A stretch of DNA of 64,000 nt, taken from positions 14,970 to 78,969 of the forward strand of contig CAZKGR010000014.1 of NCBI GenBank assembly GCA_964552465.1, written 5' to 3'. Origin of the DNA: an uncultured bacterium (GTDB lineage Bacteria > Electryoneota > Electryoneia > Electryoneales > Electryoneaceae). Shown one piece after another: positions 1 through 64,000 of this stretch (its first letter is position 1; the number at the start of each line of letters is the position of its first letter). The translations under genes were made by a program, and so were the position numbers. The notes below the pieces were generated by a model. It was not told the origin of the DNA and did not search any database. It saw nothing but the letters and a program-made list of their open reading frames with translations.

Positions 1-1
1 A

Positions 2-523
2 ATGAAGAAGTTGCTGGTGGAAATAAAGGCAAAGTGCATTGATCATGATCCGATTCGCGCAGAGTTGCAGGCGTTGAAAGCGCGGTTTGTCGGACTTGAT
101 CATCAGATTGATACCTATTTCAACGTGCCGGAGAACCGGCTGAAACTGCGTGAAGGCACGATTGAGAATAATCTCATCTACTATGATCGTCCGAACCAGG
201 CCGGGCCGAAACGCAGTGATGTTTTGCTGCACAAACCATCAGAGACTGAATCACTGAAAGCGATCCTGACCCGTGTGCACGGGATACTGATCGTGGTTGA
301 CAAGCAGCGCGAGATCTGGTTCGTTGATAACGTAAAAGTGCATCTCGATGAGGTTCGTGGTCTAGGACGTTTCGTCGAAATTGAAGCGATTGATACGGAT
401 GAAATCAGCACTGAGGATGCGCTTCGTCAACAATGCGAAAGTTTGATGCAGCGGTTTAACATTAAAGAGGATGATTTACTGACCTCGTCTTATAGCGACA
501 TGCTGCTCGCCAGCAGCAAATAA
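2..523 (+). CDS. CYTH-domain protein (class IV adenylyl cyclase CyaB / ThTPase-like); may be 5-prime partial at the window edge
   Basis: 173-aa ORF with an N-terminal VEIKAK (ExK) motif and a charged-residue pattern typical of the CYTH fold. Nothing upstream can be seen. Confidence 0.45.
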   Translation: MKKLLVEIKAKCIDHDPIRAELQALKARFVGLDHQIDTYFNVPENRLKLREGTIENNLIYYDRPNQAGPKRSDVLLHKPSETESLKAILTRVHGILIVVDKQREIWFVDNVKVHLDEVRGLGRFVEIEAIDTDEISTEDALRQQCESLMQRFNIKEDDLLTSSYSDMLLASSK

Positions 524-680
524 TCAAGCCGATTATCGACCATTTCAGTGCCCATGAGGGCGCCTCTACCCTTATGGATAGTGCTTGCGGGCAAGTCCTG
601 ACAGAAGTACATTTTATGTATGCCAAAATGACAGTCCATCCTCGGCAATCTCCCGGAATACACACGAAAATGAGGGTTTG

Positions 681-2693
681 ATGGGAAAGTCGTTTGAATT
701 AACCAGCACATATCAGCCGCGTGGTGATCAGGGAGACGCCATTGATGCACTGGTAAGAGCCTACCAAGCTGGCTCGGATTCGCAGTGCCTGCTGGGAATC
801 ACCGGGTCGGGAAAGACGTTCACCGTGGCCAATGTCATCCAGCAGCTCGGCAAACCCGCGTTGATCATGAGCCACAACAAAACCCTCGCAGCCCAGTTAT
901 ACGGCGAATTCCGTCAGTTCTTCCCGAACAATGCCGTCGAGTTCTTCGTCAGCTACTATGACTACTACATGCCTGAATCCTACATCCCGACCACCGACAC
1001 GTATGTCGAGAAAGAGACGGACGTGAATGCTGAGATCGACCGGCTCCGTCTTCGTGCGACATCGTCCCTGTTTGAACGGGAAGATGTGATCGTGGTCGCC
1101 AGCGTCAGCTCGATTTATGGCCTGGGCAATCCTGAAGACTACAAACGTATGTGCCTGTACCTCGAACCGGGGATGACGATCTCACGCGATGAGATTCTCA
1201 GCCGCCTGGTTGAGATACAGTACAACCGCACAAACGCTGACCTCGACTATGGTAATTTCCGAGCGCGTGGCGATACGGTCGAGATCATGCCGAAGTATGA
1301 GGATGAAGTCATCCGCATCGAGATGTGGGGCGATGAGATCGAGCGGATCAGCAAATTGCATCAGGTCACATTCGAGCTGCGCAGCGAGCTGAAGGGTGTT
1401 GCGATTTATCCAAACAGCCAGTATGTGGCGACGGTTCCGCGCATCGAGCAGGCGATGAAGACGATCCGTGTTGAGTTGGATGAAAACCTGGAACGTATGC
1501 GCAGCCAGGGGAAATTGCTCGAGGCGCAACGTCTGGAACAACGCACTCGCTTTGACCTCGAAATGCTTGGCGAAGTCGGGTTTTGCCAAGGAATTGAGAA
1601 CTATAGTCGTCATTTCACAGGCAAGAATGTAGGTGATCCGCCATTTACACTGTATGACTACTTCCCGGACGATTTTCTCGTGGTCATCGACGAATCTCAT
1701 GCCAGTGTGCCACAGATCGGAGCGATGTATCTGGGGGATCGTTCGCGGAAAGAGACACTGGTCGATTACGGCTTCCGGCTGCCGTCTGCATTGGACAACC
1801 GTCCGCTCAAGTTCCCGGAATGGGAGCAGCGCGCAAAACAGTTGCTGTTCGTCAGCGCCACACCGTCAAAATATGAATTGACGCGAACCGGTGGTGAAGT
1901 CGTCGAACAGATCATCCGTCCAACCGGTTTGCTCGATCCGCACATTGAGATTCGGCCCACCGAAGGGCAGGTGGACGATCTGATGGAGGAAGTGCGTTCA
2001 GCGGCGGAGCAGGGGGAACGGGTGCTCGTAACCACGTTGACCAAGCGTATGTCGGAGAACCTGACTGACTATCTGAGACGGCTGGACGTGCGTGTGCGTT
2101 ACCTGCACAGCGAGATTAACACGCTGGAGCGGACGGAAATCTTGCGTGACCTGCGTCTCGGCCAGTTCGATGTGCTGGTCGGGATTAACCTCTTGCGTGA
2201 GGGATTAGATCTGCCGGAAGTGGGATTGGTAGCCATTCTCGATGCTGACAAGGAAGGTTTCCTGCGTTCGGAAACGTCGTTAATGCAAACATCTGGACGT
2301 GCAGCGCGTAACGCGGCTGGACGTGTCATCTTTTACGCCGACTCGATTACCAAGAGCATGCAGAAGGTGATTGACGAGACGAACCGTCGTCGTGAGTTGC
2401 AGCACAAGTACAACGAAGAACACGGCATCGAGCCGAAAACGATCCGCAAAACGGTGGACGAAATCCTCGCCCAGACTCGCGCTGCCCATGAGCGTAAGAC
2501 TGAAGAGGTTGAGATTCCGGGCAGTGATGGTGTAGAGCTTACCGAAGAAGAGAAGGATGCTTTGATTGCTCGCATGGAAGAGCAGATGTTTAAGGCGGCT
2601 GACGCAATGGAATTTGAAAAGGCTGCGGTTTTACGCGATCAGATTGACAGGTTGAAGGGCAATAATGTTCCGCAGGAGTTTCAGAAAAGATAG
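681..2693 (+). CDS. uvrB: excinuclease ABC subunit B
   Basis: The ORF 585..2693 contains MGKSFELTSTYQPRGDQ (canonical UvrB N-terminus), GITGSGKTFT Walker A, helicase motifs and the C-terminal UvrB/UvrC-interaction motif (EFEKAAVLRDQI). Start placed at the ATG at 681. Confidence 0.93.
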   Translation: MGKSFELTSTYQPRGDQGDAIDALVRAYQAGSDSQCLLGITGSGKTFTVANVIQQLGKPALIMSHNKTLAAQLYGEFRQFFPNNAVEFFVSYYDYYMPESYIPTTDTYVEKETDVNAEIDRLRLRATSSLFEREDVIVVASVSSIYGLGNPEDYKRMCLYLEPGMTISRDEILSRLVEIQYNRTNADLDYGNFRARGDTVEIMPKYEDEVIRIEMWGDEIERISKLHQVTFELRSELKGVAIYPNSQYVATVPRIEQAMKTIRVELDENLERMRSQGKLLEAQRLEQRTRFDLEMLGEVGFCQGIENYSRHFTGKNVGDPPFTLYDYFPDDFLVVIDESHASVPQIGAMYLGDRSRKETLVDYGFRLPSALDNRPLKFPEWEQRAKQLLFVSATPSKYELTRTGGEVVEQIIRPTGLLDPHIEIRPTEGQVDDLMEEVRSAAEQGERVLVTTLTKRMSENLTDYLRRLDVRVRYLHSEINTLERTEILRDLRLGQFDVLVGINLLREGLDLPEVGLVAILDADKEGFLRSETSLMQTSGRAARNAAGRVIFYADSITKSMQKVIDETNRRRELQHKYNEEHGIEPKTIRKTVDEILAQTRAAHERKTEEVEIPGSDGVELTEEEKDALIARMEEQMFKAADAMEFEKAAVLRDQIDRLKGNNVPQEFQKR

Positions 2694-2730
2694 TTGCGAG
2701 TGATGAGTTGTGAGTTATGAGTGAAGAAAA
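2694..2730. repeat. left arm of an inverted repeat flanking the four-helix-bundle gene (GAGTGATGAGTTGTGAGTTATGAGTGAAG)
   Basis: Shares a 13-nt core ATGAGTTGTGAGT with the reverse complement of 3139..3170, plus imperfect GAGT-rich flanks. Confidence 0.5.
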
Positions 2731-2756
2731 CACGTTCTTTAATCACTGAGGGTAGG

Positions 2757-3110
2757 ATGCGCGATCATAGAACTTACAAAGCATTTCAACTTGCTGATGA
2801 CCTTTGTGTTGCGATCTATGCTGCTACCCGAGATTTTCCAAGAGAAGAAATATACGGATTGACTTCTCAATTACGTCGAGCTGCTGTTTCAGTTGTGTCA
2901 AATTTCGTTGAGGGTTGTGGACGAAACACAGATTCGGATTTTTTGCGTTTCTGTGACATATCATTTGGCTCATTAAGAGAGGTAGAATATCAAATCTCAC
3001 TGGCCAAACGGCTTGGGTATTTGACTGATCCCCTTCTATCAACAATCGAAATGAAATCCGATGAAACAATAAAGGTTCTGCGCGGACTTATACTTTCCAT
3101 GCGAGCCTGA
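2757..3110 (+). CDS. four-helix-bundle protein (23S rRNA intervening-sequence protein family, TIGR02436-like)
   Basis: About 117 aa from MRDHRTYKAF. The conserved LRRAAVSVVSNFVEG and LREVEYQISLAKRLGYL blocks are typical of this family. Sits between uvrB and purD. Confidence 0.7.
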   Translation: MRDHRTYKAFQLADDLCVAIYAATRDFPREEIYGLTSQLRRAAVSVVSNFVEGCGRNTDSDFLRFCDISFGSLREVEYQISLAKRLGYLTDPLLSTIEMKSDETIKVLRGLILSMRA

Positions 3111-3138
3111 TGAACGATAGGGTTGTTTGTGTTGTGTT

Positions 3139-3170
3139 ACTCACTACTCATCACTCACAACTCATAACTG
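3139..3170. repeat. right arm of the inverted repeat flanking the four-helix-bundle gene (ACTCACTACTCATCACTCACAACTCATAACTG)
   Basis: Its reverse complement contains ATGAGTTGTGAGT, identical to the core of 2694..2730. It could pair with the left arm across the gene. Confidence 0.5.
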
Positions 3171-3178
3171 GAGTTTAC

Positions 3179-4468
3179 ATGAAAGTCCTTGTCATCGGTA
3201 GTGGTGGACGCGAGCACGCATTGGCGTGGCGAATCCGCAAAAGTTCTCATGTAACCTGGGTTGGATGCGCACCAGGTAATGGTGGCACGGTGTCGGTCGC
3301 CGAAAACGTGGATTTGGATGCTTCGAATCCTGAAGCTGTGATCAAATACGTGACTGAAAATGAGATCGGATTGACGGTCATCGGTCCGGAAGCGCCTTTG
3401 GCGGATGGAATCGTGGATGCTTTCCCGAAGGACGGTCAACATTTTGTTTTTGGCCCGTCGAAGGCCGCGGCTCGGCTGGAATCGTCCAAACGCTGGTCAA
3501 AGGAAGTGATGGCCTCCGCCGGTGTGCCAACAGCGGGCTGGCGTGGCTTTTCAAATGCTGAGGATGCGCTCACATATGTGAGTAACCGTCCCGGCGGATC
3601 GGTGGTGAAAGCGTCTGGTCTGGCGGCGGGGAAGGGTGTCTACGTCTGCGGAACTCCAGCGGAAGCGGAAGCTGCGGTCAAGTCGATCATGGTTGATGGC
3701 GCACACGGCGCATCGGGAAACGAGATCATCGTCGAGGAATTGTTAGAGGGAACCGAGGCGAGTCTTCTGGCGATCTGTGATGGCAAGGATTTTCTAGTCC
3801 TCGTACCAGCGCGCGATCACAAGCGTGTCGGCGAAGGTGACACCGGTCCGAATACGGGCGGTATGGGCGCTATTGCACCGAATCCGGCGATGACGGATGA
3901 ACTGGTTAAGCACTGCTGTGACACCATATTTCAGCCGATGCTAGACGCGTTGAACGCGGACGGAACTCCATACAAAGGCGTGCTTTACGCTGGTGTAATG
4001 CTGACCGATGATGGTCCGAAGGTTTTGGAGTTCAACGTACGCTTCGGCGATCCGGAAACGCAGGTCGTACTGCCATTGATGAACGTTGATCTGGTCGATA
4101 TGATGCTGCTCGCGGCTAACGAACGACTCGGCGAATTCATGCAGAAGATCGGGCTCGAAAGCCACCAGTGGCAGCGGCTTCACAAACCGGATCATTGTGC
4201 ATCCGTTGTCCTTGCATCTGACGGCTATCCCGGATCATACGAGAAAGGTAAGCCCATCAGCGGGCTGCCAGATGACACTGACGAACTGGTCGTCTTTCAC
4301 GCAGGTACAACCCGTGTTGATAGCGGTGTTGTGACTAGTGGCGGACGTGTACTGAACGTGACCGGTCTTGCGGGAACGCTGGATGAAGCGTTAACGCGTG
4401 CATATGCCGGCTGCGACCAGATCCAGTTCGTGGGCAAGATGCTTCGTCGTGATATAGGCAAGGTATAA
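3179..4468 (+). CDS. purD: phosphoribosylamine--glycine ligase
   Basis: MKVLVIGSGGREHALAWRI N-terminus, ATP-grasp body, GGRVLNVT C-terminal motif. GGAG about 8 nt upstream of the ATG at 3179. Confidence 0.92.
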   Translation: MKVLVIGSGGREHALAWRIRKSSHVTWVGCAPGNGGTVSVAENVDLDASNPEAVIKYVTENEIGLTVIGPEAPLADGIVDAFPKDGQHFVFGPSKAAARLESSKRWSKEVMASAGVPTAGWRGFSNAEDALTYVSNRPGGSVVKASGLAAGKGVYVCGTPAEAEAAVKSIMVDGAHGASGNEIIVEELLEGTEASLLAICDGKDFLVLVPARDHKRVGEGDTGPNTGGMGAIAPNPAMTDELVKHCCDTIFQPMLDALNADGTPYKGVLYAGVMLTDDGPKVLEFNVRFGDPETQVVLPLMNVDLVDMMLLAANERLGEFMQKIGLESHQWQRLHKPDHCASVVLASDGYPGSYEKGKPISGLPDDTDELVVFHAGTTRVDSGVVTSGGRVLNVTGLAGTLDEALTRAYAGCDQIQFVGKMLRRDIGKV

Positions 4469-4521
4469 GAGGTGACAGGCCCGTGTTTGCTTGCAAACGC
4501 AGATGAACAGGTCAGAAGTTT

Positions 4522-5256
4522 ATGACAAGAGTCCGTTTTCTAGGAACCAGTGCGGGCAATCCGCATCCTGAGCGGTTAACAAGTTCGATCCTGATTGAGG
4601 GGCCGAAGGGTGCGCTATTGCTGGACGCGGGAGAAGGTTGTTCGCATCGGATAGCCCAACCAGCGGAGTGGGCGCAGGAGGTGCGGTCGATCCTGATCAC
4701 GCACCGTCATACCGACCATCTGGCCGGTTTGCCGATGCTGCTCAGTGGCTACAAGGGAGCAAAACGCACGAACCCGTTGGAAATTCATGTCCACCGTGAC
4801 CTGATGAAACCACTTCGCGAGTGGATTGAAACGTTGAAACTCGGGGATGAGCACCAGAAATGTGATATCGGCTGGGTTGATCTCGAACAGGGCAGTTTTA
4901 CACCAGCTAGCGGACATGACGGTTTCATCTGGCAGAACGATCATCTGTCACCTTTGGATACGGGCGGATGTCACAGCCTGGCGTTGAATCTCGATGGAGA
5001 TCGTTGGGTGTTCAGCGGCGATCTGGAAAAGTTCAGCGTGGTAGAGCGATATTTGGACGAAACGCGTGTTCTGGTGCTTGAATCGTGTCACGTTGACGTG
5101 GAAAATGCAGTAAAAGCAGCGTTGAAAAAAGGCGTGGAACGAGTAATTCTGACCCACGTTGCGGCTGATTTGGAACCGTGGTCGATCAATGGCGCGGTCT
5201 GGGCGCATGACAACTGGGTTGTTGATACGAAGAGCTTCCCAAGAGAAGGTGAGTGA
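4522..5256 (+). CDS. MBL-fold metallo-hydrolase (RNase Z/ElaC-like superfamily)
   Basis: HRHTDH metal-binding motif (ILITHRHTDHLAGL) plus later His/Asp motifs. 244 aa. Confidence 0.7.
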   Translation: MTRVRFLGTSAGNPHPERLTSSILIEGPKGALLLDAGEGCSHRIAQPAEWAQEVRSILITHRHTDHLAGLPMLLSGYKGAKRTNPLEIHVHRDLMKPLREWIETLKLGDEHQKCDIGWVDLEQGSFTPASGHDGFIWQNDHLSPLDTGGCHSLALNLDGDRWVFSGDLEKFSVVERYLDETRVLVLESCHVDVENAVKAALKKGVERVILTHVAADLEPWSINGAVWAHDNWVVDTKSFPREGE

Positions 5257-5258
5257 GG

Positions 5259-6392
5259 ATGGCTCAACAGACAGATACATTGGCAGTACGTGACCGACTG
5301 ATCGGTGTTAGCGATGCGATCGGCGAGATCCGTCAGCTTGCTCGCCGTGTCGCGGGCACGAAGATCTCTGTGTTGATCACGGGTGAGAGTGGGACAGGGA
5401 AAGACGTCGTCGCACGTCTGATCCATGACCTCTCACCTCGTCGCGAAGAGCCGTTTGTTCCGGTGAACTGCGGAGCGATCCCGGAGACGTTGTTCGAAAG
5501 CGAAATGTTCGGGCATGAACGGGGATCATTCACAGGGGCCGAGAAACAACGCAAGGGTTACTTCGAGCAGGCGGATCACGGCACTTTGTTCCTTGATGAA
5601 ATCGGCGAGATGCCGCTCGAAATGCAGGCTAAGATTCTGCGTGCGCTTGAGACAGGGACATATTTCCGGGTTGGTGGGAGCAAGGCCGTAAAGACGGATG
5701 TCCGCATGCTTGCAGCAACCAACCGTGATCTGCGTCTGGCGGTGGAGAAGGGTGAGTTTCGCGAGGATCTTTATTATCGGATTCGCGCCGTGGAGATGCA
5801 TTTGCCGCCACTGCGGGATCGTGTTGAAGATATTCCGGCCCTGGTCGATCGTTTTGCGGATGAATTCTTCCGTGAGAACAAGATCGACCGCCAGCGTATT
5901 CTGCCACGTGCGATGCGTGTCATCGAAAATCACGATTGGCAGGGGAATGTGCGTGAGCTGAAGCATTTCATTGGAACGTTACTTACTTTGGAATACGACG
6001 GTCCTGTCGATGAGGAAGCCGTTCGGCGTCATTTACCACAGCCAGCCTTCTCGCCAAAAAACCTCCCGGTCCTCGCAACTCCGGAGCGCGGGTCGTTGGA
6101 TGCTGACCTGATTTTGCAGCAACTTCTGGATCTGCGCAGAGACGTTGGACAAATTCGCGACATGCTCGCTCAAATGGTGATGCTGGGCAGACTGCCGGGT
6201 CAGCTTCCGGAGAGTATCGCTTATCATTCTGTTGATGAGGAAGCTGCTACGCGCCCGACATTGGACGAAATTGAGCGTGAACAGATCTTGCTGGTGTTGG
6301 ATGAGAACAACGGCAACCGTCGCAAGGCAGCGAAAGCGCTTGGTATTGGTGAACGAACTTTGTATCGGAAGATTAAGGAGTACGGGCTGTGA
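5259..6392 (+). CDS. sigma-54-dependent transcriptional activator consisting of the AAA+ and HTH domains only (PspF-like; no receiver or sensor domain)
   Basis: Walker A GESGTGKD; GAFTGA-type loop ERGSFTGA; Walker B LFLDEIGEM; arginine finger region; C-terminal Fis-type HTH RKAAKALGIGERTLYRKIK. The AAA+ domain begins about 15 aa from the N-terminus. Confidence 0.8.
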   Translation: MAQQTDTLAVRDRLIGVSDAIGEIRQLARRVAGTKISVLITGESGTGKDVVARLIHDLSPRREEPFVPVNCGAIPETLFESEMFGHERGSFTGAEKQRKGYFEQADHGTLFLDEIGEMPLEMQAKILRALETGTYFRVGGSKAVKTDVRMLAATNRDLRLAVEKGEFREDLYYRIRAVEMHLPPLRDRVEDIPALVDRFADEFFRENKIDRQRILPRAMRVIENHDWQGNVRELKHFIGTLLTLEYDGPVDEEAVRRHLPQPAFSPKNLPVLATPERGSLDADLILQQLLDLRRDVGQIRDMLAQMVMLGRLPGQLPESIAYHSVDEEAATRPTLDEIEREQILLVLDENNGNRRKAAKALGIGERTLYRKIKEYGL

Positions 6393-6895
6393 GCCGATGG
6401 AAAGATATTAGCCGTGCAACGGTAATCCTGACGCTGCTGATAGTGATCGCAGGGTGTGGTGTCTACACTTTCAGTGGTGCGGTTCCTGGTCACCTCAAGT
6501 CCATTGCCATCCCGCCATTTGAAAATCAAACGGCTGAATTTGGTCTGGCGGAAGATCTGTCAGCCGCGTTGATCGATGAGTTCATTGATGACAATTCATT
6601 CAAGGTGCTCGAGCTTCGTCAGGCGGACTCGGCGATTCATGGGACGATTATCCGAGTGACAGACGCACCAAATACGTTCACATCGGGTGAAACCGTGCAG
6701 GAATACAAGGTCACAATTACCGCACGGGTACGTTATGAAGACCTGGTTAAGGGCAAAGTAATCTGGGATGAAACTCTGACAGCATTTGGCACATTTCCCG
6801 CTGGTGGTGGCTTGGCGGAACGAGCTGATGGTCTGGAAGAAGCCATGGATAAGTTAACTGAAGATATTCTGAACAAAACGGTGTCGGGATGGTAA
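6389..6895 (+). CDS. small lipoprotein, LptE-like (LPS assembly) candidate
   Basis: GTG start overlapping the upstream stop, AAGGAG 8 nt upstream. Signal peptide plus lipobox (IAGCG); about 170 aa, a size and composition compatible with LptE-family lipoproteins. The call rests on context and weak similarity. Confidence 0.35.
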   Translation: MSRWKDISRATVILTLLIVIAGCGVYTFSGAVPGHLKSIAIPPFENQTAEFGLAEDLSAALIDEFIDDNSFKVLELRQADSAIHGTIIRVTDAPNTFTSGETVQEYKVTITARVRYEDLVKGKVIWDETLTAFGTFPAGGGLAERADGLEEAMDKLTEDILNKTVSGW

Positions 6896-7998
6896 TCGCT
6901 CAGGTCAAGGAAGGCGAAGCCCCTCCAAAAGTTGTGATGGACATAGTCCGCCGTTTGGAAGCAGGCGAGGTTTTGCTGCTTCCAACAGATACGGTGTATG
7001 GGTTGCATGCTCTGGCTCGCAACGCGGCTGCCATTGAACGAATCCGACGTATCAAGCAATTGGACGACAAGCGGCCGTTCGTCAACCTCTATTCGAACGC
7101 AGTTGGGTTGGCTCGGTTTGTCCGTTTGCCCGAGGGTAGTGCGAAGCGCCGAATTCTCGACAGTTGGCCGGGTTCGATCACTTGGGTGTTGCCTGCGGCT
7201 GAGGGTATTTCGTCGCATATGATGGGTGAAGACAATACGGTGGGGATCCGTATCCCCGATAATCAGTTGATCAGGTCGATATGTTCGGCGATGGATGATC
7301 TGATCGTTTCCACCTCGGCGAATCGGCATGGCAAGCCGCCCGCCGCACTCCGCAACGAGCTCGATCCTGAGTTGGTCGCGGAGGTAGACGGAGTTGTTTA
7401 TCAGATCGAACCGCTACCCGGTAAACCTTCTGAAGTAAAGCGTTGGACTCCTGCAGGTCCGGAAATCATACGTTCTCGTGAAGGCAGTTCAGCCACCGCT
7501 CATCGCACCAAGATCTTGATGGTTTGCTCGGGTAATATCTGTCGCTCTCCGATGGCTGAAGCGATGCTTCGCGAGAAGTTGAGTCAAGCGGGTGGTGAGA
7601 ACTTCGTGATCCGCAGCGCCGGTACAATGGCTATTGTGGACCATCCACCACAGCTCCGTGCGCTTCAGGCGATGGAGAAGCGCGGCATTGACATTCGCAA
7701 CCACCGCAGTCGGCCACTGAGTCACGAACTGGTTGACTGGGCGGATATTGTGCTGGTAATGACGTCTGATCATCTGGCTGACATGCATGATAGATTCCCG
7801 GAATCAACGCAAAAGTTTTTCCTGCTGACGGCGTATCCGGAGATGGATCTTGAGGGTCAGTTTGGAGTTGAAGATCCATACGGATTCGGACTCGATGTTT
7901 ATGATCGTGTCGCTGGCGTTATTGAGCAGGAATTGGATCGGATAGTCAAATTTCTGATGATTCCTCCAACTTCCGGAAACGAGCCCGAGGGGGCTTAG
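6889..7998 (+). CDS. fusion protein: YrdC/Sua5-family L-threonylcarbamoyladenylate synthase domain + low-molecular-weight protein (Tyr/Arg) phosphatase domain
   Basis: N-terminal LLLPTDTVYGLHALA and PFVNLYS motifs of YrdC/YwlC. C-terminal KILMVCSGNICRSPMAEAM with the CX5R P-loop of the LMW-PTP family, and a DP motif near the end. Confidence 0.75.
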   Translation: MVIAQVKEGEAPPKVVMDIVRRLEAGEVLLLPTDTVYGLHALARNAAAIERIRRIKQLDDKRPFVNLYSNAVGLARFVRLPEGSAKRRILDSWPGSITWVLPAAEGISSHMMGEDNTVGIRIPDNQLIRSICSAMDDLIVSTSANRHGKPPAALRNELDPELVAEVDGVVYQIEPLPGKPSEVKRWTPAGPEIIRSREGSSATAHRTKILMVCSGNICRSPMAEAMLREKLSQAGGENFVIRSAGTMAIVDHPPQLRALQAMEKRGIDIRNHRSRPLSHELVDWADIVLVMTSDHLADMHDRFPESTQKFFLLTAYPEMDLEGQFGVEDPYGFGLDVYDRVAGVIEQELDRIVKFLMIPPTSGNEPEGA

Positions 7999-9051
7999 TT
8001 GAAGACATACGACAGGATTTTGATTTTACAGACCGCCTTCCTCGGAGATGTTGTTCTCACATTACCGCTGGTCGAGGCGGTTCACTCTCTGTGGCCGAAG
8101 GCTGAGATTGATTTCGTTGTCAAGTCGTCCTATGTCGATTTCCTCAGTGAACATAAGCGTCTCACCCGTGCAATTCCGTTTGACAAACGTGGGCAGCAGG
8201 GAGGGATGAAGGGCCTGATCACGTTGGCAACGTCGTTGCGCACACGAAAATACGAGCTCGCCTTGATCCCACACCGCTCGTTTCGGAGTGGTCTGCTATC
8301 AAAAGCTGCGGGAATTCCAGAACGGATCGGTTTCAAACGTGTGGCCGGATCGATGTGGTACACTACGACTGTAACGCGTGATCTTGAATTACACGAAAGT
8401 AGTCGGAATCTGGCTTTGCTCAAACCATTTATCGACGGGGAAGACGTGGATTGGGACGTTCGCCCCAATCTCGATCTCGACGGAACGAACGCAGTCGTTG
8501 AGGTAGAAGAATGGATGGACATGGTTGGTTTTCCGCGTGGGAAACGAATAGTCGCGTTGGCACCGGGAAGTGTTTGGGCAACGAAACGTTGGCCAAAATC
8601 ACATTGGTCCGACTTGTTAGCCAAGTTGGTGGCAGATTCAACGGTGGTTCCTGTTCTGATAGGTGGTCCTGAAGACCGTGAACTGTGCCTGAATGCTCGC
8701 GATGTGTTTAGCGGCAGCACCTACGTATCTGCCGGCGACCTTTCGGTGCAGGGAAGTGCAGCGTTGATTGATCGTGCAGAGTTGTTGGTAACGGGTGACA
8801 CTGCTCCATTACACCTGGCACAAGCGGTCCGTACTCCAACCCTGGCAATCTTTGGCCCGACAGTTCCCGAATTTGGTTTTGCCCCTACGGGTGAAATTGA
8901 CCGCATTGTCGGTATGGAGCTTGACTGCCGCCCTTGCGCAATTCACGGTAGTCACAAATGCCCGCTCGGACATCATGATTGTATGAGATTGTTAGGTGCG
9001 GATCGTGTATTTGCAGTGGTTCAAGAAATGCTGTCCGAATCTGAATCATAG
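7999..9051 (+). CDS. glycosyltransferase family 9 (LPS heptosyltransferase-like)
   Basis: ILILQTAFLGDVVLTLPL N-terminus and the C-terminal GDTAPLHLAQAV motif typical of RfaF/WaaC-type GT9 enzymes. TTG start directly after the upstream stop. Confidence 0.75.
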   Translation: MKTYDRILILQTAFLGDVVLTLPLVEAVHSLWPKAEIDFVVKSSYVDFLSEHKRLTRAIPFDKRGQQGGMKGLITLATSLRTRKYELALIPHRSFRSGLLSKAAGIPERIGFKRVAGSMWYTTTVTRDLELHESSRNLALLKPFIDGEDVDWDVRPNLDLDGTNAVVEVEEWMDMVGFPRGKRIVALAPGSVWATKRWPKSHWSDLLAKLVADSTVVPVLIGGPEDRELCLNARDVFSGSTYVSAGDLSVQGSAALIDRAELLVTGDTAPLHLAQAVRTPTLAIFGPTVPEFGFAPTGEIDRIVGMELDCRPCAIHGSHKCPLGHHDCMRLLGADRVFAVVQEMLSESES

Positions 9052-9080
9052 GCTCATACATCGCTTCCTGATTTGAATAG

Positions 9081-10937
9081 ATGCGCAGTCCTGCTCCTTC
9101 GGTTACTATCTTTGCAGTATTCCGTAACGTGCACTTTGGGGATAATCTGTTGCACGAGAAATCTGATATCACAGAACCCGCAGCCACTCTCGAGCTGAAG
9201 ACCGGTCAACTCGCGACAGATGCAGACGTGATCAGCGCTCTAGTAACGAGAATGGTCGCCAAGACGATCGACCGGCATCAGCGATTTGATCGCCGTGGAA
9301 TCGTCGATCCGGACTATAACCGGACAAGATTTATCAATCCGCGTTGGCAGGAAAGTTGTTTGCTTCTGGCACTTGCAGGCACCAATCGAGTCTGCCTTCC
9401 GGAAGGTGTCCGCGCGCCTGAGCTGCTTACGGTCGCAGTTCGCATTGTTGATATCTGGTTACGTTCGCAGCAGCGCAATGGATCGGTTTGCACATCTCCC
9501 AACGGCTCGTCTGATCCTCAGGCAACAGCGTATGGATTGTACGCTGTTTCGCGCACGTTACAATTGGTCAGCAACCAGATCCCTACCATCATGCGCACCC
9601 GTGCGATCAAGGGCTTGAAGCGCGCTGCACGGTATCTGCAACATTCACCGGTACCACCAGGCCCAGACACACGTCCCTTGCGTGCAGCCGCTATCAAGGC
9701 GGCAGCTGAATACCTGGGTTCCAGCACGATTGAATCTGTCGCGAACGCAGTAAAGAAAGATGCTGATCGAGTGTTGAGGGATCAGCTTAGCCGTACGCTC
9801 CTTCCAAACGACGCAGGAGCATTCGCGCTGGCTCTGTCATACTTAAACCTGTTCACATCCAACCCAACATCAAGTGATCTGGAACTCTGGGAGGAGATCG
9901 TCAATCGCTGCCGTATGTCGACCACGCCTTCCGGAATAATGGGTGGCGGCGCGGAAACATCGATTGCTTGCCTGCCAGTCATAGCGGGTTTTGGATTAGC
10001 GGCCAAGTCTGTACCAAGCGCCGATCAGCAGGCGGAACTGCTTGAGCGTGCGTGGGCAATGCACTGGTATGATGGTCTAGTTGATGCGAATTCGCCGTGG
10101 CTCACGCCGATGGGTTACTTGATGTTCGAGTATCGGCTGGCAAGACCATACCGGCCATTATCGGACAACCCGTTCCCTCTGGATCGGGATCGGCTACTCG
10201 CTGAAAATGGATCAGGAATCTGGAAGGTTGGCGATTGGTTGATTCGATTGGGTGCTGGGGGAACACTCGGTTGGTTGCATCACCTGCCAAGCGATTCCAC
10301 TCGTTTGTTTGGATCGCCTGTGGGTTCAGCGCTTCGGGAAGGTCCGTGGCAGATGGAAGGTACTCGGATGCGTCACCCGGCGATGACGGGTCGTTTTCAT
10401 GTCATCCAAGATGATTCGTTAACCGTACTCGGCGAACTGCTTTCCACGAACATTCCTGGTGTGTATCGTCTGCCAGCTCGCAGGGGATTGACACGTACCC
10501 AAGGGCGATACAAACGAGACATTATCCGTCTTGCACCACCCCAGCTCAGCACAACCATGAAGATGAGTAATCCGTTGGACTATCGGCGGAAGATTGAGCT
10601 GAAGGATGGGGCATTAACAATTGAAACGACGATTCCCGGTCGGATTACGCACCGCCTTCCGATGATCTGGATCGGTGGACCCTACGGCGAATTGTATATC
10701 GGGAAGGTCAAAGCACGTGTGGGTAACATGCTGCAGGAACGGCGGGTGCGAGAGTTGACGTTCAAGGGTGGATTGTGGCCGGATTGGATTGTGCGCTTTG
10801 ACCGTCCGGTGGATATCCTGTATGAACCTGTAAACGTCGGCTTGGCCAACAGTCCCATGCGCTACCTGAGCGCTGCCTGCGGTGCAGTAGACATCATCAC
10901 AGATGACCGTCTACACATGGCGTGGCGAGTGGAGTAA
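9081..10937 (+). CDS. hypothetical protein (618 aa); weak resemblance to heparinase II/III-like two-domain proteins
   Basis: Long ORF with no strong motif I can name. An alpha-rich N-terminal half and a beta-rich C-terminal half. Start uncertain. Confidence 0.35.
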   Translation: MRSPAPSVTIFAVFRNVHFGDNLLHEKSDITEPAATLELKTGQLATDADVISALVTRMVAKTIDRHQRFDRRGIVDPDYNRTRFINPRWQESCLLLALAGTNRVCLPEGVRAPELLTVAVRIVDIWLRSQQRNGSVCTSPNGSSDPQATAYGLYAVSRTLQLVSNQIPTIMRTRAIKGLKRAARYLQHSPVPPGPDTRPLRAAAIKAAAEYLGSSTIESVANAVKKDADRVLRDQLSRTLLPNDAGAFALALSYLNLFTSNPTSSDLELWEEIVNRCRMSTTPSGIMGGGAETSIACLPVIAGFGLAAKSVPSADQQAELLERAWAMHWYDGLVDANSPWLTPMGYLMFEYRLARPYRPLSDNPFPLDRDRLLAENGSGIWKVGDWLIRLGAGGTLGWLHHLPSDSTRLFGSPVGSALREGPWQMEGTRMRHPAMTGRFHVIQDDSLTVLGELLSTNIPGVYRLPARRGLTRTQGRYKRDIIRLAPPQLSTTMKMSNPLDYRRKIELKDGALTIETTIPGRITHRLPMIWIGGPYGELYIGKVKARVGNMLQERRVRELTFKGGLWPDWIVRFDRPVDILYEPVNVGLANSPMRYLSAACGAVDIITDDRLHMAWRVE

Positions 10938-10956
10938 TATGATCAGACGATGCGAA

Positions 10957-11089
10957 GCACGTCATTCTGAGTCCGCCAGACGCCGGACTCAGAAGGTCGA
11001 ACTACGAGCCGATGACTCAGCTCATGTAGCATACTGTTCTTACCTGGATCTTCTTCACTTCACTACGTTTCGTTCAGAATGACCTGCTG
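10957..11089. repeat. MITE-like intergenic repeat, copy A (about 133 bp) with terminal inverted repeats ACGTCATTCTGA...TCAGAATGACCT
   Basis: About 85 percent identical to 40269..40389. The internal hairpin CTGAGTCCG...CGGACTCAG is kept in copy B by compensatory changes (GTCCGGC...GCCGGAC). Confidence 0.6.
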
Positions 11090-11114
11090 TGCATCAGGAT
11101 TTGTATACCAAGTA

Positions 11115-11140
11115 CAAAACGCCCCATACAGGGCGTTTTG
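11115..11140. terminator. bidirectional intrinsic-terminator hairpin CAAAACGCCCCATACAGGGCGTTTTG
   Basis: Perfect 9-bp GC-rich stem flanked by A/T runs, lying between convergent genes. Confidence 0.6.
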
Positions 11141-11165
11141 TATCATACAATCTGTGCAGATGAAA

Positions 11166-11603
11166 TCACTCTTCTTCTTGTTCTTCCTCTGCTGGAGGGG
11201 CGTACTTACTGGCATTATCCGCCTGCTCGCGGGCTTCGTCGAGACGATCCCGTAGCAGGTCAATGTCCTGCCGCAGCCGTTCTTTCTCGGATTCGTTATG
11301 CTCGCTGTCCTCGCGCAGGCTCTCCACTTCTTCACGCAGAGTTGTGAGTTCCGCCTCAGCCTTTTTCTTCAGACGTTTCATGCGGTTTAGCTCACTCAGC
11401 GTCTGAAGTTGCTGAAATACTGCGATCAGCAGGAAACTGATCATACCGAGCGCGAATGCAACAAACAGAGCGACATACAACGGTATCGGTCCGGAGTGCC
11501 AGTTCAGCAGGGTGATGCCGCTGATTTGGTCCTGATTCTGTAGCGAGAAGCCGAGCACGGCAACGATGATGACAACCAGCACGATCCAGCGAATGATCCA
11601 CAT
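11166..11603 (-). CDS. membrane protein with N-terminal TM segments and a C-terminal coiled coil (LapA/DUF1049-like)
   Basis: Two predicted TM helices followed by a charged coiled-coil region (KRLKKKAEAELTTLREEVESL...). Confidence 0.4.
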   Translation of the reverse strand: MWIIRWIVLVVIIVAVLGFSLQNQDQISGITLLNWHSGPIPLYVALFVAFALGMISFLLIAVFQQLQTLSELNRMKRLKKKAEAELTTLREEVESLREDSEHNESEKERLRQDIDLLRDRLDEAREQADNASKYAPPAEEEQEEE

Positions 11604-11674
11604 AAGCTAATCTCCAACGGGATGAATTACTGATCCCAATCTAACGAGTCAATGACCCCGACTTCTACCGAGGC

Positions 11675-14290
11675 TCAATGTCCACCCATTCCCATGCCTG
11701 GTGGCATCCCACTCGGCATCTGAACATCACCCTCGGGGATTCCATAAACGGTGACAACACCTTCCGCGTTGCTGAACAGCTCGAGCGCTGCTTGCTTAAC
11801 CTCATCGAGCGTGGTATTACCCAGTTGTTCGTAGAGTAGCCATGTCTGGTTAGGATCATCATACATGACAACGTCTGTGCTCAATGCCATCGCGAGGTTA
11901 ATCCGGCTGGAATAGCGGCGGAGCATTGAACCGCGCATGTCATTTCTCGCGATCTCGAGTCGATCTTCGTCAAATCCACCTTGTGCTACGGCAGATAGAT
12001 GTTGGTAGACGATAGCTTGTCCCTCTTCAAGATGTTCTTCAGGAAGTGCAATCAATGCTGTCCAAGCTCCCCATCCATCACGCATCTTTAGACGCGATCC
12101 GGCACTGTATGCCCAGCCCTTTTTCTCGCCGAGGTCACGGTAAATGCGATCTGAAACCATAACATTTGCGAGTAACGCGGCAGCGTGTTTCTCGAGTGGT
12201 AAGTTATCAATCAGGAATCCGGTTGCGAGGAAGCCCTGACGTCCTGACGCGGTCACAGTGTCCACTCCAGGCGAGCTCATTGGTGTATCCTGGAGCGGGA
12301 AACGGGAAGCTGTCGCGGTCAAGCCGTTGAACGCCAGCTCTGCAACTTCGATAATCTGCGAAGCCGGAGCGGGTGCGATCACACTGATCACGATATTTTC
12401 AGCCGCGAACGCATCTTCTCGAAATTCAGCCAACGCAGTCAGGTCAACATCCGTCAAGCTGGTCTCATCGCCATAGATCGGTTGGCTGCTGAGGTGATCA
12501 CCGTAGAGCAGGCTGGTAAACGTCGATGTTGTTTGAGATCTTAGAGATCCGCGTTGACGTTGGGCAATTCTCAACTGTTCATCTGCAGCTTCCTTAACCT
12601 CGGATTCGTCGAGGTCACTGTGCTTGAACCTTTCAGCTACGAATTGCAGCGCTTCTGCCCAATTATCTGACACAGCTTGAACGCGAACGAAGCTATACTC
12701 AGGCACAGTGCGATAGTCATCCATCGGTACGCGAGCATCATCGACGGTGCTCATATCCATACCGATGTCGCCCATACGATCGTCAAGATCATCACCTTCT
12801 TGCAGCAGACGATGCAGCAGATCAACCCAGCCTCGTGTGTTCTCATTTTCCCACGCAGATCGGCCGCTGACAGCGACATGAATCCCAGCGACTGGAGCTC
12901 CCTGGAGCTCACGTGCGACCACTCGCACACCATTGCTCAATCTCTCGTCAACGATTGGGCCCATTGTCAGGCCGGAGTTGCTGCTCTCATCTTCGGTAAT
13001 GAGATACGCGCTGGCGATCCATGATGGATCTTCATACCAGAATCGGTATGCAGATTCCAGGTCTGCGAGCTGTACATTCTTCCGCTCAAGTTCAAAAGTT
13101 TTCCAGAATCCCCAAGGTGCAACGGCCAATTTTGGAACCAGCATGAATGCACCGTACTGAACTTGTTCGGCAAAGAACAATTCACTGCGAGTTCCGTCGC
13201 GGATGGCATTCCTGATAAGCTCAAGCGACGATTCGGCAGGTTTCACTGATTGAATCGCAGCTATCATTGAATCAACAACTGCCTGCGGATCGCTACCCGG
13301 CATCAGGCCTGCGTTTATATCTATCACACTGAAATCTGGATCCTGATCCATCATCGAATAGACGTAGGTTACCATCGGCATTTCGCCGCCGGTAAGCTTC
13401 TCATCGAGGGCATCGTCGAGCAACAAGCTCAGCGCGTTATACGCAGGCATGTCGCCCGCATCAAACCGCGGGCCGGGGATGGTTAATGTCAGCGATCCAC
13501 TACGGGTGGCTCCGTAGGCGACATGGAGCTGGTTGTAACGCCAGTCGTCAAAGCCAGATGGCCAAGCTTCAGTTCTATCCGGTAGATCTTGCGGTACCAG
13601 GTCACCGTAAGTCTGGATGGCCAGTTGTTCCATTTCCGCGAATGTCAGGTCACCCTTGAGTACAAGGGTCATATTATTGACAGCATACCATGTGTCATGG
13701 AAATGCGCGACGTTTTCCGCCGGGATTGCACGAATGCCCTGTACCGTTCCAAGTGTGGAAAAGCCGTAGCTGGTTGGGCTATACACGTTGTGTACGTGTA
13801 TGTTCTCCGCCCGAGTCGAAGATCGTTCCAACCCCTGGTTGATCTCGTTGATCACACGTCCCTTTTCAATCTCCAGCGTATCCGGATCAATGACCGAATT
13901 GAGGATCATGTCCGCCTGGATTTCCATTGACAGGCTGGCGTGTTCAACCGGTGTAACGAGAATGAAATTGGTGTATGTCTTCGATGTTTGAGCGTTGTAG
14001 TACGCGCCCATGCGGTCGAACGAATCGTAGATCTCGTCTTGCGAACGCGTATCGGTACCACGGAAGATCATGTGCTCCAGCAGATGTGTCGCTCCAGCAG
14101 TTGCGAGCGTCTCATTGCCTGATCCAGCGCGTACGATCAGCAGGCTGGAAAGCAGGGGTGTGCTGCCATCAGGCATCATCACCAGGTCGAGCCCGTTCGG
14201 CATGGTCATGCTCCGAACAGTCTGTTCAGCGAGCGCTGGGTTTGATACAAACATCATGATGATGAGAGAAAGCGCAGCCGTTTTTTTCAC
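11675..14290 (-). CDS. M16-family (pitrilysin/insulinase-like) zinc peptidase, tandem M16 units, secreted
   Basis: Signal peptide; HLLEHMIF inverted zinc motif (HxxEH); 871 aa, consistent with two M16 halves. Confidence 0.85.
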   Translation of the reverse strand: MKKTAALSLIIMMFVSNPALAEQTVRSMTMPNGLDLVMMPDGSTPLLSSLLIVRAGSGNETLATAGATHLLEHMIFRGTDTRSQDEIYDSFDRMGAYYNAQTSKTYTNFILVTPVEHASLSMEIQADMILNSVIDPDTLEIEKGRVINEINQGLERSSTRAENIHVHNVYSPTSYGFSTLGTVQGIRAIPAENVAHFHDTWYAVNNMTLVLKGDLTFAEMEQLAIQTYGDLVPQDLPDRTEAWPSGFDDWRYNQLHVAYGATRSGSLTLTIPGPRFDAGDMPAYNALSLLLDDALDEKLTGGEMPMVTYVYSMMDQDPDFSVIDINAGLMPGSDPQAVVDSMIAAIQSVKPAESSLELIRNAIRDGTRSELFFAEQVQYGAFMLVPKLAVAPWGFWKTFELERKNVQLADLESAYRFWYEDPSWIASAYLITEDESSNSGLTMGPIVDERLSNGVRVVARELQGAPVAGIHVAVSGRSAWENENTRGWVDLLHRLLQEGDDLDDRMGDIGMDMSTVDDARVPMDDYRTVPEYSFVRVQAVSDNWAEALQFVAERFKHSDLDESEVKEAADEQLRIAQRQRGSLRSQTTSTFTSLLYGDHLSSQPIYGDETSLTDVDLTALAEFREDAFAAENIVISVIAPAPASQIIEVAELAFNGLTATASRFPLQDTPMSSPGVDTVTASGRQGFLATGFLIDNLPLEKHAAALLANVMVSDRIYRDLGEKKGWAYSAGSRLKMRDGWGAWTALIALPEEHLEEGQAIVYQHLSAVAQGGFDEDRLEIARNDMRGSMLRRYSSRINLAMALSTDVVMYDDPNQTWLLYEQLGNTTLDEVKQAALELFSNAEGVVTVYGIPEGDVQMPSGMPPGMGMGGH

Positions 14291-15354
14291 AGTTTACCTC
14301 CCTGAAAATCTGCTTCACGTACAGTGAAACCCGAGCCTGGTGAGCTGGTTTCAATTACCTGATATTCTGTTTTAAACTTCTCGATCTGAGTTAGAGAACC
14401 GAATACCAGCAAGCGGTCGAAGTCGCGTATGTGTTCATCACCGTTCGGGTGAACGACCAATGTGCCATCCTTGTGGAAGATTGCCATAATCGCGAGACCA
14501 CCAGTATTGTTGAGAAAATCCATCTCGCGGAGTGATTCATCCCCAAAGTTGCTATTCTCTGGAACATCGAGTTGGGTAAGCATCAGGTCGTCACCAAACA
14601 TGCGGCTATAAATATCGATAAAATCTACGATGCCCGGACGTGTCATCAATGATGATATTCGCCGTCCGCTGATTTTGAACGGTAGTTCCACACGGTCAGC
14701 TCCTGCACGCCGCAACTTCGCTTTGCTGTGGTCATCGATGCCCCGCGCGACAATGTGCAGTTTTGGGTTCATTTCTCGGGCTGTGATGGTGACCATCACA
14801 TTTGCTGAGTCACCCGTCAATGCTGCGATCAGCCCATATGCGTTGTAGACACCGGCCTCTTCCAGTGTGTCATCTCTAGAAGCATCGCCTTCAATTACCA
14901 GGTATCCAGCTTCTCGTGCATCGTGCGCGTGACCTGCATCCATTTCCAGAATGCAGAAACTCGCCTTCATTCTCTGCAATTCTTCAGCGACTTCACGCCC
15001 CAGCTTACCATATCCGGCAACAATAATGTGGTCTTTCATCTGCCTGATCTTTCTGTACATCCTACGATGTTTGATCCCGGCCATTACCTGCCCGCTCACG
15101 ATGTAGCTGGTAATTGTGGTTATCGCATACCCACCAACCGAGATGGACATGATGATGAGTCCGATGGTGAGCAAGCGACCACCGTAGGTGAGTGTTTGTA
15201 CCTCACCGAATCCAACGGTACTCATGGTGATGAACGTCATGTACATGGAGTCAAGGATCGGCCATCCTTCAATGAAGGTGTAGCCGATGGTACCAGCTAT
15301 GATCACGAAAAAGATGGAAATAATGCTAAAGGTGAATTTGGTTTTCAAGCCCAT
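14287..15354 (-). CDS. ion channel with a pore helix and an RCK/TrkA-N domain (Kch-like)
   Basis: Two TM helices and the pore sequence TVGFGEV, then a Rossmann GxGxxG (IIVAGYGKLGREV) of an RCK domain. Confidence 0.7.
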   Translation of the reverse strand: MGLKTKFTFSIISIFFVIIAGTIGYTFIEGWPILDSMYMTFITMSTVGFGEVQTLTYGGRLLTIGLIIMSISVGGYAITTITSYIVSGQVMAGIKHRRMYRKIRQMKDHIIVAGYGKLGREVAEELQRMKASFCILEMDAGHAHDAREAGYLVIEGDASRDDTLEEAGVYNAYGLIAALTGDSANVMVTITAREMNPKLHIVARGIDDHSKAKLRRAGADRVELPFKISGRRISSLMTRPGIVDFIDIYSRMFGDDLMLTQLDVPENSNFGDESLREMDFLNNTGGLAIMAIFHKDGTLVVHPNGDEHIRDFDRLLVFGSLTQIEKFKTEYQVIETSSPGSGFTVREADFQGGKL

Positions 15355-15494
15355 GTGATCTGCTCTTCCTCAACCCGAAGTTCTGCCCGACTGAAGATAC
15401 ATCAGGCAGACGCCCGGTGGGAGCTGGTATAAAAGTAAAAGCCCCTGAAAGGGGCTTCAGAACTACGCGTATGATCAAGGAAATCAGGTATAGT

Positions 15495-17393
15495 TCAGCC
15501 TGCATATTGCTTCATTTTTTCGCACACGATTCGTGAATCGATCCGTCCACGCAGCACGTCCATCGCGTGTCCCATCGCCATGCGGAACAGGTTGTCTTCA
15601 CGGCGCGGATTCTCACTTTTTGCCAATTCAACAGCTTCTTCAATAACGCGCATCATCTCGGCTTCATCCACCGAGTCCCATTCGAGCCGCTCGAGCAGTC
15701 TGTCGAGTGACCGTTCGGGTTTTTCCGTCCACGCCTGCAGCAGGTCGAACAGGCCTTCACGGTACACCCGGCCTTCACCCATCGCAATCAGCAAGTCTTC
15801 CATCTGGGCAACGCTTAGCGAATCCACCGGATACTCACGCCGTTGCAGTGCCGTCATCATTCGTGCAAGCAATTCGCCGCTGCGCATTGGATCAACTGTT
15901 CCGTTTCCAGCCAGTTTGTCGTGCAATTGTGCAAACCGAGTTATCGGCAGCAATTCGACGATGTCTTCTGGAAGATTCTGTTCGCGATAAGTCTGTTCAC
16001 GTAACCACGGTGCGACAGGGACGTTCAATCGCGCAGCCTCGACACGTTCTTCGGTGATCTCATGCGGTGGCGAATCAGTATCCGGGTACATCCGGTCTGG
16101 GCCGGGCAGAACACGTTCGAAATCGTTGCGGTTGTTGTTTAAGGCTTGCCGTGTTTCGTTGGGAATCGCGACGATAGCCTGTGCGAACCGGTCACGGATT
16201 TCCTCAGCGGCCGTGTTGGTATCATCTTCTGGTCCCCACACCAGCACCGCAACATCATCATCATTCATATCGAGCTGCGATATGACAAGCTCACGGTCCT
16301 TCTCAATCAGCCCACCAGCTTCACCATCCGTGTGCAGCATGTTCGGAAGCTGATCGAGGCAGGCGACTACGCGTATTTGTCCGGAAATATCATCTGCAAA
16401 AGTTCGGCCTTCCAGTGGCCAGGTTAGGATGCCTTTCGCATTCGGGAACACGACTGCGCGGATTGGATCACGTACTTGCACCGCTGCGGCCAGATCTCGA
16501 TGTGCCGGGTGTGCGGAATCGAGTCGCAGACTAGAGATAGTTCCAGGACGATCACCCGGGTTGAATCCTCGCTTGTGCAGTTCGTCGCGCAACGCAAGCA
16601 GAGCCTGCTGCCGTTTTGCTTCGTAGCTGGTCAACGCAGCGATACGTGATATCGCTGGAACGCCCTTGATCTCGACACGTGTGGTACCGCTAATCGAAAC
16701 GTTAACATCCTGTCGTCCAGCGCCAGCTCCGCGACGAACCATCTGCGTAGCCCGCAGCATGCGTGCGATACGCATTGCAGCCTCTTGGGCTTCTTCTGGA
16801 GTCTCGAGGGTTTTATCAGTAACGACTTCGATCAATGGCATGGACAGACGATCAGCCATGAATACGATCCGGTGACCGGTATCAGAGATTTCACGGCACG
16901 AGTCTTCTTCGAGTCCGAGCTGAATGACACGGACTACTTTTCCGTTGGAGAGGGGAAGCTCGCCGTCAACGCCGACGATAGCCGTACGTTGGAAACCGGC
17001 CGGGATGGAGCCGTCAAGATATTGCTTGCGCAGGATGTGCAGCTCGCCGACGATCTTACAGCCAAACGCGAGCGCTATTGTCAGTGCGATGTCAATAGCT
17101 TCTTCGTTGATCAGGAAGGGGGGAGTGTCGTCCATCTCATAGGTGCAGACTGTCTCACGGTTGAGCCTGTAGATGATTTCCTTCTTCGTCTTGAATTCCA
17201 TCAGCGCGGTGCCGTCATATTCGCCGAGCTCACTGAGGGTGGGGCGCATGTGTCTCAGAACTTCCGCGTGCCAGGCATCGCTGTACTTCCCGGCAGGGCA
17301 GTTGCAGAACAGTTTTTTCTCTGTCATGATCTGGTGATGAATCTCCAGACCGCAAGAGAAACCCAACTGTTTCCACTGATTCCCGTTGCTCAT
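15495..17393 (-). CDS. GatE-like glutamyl-tRNA(Gln) amidotransferase subunit (archaeal-type GatB/GatE family with insertion domain)
   Basis: GLEIHHQI...KLFCNCP N-terminal GatB/E signature; a roughly 150-aa insertion after the cradle domain; a GatB/YqeY-type C-terminal domain (AMGHAMDVLRGRIDSRIVCEKMKQ). Start placed at the ATG at 17393, with AGGAG 9 nt upstream. Length about 632 aa, like GatE rather than the roughly 480-aa GatB. Confidence 0.6.
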   Translation of the reverse strand: MSNGNQWKQLGFSCGLEIHHQIMTEKKLFCNCPAGKYSDAWHAEVLRHMRPTLSELGEYDGTALMEFKTKKEIIYRLNRETVCTYEMDDTPPFLINEEAIDIALTIALAFGCKIVGELHILRKQYLDGSIPAGFQRTAIVGVDGELPLSNGKVVRVIQLGLEEDSCREISDTGHRIVFMADRLSMPLIEVVTDKTLETPEEAQEAAMRIARMLRATQMVRRGAGAGRQDVNVSISGTTRVEIKGVPAISRIAALTSYEAKRQQALLALRDELHKRGFNPGDRPGTISSLRLDSAHPAHRDLAAAVQVRDPIRAVVFPNAKGILTWPLEGRTFADDISGQIRVVACLDQLPNMLHTDGEAGGLIEKDRELVISQLDMNDDDVAVLVWGPEDDTNTAAEEIRDRFAQAIVAIPNETRQALNNNRNDFERVLPGPDRMYPDTDSPPHEITEERVEAARLNVPVAPWLREQTYREQNLPEDIVELLPITRFAQLHDKLAGNGTVDPMRSGELLARMMTALQRREYPVDSLSVAQMEDLLIAMGEGRVYREGLFDLLQAWTEKPERSLDRLLERLEWDSVDEAEMMRVIEEAVELAKSENPRREDNLFRMAMGHAMDVLRGRIDSRIVCEKMKQYAG

Positions 17394-17644
17394 ACCTACA
17401 ACTCCTGAATCCACGCTGGACAGTTCTACTGGAGGATACCACGATTCAACCAGAGTGATGAAGTATAGTGTGTGTGTGGAATTCCTGCAACGATATCCTC
17501 GCGAGACTACAGCGTGTTGGTGCGAGTTCTCATTCGATGAGTGGTGGACTTGCTCGTAACGGTCCTCTGCGCTACTTTGGCATGGCACTTGGCAACAAGA
17601 AGTTGCGTCCTGCCGCAGCCCAATCTCACAATGGAAGTTGTGTC

Positions 17645-18592
17645 ATGCGAATATTGCGTCTTCTCCCAGTTCTTACTCTGCTGCTCACGTTTTTACTACT
17701 CAGTAGTTCTTGCTCTTCCGGTGAAAATAACGAGCCCCGCGAATTCACAATTGTCATGTCTGGCTATTTAATGGGTCAGGTAGATCCGTGCAAATGTCCT
17801 GGGAATCCGATTGGTGGGCATGCTCGCCGGGCGACGGCCATGAACAACGAAGCGAAGCCGGGAAGCGGACTTCTCACTGTAGACGCAGGCAAATGGGTAT
17901 CGCTCGATCAGGATAATGGTGAGCTTGATTCACGGATCACGGCTGCTGTTCTTTCTGAGATTGGCGTGCAGGCAGTGAATGTGACAATGCGTGACGCTCG
18001 CCTTGGTAAGCAGACGCTGCTCGAATTGCGCAAGGAGTATGACCTCCCGTTCTTATCCGCGAATTTGGTCGATACGACGAATCAGAAGCCGCTTTTCCCA
18101 GCCTATGAGATAGTTAAAGTGAAATTCCGGGATGGTGGGTCGTTGGAAGTTGCAGTAATCGGCGTCTGTCGCTCGGGCAGTAGCAACTACATGCCGCCAG
18201 AGACAGGTCTGGAATTTGTCAACTCGGATGAAGTGCTACTTAAGGCTTATAAGAAGGTGATGGACAAGCCGTGCGTGATCATTATTTCAGACGCCGACCG
18301 TTCTGTTGCCGCAAATTGGCTCGGTATGCTTGAGGAAGAGACTGGCAGTCGTCCAGACATGATCCTTTCCAGTAACATGCACCCTGTCCGTACAAACCGT
18401 ATTCTCATTGGAAAAACTCCGATGACAACGGCTGGACGTCAGGGTAAATATCTCGATTTATTGCACGCTTTCCCATTGGATCAGGGTGGGTGGGATGTGC
18501 GCAAGACCGGCATTGAGTTGAATGATGGCATTGCTGATGATCCCCGGATCGTTGACATAATCGCTGAGTTGACATCTCAGGGTGGCGAGTAG
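17645..18592 (+). CDS. hypothetical lipoprotein
   Basis: Signal peptide MRILRLLPVLTLLLTFLLLSSSC ending in a lipobox. No confident domain call. Confidence 0.5.
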   Translation: MRILRLLPVLTLLLTFLLLSSSCSSGENNEPREFTIVMSGYLMGQVDPCKCPGNPIGGHARRATAMNNEAKPGSGLLTVDAGKWVSLDQDNGELDSRITAAVLSEIGVQAVNVTMRDARLGKQTLLELRKEYDLPFLSANLVDTTNQKPLFPAYEIVKVKFRDGGSLEVAVIGVCRSGSSNYMPPETGLEFVNSDEVLLKAYKKVMDKPCVIIISDADRSVAANWLGMLEEETGSRPDMILSSNMHPVRTNRILIGKTPMTTAGRQGKYLDLLHAFPLDQGGWDVRKTGIELNDGIADDPRIVDIIAELTSQGGE

Positions 18593-18607
18593 ACCACTGA
18601 GGAACTG

Positions 18608-19045
18608 ATGAGTGTGCGTATTCGCAGTGCTGAAGACATGCCTGAAGACGTGATGGAGATTGTCCGTCCAGCACGCCGGGCGCGTAGAAATGCAGTCACT
18701 CCGCTCACCCATCATTCAGTAGGTGCGGCCCTTGAGGATGAAGAAGGTAACATATGGATCGGCTGCAACATTGAATCTCATTATCCCGGGCACGGGATCA
18801 CTGCTGAGCGAGTAGCACTTTATTCAGCGTTGGCAAATGGAATACGTAGTTTTCGCCGCATCGCAGTTGTTGGTTCAGGTGGTGAATTGCTGCCTCGCCC
18901 GTGTGGTGCGTCATTAGAGGCGTTGGGCGAACATGCCCCGCGTTTGATTGTTATCCTGTTCAATCCGGACACCAGCGAATGGGCTCAGTATACCTTATCG
19001 GAGTTGTTACCCGTACCTGAGAGCATTCAGACAGGGAATACGTGA
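18608..19045 (+). CDS. cytidine/deoxycytidylate deaminase-fold protein (cdd-like) with non-canonical zinc ligands
   Basis: T-CDA-like layout, but HGITAER replaces the CAE(R) motif and PCGASLE replaces PCGxCRQ. First gene of a udk-tdk-nupC operon. Confidence 0.55.
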   Translation: MSVRIRSAEDMPEDVMEIVRPARRARRNAVTPLTHHSVGAALEDEEGNIWIGCNIESHYPGHGITAERVALYSALANGIRSFRRIAVVGSGGELLPRPCGASLEALGEHAPRLIVILFNPDTSEWAQYTLSELLPVPESIQTGNT

Positions 19046-19046
19046 G

Positions 19047-19688
19047 ATGAAGCCCGTCGCGCTCGTCGGCATTGCCGGCGGAACATGTAGCGGTAAAAGC
19101 CTGGTCGCCAAACGTCTAGCGGCGGAAGTGGGGGAGGAGTACGTCCTTCGCATCAATCAGGACAGTTATTACCGGGACTTGCGTGATCTGACTCTCGAGG
19201 AACGTGCGCGGATCAATTTCGACCATCCAGATGCATTCGCTATGGAAGAAATGGTCGAGGCGGTTGATAAACTGCGCAACGGCGAGACGATTCTCGAACC
19301 GGTGTATAATTACTCCGAGCATATCCGTGAGCCGGAGCCGGTTGAACGAGAACCACGGCCAGTGGTGATTTTCGAAGGTATTCTCGTTCTGGAGAACAGT
19401 CGGCTGCGTGACAAAATGGACTACAAAGTGTACGTTGACGAGGATTCGGACATCCGTCTCGCTCGTCGCATACGCCGGGATGAGATCGAGCGCGGACGCA
19501 GCGCACAAAGTATTCTGCTGCAATATGAGGAGAGTGTTCGTCCGATGCATTTGCAATTTGTCGCCCCAAGCAGACGTTACGCAGACATCATCATTCCGCG
19601 TGGCGGTGAGAATAACGCTGCGATTGAAATGCTATCCAACCACATCCGCGCCTTGGTTGAGCGCGGGTCCAAGAAGACGAGTTCCTGA
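19047..19688 (+). CDS. udk: uridine kinase
   Basis: VGIAGGTCSGKS P-loop and uridine kinase family blocks. ATG at 19047. Confidence 0.85.
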   Translation: MKPVALVGIAGGTCSGKSLVAKRLAAEVGEEYVLRINQDSYYRDLRDLTLEERARINFDHPDAFAMEEMVEAVDKLRNGETILEPVYNYSEHIREPEPVEREPRPVVIFEGILVLENSRLRDKMDYKVYVDEDSDIRLARRIRRDEIERGRSAQSILLQYEESVRPMHLQFVAPSRRYADIIIPRGGENNAAIEMLSNHIRALVERGSKKTSS

Positions 19689-19691
19689 CTT

Positions 19692-20297
19692 ATGATGAAT
19701 GTTGTCCCTAAAGGAACCGGCTGGATTGAAGTCATCTGCGGGTGCATGTTCTCCGGCAAGACGGAGGAGCTGATCCGTCGATTGCGACGGGCACGGATCG
19801 CTCGTCAGGAAGTCATAATCTTCAAGCCCAAGATCGACGAACGTTACGCATCGGACGAAGTCGTCAGCCACAGCGATCAGAAACTTCCCTCGATCCAAGT
19901 CAAAACCGCCCGTGAGATAGAAGAACTGGTTGGAACAGCACATGTAGTTGGAGTTGATGAAGCTCAGTTTATCAGCGGGGATGTAACCGCTGTTGTTCGA
20001 CGTTTGGCCAATCAGGGCAAGAGAGTAGTTGTCACCGGGCTGGACACCGACTATCGTGGTGTGCCATTTGAACCGGTGCCAGCGTTGATGTGCGAAGCAG
20101 AAATCGTAACCAAGCTGATGGCTGTCTGCCATCGTTGCGGCGCACCTGCCCATCGGACTCAACGCATCAGCGGCGGTACTGATCGTGTGCAGGTCGGTGG
20201 ACAGGGCGAGTATGAAGCCCGTTGCCGGACCTGTTTCGAGCGTCCTGACGAATCGGGGGAAATTACAGGCCAGGCGCGGTTGTTTAATGGTGAGTAA
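19692..20297 (+). CDS. tdk: thymidine kinase
   Basis: GCMFSGKTEELIRR P-loop; the C-terminal zinc ribbon cysteines CHRCG and CRTC. Confidence 0.9.
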   Translation: MMNVVPKGTGWIEVICGCMFSGKTEELIRRLRRARIARQEVIIFKPKIDERYASDEVVSHSDQKLPSIQVKTAREIEELVGTAHVVGVDEAQFISGDVTAVVRRLANQGKRVVVTGLDTDYRGVPFEPVPALMCEAEIVTKLMAVCHRCGAPAHRTQRISGGTDRVQVGGQGEYEARCRTCFERPDESGEITGQARLFNGE

Positions 20298-20308
20298 TAA
20301 CAGGGAGT

Positions 20309-21610
20309 GTGCACGTGGAACGATTCATCGGCGTGCTTGGGGTGTTTGTATTAATGGGGATTGCGTGGCTTCTGTCAACGAATCGGCGCGCGATCAATTG
20401 GCGTACGGTCAGTGTGGGAGTTGGATTACAGGTCGCCTTTGCATTGTTGATTTTGCGAACCGGTCCAGGCGAGCTGGTCTTTGAGGCGGCGCGTGCTTTC
20501 ATCTCCAACATTCTGAGTTATACGGATCAGGGTGCCTATTTCATCTTCGGCAACTTATACCTCTCAGGAACCAACATCGCTGAATCCATCCCCGGCGCAA
20601 TGCTTGGCAAGGGTTTCGAGGTATTTGATCCCGCGTCGGGTGGTATGGTCGGCCTCGGGACGATCTTCGCGTTTCACGTGCTTCCCACCATCATTTTCTT
20701 TGCCTCATTGATGGCACTGCTGTATCACCTCGGAATCATGCAGCAGATCGTGCGCGGATTCGCGTGGCTGATGAAGCGGACGATGAAAACCAGCGGTTCG
20801 GAGTCGTTGTCGGCAGCGTCGAACATCTTTGTCGGTCAGACGGAAGCGCCGTTCGTGGTCAAACCGTTCCTCGCGAAGATGACGAACAGCGAGATAATGG
20901 CGATCATGTCGGCCGGATTCGCGACGGTAGCCGGTGGTGTGCTGGCGGCGTATGTACGCTTTGGGGTTGACGCTGGTCACCTGATGGCGGCATCGCTGAT
21001 GAGTGCGCCTGCAGCGTTGGTCATGGCCAAGATCATGGTTCCGGAGACGGAGAAAAGTGAAACCGCCGACTCGATGAAGATGCACGTCGAAAAGACTTAC
21101 AGCAATCCGATTGACGCTGCGGCTGGTGGAGCAACTGACGGTCTCAAGCTGGCGGTTAATGTCGCCGCGATGTTGATCGCCTTCATCGCGCTGGTCGCGT
21201 TGATCAACGGTCTGCTCGGTTGGATCGGAGGCTTCTTCGGCGTGAGCGACCTTTCGTTACGGATGATCCTCGGTTACGCGTTCAGCCCGCTGGCATTCGT
21301 GATGGGTGTGGATTGGGCGGATGCCCTGGACGTTGGCTCGCTGCTCGGCGCGAAGATCACTATCAACGAGTTCCTTGCGTTCATTGACTTGGCAGCGCTG
21401 GAAGGCGTGATCAGCGAACGTAGCTTCATCATCTCAACGTATGCGCTGACCGGATTTGCGAACTTCTCATCCATCGCGATCCAAATCGGCGGGATTTCGG
21501 TGCTGGTTCCGGAACGTCGCGCGACGCTCGCCCGTTACGGCCTTCGTGCTATGATCGCCGGTGCATTGGCTTCCTGGCAGACAGCTGCGATTGCAGGGAT
21601 TTTGTTGTGA
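20309..21610 (+). CDS. nupC: NupC-family concentrative nucleoside transporter
   Basis: Polytopic membrane protein with NupC/CNT family blocks; GTG start; ends with a TGA stop. Confidence 0.85.
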   Translation: MHVERFIGVLGVFVLMGIAWLLSTNRRAINWRTVSVGVGLQVAFALLILRTGPGELVFEAARAFISNILSYTDQGAYFIFGNLYLSGTNIAESIPGAMLGKGFEVFDPASGGMVGLGTIFAFHVLPTIIFFASLMALLYHLGIMQQIVRGFAWLMKRTMKTSGSESLSAASNIFVGQTEAPFVVKPFLAKMTNSEIMAIMSAGFATVAGGVLAAYVRFGVDAGHLMAASLMSAPAALVMAKIMVPETEKSETADSMKMHVEKTYSNPIDAAAGGATDGLKLAVNVAAMLIAFIALVALINGLLGWIGGFFGVSDLSLRMILGYAFSPLAFVMGVDWADALDVGSLLGAKITINEFLAFIDLAALEGVISERSFIISTYALTGFANFSSIAIQIGGISVLVPERRATLARYGLRAMIAGALASWQTAAIAGILL

Positions 21611-21698
21611 TGGATTTGCCCCAGGTGTCATCCTGAACGTAGTGCCTGTCAGCCGTAGCCTCGGCGTAGGTTGAAAGGATCTCTCGTTTGATAGTGTG

Positions 21699-21730
21699 AC
21701 CCGGTCCGGCAGCTGCCGGACCGGGTTTTT
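21699..21730 (+). terminator. intrinsic terminator CCCGGTCCGGCAGCTGCCGGACCGGG followed by a T-run
   Basis: Perfect GC-rich hairpin followed by TTTTT, downstream of nupC. Confidence 0.65.
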
Positions 21731-21776
21731 ACTCATTCCTCAGCATATATTAATATAGATCTATATCCCAATATCT

Positions 21777-23911
21777 ATGGGGGACAATGCCATGCGTACC
21801 CTGATGATCTTGATTATCGTCCTTCTTCTACCCATTGTTGTAATCGCCCAAGACAGCTTGAACGTCAGCATGGTAGCCACGATGTTTGAATCATGGCATA
21901 TCGGCGAGGAAATAGATGTCGCAGGCAATTACGCCTATGTCCTCACCGAAGCAACTGGGCTTCGTATTGTAGATATTAGCGATTCATACTCGCCGGTTGA
22001 GATAGGATATCTTCCCTTAAATTGGTTGCCGTATTCAATAAGCGTAGAAGGTGACTATGCTTACAGAGGTGGATTGTTGACGTTAGTGAGGCGGCTAATC
22101 CTATAGAGATTTCATCCTATGAGGTTATTGGTCCGGCGGGTGGTTTAAAGGTAGTAGGCGATTATGCCTACGTAGCTGACGGTAATGCCGGTCTACGTGT
22201 GTTCGACGTGAGTGATCCATACAATCCCGATCATATAAGTATTTGCAACACCGGAGGTATCTCTCACGATGTAGATGTTGCAGGTAATTACGCGTACGTA
22301 GGTGATGGGGGATATCTTCGAGTAATTGACATCAGCAATCCACATGCGATTATCGAGGTTGGTTCATGCCAAACATCGGGATTTGCCGAGAAAGTGTCAG
22401 TAGCAGACGGATATGTTTACGTAACTGACGATGAATGGACTGGATACCTGAGTGTCGTTGACGTTAGCGATCCACTGGAACCAACAGAGGTAGGTGCAAC
22501 TGCTATTGGCCAATATGGATTAAAAGACGCTGTTGCATTGAATGGTTACGTTTATCTCGCATATGGTGGCGACTTACTTGTCTTTGATGTAAATGATCCG
22601 ACCAACCCTACTCAAGTGGCCTCCTGTCAGGTAGAAGAAAATGCTTGGGGTGTAGCGATCTCTGGAGATCAGGTAAGTGTAGTATGTCGGTTCAGTGCCA
22701 TGAGCGTGATTGATGTCAGCAACCCTCTGGTGCCAACAGTAACGGGTTCCTATTTCGCTCCGGGGCGACTCTATAACGTGGCCATTTCTGATGGATATGC
22801 ATACTTGGCTGACGTAGAAGAAGGCTTACTGGTGGCAGAAATCAACTCTCCAAATGGACCGGTAGAAATTGGTAGTTTTGAAACACTAGGTGAGCCATAT
22901 GATGTCGCTGTAGCAGATGGCTTTGTTTACTTGACAGATTCTTTGGAAGGATTACAAGTATTTGATGTCAACAATCCATATTATCCTTTCATAATAACTA
23001 CAATTGATACTTATAGTTCTTTCGTTGCAATTGCAGGTCAACATCTTTATGTGGCAAGTCCATCTCTCTACATATTTGACATTAGCAATCCGTATGTTCC
23101 AATACAAATTGGATATCTTGGGGTAGGTTTTCTTAGCGATATGATTGTTGAAGGAAATCATGCGTACTTAGTGGATTATAATGCTGGCCTACGTGTTGTT
23201 GATATAAGTGATCCCACCTCACCGATTGTTGTTGGATCCCTGCCCATGCAAGCACTATCTGTTGATGTGTCTGGGGATTATGCTTATCTAGCAGCCGAAT
23301 TCGATGGTTTAGTAATAGTTGATATAAGTGATCCCGCCGATCCAATCCAAATCGCCTCATATAATTTGCAATCCTATCGAACAGAAGAAGTAAAGGTCGT
23401 AGATGGATACGCTTACGTAGGATACGAACAGTCCCCTGGCTTTCCACGCACCAGATATATGCGTGTAATCAATGTGACTAATCCTGCTACTCCGATAGAG
23501 GTCGGCTACTATGAAACTCCAGGTGAACTGAAGGACATTGCGGCAGAGAACGGATTCGTGTATGTCGCTGACAAGTTCTACTTCCACATCCTCGACTGTA
23601 CTCAGGCGCTCCCTGTCGACGAGAAAATGATTGACCTGACGCCTGTATCCTTCAGTCTGGGCGCAGCCTATCCGAATCCCTTTAACCCGTTAACGACCTT
23701 GAGGATAGACCTTCCGCATCCGTCAAACCTGCAATCAGTGGTTTACAACATGCTCGGCCAACCGGTTGCGATGCTCGCAGATGGTCGGTTCCTCGCTGGT
23801 CAACACATGCTGACCTTCGACGGGACCGCCTTGGCGACAGGACAATATTTCATTCGTGTGCAAGTTGTCGGACACTTGGATGAGACCCGCAAAGTGGTGT
23901 TGCTGAAATAA
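21777..23911 (+). pseudogene. LVIVD-repeat beta-propeller protein with T9SS C-terminal sorting domain; reading frame broken by a 1-nt shift near 22070-22080
   Basis: The ORFs 21777..22106 (signal peptide plus first LVIVD repeat) and 22199..23911 (LVIVD repeats plus CTD ending KVVLLK) are one gene. The LVIVD periodicity (GDYAY..GGL.IVDVS.A.NP) continues in frame 2 from position 22073. Either a genuine frameshift or a sequencing error. Confidence 0.6.
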
Positions 23912-23958
23912 ATTGTTGACAGGTTTAGTTTCGTTGGTGGTAAACCATGGATTAGAAA

Positions 23959-24019
23959 ATGAGCAAGTTGGTATTACTAACTGAATGACACCCGGTTTGG
24001 AACCAAACCGGGCCACCCG
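23959..24019. repeat. about 60-bp repeat containing the palindrome CCGGTTTGGAACCAAACCGG, copy 1 (downstream of the LVIVD gene)
   Basis: About 90 percent identical to 28325..28385. Confidence 0.5.
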
Positions 24020-24155
24020 TCGAAGTCGAGTTTTGCCAAGTGGAAGATTCCGGGCAATGTCTCGTATCTTTGGTTATATTAATACAATCAATAACGTATG
24101 ATGGCTGGTTGGTACCAACTTCTATAAATGCTGACATCTGACTTTGGAGGATGAA

Positions 24156-26699
24156 ATGAATCCTACACGTTCAACCATTGCCCCTGTTTACCTTCGGTTG
24201 TCACTCCTGATTTTCCTGTTTCTTCCAGCTGTCCCGGCAACTGCTCAAGTAACATTCAGCAACGAAATCCAGATTACCGGTTTTGAGACTGGGATCAATT
24301 CCGTCTATAGCATAGATTTGGATGGTGATGGCGATTTCGATATTCTCTCGTCATCAGAGACTGATGACAAAATATCGTGGTATGAAAACCTGGATGGATT
24401 TGGCAGTTTCGGGTATAAACAGGAAATATCAAATGAAGCAGATTATGCCTCAGATGTGATCGGGGCCGACATAGACGGAGATGGAGACTATGACGTCATC
24501 TCTGCTTCACGGCTCGATTATAAAATTGCCTGGTACGAAAATCTAGATGGCCTTGGCAATTTCGGGCAACAGCACGTCATTTCATCCAACGCTGCCTGGG
24601 CGACATCTGTTTGTAGTGCAGACCTCGATGGCGATGGTGATGTCGATATCCTCTCCTCATCCTGGACGGACAACAAAATCGCCTGGTATGAAAACCTGGA
24701 TGGGTGGGGGAACTTCAGTCCTGAGATCATAATCACTACCTCCTGCTCCGGCGCAAATGATGTCATCTGCAAAGATCTGGATGGTGATGGAGATCTGGAT
24801 GTTCTTTCTGCTTCAGATCATGACCCCAATATTGCGTGGTATGAGAACACAGATGGATTGGGAACATTCGGTGCACAACAAACAATTTCGAACTACGCTG
24901 ATGGGGCGAAAACCGTATTCAGCACAGATTTAGACGGGGATGGGGACAACGACGTAGTCTCTGCATCAGAAACGATTGGCGAAATATCCTGGCAGGAGAA
25001 TCTTGACGGTCTCGGCAGCTTCAGCGTCGAGCAAGTCATCGGAACCAGCACGTGGGACGTCCGTTCGCTATACGGTGACGATATGGATGGAGATGGGGAT
25101 TGTGATTTGCTCTCTGCACACGGTAGTTCCAGAGTTTCTTGGTTTCAGAACACAGATGGATTAGGAAACTTCGGTTGGCAAAGGTATTTGTCGGAGAGGT
25201 CGCGAGGTGTGGCGGATGTCATCACAGCAGACCTGGATGGCGATGGGGATAAGGAGGTTATATCAGCTGCAGACGAGTATGATTATATCGAATGGTTTGA
25301 AAACCTGGATGATTCAGATTATTTCGGCCAAACGAATATTATTACTGTTACTACAGTAGGACCGAGATGTGTCTATTCAGCTGATCTTGATGGTGATGGG
25401 GATAATGATCTACTCTCAGGCTCTGAGTACGATGACAGAATAGCGTGGTATGAGAATCTGGATGGAGAAGGAACATTTGGTCTCCAACGGACAATTGCGA
25501 TAGGTGCTCATTCTGGTATGAAAATTACATGCGGAGACTTGGATGGCGATGGTGACCTGGATGTCCTTTCCACTTCAAATTCTTATTTGTATTCAGATCG
25601 GTTGGCTTGGTACGAGAACCTGGATGGGTTAGGGAACTTCGGACCACAATACGTAATTAGACAAGGTAATGGTTCACCCATAGCATCATGCGCAGATTTG
25701 GATGGCGATGGTGATCTTGACGTCATTTCTGGTTCACATAGTGGATGGTTGACTTGGTATGAAAATCTGGATGGATTAGGGGATTTCGGGCTGGGTAGCC
25801 CGATCCCTCCCGATCTTGACGGCGCACAAGCTGTTTGTTGCGCGGATATGGACGGTGATGGTGACATCGATGTAGTCGCCAGCGATGGTGAGTTTTGGGG
25901 GGAAATTGTCTGGTATGAGAACCTGGAAGGATCAGGTGTATTTGGTGACCGGCAATTAGTGTCAGGTGCAAATGATAGCAGAACAAGTATTTTCTGTACC
26001 GATATCGACAACGATGGCGATATCGATGTAATCTCAGGAACCTACTCTGGTGGTGAACTCTATTGGTTTGAAAACCAGGATGGACTCGGCTCTTTCGCTG
26101 CTGGAACTCACCATGTATCACTCTATGCGTCGGGAACAACTTCGGTGTTCAGCGTCGATCTTGATAATGACGGTGATAATGATTTCCTCGCAAGTTCTAT
26201 CTATATGCCGAATATAACCTGGTATGAGAATACGGACGGTGCCGGCACTTTCGGCCCTCTTCAAGTTGTGTTCAACAATGCGATAGGATCTGAATCCATA
26301 TTCAGTGCAGATTTCGATAACGATGGCGACTATGATGTGGTCTCGGCATCACTTAATGAACATAAGATCTCGTGGTTCCGCAACGAGTTGATAACTGGAG
26401 TAGGCGAAGAAGTCATAGCTTCAGCTAATCCGAAAGGTTACCGGATACGATCAGTGTTCCCCAATCCTTTCAATCCAGTTACTACTATAGAAATTGAACT
26501 CCCAACTGTTTCTGGTCTGCGGCTGAGTGTTTTCGATGTCCAGGGACGGCGAGTGGCGATTCTTAATTCTCGTCGTCTTCCTGCTGGTTCACATTGCTTT
26601 TCGTTCGACGGTACGGACAGTGCGAGCGGAGTCTATTTTATCAGGGCTTTTGTGCCAGGTAAAATGAATGAGATACGAAAAATTATCCTGATGAAGTAG
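24156..26699 (+). CDS. FG-GAP/VCBS-repeat protein (about 13 repeats) with T9SS C-terminal sorting domain
   Basis: Signal peptide; about 13 repeats of DLDGDGDxDVxS...WYENLDGxGxF; C-terminal NPFNP...VYFIRA...KIILMK CTD. GGAGGA just before the ATG at 24156. Confidence 0.8.
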   Translation: MNPTRSTIAPVYLRLSLLIFLFLPAVPATAQVTFSNEIQITGFETGINSVYSIDLDGDGDFDILSSSETDDKISWYENLDGFGSFGYKQEISNEADYASDVIGADIDGDGDYDVISASRLDYKIAWYENLDGLGNFGQQHVISSNAAWATSVCSADLDGDGDVDILSSSWTDNKIAWYENLDGWGNFSPEIIITTSCSGANDVICKDLDGDGDLDVLSASDHDPNIAWYENTDGLGTFGAQQTISNYADGAKTVFSTDLDGDGDNDVVSASETIGEISWQENLDGLGSFSVEQVIGTSTWDVRSLYGDDMDGDGDCDLLSAHGSSRVSWFQNTDGLGNFGWQRYLSERSRGVADVITADLDGDGDKEVISAADEYDYIEWFENLDDSDYFGQTNIITVTTVGPRCVYSADLDGDGDNDLLSGSEYDDRIAWYENLDGEGTFGLQRTIAIGAHSGMKITCGDLDGDGDLDVLSTSNSYLYSDRLAWYENLDGLGNFGPQYVIRQGNGSPIASCADLDGDGDLDVISGSHSGWLTWYENLDGLGDFGLGSPIPPDLDGAQAVCCADMDGDGDIDVVASDGEFWGEIVWYENLEGSGVFGDRQLVSGANDSRTSIFCTDIDNDGDIDVISGTYSGGELYWFENQDGLGSFAAGTHHVSLYASGTTSVFSVDLDNDGDNDFLASSIYMPNITWYENTDGAGTFGPLQVVFNNAIGSESIFSADFDNDGDYDVVSASLNEHKISWFRNELITGVGEEVIASANPKGYRIRSVFPNPFNPVTTIEIELPTVSGLRLSVFDVQGRRVAILNSRRLPAGSHCFSFDGTDSASGVYFIRAFVPGKMNEIRKIILMK

Positions 26700-26864
26700 G
26701 TGCATGTCAGAAAAACGAGACGCGTTATGATGAGCCGAATTGAGACGCTTCCTGTACTTCCTGATCACTCACTTCTCAGTGAGTGTTTTTTTCTCATTAT
26801 CGATTGAAGACTATGTATTCTGCCTCGTTACCGATTAGCTTCTTCATGTTGATGAGGATTCCAC

Positions 26865-28328
26865 ATGGAGACCGAAGTCATGAGATCTATTCTTCTCGTT
26901 GTCTGTTTGCTGGCAGTGTCATCTGCCCTCGCGAGCCCAGTTTCTCTGGAAGAAGCGACGATAGCTGCCCATCGATTTGTCGAGTTCAGAACCGCATTAG
27001 ATCAATGGGATGGTCAAACGCCTGCAGAGATTCGTTTGGAACGCGTGATTGAGCATGAAGCGCAAATGTTGGCGTACTACTTCGAAGTTGATCCCGCCGG
27101 TTGTGTGCTGATATCCGGATTCCGCGAACTGCCACCGGTCAAGATGTACTCAGAACATCACCGCCTGACCTTTGAACAACCTGAATCCGCAGGGGTGATG
27201 ATCACTCAAGTGTTGCAGCAAAAGGCAGCGACCATCCGCAAGTATCCAGACCTCCCGGCAATGGCAGCTGCAGGCGTAGATGTCACGGCTGTGCAAGAGT
27301 GTTACGACTTGTGGCAAGTATTCACCCAACCGTCACACGAGGCGTTTGTCGAAGAAGCGGTTGCTCGAGAACTTGATGAATACATCCCCGGCACCATCCT
27401 GATCGATTCCATCTGGCATCAGGAAGCACCGTACAACAATTTCTGTCCGATCGAGAACACGGAGAACTGCAAAGTCGGCTGTGTCGCGACCGCTACCGCA
27501 CAAATCATGTATTACTGGCAGTGGCCAGAAGCAGGGCAGGGATCACATGGTTATACGTGGAATGGGCAACTTGTCTCCGCGAATTTCAGCGATCCGTACG
27601 ATTGGAACGACATTCTGCCGGAATACGGGCAACCATGGGAACACACCGAAGACGAACTCAACGCGATCGCTGAATTGTGCTTTGAAGTCGGCGTAGCATA
27701 TGAAATGAACTATGGGGTGGATGGCTCCGGTGCGTTCACTTCAGACGTGATCACGATTCTACCACAGTATTTCCGTTACCTCGATGGCATAGCTGAAGAG
27801 TCCAGAGTCGCGTATCCGGATGATCAGGCATGGTTCGACATGCTTTGCACTGAGCTTGATCTGGAACGTCCGATGATGTACACCATCCGAAACGCTGATT
27901 GGGGTCACGCTATTGTAGTTGATGGATATCGCGTCGAGTTGGATGTCAACGAGCTACACATAAACTATGGCGGGTGGGAGGATATATTCCTCGGGTGGTA
28001 CGCGTTGGATGCCATTCCTTATGCCGACTGGCCCGATACCGAAACAGCGTATCGCTACATCCAGCCAGATACCCAGGCCGGCGATCCCGATGCTGTAGTG
28101 ATCACGCTTACCCCGGAACAATACCCATACATGATAGTCCCGCAAGGCGGATCCTTCACCTATGACCTGACACTCGAAACTAACTTGGATCAACCTGTTT
28201 ACGGATGTCCAAAAGATCCTCTTCGTCCAGTAGAGACGAAAAGCCTCATCCAGGTAGAAAGGGCGGCCCTGTTTGCTTGTCAAACAGGGTTTCATTTGTT
28301 AGGTAGTAGTCGATGGATAAGTGTATGA
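26865..28328 (+). CDS. C10-family (streptopain/PrtT-like) cysteine peptidase with N-terminal pro-domain; 3-prime truncated, no T9SS CTD
   Basis: Signal peptide; catalytic Cys block NCKVGCVATATAQIMYYWQWP and His block WGHAIVVDGYRVE. Homology to the paralog at 29817..31730 stops after TLETNLDQP. The last roughly 42 codons derive from repeat-like sequence and run through a terminator-like hairpin. Confidence 0.7.
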   Translation: METEVMRSILLVVCLLAVSSALASPVSLEEATIAAHRFVEFRTALDQWDGQTPAEIRLERVIEHEAQMLAYYFEVDPAGCVLISGFRELPPVKMYSEHHRLTFEQPESAGVMITQVLQQKAATIRKYPDLPAMAAAGVDVTAVQECYDLWQVFTQPSHEAFVEEAVARELDEYIPGTILIDSIWHQEAPYNNFCPIENTENCKVGCVATATAQIMYYWQWPEAGQGSHGYTWNGQLVSANFSDPYDWNDILPEYGQPWEHTEDELNAIAELCFEVGVAYEMNYGVDGSGAFTSDVITILPQYFRYLDGIAEESRVAYPDDQAWFDMLCTELDLERPMMYTIRNADWGHAIVVDGYRVELDVNELHINYGGWEDIFLGWYALDAIPYADWPDTETAYRYIQPDTQAGDPDAVVITLTPEQYPYMIVPQGGSFTYDLTLETNLDQPVYGCPKDPLRPVETKSLIQVERAALFACQTGFHLLGSSRWISV

Positions 28329-28385
28329 GCAGGTTGGTATCATTCACTGAATGACACCCGGTTTGGAACCAAACCGAGCCACCCG
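28325..28385. repeat. about 60-bp repeat containing the palindrome CCGGTTTGGAACCAAACCG, copy 2 (overlaps the stop codon of C10 copy 1)
   Basis: About 90 percent identical to 23959..24019. Confidence 0.5.
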
Positions 28386-28452
28386 CCCGGGGGACATAAC
28401 CATCTGTAGACTCTCTTGATGCGGGATGTAGAGCTTTAGAAGGGATTGAGGC

Positions 28453-29106
28453 ATGCTTAAGAACAGGACGAGAAAATACCAGACGGGTCTACTCTGGCAA
28501 ATTGTGTTGTTGTTATTGATATGTCCTGAGATTCTATCTGCGAAAACTCCTGAGTTCTCCTTCTCATTAAACTATAAACCAAATGTGCAGCCGAGTCTGA
28601 ATTCATTCCATACACAGCATTCTACCTTCGTGTCACCAAGGTCCAGCGATTCTTTTCCTGATTCTGGCATTCTGATGGGCAAATATCAAAATGATCTATT
28701 TAAAGATTACCCATCAGGTTTCTCTCCATTTATCATATCAACCGAATCAGGCAGCTCGTCTGAATCAGAATCTGGAAGCTCAACTTTGGAAGAAATTGGA
28801 TACATATTGGCGATGGAAACCGTGTTTACTGGAATGAGTTATCTCGCAAGCCGAGAGGAGGGTTCAGGTCCTGCTATCGCAGGAGGATTCGATGTCCTTA
28901 TAGGATTGGCCGGTATACCAAATGCGACCATACAAGACTCAAATGCGAAAAAGGCTGGCTACTTCCTGATCTCTGCCGGGTTTATCGCAAAGTCGCTCTA
29001 TAATTTTCATTATGGTGAAAACCATGATACGAAAACCCGATTTTTAACGAATTTCATTGGATTCAATGTACTTGTGTTTACTGGATATTATCTGGACACG
29101 TTGTAG
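28453..29106 (+). CDS. hypothetical secreted/membrane protein (217 aa)
   Basis: N-terminal hydrophobic signal; Ser-rich low-complexity linker; hydrophobic C-terminal half. AT-rich relative to its surroundings. Confidence 0.4.
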   Translation: MLKNRTRKYQTGLLWQIVLLLLICPEILSAKTPEFSFSLNYKPNVQPSLNSFHTQHSTFVSPRSSDSFPDSGILMGKYQNDLFKDYPSGFSPFIISTESGSSSESESGSSTLEEIGYILAMETVFTGMSYLASREEGSGPAIAGGFDVLIGLAGIPNATIQDSNAKKAGYFLISAGFIAKSLYNFHYGENHDTKTRFLTNFIGFNVLVFTGYYLDTL

Positions 29107-29135
29107 GAATTCTCTGACTGAAAGACGGTGACTGT

Positions 29136-29423
29136 ATGTCGAGAGGAACAAAGCTCAAACCACTGAAAATGGCGCAATTCCAGGCATTTCTATTCTCACT
29201 CTTGGGTTTGATCGCTGGCATCATCTATTCAATTGGTGGGGTGATAGTTGATCTGTTCACGATTGGTTTGAACTGGGGAACTGCCATGGCATTCATGGCG
29301 TTAGTGGGTATGCCAGTTAGTTTTGCAGCAATCGGATTTATGCTGGGACTTGTTGAGGCTGTGCTTTATAATTTGTTCGCGAAGTGGTTTGGTGGATTTA
29401 AAATGGATCTCTTTAAAGACTAG
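29136..29423 (+). CDS. small hydrophobic membrane protein (95 aa, 2-3 TM)
   Basis: Highly hydrophobic ORF directly downstream of 28453..29106. Confidence 0.35.
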   Translation: MSRGTKLKPLKMAQFQAFLFSLLGLIAGIIYSIGGVIVDLFTIGLNWGTAMAFMALVGMPVSFAAIGFMLGLVEAVLYNLFAKWFGGFKMDLFKD

Positions 29424-29458
29424 GGACTAACGTATTATAGACCTGCTCATCTCATAAA

Positions 29459-29539
29459 GACGAAACGCCTCATCCAGGGAGGGAGAATGAGGCGTTTTGC
29501 ACTGCATATGGTTAACAGGCGGTGAGTGGCAAGTCACCG
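29459..29539. repeat. about 80-bp repeat carrying an intrinsic terminator (AAACGCCTCATCC...GGATGAGGCGTTTT) and a second small hairpin, copy 1
   Basis: Near-identical to 31732..31811. A degenerate third copy lies inside the 3-prime end of C10 copy 1 (about 28235..28260). Confidence 0.55.
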
Positions 29540-29553
29540 TCAGGCAAAGCCTG

Positions 29554-29673
29554 GGGATTTCGGTGCTTGTCCCCAAACGGAGGAAGAATCTGGCCCGCTA
29601 TGGTCGGCGCGCGAAGATCGTCGGCACCCTGGCATCTTGTCAGACCGTCGCGATTACAGGGGTTTTGTCTTGA
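29554..29673 (+). pseudogene. fossil 3-prime fragment of a nupC-like gene (last 39 codons plus stop)
   Basis: Translates in frame as GISVLVPKRRKNLARYGRRAKIVGTLASCQTVAITGVLS*, against the true nupC C-terminus GISVLVPERRATLARYGLRAMIAGALASWQTAAIAGILL*. About 70 percent nucleotide identity; no upstream coding continuation. Confidence 0.6.
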
Positions 29674-29816
29674 TTGACTAATACTCCTTGACTTAGACGC
29701 TCACATTCATGTGAGTATTTCTCTTTTTTTGTTCATTAATACGCTATTTCTTGCGCCAATCTCTTGAATTAGTTAGCTTCTTGTTAGCCGTACAAACATA
29801 GCAGGGAGGGGAAATC

Positions 29817-31730
29817 ATGCGAACCATGATGCTTGTTTGCTGTATTGTGCTGGTAATTTCCACTGCACTGGCTGACACTGTTACTCTTGAGGATGCGACA
29901 ACCGCCGCACAACGATTTGTTGAGTACCGCACCGCGTTGGATTCATGGGATGAAAACACACCGACTGATATTCGTCTTGAAAGAATCATCGAACAGGATG
30001 GAATGCCAATCGCGTACTACTTCGAGGTTGAACCTGCGGGTTGTGCGCTAATCTCGGGTTACCGTGAACTACCCCCGGTCAAGATGTACTCCGAACAGTA
30101 TCGCCTTGAATTTGATCATGCTCAATCCGCCGGGATGATGATCACCCAGGAATTGCAACAGAAGGCGGCGACTCTCGCTCGACATAACGATCTGGCCTCC
30201 ATGTCAGCCGCTGGCATTGACGTATCCGCAGTGCAGGAGTGCTATCAACTCTGGCAGGTGTTCACGCAGCCATCACTAGACTCGTTTATGGAAGAAGCCG
30301 CCAGCCGTGAACTGGACGAATATGTGCCCGGAACCTATCTGGTCGACGCGATCTGGCACGAATTTACGCCTTACAATGCTTACTGTCCTGTTTATGATAA
30401 TGAACACGCCCAGGTCGGTTGTGTGGCGTTGTCGTCAGCTCAGATAATGTACTACTGGCAGTGGCCACCGGCTGGACAATCATCACATCAATACCTGTGG
30501 AATGGGGAATGGATTTCTGCGAATTTCAGCGATCCCTATGATTGGAACAACATCTTGCCAGAATACGGTCAACCGTGGGAACACACAGTGGCCGAGCTGA
30601 ACGCGATCGCGGAATTGTGTTTTGAAGTTGGCGTAGCATATGAAACGATGTACAGCGTATTTGGATCAGGAGCCGATCCAACAGACATTCCGCTCGTTCT
30701 CCCTCAGTATTTCTTCTACCAACTTGGTATTTCAGAAGAATGGAAGATCAATTACCCGGATGATCAAGCCTGGTTCGATGTATTGTGTGCAGAGTTGGAC
30801 TTGGAACGTCCGATGATGTACATCGTCGAAAACGACTTATGGGGGCACGCATTCGTCGTTGATGGTTATCGCGTCGAGTTGAATGTCAATGAGCTCCATA
30901 TCAACTATGGGGGGTGGGAGAATATCTTCCTCGGTTGGTATGCAATTGACTCTATACCCTACTCCGATTGGCCTGATGCTGAAAGAGCATATTTGAATTT
31001 CCAGCCGGATTTCGACGGCTATGATCCAATTCCATTATCTATCAATGTTATTCCAGAAGAACAGCAATACCTGCTTGTTCCCCAAGGTGGGTCCTTCGCT
31101 TACGATGTAACCCTGGAAACAAACATAGATCAACCTCAATTCGGTTGGGTCTGGATTGAACCCATCCTGCCTTCAGGGCAACCGTACGGTCCCATCCAAA
31201 GCTTGCGTATGCTTTTCCTGCCCGGGATGTCGCTTTCTATCTCAAACATAGTGCAGGATGTTCCGCTTGATGCACCGCTTGGCTATTACCAGTACTGGAT
31301 TCATGTGGGATCGACGATGGGTGTTCCTGTATCATCCGACTTTTTCCCGTTCTCTGTTTACGCACCGGAACCAGACAACGTGGCGGGTAATCATGAATGG
31401 GAATCGCACGGCCTCGAACGTCTTGTAGCAGGATCATCCAGCGAACCATCGGGATTGCAGCCACAAGTATGCACCGTCGCCCCGATCTATCCAAATCCAT
31501 TCAACGGTTCGACAACGATTACAATGTCGCTTGCAGAAACGGCTATGGTCCAAATTGATGTTGTGAATACGCTTGGGCAGACAGTGTTGCAAATCACGAA
31601 AGGAGTCCATTCTCATGGGCAACATCGGTTCCAGTTTAATGCCGAGGCGCTGACAAGCGGTGTGTATTTCGTGACTACAAGTGCAGCGGGGCAAAACGTT
31701 AATGTTCAAAAGATCCTTCTACTGCAATAA
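29817..31730 (+). CDS. C10-family (streptopain/PrtT-like) cysteine peptidase with T9SS C-terminal sorting domain
   Basis: Signal peptide; pro-domain; catalytic Cys HAQVGCVALSSAQIMYYWQWP and His WGHAFVVDGYRVE; C-terminal CTD (YPNPFNGSTTI...VYFVTT...KILLLQ). GGGAGGGG RBS. Confidence 0.8.
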   Translation: MRTMMLVCCIVLVISTALADTVTLEDATTAAQRFVEYRTALDSWDENTPTDIRLERIIEQDGMPIAYYFEVEPAGCALISGYRELPPVKMYSEQYRLEFDHAQSAGMMITQELQQKAATLARHNDLASMSAAGIDVSAVQECYQLWQVFTQPSLDSFMEEAASRELDEYVPGTYLVDAIWHEFTPYNAYCPVYDNEHAQVGCVALSSAQIMYYWQWPPAGQSSHQYLWNGEWISANFSDPYDWNNILPEYGQPWEHTVAELNAIAELCFEVGVAYETMYSVFGSGADPTDIPLVLPQYFFYQLGISEEWKINYPDDQAWFDVLCAELDLERPMMYIVENDLWGHAFVVDGYRVELNVNELHINYGGWENIFLGWYAIDSIPYSDWPDAERAYLNFQPDFDGYDPIPLSINVIPEEQQYLLVPQGGSFAYDVTLETNIDQPQFGWVWIEPILPSGQPYGPIQSLRMLFLPGMSLSISNIVQDVPLDAPLGYYQYWIHVGSTMGVPVSSDFFPFSVYAPEPDNVAGNHEWESHGLERLVAGSSSEPSGLQPQVCTVAPIYPNPFNGSTTITMSLAETAMVQIDVVNTLGQTVLQITKGVHSHGQHRFQFNAEALTSGVYFVTTSAAGQNVNVQKILLLQ

Positions 31731-31731
31731 C

Positions 31732-31811
31732 AACGAAACGCCTCATCCAGGGAGGGGAATGAGGCGTTTTGCACTGCATATGGTTAACAGGCGGTGAGTG
31801 GCAATTCACCG
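31732..31811. repeat. about 80-bp terminator-containing repeat, copy 2 (downstream of C10 copy 2)
   Basis: Near-identical to 29459..29539. Confidence 0.55.
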
Positions 31812-31939
31812 GCTGGTACAACCGATTGAAACCGAGATCCTTCTCGTGCCTGCGGCACGTCAGGACGACTTCGTGGGACACTTTGGGGACAAAGTGTCCC
31901 GTATTTGCATGCTTTCTATAGCCTGCAGCCTACAGCCCG

Positions 31940-32377
31940 TCAATTCTGCATGCCGTTGATCTCGATCTTGCGCGGCTTGGACTCTTCCGGTTTCGGCAAG
32001 CGGATGGTCAGGACGCCGTTATCGAAATTCGCATGGATCGAGTCACTCTTGATCGAGTCGCGAACGTTGAACCGACGCTTGAACTGGCCGGTCATACGTT
32101 CGCTGCGATATACAGTCTCGCCTTCCTTTGATTCCATCGCCGGACGCTCACCGCTCAGGACGAGAACGCCGTCCTCGAGGGTGATTTCGATACTGTCCTT
32201 GGTGACGCCGGGCAGATCCGCGTGAATGCGGAACTCGTGCTCATCCTCAACAATGTCGACTCGTGGACGCCAACGCTGTTCGGGTTGTTCTTCGTTGTTG
32301 CGAACTTCGTTGATCAGGTTCATCCAACGTGTCATCTCAGTTGTCGGGCCGCAATATCTGTGCTGATGCCTGTGCAT
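31940..32377 (-). CDS. Hsp20/alpha-crystallin-family small heat-shock protein
   Basis: Alpha-crystallin domain (RVDIVEDEHEFRIHADLPGVTKDSIEITLEDGVLVLSGER). Start chosen at the ATG at 32377 (AGGAAG 5 nt upstream); 32335 is an alternative start. Confidence 0.8.
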   Translation of the reverse strand: MHRHQHRYCGPTTEMTRWMNLINEVRNNEEQPEQRWRPRVDIVEDEHEFRIHADLPGVTKDSIEITLEDGVLVLSGERPAMESKEGETVYRSERMTGQFKRRFNVRDSIKSDSIHANFDNGVLTIRLPKPEESKPRKIEINGMQN

Positions 32378-32439
32378 GTGTACTTCCTTTCGTGTATTCG
32401 ATTGTTGATGAATGCGTTTTGCATCTCGCCGATCATTAA

Positions 32440-32455
32440 GCAACCGTTGTGCCAG
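32440..32455 (-). promoter_or_regulatory. sigma-54 (-24/-12) promoter candidate CTGGCACAACGGTTGC upstream of hsp20
   Basis: Reverse complement of the plus strand at 32440..32455 reads TGGCAC-N5-TTGC, matching the consensus GG/GC elements and spacing. About 60 nt upstream of the hsp20 start. Confidence 0.5.
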
Positions 32456-32706
32456 AATCTATGGTATCCATGTAACTCGTGATATATAGCCAAATATATG
32501 GATCGCTCGATGCGGAGAGCAATTGGCTTCATCTATAATCTGGCAGTGGCATGTCTGATTGACAGGTGCTGTTCTGCAATTACGGCAGGAGTACTCATTC
32601 AAGGTCTCAGACTTGGGAGAGGGTTGAGCAAAACTGTTGGGAACGCAGTCCATCAGAGCCGCGTGTGTGAGCCGATAGACAACCAACAGTCATTCAGGAG
32701 AACATT

Positions 32707-34170
32707 ATGAGTATGAGGTACTTGCGTTCCAGTGTCGTTGCAGTGTGGGTGCTGATCATTGTTGCTGGATTCATGGCATTCCCGACCACATCGTTCAGCC
32801 AGACAGTGGACTTGCAGGACTCACGATACATCACGTCAACGTTTGAGAGTCCGTTTGTCGCGGTGGCGGAGCAATTGAAGCCGAGCGTGGTATTTATCAG
32901 CGCCATGCGTGAACGTGAAGTTCAGATTCCGAGATTCTTCGAGAACCATCCATTTTTCCGCGATCAGTTCCCTGATCAGGATGGCGAGCCGCGTGTGCAG
33001 CGTATTCCGTCAAGCGGATCAGGATTCATCATTGATGAGGCGGGCTACATCATCACCAACAATCATGTTGTGCAGGGTGCGAGCGAGATCACGGTGACCT
33101 TGTCGGATGGATCTGAAGAGGAAGCAGAGATTGTCGGCACCGATCCTGAGACGGACCTGGCGTTGTTAAAAATAGACGGCGTTGATCCAGATCATGTTGC
33201 CAGGTTGGGAAATAGTGATGACATCCGGATAGGTGACTGGGCAATTGCGATGGGTAATCCGCTCGGGTTGGACTGGACGCTGACAGTTGGCGTGATCAGC
33301 GCCAAGGGCCGCAGCAATCTGAATATCTCCGGTGGTGGACCTATCTTCCAAGATTTCATCCAGACGGACGCTTCGATCAATTTCGGCAACTCTGGCGGTC
33401 CGTTGACAAACATCCAGGGTGAGGTCATAGGCATCAATGCAGCGGTGAACGCATCCGCTGATGGTATTGGATTCGCGATCCCGATCAACCTTGCCAAGGA
33501 TGTTGTCGATCAGTTGCGCGATGGTGGTCGTATTGCACGAGGTTATCTCGGCATGATGCCGGATGCATTAACCGATTTGTATCGCGAGGCGCTGGACATT
33601 GATGAGGATGTGGACGGAGTATTTGTTCAATCAGTGGAATCCAACACTCCAGCATCGGAAGGCGGTCTGCTTGAGTCGGACGTGGTCATCGAAGTCGACG
33701 GTGTGCCTGTGGATAACGTGAACGATTTCCGTTTCCGGATTGCGCGCCACGCACCGGGCGACAGAATGGAGTTGAAGGTCTTGCGTGATGGTCGCGAAAA
33801 GAACTTGGATTTTGTTTTGGGCGATCGCGCGGAATACATGGGCATCGTTGCAGAGCCAGAGCTGGAAGTAAAAGAGGACTGGATGGGTTTGGACGTTGAG
33901 AATTTGAATAGTCCACGGGTACGTCGCAACACGGAGTTGCAGGTGAGTTCCGGGGTTATAGTGGTTGGTGTTGAAGCTGACAGCCCAGCACAGGGTGTAT
34001 TGCGTCCTGGGGATGTGATTGTCCAAGTCGCCCAGCAGCGTGTTGAGACTGTGAATGACTGGCGAAGTGTGACCATGGAGCTGGGGGATACAACGAAGGC
34101 GGTGTTGGTCAAGTATCATCCACAAGGGCAAGCTGCTACGAGGTTCACTGCTCTGAAAGCCAATGGTTAG
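32707..34170 (+). CDS. htrA: HtrA/DegP-family periplasmic serine endoprotease with PDZ domains
   Basis: Signal peptide; trypsin-like catalytic blocks (TNNHVV, DLALLKI, GNSGGPL); two PDZ-like segments. Confidence 0.9.
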   Translation: MSMRYLRSSVVAVWVLIIVAGFMAFPTTSFSQTVDLQDSRYITSTFESPFVAVAEQLKPSVVFISAMREREVQIPRFFENHPFFRDQFPDQDGEPRVQRIPSSGSGFIIDEAGYIITNNHVVQGASEITVTLSDGSEEEAEIVGTDPETDLALLKIDGVDPDHVARLGNSDDIRIGDWAIAMGNPLGLDWTLTVGVISAKGRSNLNISGGGPIFQDFIQTDASINFGNSGGPLTNIQGEVIGINAAVNASADGIGFAIPINLAKDVVDQLRDGGRIARGYLGMMPDALTDLYREALDIDEDVDGVFVQSVESNTPASEGGLLESDVVIEVDGVPVDNVNDFRFRIARHAPGDRMELKVLRDGREKNLDFVLGDRAEYMGIVAEPELEVKEDWMGLDVENLNSPRVRRNTELQVSSGVIVVGVEADSPAQGVLRPGDVIVQVAQQRVETVNDWRSVTMELGDTTKAVLVKYHPQGQAATRFTALKANG

Positions 34171-34377
34171 TTGGTGAGTTGAACAAGCTGACAATTGCAT
34201 GATGATACAACGAAATCGCCGCGGTTATTGAACCCGCGGCGATTTCGCTCTTCCAGAGGGCTCACGAGCAAAATGGGCTTGTGAAGTTGCTAAAATTGAA
34301 CGTTTTCATTGCGCATTGGCTGGTCGGACGGTAAGTTTTGCAATCCCGAGGTTTTACTGGCATAACACGAGGAAAGA

Positions 34378-35382
34378 ATGCCTGATTCTTCCCTTCTTCA
34401 TACCAGCGTGATATCCTCCGAATCACATGATCCCTGGCATAATCTCGCTCTTGAAGAGGCGTTGCTGGAGGATGTGTCACCGAACGGAATCGTGTTGTAT
34501 TTATGGCAGAACGAGAACACGGTTGTCATCGGTCGCAACCAGAACGCCTGGCGTGAATGTCGTTGGAAGGAACTGGAGGAGAGTGGTGGAAAGCTGGCGC
34601 GTCGTTTAAGCGGCGGCGGTGCAGTTTACCATGACCTCGGAAACCTGAACTTCACGTTTGTGATGGACAAGACCCTGGTGGATTTGCACCGTCAGCTCCG
34701 TGTTCTTCTTAATGCGATAAAGGCATTGGGAGTGGAAGCGGAGTTTTCTGGTCGCAATGATATAGTGGCGGACGGTCGAAAGTTCTCGGGAAACGCGTTT
34801 CATGCTCGTGACGGCTCGTATTACCATCACGGGACATTGCTGGTTGATGTTGATTTTGAAAAACTCAGCAATATTCTGACCGTTGATGACGCAAAGATGA
34901 AGGCGAAGGGTGTCACCTCGGTCAAGTCTCGTGTCGTAAACCTCAAGACCTTAAGTGACAGGATTACCGTTGACGCGCTAAAGGTTGAGTTGCGAAAAGC
35001 GTTTCGCGAAGAATACGGTGGTGAGTGCACAGAGTTGAGCCCCGCTGATGTGACAGACGATCTGTCAGCGTTGTACGAAAAATACGCCGCATGGTCTTGG
35101 CGGTATGGACGCACACCCATCTTTGATGTTGAAGTCAGTCGCCGTTTTGATTGGGGGATCGTTGATCTCGGATTCAGTACCGACCAGGGACAGATCGAAT
35201 CATGCACGGTGTATTCGGACGCGATGGACGCTCGTTTGATCCAGGAACTGTCAGCTCGTCTCGAGCAGATACCGTATCGCTTTGAAAGCATTTCAACCAA
35301 GCTCGATGAACTTGCGAACACAGATGAGCGCAAGGCTATGGTAGACGACATGAAGGGCTGGTTGCAGACCGAACAGTTATAG
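34378..35382 (+). CDS. lplA: lipoate-protein ligase A
   Basis: LplA family blocks (RRLSGGGAVYHDLGNLNFTF, lipoyl-AMP binding region). Confidence 0.85.
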   Translation: MPDSSLLHTSVISSESHDPWHNLALEEALLEDVSPNGIVLYLWQNENTVVIGRNQNAWRECRWKELEESGGKLARRLSGGGAVYHDLGNLNFTFVMDKTLVDLHRQLRVLLNAIKALGVEAEFSGRNDIVADGRKFSGNAFHARDGSYYHHGTLLVDVDFEKLSNILTVDDAKMKAKGVTSVKSRVVNLKTLSDRITVDALKVELRKAFREEYGGECTELSPADVTDDLSALYEKYAAWSWRYGRTPIFDVEVSRRFDWGIVDLGFSTDQGQIESCTVYSDAMDARLIQELSARLEQIPYRFESISTKLDELANTDERKAMVDDMKGWLQTEQL

Positions 35383-35441
35383 AATATTTTTGTACATCAA
35401 TAGTCAGACTCACCTTAACGGCTACTCTGATCCAGGAGTAC

Positions 35442-38400
35442 TTGCCACTCGAAACCGTGTCATTTCTACGCTATCATAGGAGCGTCACCTCACAGGCACG
35501 GAAACCAATCATGCTCGAGACACCCAGCAAGCTTGCTGACCGATTGAACGAATGGACGCCATACGCTGAAAAGGATGAATCCAACAGCGAACTTGCAGTC
35601 ATCATTCTTGACGATATAACTGCATTGCTGGCGGAAAAGTCCGAGGCGGATCTTGCTGCACATCACGATTCTTTCCATCAATTCCTTGAACTAACCGGTC
35701 GTCCCACCTACCTGGAATCGTTACCGGATGATGATGCACGTCTGCGGTGGTCTGATGTTGCACTGGAAATTGTGCAGCGAGTGAACTACACACTCGAGGA
35801 CATGCTGAACGCTCGTATCAGCGAGATTCCCGACACAACATATTTCGAAGAGCTGATGGCGGGTGAATCCATCCGCTGGAGCTATGCACAGGTACAAAGA
35901 CGTATTCGAGCGATCGCAGCAGTCTTCTGGCGTGATGCTGGAGAAGACGAACCTCGAATCGCGTTACTCGTTGACAATTCATTGGATGGTGCTTGTTGTG
36001 ATCTGGCATGCCTGCTCCACGACATCCTGATCACACCGCTGAACGTGCATTTTGATTCTGAAGAGCTGGCTTGGATCATCGAACGGTTGCAAATCAATGC
36101 CGTCGTCGTCGATCGGGAGGATCGACTTCGCAGGATGCAGGAGGTTCGGAAACTCACGAAATGCGATTTCCGCATCTATGCGATTCATCTGGAACGCGAC
36201 AGGGTGGAGGGGAAGGCGATTCCACTTGTCGAAGCGTTTTCCCGTTTGTCAGCCGATGATGTGAATGATCAATTGGACGCTCGTCCGCGTTTTGATCTGC
36301 ATGAGATCTGCACGGTGATGTTCACATCCGGAAGTACCGGTCGTCCAAAAGGTGTTTGTTTTTCCCAATTCAATCTAGTCTCAAAACGATTTGCACGTGC
36401 TGCTGCGCTGCCTTCTGTTGGGCGAGATGAAGTGCTGCTGTGTTACTTACCGCTATTTCACACGTTTGGCCGTTATCTCGAAATGCTGGGCATGCTCTAC
36501 TGGCGGGGAAGATACGTGTTCGTCGGAAATCCGTCCACGGAAGCCCTGATTGCCAGCATGAAACGTATTCGTCCCACCGGGTTAATCAGCATTCCGCTCC
36601 GTTGGTTACAGATACGTGACAGGTCGCTCTCAGTGATGGAATCACTGCCGACCAGCGAGGAGAAGCAGGAAGCTTTCAGCGAGATCACAGGTGGGCGGTT
36701 ACGCTGGGGATTGAGTGCGGCTGGTTATCTCGAGCCCAAAGCATTTCGATTCTTCCAGATGCATGGTGTTGCACTGTGTTCCGGTTTTGGGATGACAGAG
36801 GCTACAGGCGGAATCACGATGAGCCCGCCGGGAGATTATGTCGATAACACAGTTGGTCGAGCGCTGCCAGGCATAGAGATCCGGCTATCTGAAAACGGTG
36901 AAATGTTGATCACGGGAGCGTATGTCGCTCGCTATTTGAAGGAGGATGGTGAGGGGCTGGAAGTCGAATCCGGAGATGAGCTGGATGGTGATGATTGGCT
37001 ACACACTGGTGACATTTTCCGTGAGATTAAGCCAGGTCATCTGACCATTGTTGACCGGATCAAAGACATATACAAGAACATTCGCGGGCAAACCGTTGCG
37101 CCGCTGCGTGTGGAACGTAAATTCGCCACAGTTCCGGGGATCAAGCGGACGTTTCTCGTTGGCGATCACCGAGCGTTTAACGTATTGATGATCGTTCCTG
37201 ACCTTGATGATCCAGTGTTGGCGGATGCACCCGACACGGAGAGTCGCCGCGATTATTTCCGTCAAATAGTTACAACAGCCAACCAGGACCTGGCACCTTA
37301 CGAACGTGTCGTCAATTACACTCTGCTCGATCGTGACTTTGACATTGACAAGGAGGAGTTGACGTCTAAGGGCACAATGCGCCGCAAGGTGATCGAGGAG
37401 AATTTTGCCGAGGTTATCTCTTCACTTTATGAAAGTAGCTATGTAGAGCTTGAAGCAGCTGGAATTCAGGTACGAATACCACGCTGGATTTTCCGTGATC
37501 TGGGCATTCTGGAGAGCGACTTCGTCGCAAAGGTCGATGAACCAACATCAGAGCACAATGGCAGTGTATACCTGACAGACAATGAGCATGACCGGACACT
37601 GCCGATTCGCCGTGATACTCGGAACGGATATGTCATTATCGGCGACTTGTCGTACCATATCCTGGGTGATGTCATTGATTTGGGTATGTTTGCTCGCCAA
37701 CCACGATTGTGGGCTGCGAATCCATCTTTGATGAACTTTGTCCCCTGTCGCGAGGGGTGGGATGTCCCGTTCAATAAGCACGTAATGCCTCACGCAGCAC
37801 TTCCCACCAACGACAATGAACGGACACTTGAACTCGTCCAGTCAGTTGAACCGTCGCATCTTTCAGATTCACAATTGCGGGAGTTGAACCGTGATTTGCA
37901 GATCGCCCTTTTTGATACAGTCGAGAATTCGATTCAAGTGTTGGAGAAGCTTAGCGAATCGTTGATCTCGTTCGATGATCGCCTGGGTGGAGTTGCACGC
38001 TTACGTTTGACAGCATTAGCCACGCATCCAGACGAACAGGTCCGCAGCACGGCTTATCGTATTCTGCTTCTTGACGAACCGATGCAGGATTATAGTGTTT
38101 CGTTTCCGGCGTTTGTGCAATCCGGTTTGTCATTCCTCAACGAAGAATCGATCAAGCTCATATCGCGTGAAGGCTTTGAAAAGCGTCGTCTGGCCGCACT
38201 TCGGCAACGCTTGTACTCCTACCGGATTCACCTTGACTGGCCTGCAAAACCTATGGTGCAACGGCAATTCAAGAATGTGTTCCGTTTGCTGATCAATTTT
38301 GTTCGTTTCAATCCGGCGTACTACAAGAGTGTCCGCGCAGAGTTGGCAAGTTGGTTGCTGCATCGAGTTGATCCGCAAATATCACGGTTTGCGGAGATGA

Positions 38401-40220
38401 TGCTGGATCATATGGTATCGTGGTTCGAAGGCCGGCTGGTCGAAAACGCTGTCTCTATTCCTGAATCACTGCTGGAAGAGATGATAGTTTTCGATGAAGA
38501 TCTGGATGAGGAACAGCGAATCACCCTCCAGGACATGTTGCTGTACACGACCTTCCTCAAGCAGTCTGTGATGCTAACGTTCAATGAGGAAGATTTCGAC
38601 ATTGACCAGGTACCGGCGGGCGGGATCTGGGTTTCTCGAACTAAGGCGAGTGGCGATTACAATTTCTATCGTGTCAGCGTGAACACAATCTCTGGCCGTC
38701 ATTTCGATCTGCTCCTGGTTCAACGTGAAGATATGAATGCCCGCGTGGTCATGGACACGAATCATTGGATGATCGCCATTGGTGGACATCCATACGAACA
38801 GCGTACCCTCCCTCGTTTTGGTTGTATCCGTCCTGAGTTGGCAACGATGTCCCTGGAGTATGTGAACGAGCTTACTGCGTGGGAGAAGATCCGTGAATAC
38901 GGTGGTAGTTCGTCTCAGGCTAGTCATGTCGTGCATGAGGCGGATTGGCACCGGTTGCTGGTAACTGGTATGGCAACCTTCTTCCGGGCTTGGAAATATT
39001 CAGGAAAGCGAATTATCCCTGGAGTGATGTCGCCTTCAAACGTGGTTGTTCCCGACTTGGATTTTCGCGAAGAAGCACTAATCCTGTCGTTAAGCGGATG
39101 GGAAGAATACAGCACTCCAATCACGCTGATGCGTCCGTTGTGGTCCAATTTCTTCCGCAAAACGATTTCACTGTACCCGCTAACTGATCGCGTGTTGGAT
39201 GAACGATGGTTGTTCGATGCTGTTATCGAGGGTCTGGGATCAGTGGAAGGGGAAGAATTCCTCAAGGACTTCTCATATGAAATTGAAACAATTGAGAATA
39301 ATCCTTTCTCAGCCAAATTCGTCGAGGACTTGCACGACTACATCGAAAAAATCAGCACGCAATGGTATGTGCCTCAGCCTGTCCGAAACGCAATCCACCG
39401 CTATCACGCGTGGCAAAAGATCAATCCGAACGTCACCAGCCAGGCATGCGCTGAACTGTTGGAAGGATTGACCTCGATGTACCACATGCACCGGTACGGT
39501 GAAATTGCTCGGTACTATCTGTATTCAAGGACGTATTTCGACCTGGCATCAAATGATGTCAAGCGAACGTTCTCGATTCTGTTGGATGAATTGTGGGCGG
39601 AACCGTCCTTACATGCAACTCAACGAGTTGAATTATCTGAGCTTCAGGCGGCTCTGGAATCGCAAGCTGATCGGGATGTGTTCAGCCGGTTGGTGTTCCC
39701 CCGCGCGCATAAACCGCAGACGGTGGAAGTGCTGACCTTTGGCGAACGTGGACGGAAAACTGTGGTCGTACGTACAAACATGGTCGACAACCACGGTGAG
39801 GGTTATGACATCCGCGAACCCATCGAACCGGAAGAGGTTGGGTCGTTGTACAGGCTCTTCTACCAGGAAAGATTTCCCAAGTCGGTCAGCGAACAGGATC
39901 GCCATCTCGTTGTTACGGACGCTACTGACCGCGTGATCGGCGGCTTGACATTCAAGGATCAGGACAAAGAGGTTGTTCACATGGATGGGCTGGTAACATC
40001 CGGCCCGTTGATGGGGAGGGGGATTGCAACTGCCTTACTGGAAGATTTTGTGACCCGTATGGCCAGCCGTGGGGTGAAGGTGCTGAAGACCGATTTCATC
40101 ATGCGTGATTTCTGCGAACGGCGGGGTTTCAACGTGAACAAGAACTGGGGTGGACTGGTGCGGTTCATCTCTCAGGACGAGCCCGAACTCGACCGCGGCG
40201 AACTTCCACCCAAGGAATAG
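35442..40220 (+). CDS. very large multidomain protein: N-terminal AMP-forming acyl-CoA ligase domain, about 850-aa region of unknown function, C-terminal GNAT acetyltransferase domain
   Basis: TSGSTGRPKG AMP-binding motif and adenylation core (about aa 280-700). C-terminal GNAT motif A (LMGRGIATALLEDFV). The true start may be the internal ATG at 35511. Confidence 0.7.
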   Translation: MPLETVSFLRYHRSVTSQARKPIMLETPSKLADRLNEWTPYAEKDESNSELAVIILDDITALLAEKSEADLAAHHDSFHQFLELTGRPTYLESLPDDDARLRWSDVALEIVQRVNYTLEDMLNARISEIPDTTYFEELMAGESIRWSYAQVQRRIRAIAAVFWRDAGEDEPRIALLVDNSLDGACCDLACLLHDILITPLNVHFDSEELAWIIERLQINAVVVDREDRLRRMQEVRKLTKCDFRIYAIHLERDRVEGKAIPLVEAFSRLSADDVNDQLDARPRFDLHEICTVMFTSGSTGRPKGVCFSQFNLVSKRFARAAALPSVGRDEVLLCYLPLFHTFGRYLEMLGMLYWRGRYVFVGNPSTEALIASMKRIRPTGLISIPLRWLQIRDRSLSVMESLPTSEEKQEAFSEITGGRLRWGLSAAGYLEPKAFRFFQMHGVALCSGFGMTEATGGITMSPPGDYVDNTVGRALPGIEIRLSENGEMLITGAYVARYLKEDGEGLEVESGDELDGDDWLHTGDIFREIKPGHLTIVDRIKDIYKNIRGQTVAPLRVERKFATVPGIKRTFLVGDHRAFNVLMIVPDLDDPVLADAPDTESRRDYFRQIVTTANQDLAPYERVVNYTLLDRDFDIDKEELTSKGTMRRKVIEENFAEVISSLYESSYVELEAAGIQVRIPRWIFRDLGILESDFVAKVDEPTSEHNGSVYLTDNEHDRTLPIRRDTRNGYVIIGDLSYHILGDVIDLGMFARQPRLWAANPSLMNFVPCREGWDVPFNKHVMPHAALPTNDNERTLELVQSVEPSHLSDSQLRELNRDLQIALFDTVENSIQVLEKLSESLISFDDRLGGVARLRLTALATHPDEQVRSTAYRILLLDEPMQDYSVSFPAFVQSGLSFLNEESIKLISREGFEKRRLAALRQRLYSYRIHLDWPAKPMVQRQFKNVFRLLINFVRFNPAYYKSVRAELASWLLHRVDPQISRFAEMMLDHMVSWFEGRLVENAVSIPESLLEEMIVFDEDLDEEQRITLQDMLLYTTFLKQSVMLTFNEEDFDIDQVPAGGIWVSRTKASGDYNFYRVSVNTISGRHFDLLLVQREDMNARVVMDTNHWMIAIGGHPYEQRTLPRFGCIRPELATMSLEYVNELTAWEKIREYGGSSSQASHVVHEADWHRLLVTGMATFFRAWKYSGKRIIPGVMSPSNVVVPDLDFREEALILSLSGWEEYSTPITLMRPLWSNFFRKTISLYPLTDRVLDERWLFDAVIEGLGSVEGEEFLKDFSYEIETIENNPFSAKFVEDLHDYIEKISTQWYVPQPVRNAIHRYHAWQKINPNVTSQACAELLEGLTSMYHMHRYGEIARYYLYSRTYFDLASNDVKRTFSILLDELWAEPSLHATQRVELSELQAALESQADRDVFSRLVFPRAHKPQTVEVLTFGERGRKTVVVRTNMVDNHGEGYDIREPIEPEEVGSLYRLFYQERFPKSVSEQDRHLVVTDATDRVIGGLTFKDQDKEVVHMDGLVTSGPLMGRGIATALLEDFVTRMASRGVKVLKTDFIMRDFCERRGFNVNKNWGGLVRFISQDEPELDRGELPPKE

Positions 40221-40268
40221 ACGACAGGCTCTCGAGTGACACTCGAAATCAAGATCTGAAGATGCCAG

Positions 40269-40389
40269 GCACGTCATTCAGAGTCCGGCAGCCGCCGGAC
40301 GAAGAAGGTCGAACTTCAGCACAAGTAGCAACCAGTTTCTTAGCTGGATCTTCTTCACTTCACTGTGTTCAGTTCAGAATGACCTGCCG
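40269..40389. repeat. MITE-like intergenic repeat, copy B (about 121 bp)
   Basis: About 85 percent identical to 10957..11089; carries an 11-bp internal deletion. Same terminal inverted repeats, with a compensatory internal hairpin. Confidence 0.6.
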
Positions 40390-40414
40390 CTCATTTCTGT
40401 TTGTCATTAACCAG

Positions 40415-40446
40415 AAACTGCCACGGACATTCGCCCGTGGCAGTTT
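40415..40446. terminator. bidirectional terminator hairpin AAACTGCCACGG...CCGTGGCAGTTT
   Basis: 12-bp perfect stem lying between convergent genes. Confidence 0.55.
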
Positions 40447-40490
40447 GTTGTCTTGCAGTTACTCCAGAATTTAGCCTCCAGCCTCGATAC

Positions 40491-41942
40491 TTATCTGACC
40501 AGCATCACCTTTTGTACCTGGTCAAGGTATCCTGGAACGGTTGCCCGGACGAAATACAATCCGCTGGACAATCCTGAAGCGTCAAAGACCAAGCTGTGCG
40601 AACCAGCGTTCGCAATTCCCTGGTGCAGAGTAGCTACCTGCTGTCCGTTGACGTTGTACACGGCAACAGTCAGGTCAGCCGCATCGGGAAGCGCAATATC
40701 GACCGTCGTTGATGGGTTGAACGGGTTCGGATACGCAGCGTTCATCGCATACGCATTCGGTAGCTGATTATTTGAACCAGCGCCAGTGATAGTAAAGTCG
40801 CTGTTCGTCCAGTCCGACGGGTCAAACACATAATCGCCGTCTGTCGCGACACCGGTCTTGATAAATGGGAAGCTGTCCTGAACCATCAGACCAGGGTTGT
40901 TCGGAACGCCGACGGTACCGATGAACTCATACTCACCCATTGGTGCACCCGCGGGAACTACCTGAGTCTGGCCGGTAACGCTGACATCCATGAATGCCAT
41001 CATGTTGAATGCAATGTTGGCCAGTGGTCCAACGGTAGATCCATCTGGAAGGGTGACAAAGGTCCGGTAACGGACGCCGTTCGCCTGGAGGAAGGTGTTG
41101 TTGATGAATTGAGCATCGTAGACAACATCGCCACCACCGGCGGGTATGGTCGTATTTGTCGGCGTCAGGATCAGTTGCACGGATTCTGGTTCTGCGCCTA
41201 CAACCGCCATGTTCGATTGGATGACTTCGTGCGTGTTGTCATTCTGCACATACACGACAACCGAGATGTTGTCATCCATGATCAGGTCGCCATTCAGTGT
41301 GATCGGCCAGTCGAACGAGACGTCGAAATTGACAGTTTCGTTAGTGCCGATGGAGAACGGCAGTCCGTCATCATCTGGAGCCATGTCGAGCATGTCATAA
41401 TGCCACTCACTCTGACCGTTCCAACCCGTGAAACCGTTGTAATAATTGTTCATGAGCCCGAAACGGATCTTGTAGTTGCCAGACACAGCAACATCGGCCG
41501 ATGTAACCTGGACCGACATATCGACAGAATTGTCTGAAGCAGATGCGCTACAATCAAGTGCAATCGGACTTTCGATAGCGAGACGGTTATCAACAGCAGT
41601 CTGCAGCAGTTGCGGCGTGATTGGCCAGCGGTCGAGCAGACCGTCCACCATCAATGTGGGGAGTAAGTTAATCGGATAGTAGTCGAACCGACCGGTATGT
41701 TCAGCCCCGTTTATTTCCTGCCAAGGGTCGCCAGCATACCAGTTGGCGTGGAATACAATTATGCTGACATCCTCACCTCCGTTGCCTTCGAAGAAAGTCT
41801 GGATCGTCTGCGCCGCAGACGGACAGGTGCCTCAACCATGACCTGTGAATTCTTCGAACATCACTTTTCGAGGGAATGCGTGGGCTGATGCGGCCAGCAG
41901 GCCAATCACCATTATGCCCAGGGTAAGACGACGTGCAAACAT
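40491..41942 (-). CDS. secreted thioredoxin-fold (Omp28/redoxin-like) protein with T9SS C-terminal sorting domain; in-frame TGA at 41832..41834 read as selenocysteine (UxxC)
   Basis: ATG at 41942 with GGGAGG 6 nt upstream. Signal peptide MFARRLTLGIMVIGLLAASAHA, then FEEFTGHG-[TGA]-GTCP, a U-G-T-C motif at the thioredoxin CxxC position. The hairpin GUCUGCGGCGCAGAC starts exactly 11 nt after the UGA. The frame stays open to a T9SS CTD (AYPNPFNPSTTVDIALP...LYFVRA...KVMLVR). The ORF track split it at the TGA. Confidence 0.55.
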
Positions 41943-42064
41943 CACTGCCTCCCGTGTTTTCGGTGTCTGATCTACATGCAACTTTAGGGTATCTTATAGT
42001 CTAGGGTTGAAATCAGAGACATACAAGCTTCAGGTGTTAGTTTTCAGAGAATATCCAATAAAAA

Positions 42065-42089
42065 CGCCCGGTGGATTTAACCACCGGGC
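42065..42089 (-). terminator. intrinsic terminator GCCCGGTGGATTTAACCACCGGGC followed by a T-run on the minus strand
   Basis: Perfect 9-bp GC stem immediately downstream of the 42120 gene stop. Confidence 0.6.
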
Positions 42090-42119
42090 TTGTAATTCCG
42101 AATACATAAACTCCAATAT

Positions 42120-43562
42120 CTAGCGAACCAGCATCACCTTTTGCATCTGATCCATGTGACCCGGAACTGTTGCACGGACAAAGTACAGGCCGCTGGCTAA
42201 GCCTGAAGCATCAAACGTCAAGTTGTGTAATCCAGCGTTTGCAATTCCCTGGTGCAACGTTGCGACCTGCTGTCCGCTGACGTTGAAGACTGCAACTGTC
42301 AAGTCAGCCGCTTCCGGCAACGCGACCTCAAGCGTTGTGGTCGGGTTGAACGGGTTCGGATACGCAGCATCCATGGCGAATTCGGACGGCAGCGTAATTA
42401 CGGCATCGCTACCTTCACTCGAGGTTTCGAACCAGTTGCTGTTTGGGAACTCAAAATTGCCGCCATCAGGAGCATTACCCAGTTTCAAGAATTGGAAACT
42501 GTCTTCCGCGACCAGGGTCCACGGTGTCGGTCCGGCTTGCGCGACAAATGTGTAAGTTCCAACTGGTGCCATGCCAGGAACTGCTTGAACTACATCAGTA
42601 CGAACAATGTCAACACCTGGAATGTAGGTGATGTTGTAGGTGTTGATCGGGTAGTTATTACCGTTCGGAAGAATCGCGAGCGTGCGCACCTGGCCCGGTG
42701 TTGCCACATCATAGTTGTTGGTGATCAAGGCATCAAAGACCAGGTTTCCGCCGTTGCCGGGAATGTAGATCGGATCATACATCGGCATCAGATCGAGCGT
42801 GATGTCTGGAGGTGTCCAACCAACCGCAGCCATTTCCGACTGGAGGACTTCACGACCACTGTCATTCTGCACATAGGCAATGACTGTGACGTTATCCTCG
42901 GTGATCGGATCACCGTTCAGCGTAATCGGCCAAGGGAACGAGACATCGAAGTTGATCGTTTCGTTGGCATTGATGGAGAATGGTAGACCGTTATGATCCG
43001 GCGCCATATAGAGCATGTCGTAATGCCAAACGCTCTGACCATTCAACCCGGTGAAACCAGAGTATTCGTTCTGCATCAGTCCGAAACGAATCTTGTAGTT
43101 CCCAGACACAGGTACATTTGCTGAGGTGACTTCAACAGACATGTCAACCGCATTGCCGACAATATTTGCCGTGCATTGAATCGCAATCGGGCTGTCTACC
43201 GCGAGGCGCGTGTTCATCGCCGTTGTCAATGTTGCATCACTGATCGGCCACTGGTCAATAACACCATCCACCATCAGCGTAGGTAGAGCCATTATGTTGT
43301 AGTAGCCACAACGACCGTTATGATCAGCGGCGTTCAAGAGTTGCCATGGGTCACCGGCATACCAGTCTTCGTGGAACACGATCATGGTGGTATTGTCAGC
43401 GTTGTTTACATGAAAGTTGTAGATCGTCTGCGCCGCAGACGCGCAGCCACCTCAACCATGACCCGTGAATTCTTCGAAGATCACCTTGCGTGGGAATGCG
43501 TGGGCTGATGCGGCCAGCAGACCGATCATCATGATGCCCAAGGTTAGACGACGTGCAAACAT
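42120..43562 (-). CDS. paralogous secreted thioredoxin-fold T9SS cargo protein; in-frame TGA at 43452..43454 (UxxC = U-G-G-C)
   Basis: ATG at 43562. Near-identical signal peptide; FEEFTGHG-[TGA]-GGCASAAQ. The identical 15-nt hairpin lies 11 nt downstream of the UGA. C-terminal T9SS CTD. About 60 percent aa identity to the 40491 gene elsewhere. Confidence 0.55.
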
Positions 43563-43759
43563 CTCTGCCCCCTTGTCTTTGTTGTCTGATCTACATACAA
43601 CTTTTTGTGTATCGTGTAGTCTAGGAAGGAAAACTTAGGGATTCAAGCCTCGGACACAAAGAAATCAAAAAACTCTTTCGCTCCACTTCCTGATTCCGTT
43701 GCTGAGGTTAAAGCGTGAACGGGGACACTTTGTCCTCAAAGTGTCCCCGGATCATCCAA

Positions 43760-46279
43760 TTATTTCAGTAGTACGGCCTTCTGAATGATCGAGTCTGCTC
43801 CATTTTGAACTCGCACTATGTACACACCGCTCGCGAGCCCAAGCCTACCAGCATCGAACTGCCAGACAGTGCGTCCTGCCTGAGCATGCACGGTTTCAGC
43901 GGCGACCTGCCGTCCGAGGATGTCGTAGACTGCGATCTTGACTGTCGCCGCCTGAGGCAGGTGCAGCGGCATCGTGAATGACGGATTGAACGGGTTCGGT
44001 GTCAAAGCCCCAACGTGAAACTCGCTGGGCAGGATTTCTGCATCAGCGCTGACACTGATTGACGTGATCGGCGTCTCAGCGAATGTCGGTATTTGACCGT
44101 CAACCTGGTTCGCCAACTGCCTGCCGGAACTATCCAGCACGCGCACACGCATTGCATTTCCAGCTGTGAAACCGGGGATATTGTGGTCAGCGTCACCTTC
44201 CCACGCGATCACCACGGCGTCACCCTGCTCAGGACGAACCCGCGCGCTACCGACAACCGTTGCACCATCGAGAATCTCGATGATGTCTGCACCGTTTTCG
44301 AGTAACGCGTCATCCAGCAACACCCGCACCGGCCAGCCAATTCCTGACACCGGTGGGGCGGAGGGCAGGTCGGGAAGTGAGGTGTTCGCTGAATTGTTGC
44401 GACCACGTCCGAGCTGGTTGAATTGGAAACTGACAGGTTCACTAACTCGTACACGGTATGCTTTACCCGGTTCGAGAAGTGGAAGTGTCTGCATGATTCC
44501 CGGCAGCCAGAATCGGCCTTCATCGTCGATGACTGCGATGATCTGATCTTGAATGTCTGCCAGCGCAACAGTCGGATCGAGTGGTTCCTGCAATGTGTAC
44601 GGCATGTAGTTCCACATGCCACTACCCAGACGCAGTGTCAAGTCGGCAGGAAGCTGAGTCCCATACATGTGAATTCTACTTGCGGCAGAACTGTAAACAC
44701 GGTAGCCTTCACGTGGATCGACGATTTGAAGAGTCGGGTTACCTACTGGTCTCCAGAACCGGTCGCGGTCATTCCATGCAATCTGAAATGGTGCTGTCGC
44801 TCCAAACACGTTTTCAGGGTGTGGCCATGCCGGGCGTAGGTTGAACGAGATCAATTGCCAACGATCACCATCGAGATAGACCGTCTGTTCATCTGCATCC
44901 CATCCGGAAAGCGAGGTGAGATTCGCCCCGGGTCCTGTGCCGAAGTAACCATTTCCCATATCATAGGTTGCATCCGCCGGATTCTCTTCTTCGGTAGCTA
45001 TTTGCCACACTCGGAACTGGATTGGATTGTCAGGTATGAAACCTGGCAAGTCGTATTCGGGATCGCCTTCCCAGGCAGTCATAATCAGTGGCCATTCGCC
45101 GGTTACCCGAGCAGCGCCAACACACAGGTTCCGATCAAAGATCCCAATCTCGTCATATGAACTGAGAAGGCCACCTTCGAAGTCTGCTTGTTGGATAACG
45201 ATTGGGTAGGGCTGCCCGGTGGGCTCAACGGGAATGAAATTAAATGTATCAGGCTGAAGTAATGCCTGCATCGCATCTAATATTGTCACTGAATCCGAAT
45301 ACCAAGATGTACAATAAACATAGTTGCTATTTAACGCCGCTACAGTCGATTGAGATGAGTAAAAATTGTTTATCTGATAGTATCCAGAAATCAGATGATT
45401 CTCATGAGAACTTAAATCCATGGTAAACAGAGAATTTGATGTTCTAAAGAATAATGTATTGTTTAGAGTACCGATGGTCCGAATATCGCTTGTGAATTGA
45501 TGTCTACTCATAAGTATCAGATTATCAATATCAGAATAATCTAATAAATTCAGCCTGTAAATATCTGTATTGTCAAAAAAGTCCGTAACAAATACATAAT
45601 TATCATCAACATACACATCCATCATGTAATAGTAATTATTACTATCTTCAGCTTCATAAATCACATTAACGACAGGATTATATGGATTAGTAACGTTAAT
45701 AATTGATAATTCGTAGTTTGTGCATACAAACAAGAATGGATAACTATAGTCTATATCTCTTATCACGCCATTACACTCATTTGTTGCAATCAAGGTTGGT
45801 TCAAGAGGATCATCCCACAAGTATATATAGTAATAAGACCAAGTACTATTAATATCACGTTCATATGCATATAAGTAGGGTGAATCATAAATCATTTTAT
45901 GTCCGCCACCTCCTAAAAAAGATCCAATATGCACAGGACTGCTTGGAACACCAATATCATACACTACAATATCGTTCCATGAATTCTCGTAAACGTACAA
46001 GTAATTATCAACAACAGAAAGGTAATAGCAGGCTATGGGACAGTCTGAAATGGATCCAATCAGAACTGGATCATCAGGATTAGCAGTAGAGAAAAGCTGT
46101 ATTTGATTGCTGTTCCAGGCAATAAGGAGGTCATTCTGAACCTGCACATGGTTCTGTTGCCCTCCCAATTCAAGTGTCCCAATCATATCAATATTCCATG
46201 CTTCTTGTGCTTGAGATGGTTGACTCAAACTCACGAGAATGAGCAAAGCGAAAACACTAATCAGAATGCGGGCTTTCAT
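43760..46279 (-). CDS. large T9SS cargo protein: AT-rich N-terminal LVIVD-like beta-propeller region plus a GC-normal C-terminal half with a duplicated domain and CTD
   Basis: Signal peptide MKARILISVFALLILVSLSQPSQAQ (ATG at 46279, GGGAGAAG RBS). C-terminal CTD (NPFNPSFTMPLHLP...VYIVRV...KAVLLK). Strong compositional break near 45240. Confidence 0.7.
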   Translation of the reverse strand: MKARILISVFALLILVSLSQPSQAQEAWNIDMIGTLELGGQQNHVQVQNDLLIAWNSNQIQLFSTANPDDPVLIGSISDCPIACYYLSVVDNYLYVYENSWNDIVVYDIGVPSSPVHIGSFLGGGGHKMIYDSPYLYAYERDINSTWSYYYIYLWDDPLEPTLIATNECNGVIRDIDYSYPFLFVCTNYELSIINVTNPYNPVVNVIYEAEDSNNYYYMMDVYVDDNYVFVTDFFDNTDIYRLNLLDYSDIDNLILMSRHQFTSDIRTIGTLNNTLFFRTSNSLFTMDLSSHENHLISGYYQINNFYSSQSTVAALNSNYVYCTSWYSDSVTILDAMQALLQPDTFNFIPVEPTGQPYPIVIQQADFEGGLLSSYDEIGIFDRNLCVGAARVTGEWPLIMTAWEGDPEYDLPGFIPDNPIQFRVWQIATEEENPADATYDMGNGYFGTGPGANLTSLSGWDADEQTVYLDGDRWQLISFNLRPAWPHPENVFGATAPFQIAWNDRDRFWRPVGNPTLQIVDPREGYRVYSSAASRIHMYGTQLPADLTLRLGSGMWNYMPYTLQEPLDPTVALADIQDQIIAVIDDEGRFWLPGIMQTLPLLEPGKAYRVRVSEPVSFQFNQLGRGRNNSANTSLPDLPSAPPVSGIGWPVRVLLDDALLENGADIIEILDGATVVGSARVRPEQGDAVVIAWEGDADHNIPGFTAGNAMRVRVLDSSGRQLANQVDGQIPTFAETPITSISVSADAEILPSEFHVGALTPNPFNPSFTMPLHLPQAATVKIAVYDILGRQVAAETVHAQAGRTVWQFDAGRLGLASGVYIVRVQNGADSIIQKAVLLK

Positions 46280-46564
46280 TTTCTTCTCCCTGGATGGTGA
46301 TAATCGAGTGCGCGTGGCCGATCCACAGCTGGTTTTCATGACGATACACTTTAATATCAACTTCGCGTGGTGAAACGTCAAGCGAAATGGGCGGGTTTGT
46401 CAGAAATATTTGGCGATTATGGAGATTGGAAAGGAGAAGCAGTGAGTCGCTAGATATGGTTTGAGCACGAAAACGGGAAGCCCAAAGGCTCCCCGTTTTG
46501 TTCTATCATCCATGCGATGTGCGCGCCGCCGAGCACGCGTCATCGCAAATCAGATTATTGCATC

Positions 46565-46912
46565 TTAGTTCTTGACCTGCTCGACGATCTGGGCGAACGC
46601 TTCCGGATCGTGGAAGGCGACATGCGCCAACGCTTTGCGGTCGAGCTCGATGTTGTGTTCCTTGAGCTGATGCATGAACACGGAGTAGGTCATACCGTTT
46701 TCGCGGACGGCAGCATTGATACGTTGAATCCACAGTTTGCGGAATTCGCGGCGACGTACGCGACGGTGCGCGTAGCTGTATTGTCCGGCTTTTTCGGTCA
46801 AGCGTGTTGCGGCGCGGATGGTCGATTTTCCGCGACCGAAGAAGCCCTTGGCTTTCTTCAGAACCTTTTTACGACGTTGCTTCGACGCCGGGTTGTTGGT
46901 TGCGCGTGGCAT
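46565..46912 (-). CDS. rplT: 50S ribosomal protein L20
   Basis: Canonical L20 sequence. Confidence 0.95.
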   Translation of the reverse strand: MPRATNNPASKQRRKKVLKKAKGFFGRGKSTIRAATRLTEKAGQYSYAHRRVRRREFRKLWIQRINAAVRENGMTYSVFMHQLKEHNIELDRKALAHVAFHDPEAFAQIVEQVKN

Positions 46913-46939
46913 ATCTGAACTCCTTCTCTACGGTAAGTC

Positions 46940-47140
46940 TTAGTGGCACGGTCCGATCATACGGGATACGCGCTTGACATCAACGGCAGCGACGAGACCA
47001 GCCTTAGCCAGTTTGCGCTTACGGTCACGTGACTTCTTGGTCAGCATGTGACTTGCGAAGCTCTTATGACGGCGAATCTTGCCTGTACCTGTGCGCCGGA
47101 AGCGCTTTGCTGCGGCACGATTGGTTCTCATCTTCGGCAT
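46940..47140 (-). CDS. rpmI: 50S ribosomal protein L35
   Basis: [24 protein letters not shown]...; start at the ATG at 47140. Confidence 0.9.
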
Positions 47141-47226
47141 CGTACTATCCTTGTGTCTTGCAAATAAAAAACCGGTTTCGGATTCTTCTGCCCGCGACCG
47201 GTTTAGATTATCCGTCAAGTTCGGGC

Positions 47227-47775
47227 TTACTTTTTCTGGAAGGTCATCACCATGTTTCGGTGGCCTTCCATTCCTATCGGTCCTTCGAGCTTCGCGATGT
47301 CCTCAACTGATGTAACGAAGCGGTTCATGACTTCGACACCCAGCTCTTTATGGGTGATCATGCGTCCCTTGAACATCAACGTCACCTTGACCTTATCTCC
47401 AGCTTCAATGAAGGAGCGGATCGACCGAACTTTGGTCTGGAAGTCGTGATCGTCAATTTTCGGTGAAACGCGAATCTTTTTAATTTGAACGCTATGTCCC
47501 CGCCTTCGACTGTCTTTTTCCTTCTTCTGCAGTTCGTAGCGGAACTTGCCATAGTCCATAACGCGACAGACAGGTGGTTTTGCCTGTGGGGCAACTTCGA
47601 CCAGGTCCAGTTCGCTGGCCTCAGCCATCTCCAGGGCCTTTTCGACTGGAACTATACCGACCTGTTCGCCGTCCGGGCCGATCAATCGAACTTCCGGCAC
47701 TCGGACTTGTTCATTTACCCGGTGTGTTGGAGCTGTTGGCTCAGGTTTCCGGGAATTACCACGTCCGTAAGCGAT
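47227..47775 (-). CDS. infC: translation initiation factor IF-3 (non-AUG start; exact start uncertain)
   Basis: IF3 N- and C-domains ([11 protein letters not shown]...). The frame is open upstream of the GTG at 47700. An in-frame ATC at 47773..47775 has AGAGGA 9 nt upstream. Confidence 0.75.
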
Positions 47776-47820
47776 AGTTGATAATCCTCTTAGTGAACCC
47801 GTTGCTGCTTGTAAGGGTTG

Positions 47821-47894
47821 TGGGCGTTACTGGAGTCGAACCAGTGACCTCTGCCATGTCAAGACAGCGCTCTAACCAACTGAGCTAAACGCCC
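47821..47894 (-). tRNA. tRNA-Val (anticodon GAC)
   Basis: GGGCGTTTAGCTCAGTTGGTTAGAGCGCTGTCTTGACATGGCAGAGGTCACTGGTTCGACTCCAGTAACGCCCA; cloverleaf with a 7-nt anticodon loop TTGACAT. Confidence 0.85.
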
Positions 47895-47996
47895 GACCTC
47901 AAAATCACTGCCAATGATTTCTCATTGTTCAGCGGACATGTTGAACATGTGCAGGTTCAGTGTCTTCGTTCACTCCAGTCACTATTCCCGCGTTAG

Positions 47997-48079
47997 TACC
48001 GGGAGCCGGACTCGAACCGGCACAGGGAATTCCCCGGGAGATTTTAAGTCTCCTGCGTCTACCATTCCGCCACCCCGGC
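47997..48079 (-). tRNA. tRNA-Leu (anticodon TAA), long variable arm
   Basis: GCCGGGGTGGCGGAATGGTAGACGC...CTTAAAATC...GTGCCGGTTCGAGTCCGGCTCCCGGTA. Confidence 0.85.
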
Positions 48080-48179
48080 ATATTCGAATGGGTCCGGAAT
48101 CGGTGGAGCCGAATCGTCTGGCCCATCCCTGGTAGTCAAAGAACCTTCCGGCGTACGCCTCGCCATCCTCACCATCTTG

Positions 48180-48252
48180 AGGCGGCGGCCGGATTCGAAC
48201 CGGCGAATAAAGGTTTTGCAGACCTTCGCCTTAGCCACTTGGCCACGCCGCC
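48180..48252 (-). tRNA. tRNA-Cys (anticodon GCA)
   Basis: GGCGGCGTGGCCAAGTGGCTAAGGCGAAGGTCTGCAAAACCTTTATTCGCCGGTTCGAATCCGGCCGCCGCCT. Confidence 0.85.
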
Positions 48253-48343
48253 GTGTTACTGCTGAAACATTTGTTTCGCACGACCCGTTTCGGCGAGGCG
48301 TAAAACCCCGAACCAGGCGTCCTGAGGACCCTCACCCGGGGGC

Positions 48344-48419
48344 TGGAGCGAGAGACGGGACTCGAACCCGCGACAACCACGTTGGCAACGTGGAGCTCTA
48401 CCAACTGAGCTACTCTCGC
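48344..48419 (-). tRNA. tRNA-Gly (anticodon GCC), CCA encoded
   Basis: GCGAGAGTAGCTCAGTTGGTAGAGCTCCACGTTGCCAACGTGGTTGTCGCGGGTTCGAGTCCCGTCTCTCGCTCCA; layout parallels E. coli tRNA-Gly(GCC). Confidence 0.85.
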
Positions 48420-48519
48420 CTGTCCAACATTGGCGAAACCACTACTGATTTCGCCCTCATTCAAGCGACCGGAAAATGTACGTTCCGGCCTCATAGAATG
48501 CAAGATTCCCAAGGGGACG

Positions 48520-48592
48520 TGGAGCCTAGCGGGATCGAACCGCTGACCTCCTGAATGCCATTCAGGCGCTCTCCCAGCTGAGCTAAGGCCCC
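48520..48592 (-). tRNA. tRNA-Ala (anticodon GGC), G3:U70 present, CCA encoded
   Basis: GGGGCCTTAGCTCAGCTGGGAGAGCGCCTGAATGGCATTCAGGAGGTCAGCGGTTCGATCCCGCTAGGCTCCA. Confidence 0.85.
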
Positions 48593-48692
48593 AAGCTGCT
48601 CACGACGCACTAATCCCATCTCACTTCGTGAGCGGCTGAGAATATACGGGGGGTGATTCGACCTGTCAAGCGGAGCTTCGGAGGCGATTGCC

Positions 48693-49133
48693 CTATACAT
48701 GCACTACCAGAACAGGTACCGGCGAATGACGGACGACACGTTCAGCTACTGAACCCAGCAACTTGGCGCCGACGTTACCCATTCCACGTGTGGCCATAAT
48801 AACCAGATCACCTTCCAGCTCACCACACACTTCGCACAGTTTATGGCGGGGATTGCCTTCCCGCAAAATAATCTCAACTGGTACATCAATGGAGAATTGT
48901 TCGAGCGCGTCCGAAATCGCTTGACGCGACCGAGCAGCACGTTCTTTGATCATCTCTTGAAAGTGATCCTGGGAAACGCGCAGAAATTGTCTTTCTTCAT
49001 GGCTGATAAACTCCGGGTGCATATTGATGATTGTGATCTTGCCGTCATAGGTCTGAGCGAGGTTCAGTGCGACCGGGAATGCAGCGAACGATGAATCTGA
49101 ACCATCCGTCGGAAAAAGTATGTGCTTAAACAT
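48693..49133 (-). CDS. universal stress protein (UspA family)
   Basis: MFKHILFPTDGSD...VPVLVVHV; Usp ATP-binding motif region GSVAERVVRHSPVPVLVV. Start at the ATG at 49133, which avoids overlap with the upstream gene. Confidence 0.8.
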   Translation of the reverse strand: MFKHILFPTDGSDSSFAAFPVALNLAQTYDGKITIINMHPEFISHEERQFLRVSQDHFQEMIKERAARSRQAISDALEQFSIDVPVEIILREGNPRHKLCEVCGELEGDLVIMATRGMGNVGAKLLGSVAERVVRHSPVPVLVVHV

Positions 49134-49162
49134 ATGAAACCCCCTTCTATATCCAGTAGTTG

Positions 49163-50791
49163 CTAGCGGAAGAAGACGAATGTGACGATTAGGAACAGTG
49201 GAACCAGGATCGCAATTGACCACGCCATGAAACCAAAGAAGCTCGGCATCTTGATCTTGGATTCTTCCGCAATCGACCGAACCATGAAGTTCGGCGCATT
49301 GCCGATGTAAGTCATCGCTCCGAAGAACACCGCACCCGCTGAGATCGCTTTCAGTATCGGAACAAACTCTGCCAATGCTGGGTGGGGAGTACCAGTCAGC
49401 ATGGCGTTCACCGTCGCATCGTCAATTCCCAGCCTTCCTTCAGCCAGATTAAAGAAGGTTAAGTAGGTTGGCGCGTTATCGAGGAACGAAGACAATGTAC
49501 CTGTGATCCAGAAGAACTGGACCGGTTCCTTCGTCGCTTCGATAATGAATCCCAGCGCACCTGCGGTACCCGCCTTCAGCATCGCGAGCATCGGGATGAT
49601 GCACATGAAGATGCCGGCAAACAAGTACGCCACCTCCTTGATCGGGAACCAGTTGAACTCGTTACCTTGGCGGATCTCGGTCTTGGTTGTCTTCAACGAG
49701 AGGAAGATCATCAGCAGGATGAACACGTCGCGGGTGATCGCAGCCCATGCGATGTGCAGCCCAGCAAATTCGACTTCACCGATTTTGGCTGTGCCGCTGA
49801 ACAGCACTGCGCCCATGATGCCGAGCAAAAAGATGATGTTATGCAAGCCAGCCAGGCTGAGCGGGACTTTTTCGTCATGCTCGTGCTTCGTTTCCTCTAG
49901 AGCAAACTGTTTCTTTTCGCGTCCATAGAGGATGGTGTCGAGGACGAAGTAGACGACCAGCAGCATCGCCGCGATCAGCGCGAAGTGCGGGAAGATGTTG
50001 AACGTCCAGAAGAACGGGACACCGTGCAGGAATCCGAGGAACAGCGGGGGGTCGCCGAGCGGCGTAAGACTGCCACCGATATTTGCAACCAGGAAGATGA
50101 AGAAGACTACGGAATGGACTTTATAGTGACGGTGTTTGTTCGCTCTGATCAATGGTCGGATCAGTACCATCGCGGCACCGGTTGTTCCCATCCACGAGGC
50201 GAGGATAGTTCCGATTAGCAGGAGCACGAAGTTCGTTGACGGTTTTCCAACCAGCGATCCCTTGAGCAGAATCCCGCCGGACACCGTAAACAATCCCCAG
50301 AGAAGAATGATAAAGGGTATGTAGTCCGTTATGTAAATGTGCAGGATCTCATGCCATGCCTCTGTGCCGTATGCAAATAGAAATGGCACTGCGAAGACCA
50401 ACGCCCAGAACGCTGATATCTTTGGGAAATGATGATGCCACCACATCGGTGCGAAGAGTGGGAACAGGGCAATCGAAAGCAAAATACCGAGGAACGGTAT
50501 TGCACTCCACAGGGGGAGCGATGCACCCAGCGATCCGTGACCGCCGTGTTCGTCACCATGCCCTTCAGCATGATCCTCCTCATGATGCGCCTCTCCGGCA
50601 GCTACTTCTGCCTGAGTATCATGGGCAGGAGTACCACCTTCTGCAACAACTTCCGCGTGGCTATCGCCTTCCGCGTGAACGTCGCTGCCCACATGACCAT
50701 TTTCCAGATGGTTGTCATGATCTTGCGCGACGGCTAGAGGGGCCAGAGTACAAAGGAACAGCACAACGCCAAGTGACAACAGCCTGCTCAT
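49163..50791 (-). CDS. polytopic permease (ArsB/NhaD-like ion transporter superfamily candidate) with a His-rich secreted N-terminal segment
   Basis: Signal peptide, then about 70 aa rich in H/E/D (HDNHLENGH...HHEEDHAEGHGDEHGGHG), then at least 10 TM helices. Family assignment is tentative. Confidence 0.5.
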   Translation of the reverse strand: MSRLLSLGVVLFLCTLAPLAVAQDHDNHLENGHVGSDVHAEGDSHAEVVAEGGTPAHDTQAEVAAGEAHHEEDHAEGHGDEHGGHGSLGASLPLWSAIPFLGILLSIALFPLFAPMWWHHHFPKISAFWALVFAVPFLFAYGTEAWHEILHIYITDYIPFIILLWGLFTVSGGILLKGSLVGKPSTNFVLLLIGTILASWMGTTGAAMVLIRPLIRANKHRHYKVHSVVFFIFLVANIGGSLTPLGDPPLFLGFLHGVPFFWTFNIFPHFALIAAMLLVVYFVLDTILYGREKKQFALEETKHEHDEKVPLSLAGLHNIIFLLGIMGAVLFSGTAKIGEVEFAGLHIAWAAITRDVFILLMIFLSLKTTKTEIRQGNEFNWFPIKEVAYLFAGIFMCIIPMLAMLKAGTAGALGFIIEATKEPVQFFWITGTLSSFLDNAPTYLTFFNLAEGRLGIDDATVNAMLTGTPHPALAEFVPILKAISAGAVFFGAMTYIGNAPNFMVRSIAEESKIKMPSFFGFMAWSIAILVPLFLIVTFVFFR

Positions 50792-51012
50792 GGCATTCTC
50801 CCTGATGCTGCTGAAATCGTTGGTAGGCTGACCAGTATGGTCAGATGAATGGTATGTTCGCGAAGATAGGCGTTCCGTTTGAGCGCGGCAAGCATGATAT
50901 TCCCGGACTCCTGCAGTTTGATACCGAGTTCATCGAATCGTGCGCAGGATGTCTGATATTGGCAGTGTCATCAATCGGTAGATAGAACCATGAATGTTTA
51001 CTGAGGAATTGC

Positions 51013-52962
51013 ATGGACGAGTTGATGTGGACACCGGATCCAGAACGAGTGATCAAAAGTAACCTGACTGCATTCATGAAATACGTGAATGAACGGCTGG
51101 AGCTGAGTTTGTCGCGATACGACGAGCTCTATGACTGGTCGGTGAGTGATCCGGAATCATTCTGGGAATGCGTAGCGCGATTTACGGGTATTGTATTCCG
51201 TAAGCCTGCAGATGAATTGTATACGGCAGGTGAAACGATGGTGGATTCACGTTTCTTTAGCGGTGCAACGCTCAACTTCGCTGAAAATCTGCTCAAACGC
51301 CGGGATGATCACCTCGCTTTCATATATCACAATGAATCAGGTTTTCGCATCGAATGGAGTTATCAGCGCGTATATGCAGAGGTGTCGCGGTTATCACGTG
51401 GGTTGAAAGAACTCGGTGTACAGCCAGGCGATCGAGTTGTCGGTTTCATGCCCAACATGCCGCAGACCGTGATCGCGATGCTCGCCGCGGCTTCGATTGG
51501 TGCAGTCTGGTCGTCATGTTCGCCGGATTTCGGTGTGAAAGGTGTGCTGGATCGTTTTGGACAAATCGCGCCCAAGGTTCTGTTCACTGCCGATGGCTAC
51601 TTCTACAACGGTAAGATCGTTGACAGCCTGCAGCGGGTGCACGATTTCCTCGAAACGTTACCAAGTGTGACCAAGGTCGTCGTGGTGCCGCATGTCAACC
51701 GCGAACCTGATTTGAGTGAGGTGCACGGTGCGGTGACCTGGGCGGAGTTTGTCCAGCCATATCGCGCAACTGAGATCGAGTTTACCGAACTACCGTTCGA
51801 CCACCCGCTATACATCATGTACAGCTCGGGGACAACCGGCTTACCAAAGAGCATTGTCCATGGTGCGGGGGGGACGTTGATCCAGCACCTGAAAGAACTG
51901 GTGCTGCACACGGACCTGAAGCCGAGCGACCGCATCTTTTATTTCACCACATGCGGGTGGATGATGTGGAACTGGCTGGTCAGCTCGCTGGCGGTAGGTG
52001 CGACGGTCGTGTTGTACGACGGATCGCCGACATATCCCAGTGCTGACGCTTTGTGGACACTGGCGGAACAGGAACAGGTTAATATCTTCGGAACCAGCGC
52101 AAAGTACTTGTCAGCAGTCGAAAAGGCGGGCGTGAATCCGGGTACCCATCATGATCTGTCATCGCTTCGTACCATCCTCTCGACGGGTAGCCCCCTGATG
52201 CCCGAGCAGTACGACTGGGTGTACAAGTCGATCAAGGCGGATCTGCAACTGTCCTCGATCTCCGGCGGGACAGACATCGTCTCGTGTTTCGCGCTCGGCA
52301 ATCCGATGGGTGCGGTGTATCGCGGCGAGCTGCAGACTCGCGGACTTGGGATGGCGGTTGAGGTGTTTGACGAAGACGGCAATCCGGTGGGTGAGGAAAG
52401 AGGTGAGCTGGTTTGCACGAAACCGTTCCCCTCAATGCCGATCTACTTCTGGAATGATGAGGACGGGCAACGCTACCATGATGCTTACTTTGGTCGTTTC
52501 CCGAACATTTGGACGCACGGCGACTTCGCGCTCATCACTGAACACGACGGTATGGTGATACTTGGTCGCAGCGATGCAGTGTTGAATCCGGGCGGTGTGC
52601 GTATCGGAACAGCGGAGATATATCGCATCGTCGAGAATATGGACGAAGTGATCGAGTCGATATGCGTTGGACAGGAGTGGGATGGGGATGTACGGGTTGT
52701 GTTGTTCGTTGTGCTGCGGCAGGGCTATGAGCTGGATGACGAGCTGCGGAATCAGATCCGCAAAAATGTCCGGGCTGGCGCAACTCCGCGTCATGTACCT
52801 GCGATGATCGTTCAGGTCGCCGACATCCCGCGCACGATCAGCGGCAAGATCACGGAACTGGCGGTTCGCGACATCATTCATGGCCGCGAGGTCAAGAATC
52901 AGGACGCGTTGAAGAACCCGGAAGCACTGAAGCTGTTCGCGGATTTGCAGGAGTTGACGTAG
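51013..52962 (+). CDS. acetoacetyl-CoA synthetase (AMP-forming)
   Basis: N-terminal MWTPDPERVIKSNLTAFMKYV typical of acetoacetate-CoA ligases; AMP-binding motif YSSGTTGLPK; 649 aa. Confidence 0.85.
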   Translation: MDELMWTPDPERVIKSNLTAFMKYVNERLELSLSRYDELYDWSVSDPESFWECVARFTGIVFRKPADELYTAGETMVDSRFFSGATLNFAENLLKRRDDHLAFIYHNESGFRIEWSYQRVYAEVSRLSRGLKELGVQPGDRVVGFMPNMPQTVIAMLAAASIGAVWSSCSPDFGVKGVLDRFGQIAPKVLFTADGYFYNGKIVDSLQRVHDFLETLPSVTKVVVVPHVNREPDLSEVHGAVTWAEFVQPYRATEIEFTELPFDHPLYIMYSSGTTGLPKSIVHGAGGTLIQHLKELVLHTDLKPSDRIFYFTTCGWMMWNWLVSSLAVGATVVLYDGSPTYPSADALWTLAEQEQVNIFGTSAKYLSAVEKAGVNPGTHHDLSSLRTILSTGSPLMPEQYDWVYKSIKADLQLSSISGGTDIVSCFALGNPMGAVYRGELQTRGLGMAVEVFDEDGNPVGEERGELVCTKPFPSMPIYFWNDEDGQRYHDAYFGRFPNIWTHGDFALITEHDGMVILGRSDAVLNPGGVRIGTAEIYRIVENMDEVIESICVGQEWDGDVRVVLFVVLRQGYELDDELRNQIRKNVRAGATPRHVPAMIVQVADIPRTISGKITELAVRDIIHGREVKNQDALKNPEALKLFADLQELT

Positions 52963-53082
52963 CCCGGTCAGTTCTTGCCCGTGTTGGCTTCGCCAACGCG
53001 GGCTATCTACTCGTCGTTAACAAGTGGGTCAGCCGCGTTGGCGAAGCCAACACGGGCAATACAGCAACTTACGTTCCGGAAC

Positions 53083-53352
53083 TTATTTGGATCGTGAGCG
53101 GTAGTCATCGTGAAGAGTGAGCAGCCGTTCGCGTAGGCGTTCGACATAGGCGGGCAGATCGTCCGCCGAAGTGACTCGCAGCCCATCCAATAGGATTGGG
53201 CTGTTTTCGTATGCCACTCGCTCCGGCAGGTTGGTCTTCAGGTCAACAACGAGAGTGTGCAATTCGGCCAGATTATTGCTCTGCGCAATCTGATCGATTT
53301 GTGAAATTGCCACTTTTAGTTGTTTTGCTGTTCGTTGGTAGTGGGCGCGCAT
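53083..53352 (-). CDS. hypothetical protein
   Basis: ORF only; start guessed at the internal ATG. Confidence 0.3.
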   Translation of the reverse strand: MRAHYQRTAKQLKVAISQIDQIAQSNNLAELHTLVVDLKTNLPERVAYENSPILLDGLRVTSADDLPAYVERLRERLLTLHDDYRSRSK

Positions 53353-53734
53353 GCCGCAAGATCGGTGTAGAAACAGTCTGAATGCATCAGGTTTCCTCCG
53401 ATTGAGGAGGCACGTGCAGCGGTTTCTCACGTAAAGAACAGAATACGAAACGAGGTGTTGTGCGCGAAATCACAAGAGTTGCGCGGCATCTTCCGTAACC
53501 TGTCCAATGGCGGCATCTAAGGATGCGCAGCCCAAACCCGTCGATCACGTTACCCTCCTCCACGTACGACGGGTTTTTATTGTCTTGTCAGTTCAAACCA
53601 CCGTTTAGTCGTCATCTAAACATCCAATTATTATCCAGTATCAATTTGTGAATTGGATCTCATGCGGCACCTGTTCTCTTGCAGCGATTGTGCAGCCGGG
53701 CTATATTGGCGCATTGTTTTCAAGGAGGTTTTCG

Positions 53735-54895
53735 ATGGCGGAGCTGCGAGCCTGGATTCGTGCTCAACGGGAACAAGGGTACGGCACTCTCCACTTGTAC
53801 CGAGCTTTGGCACTGGCTGAGGCTGGAGTGAAAGAGGGGATTGACAAGCTCACGGTTGTAACGGACAGCGATGGCGCGGATTTTCTACGTGACCAGTTGC
53901 CGGAAGGTGTTGAGCTCACTGTAATCTCTGGTGGGTTGACTCAGGAACAGGAATCGGCTCGTCTCATTGAGATGATGCAGGAGTTTATTCCCGCACGAGT
54001 TGATTCTCGAACTCCTCGACCTCTTGTCTATTTGTGTGGACATCGTTATGAAGCTGAGTATCAGCGGCGGCTGTGGAAGGCAGGAATTGAAGTCGTCGTG
54101 ATCGCTGACGAGTCGCAGGATACATTTGCAGACTGGTACGTCATTCCTAAGCCGTATGGCGGAGAGATGGGTGTCAAGTCGATTAGTGGATACACTCGTT
54201 TCCTGCGCGGCGCCCATTATGCCCCGCTGCCCATTCGTTCGATGAAAGCGATCTTCCAGAATCGTGATCATGGTACTTTCGCTCAGAATTTCGCCATCGC
54301 TACAGAAAACCTTGATATTGACAAATGGCTACCTGTGATTGGGGAAGCCGTCAGTCATTTGGGTGTTCCTGAGGGTATTGAGCGAGAATTCGCACCAACT
54401 TTGACGATTCTTCCCGGTGTTGATTGCCCGTCAGATGAAGAGTTGCAGCAGAAGTTGGGAAGTGTAGGTTCTGTGAAGGTATCTGTTTCGGCTGGACGCC
54501 GTGATGTCGCAAAGGAACTCGTGAATACTGATGTGTTGTTTGCAGCGGACGGAATCGTGCTGCAGCAGGCGTTAGCAATTGGTACGGTTCGTATAGCGTT
54601 GCCTCGTCGCGGTGAAGAGACCGACTTGATGCAGGATCATATGATCCGTCGCGAAGCGTCCCCCGCCATGCCAGACCCGATCAGCAATGACTTCAAGGAT
54701 CGGATGACTGAGTTGATGAACCGTGTGTGTTTTGATGCATCCTGGCGTCGTGGCCAGTTCCGTATCGGGCAATACTTGTGTGACGGCATCGGTAGCATTC
54801 GGATCATTCGTCAAACTGCATTCAAGATCTATGCTGCTCCACAGAACCTGGCACGTTATTTTGATGTTGGCGACCCAGTGATTCCTAATCTTTAG
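53735..54895 (+). CDS. hypothetical protein (Rossmann-like; possibly GT28/PseG-like)
   Basis: ATG at 53735 with AAGGAGG RBS. Weak resemblance to MurG/PseG C-terminal halves. Confidence 0.4.
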   Translation: MAELRAWIRAQREQGYGTLHLYRALALAEAGVKEGIDKLTVVTDSDGADFLRDQLPEGVELTVISGGLTQEQESARLIEMMQEFIPARVDSRTPRPLVYLCGHRYEAEYQRRLWKAGIEVVVIADESQDTFADWYVIPKPYGGEMGVKSISGYTRFLRGAHYAPLPIRSMKAIFQNRDHGTFAQNFAIATENLDIDKWLPVIGEAVSHLGVPEGIEREFAPTLTILPGVDCPSDEELQQKLGSVGSVKVSVSAGRRDVAKELVNTDVLFAADGIVLQQALAIGTVRIALPRRGEETDLMQDHMIRREASPAMPDPISNDFKDRMTELMNRVCFDASWRRGQFRIGQYLCDGIGSIRIIRQTAFKIYAAPQNLARYFDVGDPVIPNL

Positions 54896-54999
54896 TCTCA
54901 TCAGACTCTGATTTTTCCGCCCGTGTCCTACTGACGCGGGCGTTTCTCGTTTCGTATGTTGCGCGGACACGATGTTTGGCAAACTGTAGGAGTTGGTTG

Positions 55000-55320
55000 A
55001 TGAAGAACATGTGGTTGATTATCATCGTAATCACGATGCTTGGTATTCCGGCTGGTGATTCCTGGTCTCAGGATGAGAGTCATGAGTACAAGATCAAGTC
55101 GATGGACGAAAACGGCAAGTGGGTGATGATCGAAAAGCGGGAACGTGTTGGCGCTGGAACAACGGTCTATTACCTGAACAAGGCCAAAGTCATTTCCATC
55201 GTGCTCGATTATCCAAACAATGTGACGATCAAGCTGAACGAACACACTGAGTACAAACTGAACTTCATCAGCAACCAGACAGCAACACAGTTTGTTCGTG
55301 ATTTGATAGCGAATTTGTAG
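55000..55320 (+). CDS. small secreted hypothetical protein
   Basis: AGGAG RBS 7 nt upstream of the ATG at 55000; signal-peptide-like N-terminus. Confidence 0.35.
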   Translation: MKNMWLIIIVITMLGIPAGDSWSQDESHEYKIKSMDENGKWVMIEKRERVGAGTTVYYLNKAKVISIVLDYPNNVTIKLNEHTEYKLNFISNQTATQFVRDLIANL

Positions 55321-55330
55321 TGGGTTTTCG

Positions 55331-56098
55331 ATGAGCGATCTGCATTCCGGGAACAAGGTGATCCGAGACGAGGAGCCGGTCGTCGATGCGGGGACGTTGT
55401 ATGTCGTTTCAACTCCGATTGGAAACTTGGCGGATATTACCGAGCGTGGGCTTCAGGTTTTGCGTGTGGTTGATCGTATCGCGGCAGAAGACACCCGGCA
55501 CACAGGTCGTCTGCTTGCCCGTTTCGGCATAGACACACCGATGACCTCGTACCACGAGCACAACGAGCATAAGGCTGCGCCCGGTTTGGTCAAGGCGCTC
55601 AAGGATGGTATGTCGTTGGCGATGGTCACAGATGCTGGGACACCTGGCGTGTCTGATCCGGGTTATCGTCTGCTCAGTCTGGCGGCAGAAGAGGGTGTTC
55701 CGATTATTCCAGTACCGGGCGCGAGTGCAGTATTAGCAGCATTGGTCGCATCCGGATTACCGATTGAACGCTTTGTCTTTGAAGGATTCTTACCAAAGAA
55801 AAAGGGTCGCCAGACGCGTCTGAAGGAGTTGGCGGAAGAATCGCGTACCTTCGTGCTTTATGAGTCACCGCAACGGTTGGCGCGCACGCTGAAGGACCTT
55901 TCGGAACATATGGGCGGAGCGCGTCGTGTGGTCATATGTCGTGAATTGACCAAACTGCATGAGGAGTTTGTGCGGGGTACGCTGGCTGAGTTGGCTGAAT
56001 CTTACACAGATCAGACTGTCAAAGGTGAAATAACCATTGTCGTTGAGGGCAAGTCACGACGTGTGCGGAAAGGGACTGTTGAACGTGAAGAGTGGTAA
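55331..56098 (+). CDS. rsmI: 16S rRNA (cytidine1402-2'-O)-methyltransferase
   Basis: LYVVSTPIGNLADIT...AAEDTRHT tetrapyrrole-methylase-fold RsmI blocks. Confidence 0.9.
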   Translation: MSDLHSGNKVIRDEEPVVDAGTLYVVSTPIGNLADITERGLQVLRVVDRIAAEDTRHTGRLLARFGIDTPMTSYHEHNEHKAAPGLVKALKDGMSLAMVTDAGTPGVSDPGYRLLSLAAEEGVPIIPVPGASAVLAALVASGLPIERFVFEGFLPKKKGRQTRLKELAEESRTFVLYESPQRLARTLKDLSEHMGGARRVVICRELTKLHEEFVRGTLAELAESYTDQTVKGEITIVVEGKSRRVRKGTVEREEW

Positions 56099-56099
56099 C

Positions 56100-57641
56100 A
56101 TGATTAAAGATCATCGGATGGCTTCTCTAAAAGGTCTGGCGCGGATAACTGCCAGTGTCTTGATGCTGCTAATGGCCCTGCAAATCATGGGTTGCGGGCA
56201 GCAAACCCGTGAAGGATTGAGTCCGCAGGTGGAATTTCTCTGGCGGCAGCATCCTAATCCTCACGTAGAAGCTGGAGCACGTCGTGCGGCGACAGAAGCT
56301 AAGTCACTGCTGGTAGATCACGACGATGACATCGAGTTACACATTTACTATATCGACCGACTCGGTGGAATAGAGAGCGATTCGTTGGAGCGGGAATATC
56401 AACGACGGCTTGATCGTGATCCGAACAACGCAGTCAACATAGTACTGGAAGCGTATGTAAGACGCAGCGGTCCGTATCTGGCTCAGGTGATGCCCGCAGC
56501 GCTGGAACGTGATTCTACGACGGCTGAAGTATTGGCGTTCGGCAGTATCGCGATGCTCGGCTCGTCACCGCCGGATTCGATGGAAGGCCTGCGATTGGCT
56601 GTGCATGCGCTCGAGCTGCATCCGGGAAGCTATCAGGCGCATGTTTCGATGGCTACGTGGGAGAATAAGTACGGGCGTTTTGAAAATGCGCTCAAATACG
56701 CCCGTTCGGCGCAGGAGCTCAATCCATGGCGCTGGGAACCCGTATCTCTTGAATATAGCGTACTCGCGGCGAATGGTCGGGAAGAAGAAGCTGTCGCGAT
56801 GATGGAGGAATTCTACGCCAGCCAACCGACTAACAGCTTCGCATACAAACTCCTAAGTCGATACTATAAGCACAATAAGTTGTGGAAAAAGCTGTATGAT
56901 CTGGAAATGATCATTGATTCAGCGTATCCCGAGGACGGGTACGCCTTCCAGCATGCCGCTAATGCTGCGTATCAGCTACAGGATATTGAGCTGGTTTTCG
57001 CTGCGTGGGAGAAGGCCGCAGAGTACGGTTTCTTCGATATGGATTACGTACTGCAAATGTTTGACGATGAGGAGCGTCAGGCGTTCGTGGCTCTCCCGCG
57101 GTACCAGACGTTGACGGACGCTTTCGCAGCCGCACACGAGGAAGCTCAACCTCAACGCAAGGCTGATGCTCTTGACCGTCCGTTGAACGTAAAAGTCCGC
57201 GAATTCACCGCGCGGAGTTTGGACCAGCAGCCGGTTCGTTTGAGTCGTTATCAAGGCCAGATCGTGGTGTTGGATTTCTGGTCCAGCTCGGAGCGAAACC
57301 ACCCGTTGACTGTCGAGCGGCTTAAAGTGTTCCGTGAGAAATATCCTGAAGTACAGGTAGTTAGTGTGAATGTGATGGAGCGCTTGCCAGAAGATCAGCT
57401 CTTTGAACACGTCCAAAAAAGGGCCGAGCAGCACGGGATTGAGTGGCCGGTGTGGATTGGAAACCATTCACTGGCTGAACGAATGCGGATCAAGATAGTT
57501 CCGGTTTTCGCCGTAATCGATGAGCAAGGCTACGCTCGTTACCGTACTCAGGGGTATCAACCTTATATCGATGAGATTCTCGGCTGGATGGTGGACGCTG
57601 TTCGTGAAGGTGAAGCAGAAACTGTCGCTGAAGTGGATTAG
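56100..57641 (+). CDS. lipoprotein with TPR-like region and a C-terminal thioredoxin-like (TlpA/redoxin) domain lacking the CxxC cysteines
   Basis: Signal peptide plus lipobox (LQIMGC). The C-terminal block VVLDFWSSSERNHP aligns to the redoxin FWATWCxPC region with Cys replaced. Confidence 0.55.
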   Translation: MIKDHRMASLKGLARITASVLMLLMALQIMGCGQQTREGLSPQVEFLWRQHPNPHVEAGARRAATEAKSLLVDHDDDIELHIYYIDRLGGIESDSLEREYQRRLDRDPNNAVNIVLEAYVRRSGPYLAQVMPAALERDSTTAEVLAFGSIAMLGSSPPDSMEGLRLAVHALELHPGSYQAHVSMATWENKYGRFENALKYARSAQELNPWRWEPVSLEYSVLAANGREEEAVAMMEEFYASQPTNSFAYKLLSRYYKHNKLWKKLYDLEMIIDSAYPEDGYAFQHAANAAYQLQDIELVFAAWEKAAEYGFFDMDYVLQMFDDEERQAFVALPRYQTLTDAFAAAHEEAQPQRKADALDRPLNVKVREFTARSLDQQPVRLSRYQGQIVVLDFWSSSERNHPLTVERLKVFREKYPEVQVVSVNVMERLPEDQLFEHVQKRAEQHGIEWPVWIGNHSLAERMRIKIVPVFAVIDEQGYARYRTQGYQPYIDEILGWMVDAVREGEAETVAEVD

Positions 57642-57716
57642 AGAAGCTAATTCTTGACTTGGTTAACCGCGCTTGCGAAGCAAGCACGGGCCTGATGTCA
57701 ATGGGTCCGGAATTCC

Positions 57717-59981
57717 TTAGTCTGACTTAGCGGCCTCATCGCGTTTGATCTGATCACGGTGGACAAATAGTAAAGCACTTAGCGGAGGAACAGTTTCGAC
57801 TCCGACATGAGCTCGTCCCTGAGTGATGTTCTCCCGCACGTTATTCCCTGTAGCCAGCACGACCCACGGTCCGTCTGGCAGCAGGGCTTTCTTTTCCTTC
57901 TTTTCGTTCAGGTTTACCAGCGCAACGAGCTTGTCGCCCGGCACGAGTATAGCAAATGCCAGCAATCCATCGCCGTGATCGTCCAGCGTGTGAAAATTCG
58001 CATATCTTGCCAAACGCAGGGCGGGATGATCCTTACGCAGGTGCGCGAACCGCCGAACATAAGTCACCATATCCTGCATCGAGCCGGTTGTTGGTTCATC
58101 CCAGTCGAGCCAGTTGGTGGCATCATCACGATTGTAGCTGTCACGGTCGAGCTGACCATTTCGTTTACGTGAAGTGACATTTTTCTGCTTCGTGGTGTTT
58201 GGTTCACCGGTGACGATTTTTGCATTTAACCACTCGTCACCCTGATGCAGCATGATCATCCCACGGCTGATGAACAGCAGGAAGAAACCCAGTTTGGCGC
58301 GATTGATTAATTCTGGTGTTAGCTCGGGCTCCTTATCCTTCAAAACCTGGTCAGGTTTTATCTGCGCGAGTGCGATACGCAGGAAATCGCCATAGTTGTA
58401 ATAGTCGTGACTTGCCAGATAGTTAACTGACTGCCATTCTTCGTCAAATGAACCGCCAAGTTGAGTTGTGTGTCCGCGTAATTGAGCCAGGATATCGTGG
58501 GTTTCGGCAGTGAGCAAGGTTCCGTGTTGGTTTACGGCATCGTGCCCACGTACTCCATCCCTGAACTTGTCATTCCATGACGACCAACCTCGCACGGCGA
58601 AACGCCGCTTGTCATACAACCCACCCCACGGTTCAGCAATCAAGTGGACATGTGGATTGTCTTCGCGCAGTTTATTGGTGATGGTGTCCAGAGTGACGTT
58701 GTCGATCAACCCGGCAAGGTCGAAACGAAATCCGTCTATGCCATAAATCTGTGACCAGTGCAAGAGTGAATCGACAATCATCCGCCGAGCCATCGGACGT
58801 TCGGTCATGAAGTCGTTGCCGCACCCGGAGTCGGATTTAAGTTGACCATTACCGTGGTGACGCAGCCAGTACATCGGGTCCAGCCTCCGCAACGGGCTCA
58901 TTCCATAGTTTCCGACATGGTTGTAAACGACATCGAGGATGACCGCCAATCCCTTAGAATGCACGTGTTCCACCATCTTGCGCACGTTGAGCATTATCCG
59001 TGGATCAGACCCGAACCAGTTCTGATCAGTTGGCGATTTGCAATAGCGCGGTTCCGGAGCGAAATACTGCACGCTCATGTAGCCCCAGTGGTTGCGCGCA
59101 GTTTCATTCCATTGGTTGACGGGTGTACCAAAGGGCGGTTCACGGTCGTCGTAAACGTGTAACGGAAGCCATTCGATAGAGTTGAAGCCAAGGTTTTTAA
59201 CATAATCCGGGAAAGACCCAGCCGTAATTCCGCGGTAGGTCCCGCGCTGGTCGTCCTGCACATCCGTTGCAAGCTTGGTTGCATCCTTGATGTGCGTTTC
59301 ATAGATCATCAAGTCACGTGGGGGGATGTTCACATGACTCATGTGTCTCAGATGTCCCCAGAGGGGTTCAGGGACGATTGACAGCATTCGTACCGGCCAG
59401 CCGGGAGATTTTGTTACCAGCCAGCTATAAGGATCACAGAACACAACGTCGCTGCTGTCATCCAGATCGTCCGGCCCCTCGACCCTGAATCCATAGAATT
59501 GACCCGGTTGAACGCGATTTATCTCCTTTGACCAGCATCCAGTTCGATCATCCAAGTCCAGTTCGATATCCTCTACCGGTTCGTGATCCGGTCGGTCGAA
59601 TAGCAAGAAACGAACAGATCGTGCACGTGGGTGGAATACTCGTGCGATGGCAATGTCGTCAGCCCAGATCAGGCCGAGCGGTTCATCTGTGTAGTATCTG
59701 TTGAGAATCTCATCCGGCAACACTGGAACAGAGTGCTTCCCATCGACAATCAGGTCTGTAACACTGCGCATATCGAACGGGCCGCCGTGCAATACAAACC
59801 GCCGTCTCCCTTCACGAACAACTCGTTCGATCCGGTACTCAGGATCGAAGGAAAACCTGTCTATGGAAGGAGTAAAAGCAGGTGGTTCACTGAACATCAG
59901 GATGACTTTTTGCTCATCGAGCAGACTCGCGCGGTAGGGCACAGGGAGCGATTGCGTTCTCAATTTCTTTGATTTCTTCAT
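57717..59981 (-). CDS. GH13-family alpha-glucan debranching enzyme (pullulanase/GlgX-like)
   Basis: GH13 conserved regions: DVVYNHVG, GFRFDLAGLI, AEPWGG, YLASHD. Confidence 0.85.
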   Translation of the reverse strand: MKKSKKLRTQSLPVPYRASLLDEQKVILMFSEPPAFTPSIDRFSFDPEYRIERVVREGRRRFVLHGGPFDMRSVTDLIVDGKHSVPVLPDEILNRYYTDEPLGLIWADDIAIARVFHPRARSVRFLLFDRPDHEPVEDIELDLDDRTGCWSKEINRVQPGQFYGFRVEGPDDLDDSSDVVFCDPYSWLVTKSPGWPVRMLSIVPEPLWGHLRHMSHVNIPPRDLMIYETHIKDATKLATDVQDDQRGTYRGITAGSFPDYVKNLGFNSIEWLPLHVYDDREPPFGTPVNQWNETARNHWGYMSVQYFAPEPRYCKSPTDQNWFGSDPRIMLNVRKMVEHVHSKGLAVILDVVYNHVGNYGMSPLRRLDPMYWLRHHGNGQLKSDSGCGNDFMTERPMARRMIVDSLLHWSQIYGIDGFRFDLAGLIDNVTLDTITNKLREDNPHVHLIAEPWGGLYDKRRFAVRGWSSWNDKFRDGVRGHDAVNQHGTLLTAETHDILAQLRGHTTQLGGSFDEEWQSVNYLASHDYYNYGDFLRIALAQIKPDQVLKDKEPELTPELINRAKLGFFLLFISRGMIMLHQGDEWLNAKIVTGEPNTTKQKNVTSRKRNGQLDRDSYNRDDATNWLDWDEPTTGSMQDMVTYVRRFAHLRKDHPALRLARYANFHTLDDHGDGLLAFAILVPGDKLVALVNLNEKKEKKALLPDGPWVVLATGNNVRENITQGRAHVGVETVPPLSALLFVHRDQIKRDEAAKSD

Positions 59982-60253
59982 GGGTCACATGACCACGGAT
60001 GATGATGGACAGGCTCTTTGCTGAGGGCAAGCGAGGTGTCAAAATCCCTTGCTTCTCAAGACAGTTAGCGGATATTACCCTTGAACGAGGGACAACACTC
60101 CGCTACATTGCAAACCGCGCAGAGAAGATGTGCGGAAACCGCTTCCGATAACAAGAATCGTTTGGTGATTTCCTCTCATTGGCAGACACATCAACTCAGC
60201 TGATCTAGTCAATCGATAACGCATGATTTAGCACATTGAAACGGTTCATATAC

Positions 60254-61393
60254 ATGAAGATCTGGGTCATACTGCTGGTATTGCTGTTTACCACACTCGC
60301 TGTCCAGTCACAGTCGCTTCCCGGAGAACGTCGGAGCTACGCTGAAAAGGCAGAGGTGGCACTGGTTTCAGGCGATTACGAGAATGCCGTTGAATTATAT
60401 CGTCTGTGGCTTGAAGCCGACCCTGACGATTTCCGCAGTTGGTACAATTACTCGTGTGCACTCAGCCTTGCGAACGATACAACCACTGCCCTGGTTGCGC
60501 TGGAGACTGCGGTGAACCTGGGTTGGCGTGATTCTACCTGGACAATGCGTGATCCGGACCTCGAACGACTACACGACAACCCAACTTTTGATCTGATCTT
60601 GACACGTATGAGCCAGCTCTGGCGTGACAATCAGGCTCATTCGGCAACATCATCTACACGATACGCCCGTCAGGTTCGATATGCTCCGTATCTGTTGGAT
60701 CTACCTAATTCGTACGTGCGCGAACCTGCACGATCATTTCCACTCATCGTATTGCTTCATGGGCGAGGGTCGTCCATGGAAGCTATGACTGATCTACGTC
60801 AACGTTTGGCCTTGCCAAATGTTATTATTGCCCAACCGCAGGCGCCATTTGCCGTGCAGGAAAGCAGTGGCGGTTATGAGTACTGGCCCTCCACGATGCA
60901 GAACGAGTTTGGTGATACTTTACTGCACGGAATCCGTCGGGATGCCGGGCAATGGGTGTTGAATGTAATTAACGATATCGCATCTGAAGTTCGAGTTGAC
61001 ACAGATCAGGTCTACCTGGTCGGATTTAGTCAAGGCGCGGCTGTTGCATGCATCACGGCGCTCGAGTACGCCAATTCCCTTGCCGGAATTGTCATGGTCG
61101 GCGGTTACTTGCCGGAGACGCAAAGAGACAGCACGGCATTTGGACGAATGAGTGATGCTGACGTTCAAGTGATGATCGCTCACGGCCGCCGGGACCAGAT
61201 AATCGAGCCGTCTACTGCCGAGCAGTTGCAGGCAGACATGCAACAAGCAGGTGTAAATGTAACTTTCAAACTGTTCCCTGCCGGGCATGAGTTCACGGAT
61301 GAAATGATCGTTGATGTCGCCGATTGGCTTGGCGATCAACAACGACGTGATCGAGCGGCGAGCGAACAATCTACCCAAGTAGAGCGTGATTAG
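60254..61393 (+). CDS. secreted alpha/beta hydrolase (phospholipase/carboxylesterase family) with N-terminal TPR-like region
   Basis: Signal peptide; nucleophile elbow GFSQGAA; HGRGSS oxyanion region; C-terminal His. Confidence 0.7.
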   Translation: MKIWVILLVLLFTTLAVQSQSLPGERRSYAEKAEVALVSGDYENAVELYRLWLEADPDDFRSWYNYSCALSLANDTTTALVALETAVNLGWRDSTWTMRDPDLERLHDNPTFDLILTRMSQLWRDNQAHSATSSTRYARQVRYAPYLLDLPNSYVREPARSFPLIVLLHGRGSSMEAMTDLRQRLALPNVIIAQPQAPFAVQESSGGYEYWPSTMQNEFGDTLLHGIRRDAGQWVLNVINDIASEVRVDTDQVYLVGFSQGAAVACITALEYANSLAGIVMVGGYLPETQRDSTAFGRMSDADVQVMIAHGRRDQIIEPSTAEQLQADMQQAGVNVTFKLFPAGHEFTDEMIVDVADWLGDQQRRDRAASEQSTQVERD

Positions 61394-61458
61394 AATGACA
61401 GTTGATTTCGTTAAGCACAAGTCTTGACTAATCTTGTCTAACCAAACCGAACGGGCCG

Positions 61459-62394
61459 ATGAATTTCTGGAAACGTTTCAAGAGCGATTGGTATATCCGT
61501 GTGTACATGATCCTGCTCGCTGTCCTGCTCTGGGTTGTAGTGGTGATGACTCAGGTTTATGAGACTACGGTTAATGTGCCGGTGCGAGCGTTGAATATCG
61601 GACCCGACAAGATCCTCGTTTCCAACCTGCCCGAAACAATTCCCGCTCGCTTCTCAGGGCAGGGGAAAGACCTCTTTGTTCTCAACTATTTCAGACCTGC
61701 TCACTTGGAACTGGATCTCCGTGTTGTTGACCAGGATTTCGATTATCCACTGCACACAGGCCTGATTGAAGTTCCCGCTGGTCTTGCGGTAGAACCACTG
61801 GTTCTGCCAGGACAGGATGTAATCCCTGTCAGCGTTGACGACCGCCTGATAGTTCGACTCCCGATAGCTCCAGATGTTGAGGTTCGAACACGTGCAGGGT
61901 ATATCGCTGGCGAAATTGTGTTGGTAAATCCTGATTCAGTTACTGTTTCCGGACCTAATACAATTGTCAGCCGTATGCGTGAAGTGTTGACGCAGGAGCG
62001 GATATACGTAGGTCTCGCAGATTCTCTTACAGAAGAGGTTGAGCTGCTCGCGCCGGAACGGGTGGACCTGTACCCAACCACAGTTCAACTCAATATCGTT
62101 GTTAACCGGCTGGGGGAACGCAATCTCGAACGAATTCCGCTGCTCATTGTCGGTGAGCCGCGCGGACGTCAGATCATTCTCGAACCGTCTGTAATTGATG
62201 TTCGAGTGAAGGGACCATCACACCGTCTCGCCCAACTAACATCGGATTCGGTGCGAGTGTGGATAGACCTGACTCGCTGGGATCGTGAGCGCCGTGATTA
62301 CACACCTGTGATCGATTTGCCTGATGATCTTGAGCTACTCGACACCAATCCGGCGACCATAAGAGTGCGGTTGGAGGTTGATTCATGGGAGTGA
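61459..62394 (+). CDS. YbbR-like domain protein (CdaR-type)
   Basis: N-terminal TM helix followed by repeated YbbR-like beta segments. Confidence 0.75.
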   Translation: MNFWKRFKSDWYIRVYMILLAVLLWVVVVMTQVYETTVNVPVRALNIGPDKILVSNLPETIPARFSGQGKDLFVLNYFRPAHLELDLRVVDQDFDYPLHTGLIEVPAGLAVEPLVLPGQDVIPVSVDDRLIVRLPIAPDVEVRTRAGYIAGEIVLVNPDSVTVSGPNTIVSRMREVLTQERIYVGLADSLTEEVELLAPERVDLYPTTVQLNIVVNRLGERNLERIPLLIVGEPRGRQIILEPSVIDVRVKGPSHRLAQLTSDSVRVWIDLTRWDRERRDYTPVIDLPDDLELLDTNPATIRVRLEVDSWE

Positions 62395-63398
62395 CCGTCC
62401 TTGCGGTTGAAACTTCCTGCGACGAAACCGCTACAGCCGTAATACGGGACAATGAACTGCTCGCCAGCCTCGTCGCTACCCAGGAAGTGCATTCCCTGTG
62501 GGGGGGAGTTGTCCCCGAACTCGCCAGTCGTCTGCATCAGCGCACACTCACCTCGTTGACTCATGAAGCCATCTCGCGTGCCGGGATTCAATTGTCCGAG
62601 CTCGACGCTGTTGCCTCAACCGTCGGACCGGGCCTGATTGGCGCGCTGCTGGTCGGCGCCAGCTACGCAAAAGGCTTGGCAGCGGGATTGGGCAAGCCAT
62701 TCGTTGGCGTAAATCATCTGGAAGGGCATTTGTGGTCAGCGGCGGTGACCGATGACGATCTGGAGCTACCGGCGTTGGCGTTGCTAGTCAGTGGAGGGCA
62801 TACTGAGCTGATCGAGATCCGTGGCTTCGGCGATTACAACCTGCTCGGTGCAACCCTTGACGATGCCGCAGGTGAAGCGTTCGACAAAGTCGGTGGCTTG
62901 CTCGGGATTTCGTATCCGGCAGGTGCGGAGCTATCCCGGTTGGCTTCCGAGGGAAACGATCGCGCGTACCCGTTCGCTGTTGCCCGTACCCAAAGCCCCT
63001 ACGATTTCAGCTATTCCGGGTTGAAAAGCGCGGCACTGCGTCAGGTAGAGAAGCTGAAACGTGAACACGATGACGATTCCTGGCATGCGGACCTGGCGGC
63101 TTCATTCCAACGGTCGGTCGTGCGGCAGCTGAAGCAACGTGTCGATGCGGCGTTAACGGCTGGCGAATACAAAACTCTGACCCTCGGTGGCGGTGTAGCG
63201 GCGAACCAGAAGCTGCGCGATGTGCTGACCGGGCTAGCGCAGAAACATCAGGTCGCGTTGCGCGTTCCACCGATGGCGTATTGCACCGACAACGCCGCGA
63301 TGATCGCGTGGGTGGCGGCGCGCAAGGTCGAACACGGCCAGCTCGATCCGTTGAACAGCCCAGCAAACCCGAACATGACACTCGTCCCGGAATCCTGA
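62385..63398 (+). CDS. tsaD: tRNA N6-adenosine threonylcarbamoyltransferase
   Basis: VLAVETSCDETA...; HLEGHL metal-binding motif; Kae1/TsaD family. Confidence 0.9.
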   Translation: MGVTVLAVETSCDETATAVIRDNELLASLVATQEVHSLWGGVVPELASRLHQRTLTSLTHEAISRAGIQLSELDAVASTVGPGLIGALLVGASYAKGLAAGLGKPFVGVNHLEGHLWSAAVTDDDLELPALALLVSGGHTELIEIRGFGDYNLLGATLDDAAGEAFDKVGGLLGISYPAGAELSRLASEGNDRAYPFAVARTQSPYDFSYSGLKSAALRQVEKLKREHDDDSWHADLAASFQRSVVRQLKQRVDAALTAGEYKTLTLGGGVAANQKLRDVLTGLAQKHQVALRVPPMAYCTDNAAMIAWVAARKVEHGQLDPLNSPANPNMTLVPES

Positions 63399-64000
63399 TG
63401 CATCCATATCCAGCCGCCATCACCCTGCACACCTCATTTGGACTCGGCTGGACCATCCTCGCCGCTGTATTACTGATCGCGCTCGCAGCCTGGAGTTATC
63501 GCTGGACACGTCCACCATTGCCTGTCTGGGCACGGGCTGGATTGGCCGTTTTCCGGGCGCTGGCACTTATTGCAGTACTTCTGCTCGCCGCTGAGTTTGA
63601 GGTACGATGGGTGAACGATGAAGAGGTCAAACCGCGTGTCGGATTGTTGCTGGATGCGTCCGAGTCGATGTCGTTCACTGATGCTTCCGGCGTTCGCGCC
63701 GACTCGATTAGCGCAGTCTTGGATTCCGAAGTGTGGCCGGAGTTGCGGCGCGACATCGATCTCGAGCCCGCCGCGTTTTCTGCGTCACTTGATTCATGGA
63801 AAGGTCGCAGCTTACCCGATCTCGACGGTGCGGTCACTGACATGGAAGCGGTGCTGAACGAGTACGCCGGACGTGCTGAAGGTCCGCCGGACGCGTTGGT
63901 CCTGATCAGCGACGGCGCGTTCAATCACGGTGGTGCGTACACCGCCGCTGCACGCCGACTCAATGTTCCGATCCACGCCATTGCCATAGGTGATTCGTTG
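63398..64000 (+). CDS. BatA-like membrane protein with vWA domain (3-prime partial at the window end)
   Basis: ATG overlaps the tsaD stop (TGATG). Two N-terminal TM helices, then LLLDASESM (a DxSxS MIDAS motif) of a vWA domain. The ORF runs off the window. Confidence 0.5.
   Translation, partial: MHPYPAAITLHTSFGLGWTILAAVLLIALAAWSYRWTRPPLPVWARAGLAVFRALALIAVLLLAAEFEVRWVNDEEVKPRVGLLLDASESMSFTDASGVRADSISAVLDSEVWPELRRDIDLEPAAFSASLDSWKGRSLPDLDGAVTDMEAVLNEYAGRAEGPPDALVLISDGAFNHGGAYTAAARRLNVPIHAIAIGDSL

What the first reader, a model, noticed from the sequence alone, without database searches (positions are those of the whole stretch)
40491..43562. Two paralogous T9SS cargo proteins carry an in-frame TGA forming a UxxC motif with a SECIS-like hairpin 11 nt downstream: candidate secreted selenoproteins
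The minus-strand genes 40491..41942 and 42120..43562 each begin with an almost identical signal peptide. FEEFTGHG is then followed by TGA (41832..41834 and 43452..43454) and by G-T-C-P or G-G-C-A, so the TGA sits at the first Cys position of a thioredoxin-type CxxC (U-x-x-C). The frame then stays open for about 440 codons to a canonical T9SS C-terminal sorting domain. The paralogs have diverged to roughly 60 percent aa identity elsewhere, yet the TGA is retained at the same codon. Exactly 11 nt downstream both mRNAs carry the identical 15-nt hairpin GUCUGCGGCGCAGAC, and all synonymous sites across those six codons are identical. That spacing is the bacterial SECIS geometry. TGA is a normal stop elsewhere in the window (nupC, C10 copy 1), so recoding rather than an alternative genetic code is indicated. 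Selenoproteins exported by the type IX system are not something I know to be described, and a T9SS cargo with a redox-active Sec would be unusual.
Basis: partly seen in the sequence, partly recalled or inferred. Interest (0 to 1): 0.85.

Follow-up and report, generated by a model that had tools for sequence, protein, structure and literature searches.

The report
Two surface-exported selenoprotein genes
Two neighbouring genes for secreted thioredoxin-like proteins almost certainly read an in-frame TGA as selenocysteine at their active site. The protein superfamily was already known to include selenoproteins, but this branch carries a type IX secretion tag and gene callers cut it short.

Summary
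Both minus-strand genes have a signal peptide, then FEEFTGHG-TGA-GxC, an identical 17-nt hairpin, about 445 more open codons and a type IX secretion (T9SS) sorting domain.

The selenocysteine (Sec) reading is strongly supported:
- 15 homologous genes from independent assemblies keep TGA at this codon.
- 95 of 149 representative homologues have Cys there, as CxxC.
- All 5 "N-truncated" database entries I checked hide the same TGA.
- Each Sec form has a 7-8 bp hairpin with a G-first apical loop 17-24 nt after UGA. It meets all four published bacterial SECIS constraints and shows compensatory base changes between lineages.
- A Cys paralogue in the same genome lacks the helix.
- TGA ends 10 of 37 other window genes.

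The fold is thioredoxin plus a beta-sandwich. The best solved match is HBP35, a Porphyromonas T9SS cargo with thioredoxin activity.

The kind is not new. The superfamily's Sec form was described in 2008 as "hypothetical protein GOS_C" and is curated as NF045500, "Omp28-related selenoprotein". The window proteins are distant relatives (23% identity, below the model cut-off). They differ from GOS_C in carrying a T9SS tail.

I could not test for Sec machinery genes.

The parts
40491..41942 (-). Gene A: full selenoprotein reading frame, 483 codons with UGA at codon 37, ending in TAA
   Evidence: A GGGAGG Shine-Dalgarno-like motif lies at 41953..41948, just upstream of the ATG (read).
41877..41942 (-). 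Gene A signal peptide, MFARRLTLGIMVIGLLAASAHA, with an AHA|F cleavage-type site
   Evidence: By inspection (positive n-region, hydrophobic core, AxA). Homologues have the same layout. No signal-peptide predictor was available.
41832..41834 (-). Gene A in-frame TGA, the predicted Sec37 and first residue of U-G-T-C
   Evidence: aligned with Cys in 95 of 149 homologues.
41823..41825 (-). Gene A Cys40 (TGT), the predicted resolving cysteine of UxxC
41805..41821 (-). Gene A SECIS-like hairpin CGUCUGC-GGC-GCAGACG: 7 bp, triloop GGC, loop 17 nt after UGA
   Evidence: Constraints taken.
41193..41876 (-). Gene A thioredoxin-like domain plus Omp28-like beta-sandwich (residues 23 to about 250)
   Evidence: Pfam Omp28 27.0 bits, below its cut-off; NF045500 43.4 bits. 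AF2 model of the Cys paralogue has pLDDT 96.4 and best matches HBP35, 5y1a. The window model of this stretch has block pLDDT of about 80-95 after a lower-confidence first 20 residues (57, 69).
40857..41180 (-). Gene A middle Ig-like beta-sandwich (residues about 255-362), the part that differs most between the paralogues
   Evidence: (pLDDT about 65).
40494..40748 (-). Gene A T9SS type A C-terminal sorting domain
   Evidence: PF18962 37.8 bits (cut-off 27); TIGR04183 38.0 bits (cut-off 23). Modelled as a beta-sandwich with pLDDT 85-90.
40415..40446 (.). Hairpin after gene A, terminator-like and readable on both strands
42120..43562 (-). Gene B: paralogous selenoprotein reading frame, 480 codons with UGA at codon 37, ending in TAG
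   Evidence: 60% identity to gene A.
43452..43454 (-). Gene B in-frame TGA, the predicted Sec37 of U-G-G-C
43425..43441 (-). Gene B SECIS-like hairpin, identical in sequence to that of gene A
   Evidence: In gene B the 60-nt minimum-energy fold prefers an overlapping alternative pairing.
42123..42362 (-). Gene B T9SS type A C-terminal sorting domain
   Evidence: PF18962 37.0 bits; TIGR04183 38.8 bits.
42066..42089 (-). Intrinsic-terminator-like hairpin with a T-run between gene B and gene A, so each gene is probably its own transcription unit

Best explanation
Both genes encode secreted thioredoxin-fold selenoproteins.

Decoding (inferred from sequence). The ribosome starts at the ATG behind a GGAGG-type site. 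At codon 37 the UGA is read as selenocysteine, because the 17-nt hairpin whose GGC loop lies 17 nt downstream acts as a bacterial SECIS. It recruits SelB, GTP and Sec-tRNA(Sec). This gives an active site Sec37-x-x-Cys40 at the N-terminus of helix 1 of a thioredoxin fold.

Export (inferred by analogy). The signal peptide takes the chain through the Sec translocon and the protein folds in the periplasm. The C-terminal type A sorting domain then hands it to the type IX secretion system. The protein ends up on the cell surface or in the medium, as shown experimentally for the structurally closest solved protein, HBP35 of Porphyromonas gingivalis.

Function (inferred). It acts as a thiol/disulfide-type oxidoreductase outside the cell. 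Sec is the attacking nucleophile and forms a selenenylsulfide with Cys40. The substrate and the electron donor are unknown.

Origin. The pair arose by a lineage-specific tandem duplication, since a 74%-identical relative (L001) has one copy at the same syntenic site.
For: (1) Sec/Cys pairing. The TGA aligns with the first Cys of CxxC in 95 of 149 representative homologues, for example FEEFTAEWCPPC and FEEFTNTYCGPC.

(2) The TGA is retained at this codon in 15 genes: window A and B, L001, L007, L009, L010, L012, L015, L016, L018, L027, L038, L039 and two genes in L040. Their identity to gene A runs from 74% down to about 26%. All 5 'N-truncated' database proteins I checked (P0005, P0007, P0010, P0013, P0053) have it. 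The window's own locus recurs with the TGA in JGI, ENA and Logan assemblies, and the collection index also lists NCBI as a source for P0003.

(3) The ORF before the TGA is under protein-level selection. The signal peptides have diverged while FPRKVxFE.[FY]TGHG is kept with synonymous changes. The stretch between the TGA and the next possible start codon is also conserved as protein.

(4) SECIS. The window hairpin has a 7-bp stem, a 3-nt loop GGC, 17 nt of spacing and dG of -10.7 kcal/mol. It meets all four constraints of the published bacterial model: loop of 3-9 nt, stem of 4-16 bp, G in the first two loop positions, spacing of 16-37 nt and energy of -7.5 kcal/mol or lower.

(5) Other Sec forms carry different sequences of the same shape: CACCAGC-GUC-GCUGGUG, CACCUGC-GGC-GCAGGUG, CAGCAUC-GGU-GAUGCUG, CAAGCCGC-GGU-GUGGCUUG, GAGCGUC-GGU-GACGCUC, CAACAUC-GUU-GAUGUUG and CUGAUCCA-GUUG-UGGAUCAG.

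(6) Covariation. In the in-register alignment 100% of cells pair and 3 of 7 pairs carry changes on both sides; slid controls give 0. In the hairpin-anchored alignment 5 of 7 pairs do.

(7) The Cys paralogue in the same Ca. Electryonea clarkiae MAG (L011) has two mismatches in that helix. The mean best local hairpin is -11.7 kcal/mol for 10 Sec forms and -7.7 for 11 Cys forms.

(8) The genetic code is standard: TGA ends 10 of 37 window genes.

(9) Fold. The AF2 model of the Cys paralogue domain has pLDDT 96.4, with beta1, then CxxC, then alpha1 of a thioredoxin fold, followed by a beta-sandwich. Its best PDB match is HBP35, 5y1a (E 3.9e-14, TMq 0.79); thioredoxins and an Omp28 domain also match.

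(10) T9SS. Both C-terminal domains score above the curated cut-offs. Two more window proteins carry the domain above its cut-off and one is borderline. HBP35 is an experimentally shown T9SS cargo with thioredoxin activity that depends on its two cysteines (PMC2907840, PMC3120885).
Against: - No selA, selB, selD or tRNA-Sec gene was seen. None is in the 64-kb window or in the loci fetched up, which is where tRNA-Sec was looked for. The rest of the genome could not be searched.
- No experimental evidence of selenium in any member of this clade was found.
- The 60-nt regions after UGA do not fold better than shuffled sequence. In gene B the minimum-energy fold prefers an alternative pairing.
- The hairpin overlaps codons for a conserved Ala/Ser/Pro-rich helix, which favours GC-rich near-palindromes. 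Two of the alignments used for covariation were anchored on the hairpin, and the sequences are few.
- No T9SS machinery gene lies in the window, so export by T9SS rests on the sorting domain alone.
- No extracellular reductant is known.
Confidence: 0.78

Rival explanations
1. The UGA is recoded, but not to selenocysteine. Either SelB with a Cys-accepting tRNA of the kind described for 'Sec-to-Cys recoding' inserts Cys, or near-cognate read-through inserts Trp or Cys. The proteins would then be ordinary CxxC (or WxxC) thioredoxin-like T9SS cargo.
For: The Sec machinery was not seen. The site accepts Cys in most homologues. The Cys-inserting tRNA route is recalled from my own knowledge and was not tested here.
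Against: The hairpin fits the SelB-type SECIS model and covaries, which plain read-through would not need. The same superfamily has Sec forms accepted by curators at this same site. If Cys were the product, there is no evident reason to keep a costly UGA in 15 genes when TGT/TGC paralogues exist in the same genome.
Confidence: 0.08
2. Both genes are pseudogenes inactivated by a nonsense mutation, or they reflect an assembly error.
For: Gene callers in all source databases split them into a 36-aa ORF and a truncated downstream ORF.
Against: The same codon is TGA in 15 genes down to about 26% identity. There is no other frame disruption in about 445 downstream codons. The window locus was assembled independently in JGI, ENA and Logan data with identical TGAs. 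Protein-level conservation holds on both sides of the TGA.
Confidence: 0.02
3. Translation stops at the UGA. This would give a 36-residue exported peptide and a separate downstream protein started at an internal codon.
For: Internal candidate starts exist: TTG at 41654 and ATG at 43385.
Against: Those starts are not conserved between the paralogues or the orthologues. The 20-60 codons between the TGA and them are conserved as protein and form helix 1 and strand 2 of the thioredoxin fold. A downstream-only product would have neither a signal peptide nor strand 1, and a T9SS cargo cannot reach the periplasm without a signal peptide.
Confidence: 0.03
4. They are true selenoproteins, but their working place is the periplasm, for example oxidative folding or isomerisation of other T9SS cargo before export. 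In that case the C-terminal domain serves for later disposal or anchoring.
For: T9SS cargo fold in the periplasm, where electron donors and acceptors for thiol-disulfide exchange exist (general knowledge). No surface reductant is known. The genes sit among other cargo genes with sorting domains.
Against: HBP35, the closest solved structure, is found on the cell surface after removal of its sorting domain (PMC3120885). Nothing in the sequence suggests retention.
Confidence: 0.12

Closest known systems
'Hypothetical protein GOS_C' (Zhang & Gladyshev 2008, PMC2398784), which is NCBIfam NF045500 'Omp28-related selenoprotein'
   Same: It belongs to the same superfamily (hhalign probability 97.4%, E 1.4e-11). 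Pairwise identity is 23% (E 3e-7), and Sec aligns with Sec. The local motif matches: [ED][ED]FTG..U..CP.A[AS]. It has a Trx-like fold, a UxxC site, an N-terminal signal-like region and many Cys homologues. It is the best NCBIfam hit of both window proteins.
   Different: The window proteins score 43.4 and 40.6 bits against a cut-off of 200, whereas a GOS_C read scores 336.7. GOS_C relatives are about 320-380 aa and have no Por_Secre_tail. Some carry TSP type 3 repeats (PF02412) instead. The window clade adds an Ig-like middle domain and a T9SS type A sorting domain.
HBP35 (hemin-binding protein 35) of Porphyromonas gingivalis, PDB 5y1a
   Same: It is the best structural match of the N-terminal two-domain unit (Foldseek E 3.9e-14, TMq 0.79). 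It has a thioredoxin-like domain with two active-site cysteines needed for activity, plus a C-terminal T9SS sorting domain. It is exported to the cell surface by the Por/T9SS system (PMC2907840, PMC3120885).
   Different: HBP35 uses Cys, not Sec. Identity is only 20% in the structural alignment, and phmmer finds no sequence-level match to PDB chains. Hemin binding and a role in haem acquisition are shown for HBP35 and are untested here. I did not inspect the residue-level equivalence of the CxxC sites.
Omp28 family (Pfam PF11551; NCBIfam NF033782, an outer membrane lipoprotein of P. gingivalis; PDB 2r2c)
   Same: The beta-sandwich domain and part of the Trx region give sub-threshold hits (27.0 and 32.2 bits against 34.9; 41.3 and 31.6 bits against 150). 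The orthologue P0004 carries a precomputed PF11551 hit. 2r2c matches the model.
   Different: Omp28 proper is a lipoprotein, not a cargo with a sorting domain. The window proteins have no lipobox and fall below both curated cut-offs.
Bacterial SECIS of the E. coli fdhF type, described by the bSECISearch consensus model
   Same: It is a stem-loop just 3' of UGA inside the coding region, with a small apical loop that starts with G followed by G or U. The window hairpin has a loop 17 nt from UGA and dG of -7.5 kcal/mol or lower, so all four constraints quoted in PMC13188914 are met.
   Different: The window has a perfect 7-bp helix with a triloop. There is no bulged U and no long lower stem, as I recall for fdhF (from memory). 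Binding to SelB was not tested.

Membership tests
Bacterial selenoprotein gene (SelB/SECIS-dependent UGA recoding) | The in-frame UGA aligns with Cys in homologues (Sec/Cys pair) | tested here: met
   95 of 149 representative homologues have C at the aligned site, as CxxC. A Cys paralogue sits in the same MAG as a Sec form.
Bacterial selenoprotein gene (SelB/SECIS-dependent UGA recoding) | The UGA is conserved in orthologues, with the frame intact and conserved on both sides | tested here: met
   15 genes carry it. About 445 codons remain open after it.
Bacterial selenoprotein gene (SelB/SECIS-dependent UGA recoding) | [quoted passage not shown] | tested here: met
   Loop GGC, 7 bp, 17 nt, -10.7 kcal/mol. 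Criteria are from PMC13188914. Covariation is shown.
Bacterial selenoprotein gene (SelB/SECIS-dependent UGA recoding) | selA, selB, selD and tRNA-Sec are present in the same genome | not testable with these tools
   They are absent from the window and from the loci fetched up.
Bacterial selenoprotein gene (SelB/SECIS-dependent UGA recoding) | Selenium is found in the protein (75Se labelling or mass spectrometry) | not testable with these tools
   This needs an experiment. The organism is uncultivated.
NF045500 Omp28-related selenoprotein (GOS_C) | HMM score at or above the curated cut-off of 200 bits | tested here: not met
   The window proteins score 43.4 and 40.6 bits. The GOS_C control scores 336.7 bits.
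NF045500 Omp28-related selenoprotein (GOS_C) | UxxC at the start of helix 1 of a Trx-like fold, in the context [ED][ED]FTG | tested here: met
NF045500 Omp28-related selenoprotein (GOS_C) | Domain make-up of members: about 320-380 aa, no T9SS tail | tested here: not met
   GOS_C relatives lack PF18962. The window proteins are 483 and 480 aa and carry PF18962.
T9SS type A cargo protein | A C-terminal sorting domain above the curated thresholds (TIGR04183 / PF18962) | tested here: met
   TIGR04183 38.0 and 38.8 bits against 23; PF18962 37.8 and 37.0 bits against 27.
T9SS type A cargo protein | An N-terminal Sec-type signal peptide | tested here: inconclusive
   By inspection only: MFARR, a hydrophobic core, then AHA|F. 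No predictor was available.
T9SS type A cargo protein | T9SS core machinery (PorK/L/M/N, Sov, PorU/V) in the genome | not testable with these tools
   None lies in the window. Indirect support: two further window proteins carry the sorting domain above its cut-off and one is borderline.
HBP35-like thioredoxin-domain surface protein | The fold of the Trx plus beta-sandwich unit | tested here: met
   5y1a is the top PDB hit, with E 3.9e-14 and TMq 0.79, for the model of the 44%-identical Cys paralogue.
HBP35-like thioredoxin-domain surface protein | Sequence-level homology | tested here: not met
   phmmer of window A against all PDB chains finds no HBP35 match at E of 10 or below. The profile search also finds none.
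HBP35-like thioredoxin-domain surface protein | Thioredoxin activity and hemin binding | not testable with these tools
   These are biochemical assays.
Pfam Omp28 (PF11551) | Score at or above the gathering threshold of 34.9 bits | tested here: not met
   27.0 and 32.2 bits.

The most novel reading that the evidence does not exclude
This would be the first recognised class of selenoproteins delivered to the bacterial cell surface or medium by the type IX secretion system. It would be a widespread, systematically mis-annotated Sec-containing branch of HBP35/Omp28-like thioredoxin-fold cargo in uncultivated FCB-group bacteria (Ca. Electryoneota and relatives), using Sec for redox chemistry outside the cell. 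About one third of the nearest representative clusters would be Sec forms.
Probability: 0.5. Interest if true: 0.6.

Novelty: new variant of a known kind. Interest (0 to 1): 0.45.

Why it matters
- Annotation. Public gene calls cut these proteins at the UGA and lose the signal peptide and the active site; NCBI names one relative simply 'T9SS type A sorting domain-containing protein', 430 aa. 50 of the 149 nearest representative clusters look truncated in this way, and all 5 that I checked hide a TGA. The selenoproteome of FCB candidate phyla is therefore under-counted.
- Biology. Known and predicted exported bacterial selenoproteins are periplasmic. A Sec enzyme handed to T9SS would place selenium chemistry on the cell surface or in the medium of bacteria from low-oxygen waters. 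This raises the questions of what it reduces or oxidises and what recycles it.
- HBP35. The link gives HBP35, whose redox role is unclear, natural Sec variants. That argues the CxxC site is catalytic rather than structural.
- Limit. It is not a new mechanism and not a new superfamily.

Tried and rejected
- Rfam gathering scan of the window found only the five tRNAs and no curated SECIS or other RNA family.
- ARAGORN on the window and ten loci found no tRNA-Sec.
- Pfam and NCBIfam scans of 37 window ORFs found no selA, selB, selD or T9SS core genes.
- A scan for other in-frame TGAs with long ORFs on both sides found no further candidate selenoprotein in the window.
- The word-index homologue search found only 4 close relatives, all truncated. 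The exhaustive phmmer search was needed to see the family.
I therefore modelled the Cys paralogue P0006 and, separately, the post-UGA part of gene A.
- Foldseek on the full-length post-UGA model returned only generic Ig-like sandwich hits and was uninformative.
- Sequence searches of PDB with a profile and with gene A found no meaningful hit.
- Whole-region folding z-scores are unremarkable.
- Literature: no paper holds both Omp28 and selenoprotein, or both AABM5-125-24 and selenocysteine. The Electryoneota papers do not mention selenium use, and no supplements were held for the first of them.
I rejected this because the index only reaches close relatives and ranks by similarity to the query.
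- An alternative genetic code was rejected. C10 copy 1, which ends in TGA, is a truncated paralogue and not a read-through case.


Full report
**What is there.** On the minus strand, gene A (40491..41942) and gene B (42120..43562) each start at an ATG behind a GGAGG-like site. Each encodes a typical signal peptide (MFARRLTLGIM[VM]IGLLAASAHA) followed by FPRKV[MI]FEEFTGHG. Both then reach TGA at codon 37, at 41834..41832 and 43454..43452. The frame continues with G-T-C-P-S-A-A-Q-T-I (A) or G-G-C-A-S-A-A-Q-T-I (B) and stays open for 446 and 443 codons. The paralogues are 60% identical. Their C-termini match the T9SS type A sorting domain above the curated cut-offs: PF18962 at 37.8 and 37.0 bits against 27, and TIGR04183 at 38.0 and 38.8 bits against 23. 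A 17-nt perfect hairpin, CGUCUGC-GGC-GCAGACG, lies at 41821..41805 and 43441..43425.

**Not a code change, an error or a pseudogene.**
- TGA ends 10 of the 37 window genes I examined, and several of those stops lie in ATGA-type overlaps with the next gene.
- The same locus, with both TGAs, was assembled independently in JGI, ENA and Logan data.
- A relative with 74% identity (L001, a 664-kb contig) has one copy at the same syntenic site and keeps the TGA and the hairpin.
- Two further relatives do the same although their signal peptides have diverged: MAG87 (JAHLLB01) and the 4.54-Mb contig CAXXKJ010000002.1, at about 60%.

**The family, and Sec/Cys pairing.** An exhaustive phmmer search with the post-UGA domain found 979 representative relatives. 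Of the 149 best:
- 95 have CxxC with the first Cys aligned to the window's TGA, for example FPARVLFEEFTAEWCPPC and FPRTVLFEEFTNTYCGPC.
- 50 are called as proteins that begin just after that site.
- I fetched the DNA for five of those 50 (P0005, P0007, P0010, P0013, P0053). All five have an in-frame TGA at the same codon, preceded by a signal peptide.
- A metagenome scan added four more TGA forms, L015, L016, L018 and L027. L040 holds a second one next to the first.
- In all, 15 genes carry the TGA.
- The MAG of Ca. Electryonea clarkiae holds both a Sec form (L010) and a Cys paralogue (L011).
- That MAG is the only named relative. The window's organism is therefore probably an uncultivated FCB-group bacterium near Ca. 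Electryoneota. This is an inference from best hits only.

**The RNA element.** The published consensus for bacterial SECIS elements asks for four things: an apical loop of 3-9 nt and an upper stem of 4-16 bp; G in one of the first two loop positions; 16-37 nt between UGA and the loop; and -7.5 kcal/mol or lower (PMC13188914). The window hairpin has a GGC loop, a 7-bp stem, 17 nt of spacing and -10.7 kcal/mol, so it meets all four.
- Most other Sec forms checked (8 of the 10 outside the window's own clade) have a hairpin of the same shape but a different sequence. The exceptions are L027, whose best hairpin has a 10-nt loop starting with C, and the second gene in L040, which was not folded.
- In these hairpins the loop starts 17-24 nt after UGA and always begins with G: GUC, GGC, GGU, GGU, GGU, GUU and GUUG. 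L016 has a GGUC tetraloop by my own reading; the automatic scan preferred another fold there.
- On the seven sequences that align in register with the protein, every cell pairs and three of seven pairs change on both sides. Structures slid by 1-3 nt give none.
- On a hairpin-anchored set, five of seven pairs show double changes. That alignment was chosen on the structure and the sequences are few, so it is supportive rather than a formal proof.
- The Cys paralogue L011 encodes nearly the same peptide (CAPASRV) but has two mismatches in the helix.
- A crude scan gives a mean best local hairpin of -11.7 kcal/mol for 10 Sec forms and -7.7 for 11 Cys forms.
- Weak points: the 60-nt regions do not fold better than shuffles, and gene B's minimum-energy fold uses an overlapping alternative. 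The paralogues' identical codons in the hairpin (5 of 5 against 0.49 gene-wide) sit in a 5' region that is conserved overall (0.72).

**The protein.**
- *Thioredoxin unit.* AlphaFold2 on the Cys paralogue domain, which is 44% identical to gene A, gives pLDDT 96.4. The order is beta1 (VLFEEFT), the CxxC at the start of alpha1, and then the beta-alpha-beta-beta-alpha of a thioredoxin fold, followed by a beta-sandwich.
- *Structural matches.* The best PDB match is HBP35 of P. gingivalis (5y1a; E 3.9e-14, TMq 0.79). Next come a DUF1223 protein (2axo), an Omp28 domain (2r2c) and many thioredoxins.
- *Rest of gene A.* The post-UGA part of gene A models as the same unit (block pLDDT about 80-95 after a lower-confidence first 20 residues). 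An Ig-like middle domain follows (about 65), then a disordered linker and a sorting-domain sandwich (85-90).
- *Other cargo nearby.* Two other window proteins, a C10 peptidase and an 873-aa protein, carry the sorting domain above its cut-off. An FG-GAP protein is borderline.

**Mechanism.** Shown by sequence and comparison: the UGA sits at the catalytic Cys position, it is followed by a conserved, covarying SECIS-type hairpin, and the fold is thioredoxin-like with a sorting domain at the C-terminus. Everything that follows in this section is inferred. SelB with Sec-tRNA(Sec) decodes codon 37. The signal peptide directs Sec-translocon export and the protein folds in the periplasm. T9SS then moves it to the surface and the sorting domain is removed, as shown for HBP35 (PMC3120885). 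Sec37 attacks a disulfide-type or oxidised substrate and is resolved by Cys40. HBP35 has thioredoxin activity that depends on its two cysteines, and it also binds hemin (PMC2907840). Whether the Sec proteins share the haem role is unknown. I put the Sec reading at about 0.85 and the whole chain, including T9SS export, at about 0.78.

**Comparison with what is known.** NCBIfam's best hit for both proteins is NF045500, 'Omp28-related selenoprotein', but at 43 and 41 bits against a cut-off of 200.
- A 2026 review equates NF045500 with 'hypothetical protein GOS_C' (UxxC).
- GOS_C is one of seven new selenoprotein families from the Global Ocean Sampling data. It had 74 Sec and 312 Cys sequences and was noted for a Trx-like fold and UxxC (PMC2398784).
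- The published representative reads ...VEDFTGLNUPYCPAAS... and scores 336.7 bits on NF045500.
- It is 23% identical to gene A, with U aligned to U. The two clades are homologous at profile level (97.4%, E 1.4e-11).
- GOS_C relatives are about 320-380 aa and have no T9SS tail. Some have thrombospondin type 3 repeats.
- The window proteins are therefore not members of NF045500. They fail its score and its architecture. They are a distinct branch of the same superfamily, with Sec at the same site.
- A full-text search for 'selenoprotein' together with 'type IX secretion' found only one, unrelated, paper.

**What remains open.** The decisive check is whether selA, selB, selD and tRNA-Sec are in the genome. 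I could not make it. None of them is in the window or in the loci fetched up, and the tools do not allow the rest of the large contigs to be read. Recoding of UGA to Cys rather than Sec cannot be excluded without that check.

**Verdict.** This was a good catch of real, mis-annotated selenoprotein genes. The kind, a UxxC thioredoxin-fold Omp28-related selenoprotein, has been known since 2008. What looks undescribed is the T9SS-cargo branch and how common it is. I rate it a new variant of a known kind, with interest 0.45.

Noticed in passing
window 17468..18592 (+): A lipoprotein-like ORF (…LLSSSC…) whose best NCBIfam hit is NF041198, 'UshA-like (seleno)protein' (114.6 bits, cut-off 275). It carries DPCKCPG, the Cys form of that family's CxU site. 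The window thus holds a Cys version of a second family known to have Sec forms.
   Followed up: partly
window 15495..17588 (-): The GatB homologue is 697 aa long. The 277-position GatB_N profile is spread over residues 78-516, which implies a large insertion in the catalytic domain.
   Followed up: no
window 26865..28328 and 29817..31730 (+): Tandem C10 cysteine-peptidase paralogues. Copy 1 diverges from copy 2 after …TLETNLDQPVYG and ends at a TGA without a T9SS sorting domain. Copy 2 has the domain (45.9 bits). Copy 1 looks like a truncated or frame-shifted duplicate, not a read-through case.
   Followed up: partly
window 23993, 28359; 31879, 43726; 21704, 40283: Perfect intergenic hairpins recur in near-identical pairs after unrelated genes: CGGTTTGG-AACCAAACCG twice, CACTTTG-N4-CAAAGTG twice, and GTCCGGC-N4-GCCGGAC twice. 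They may be a shared terminator or a REP-like element.
   Followed up: no
window 41943..42010 and 43563..43630 (-): The 5' leaders of the two selenoprotein genes share about 70 nt (CCTAGACTA..GATAC..AAAGTTG.ATGTAGATCAGACA). The first 36 codons are also more alike in codon choice (0.72) than the rest of the gene (0.49). This points to a common promoter or leader element, or to recent gene conversion.
   Followed up: partly
L038 about 950..1000 (protein P0010): A variant active site: …ELQGYC-TGA-GGSQS… A Cys sits immediately before Sec, and Ser replaces the usual resolving Cys (C-U-x-x-S). The hairpin CAACAUC-GUU-GAUGUUG is still present.
   Followed up: no
L024-L026 and L029-L032, near position 1500: Distant homologues have lost the first or both active-site cysteines (EEFTSNASPAC, EEFTSDSSFAA). 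These are presumably redox-inactive members of the family.
   Followed up: no
window 35442..40220 (+): A 1592-aa fusion of an AMP-binding (acyl-CoA ligase-like) domain and a GNAT acetyltransferase lies next to the selenoprotein genes. It is kept in synteny with them in L001, L002, L006 and L007.
   Followed up: no
L040 3136..3932: A second Omp28-like gene with a TGA (…LEFCTGTW-TGA-PYCPEGE…) lies directly downstream of the first in an unrelated metagenome contig. Tandem Sec paralogues therefore occur in more than one lineage.
   Followed up: partly
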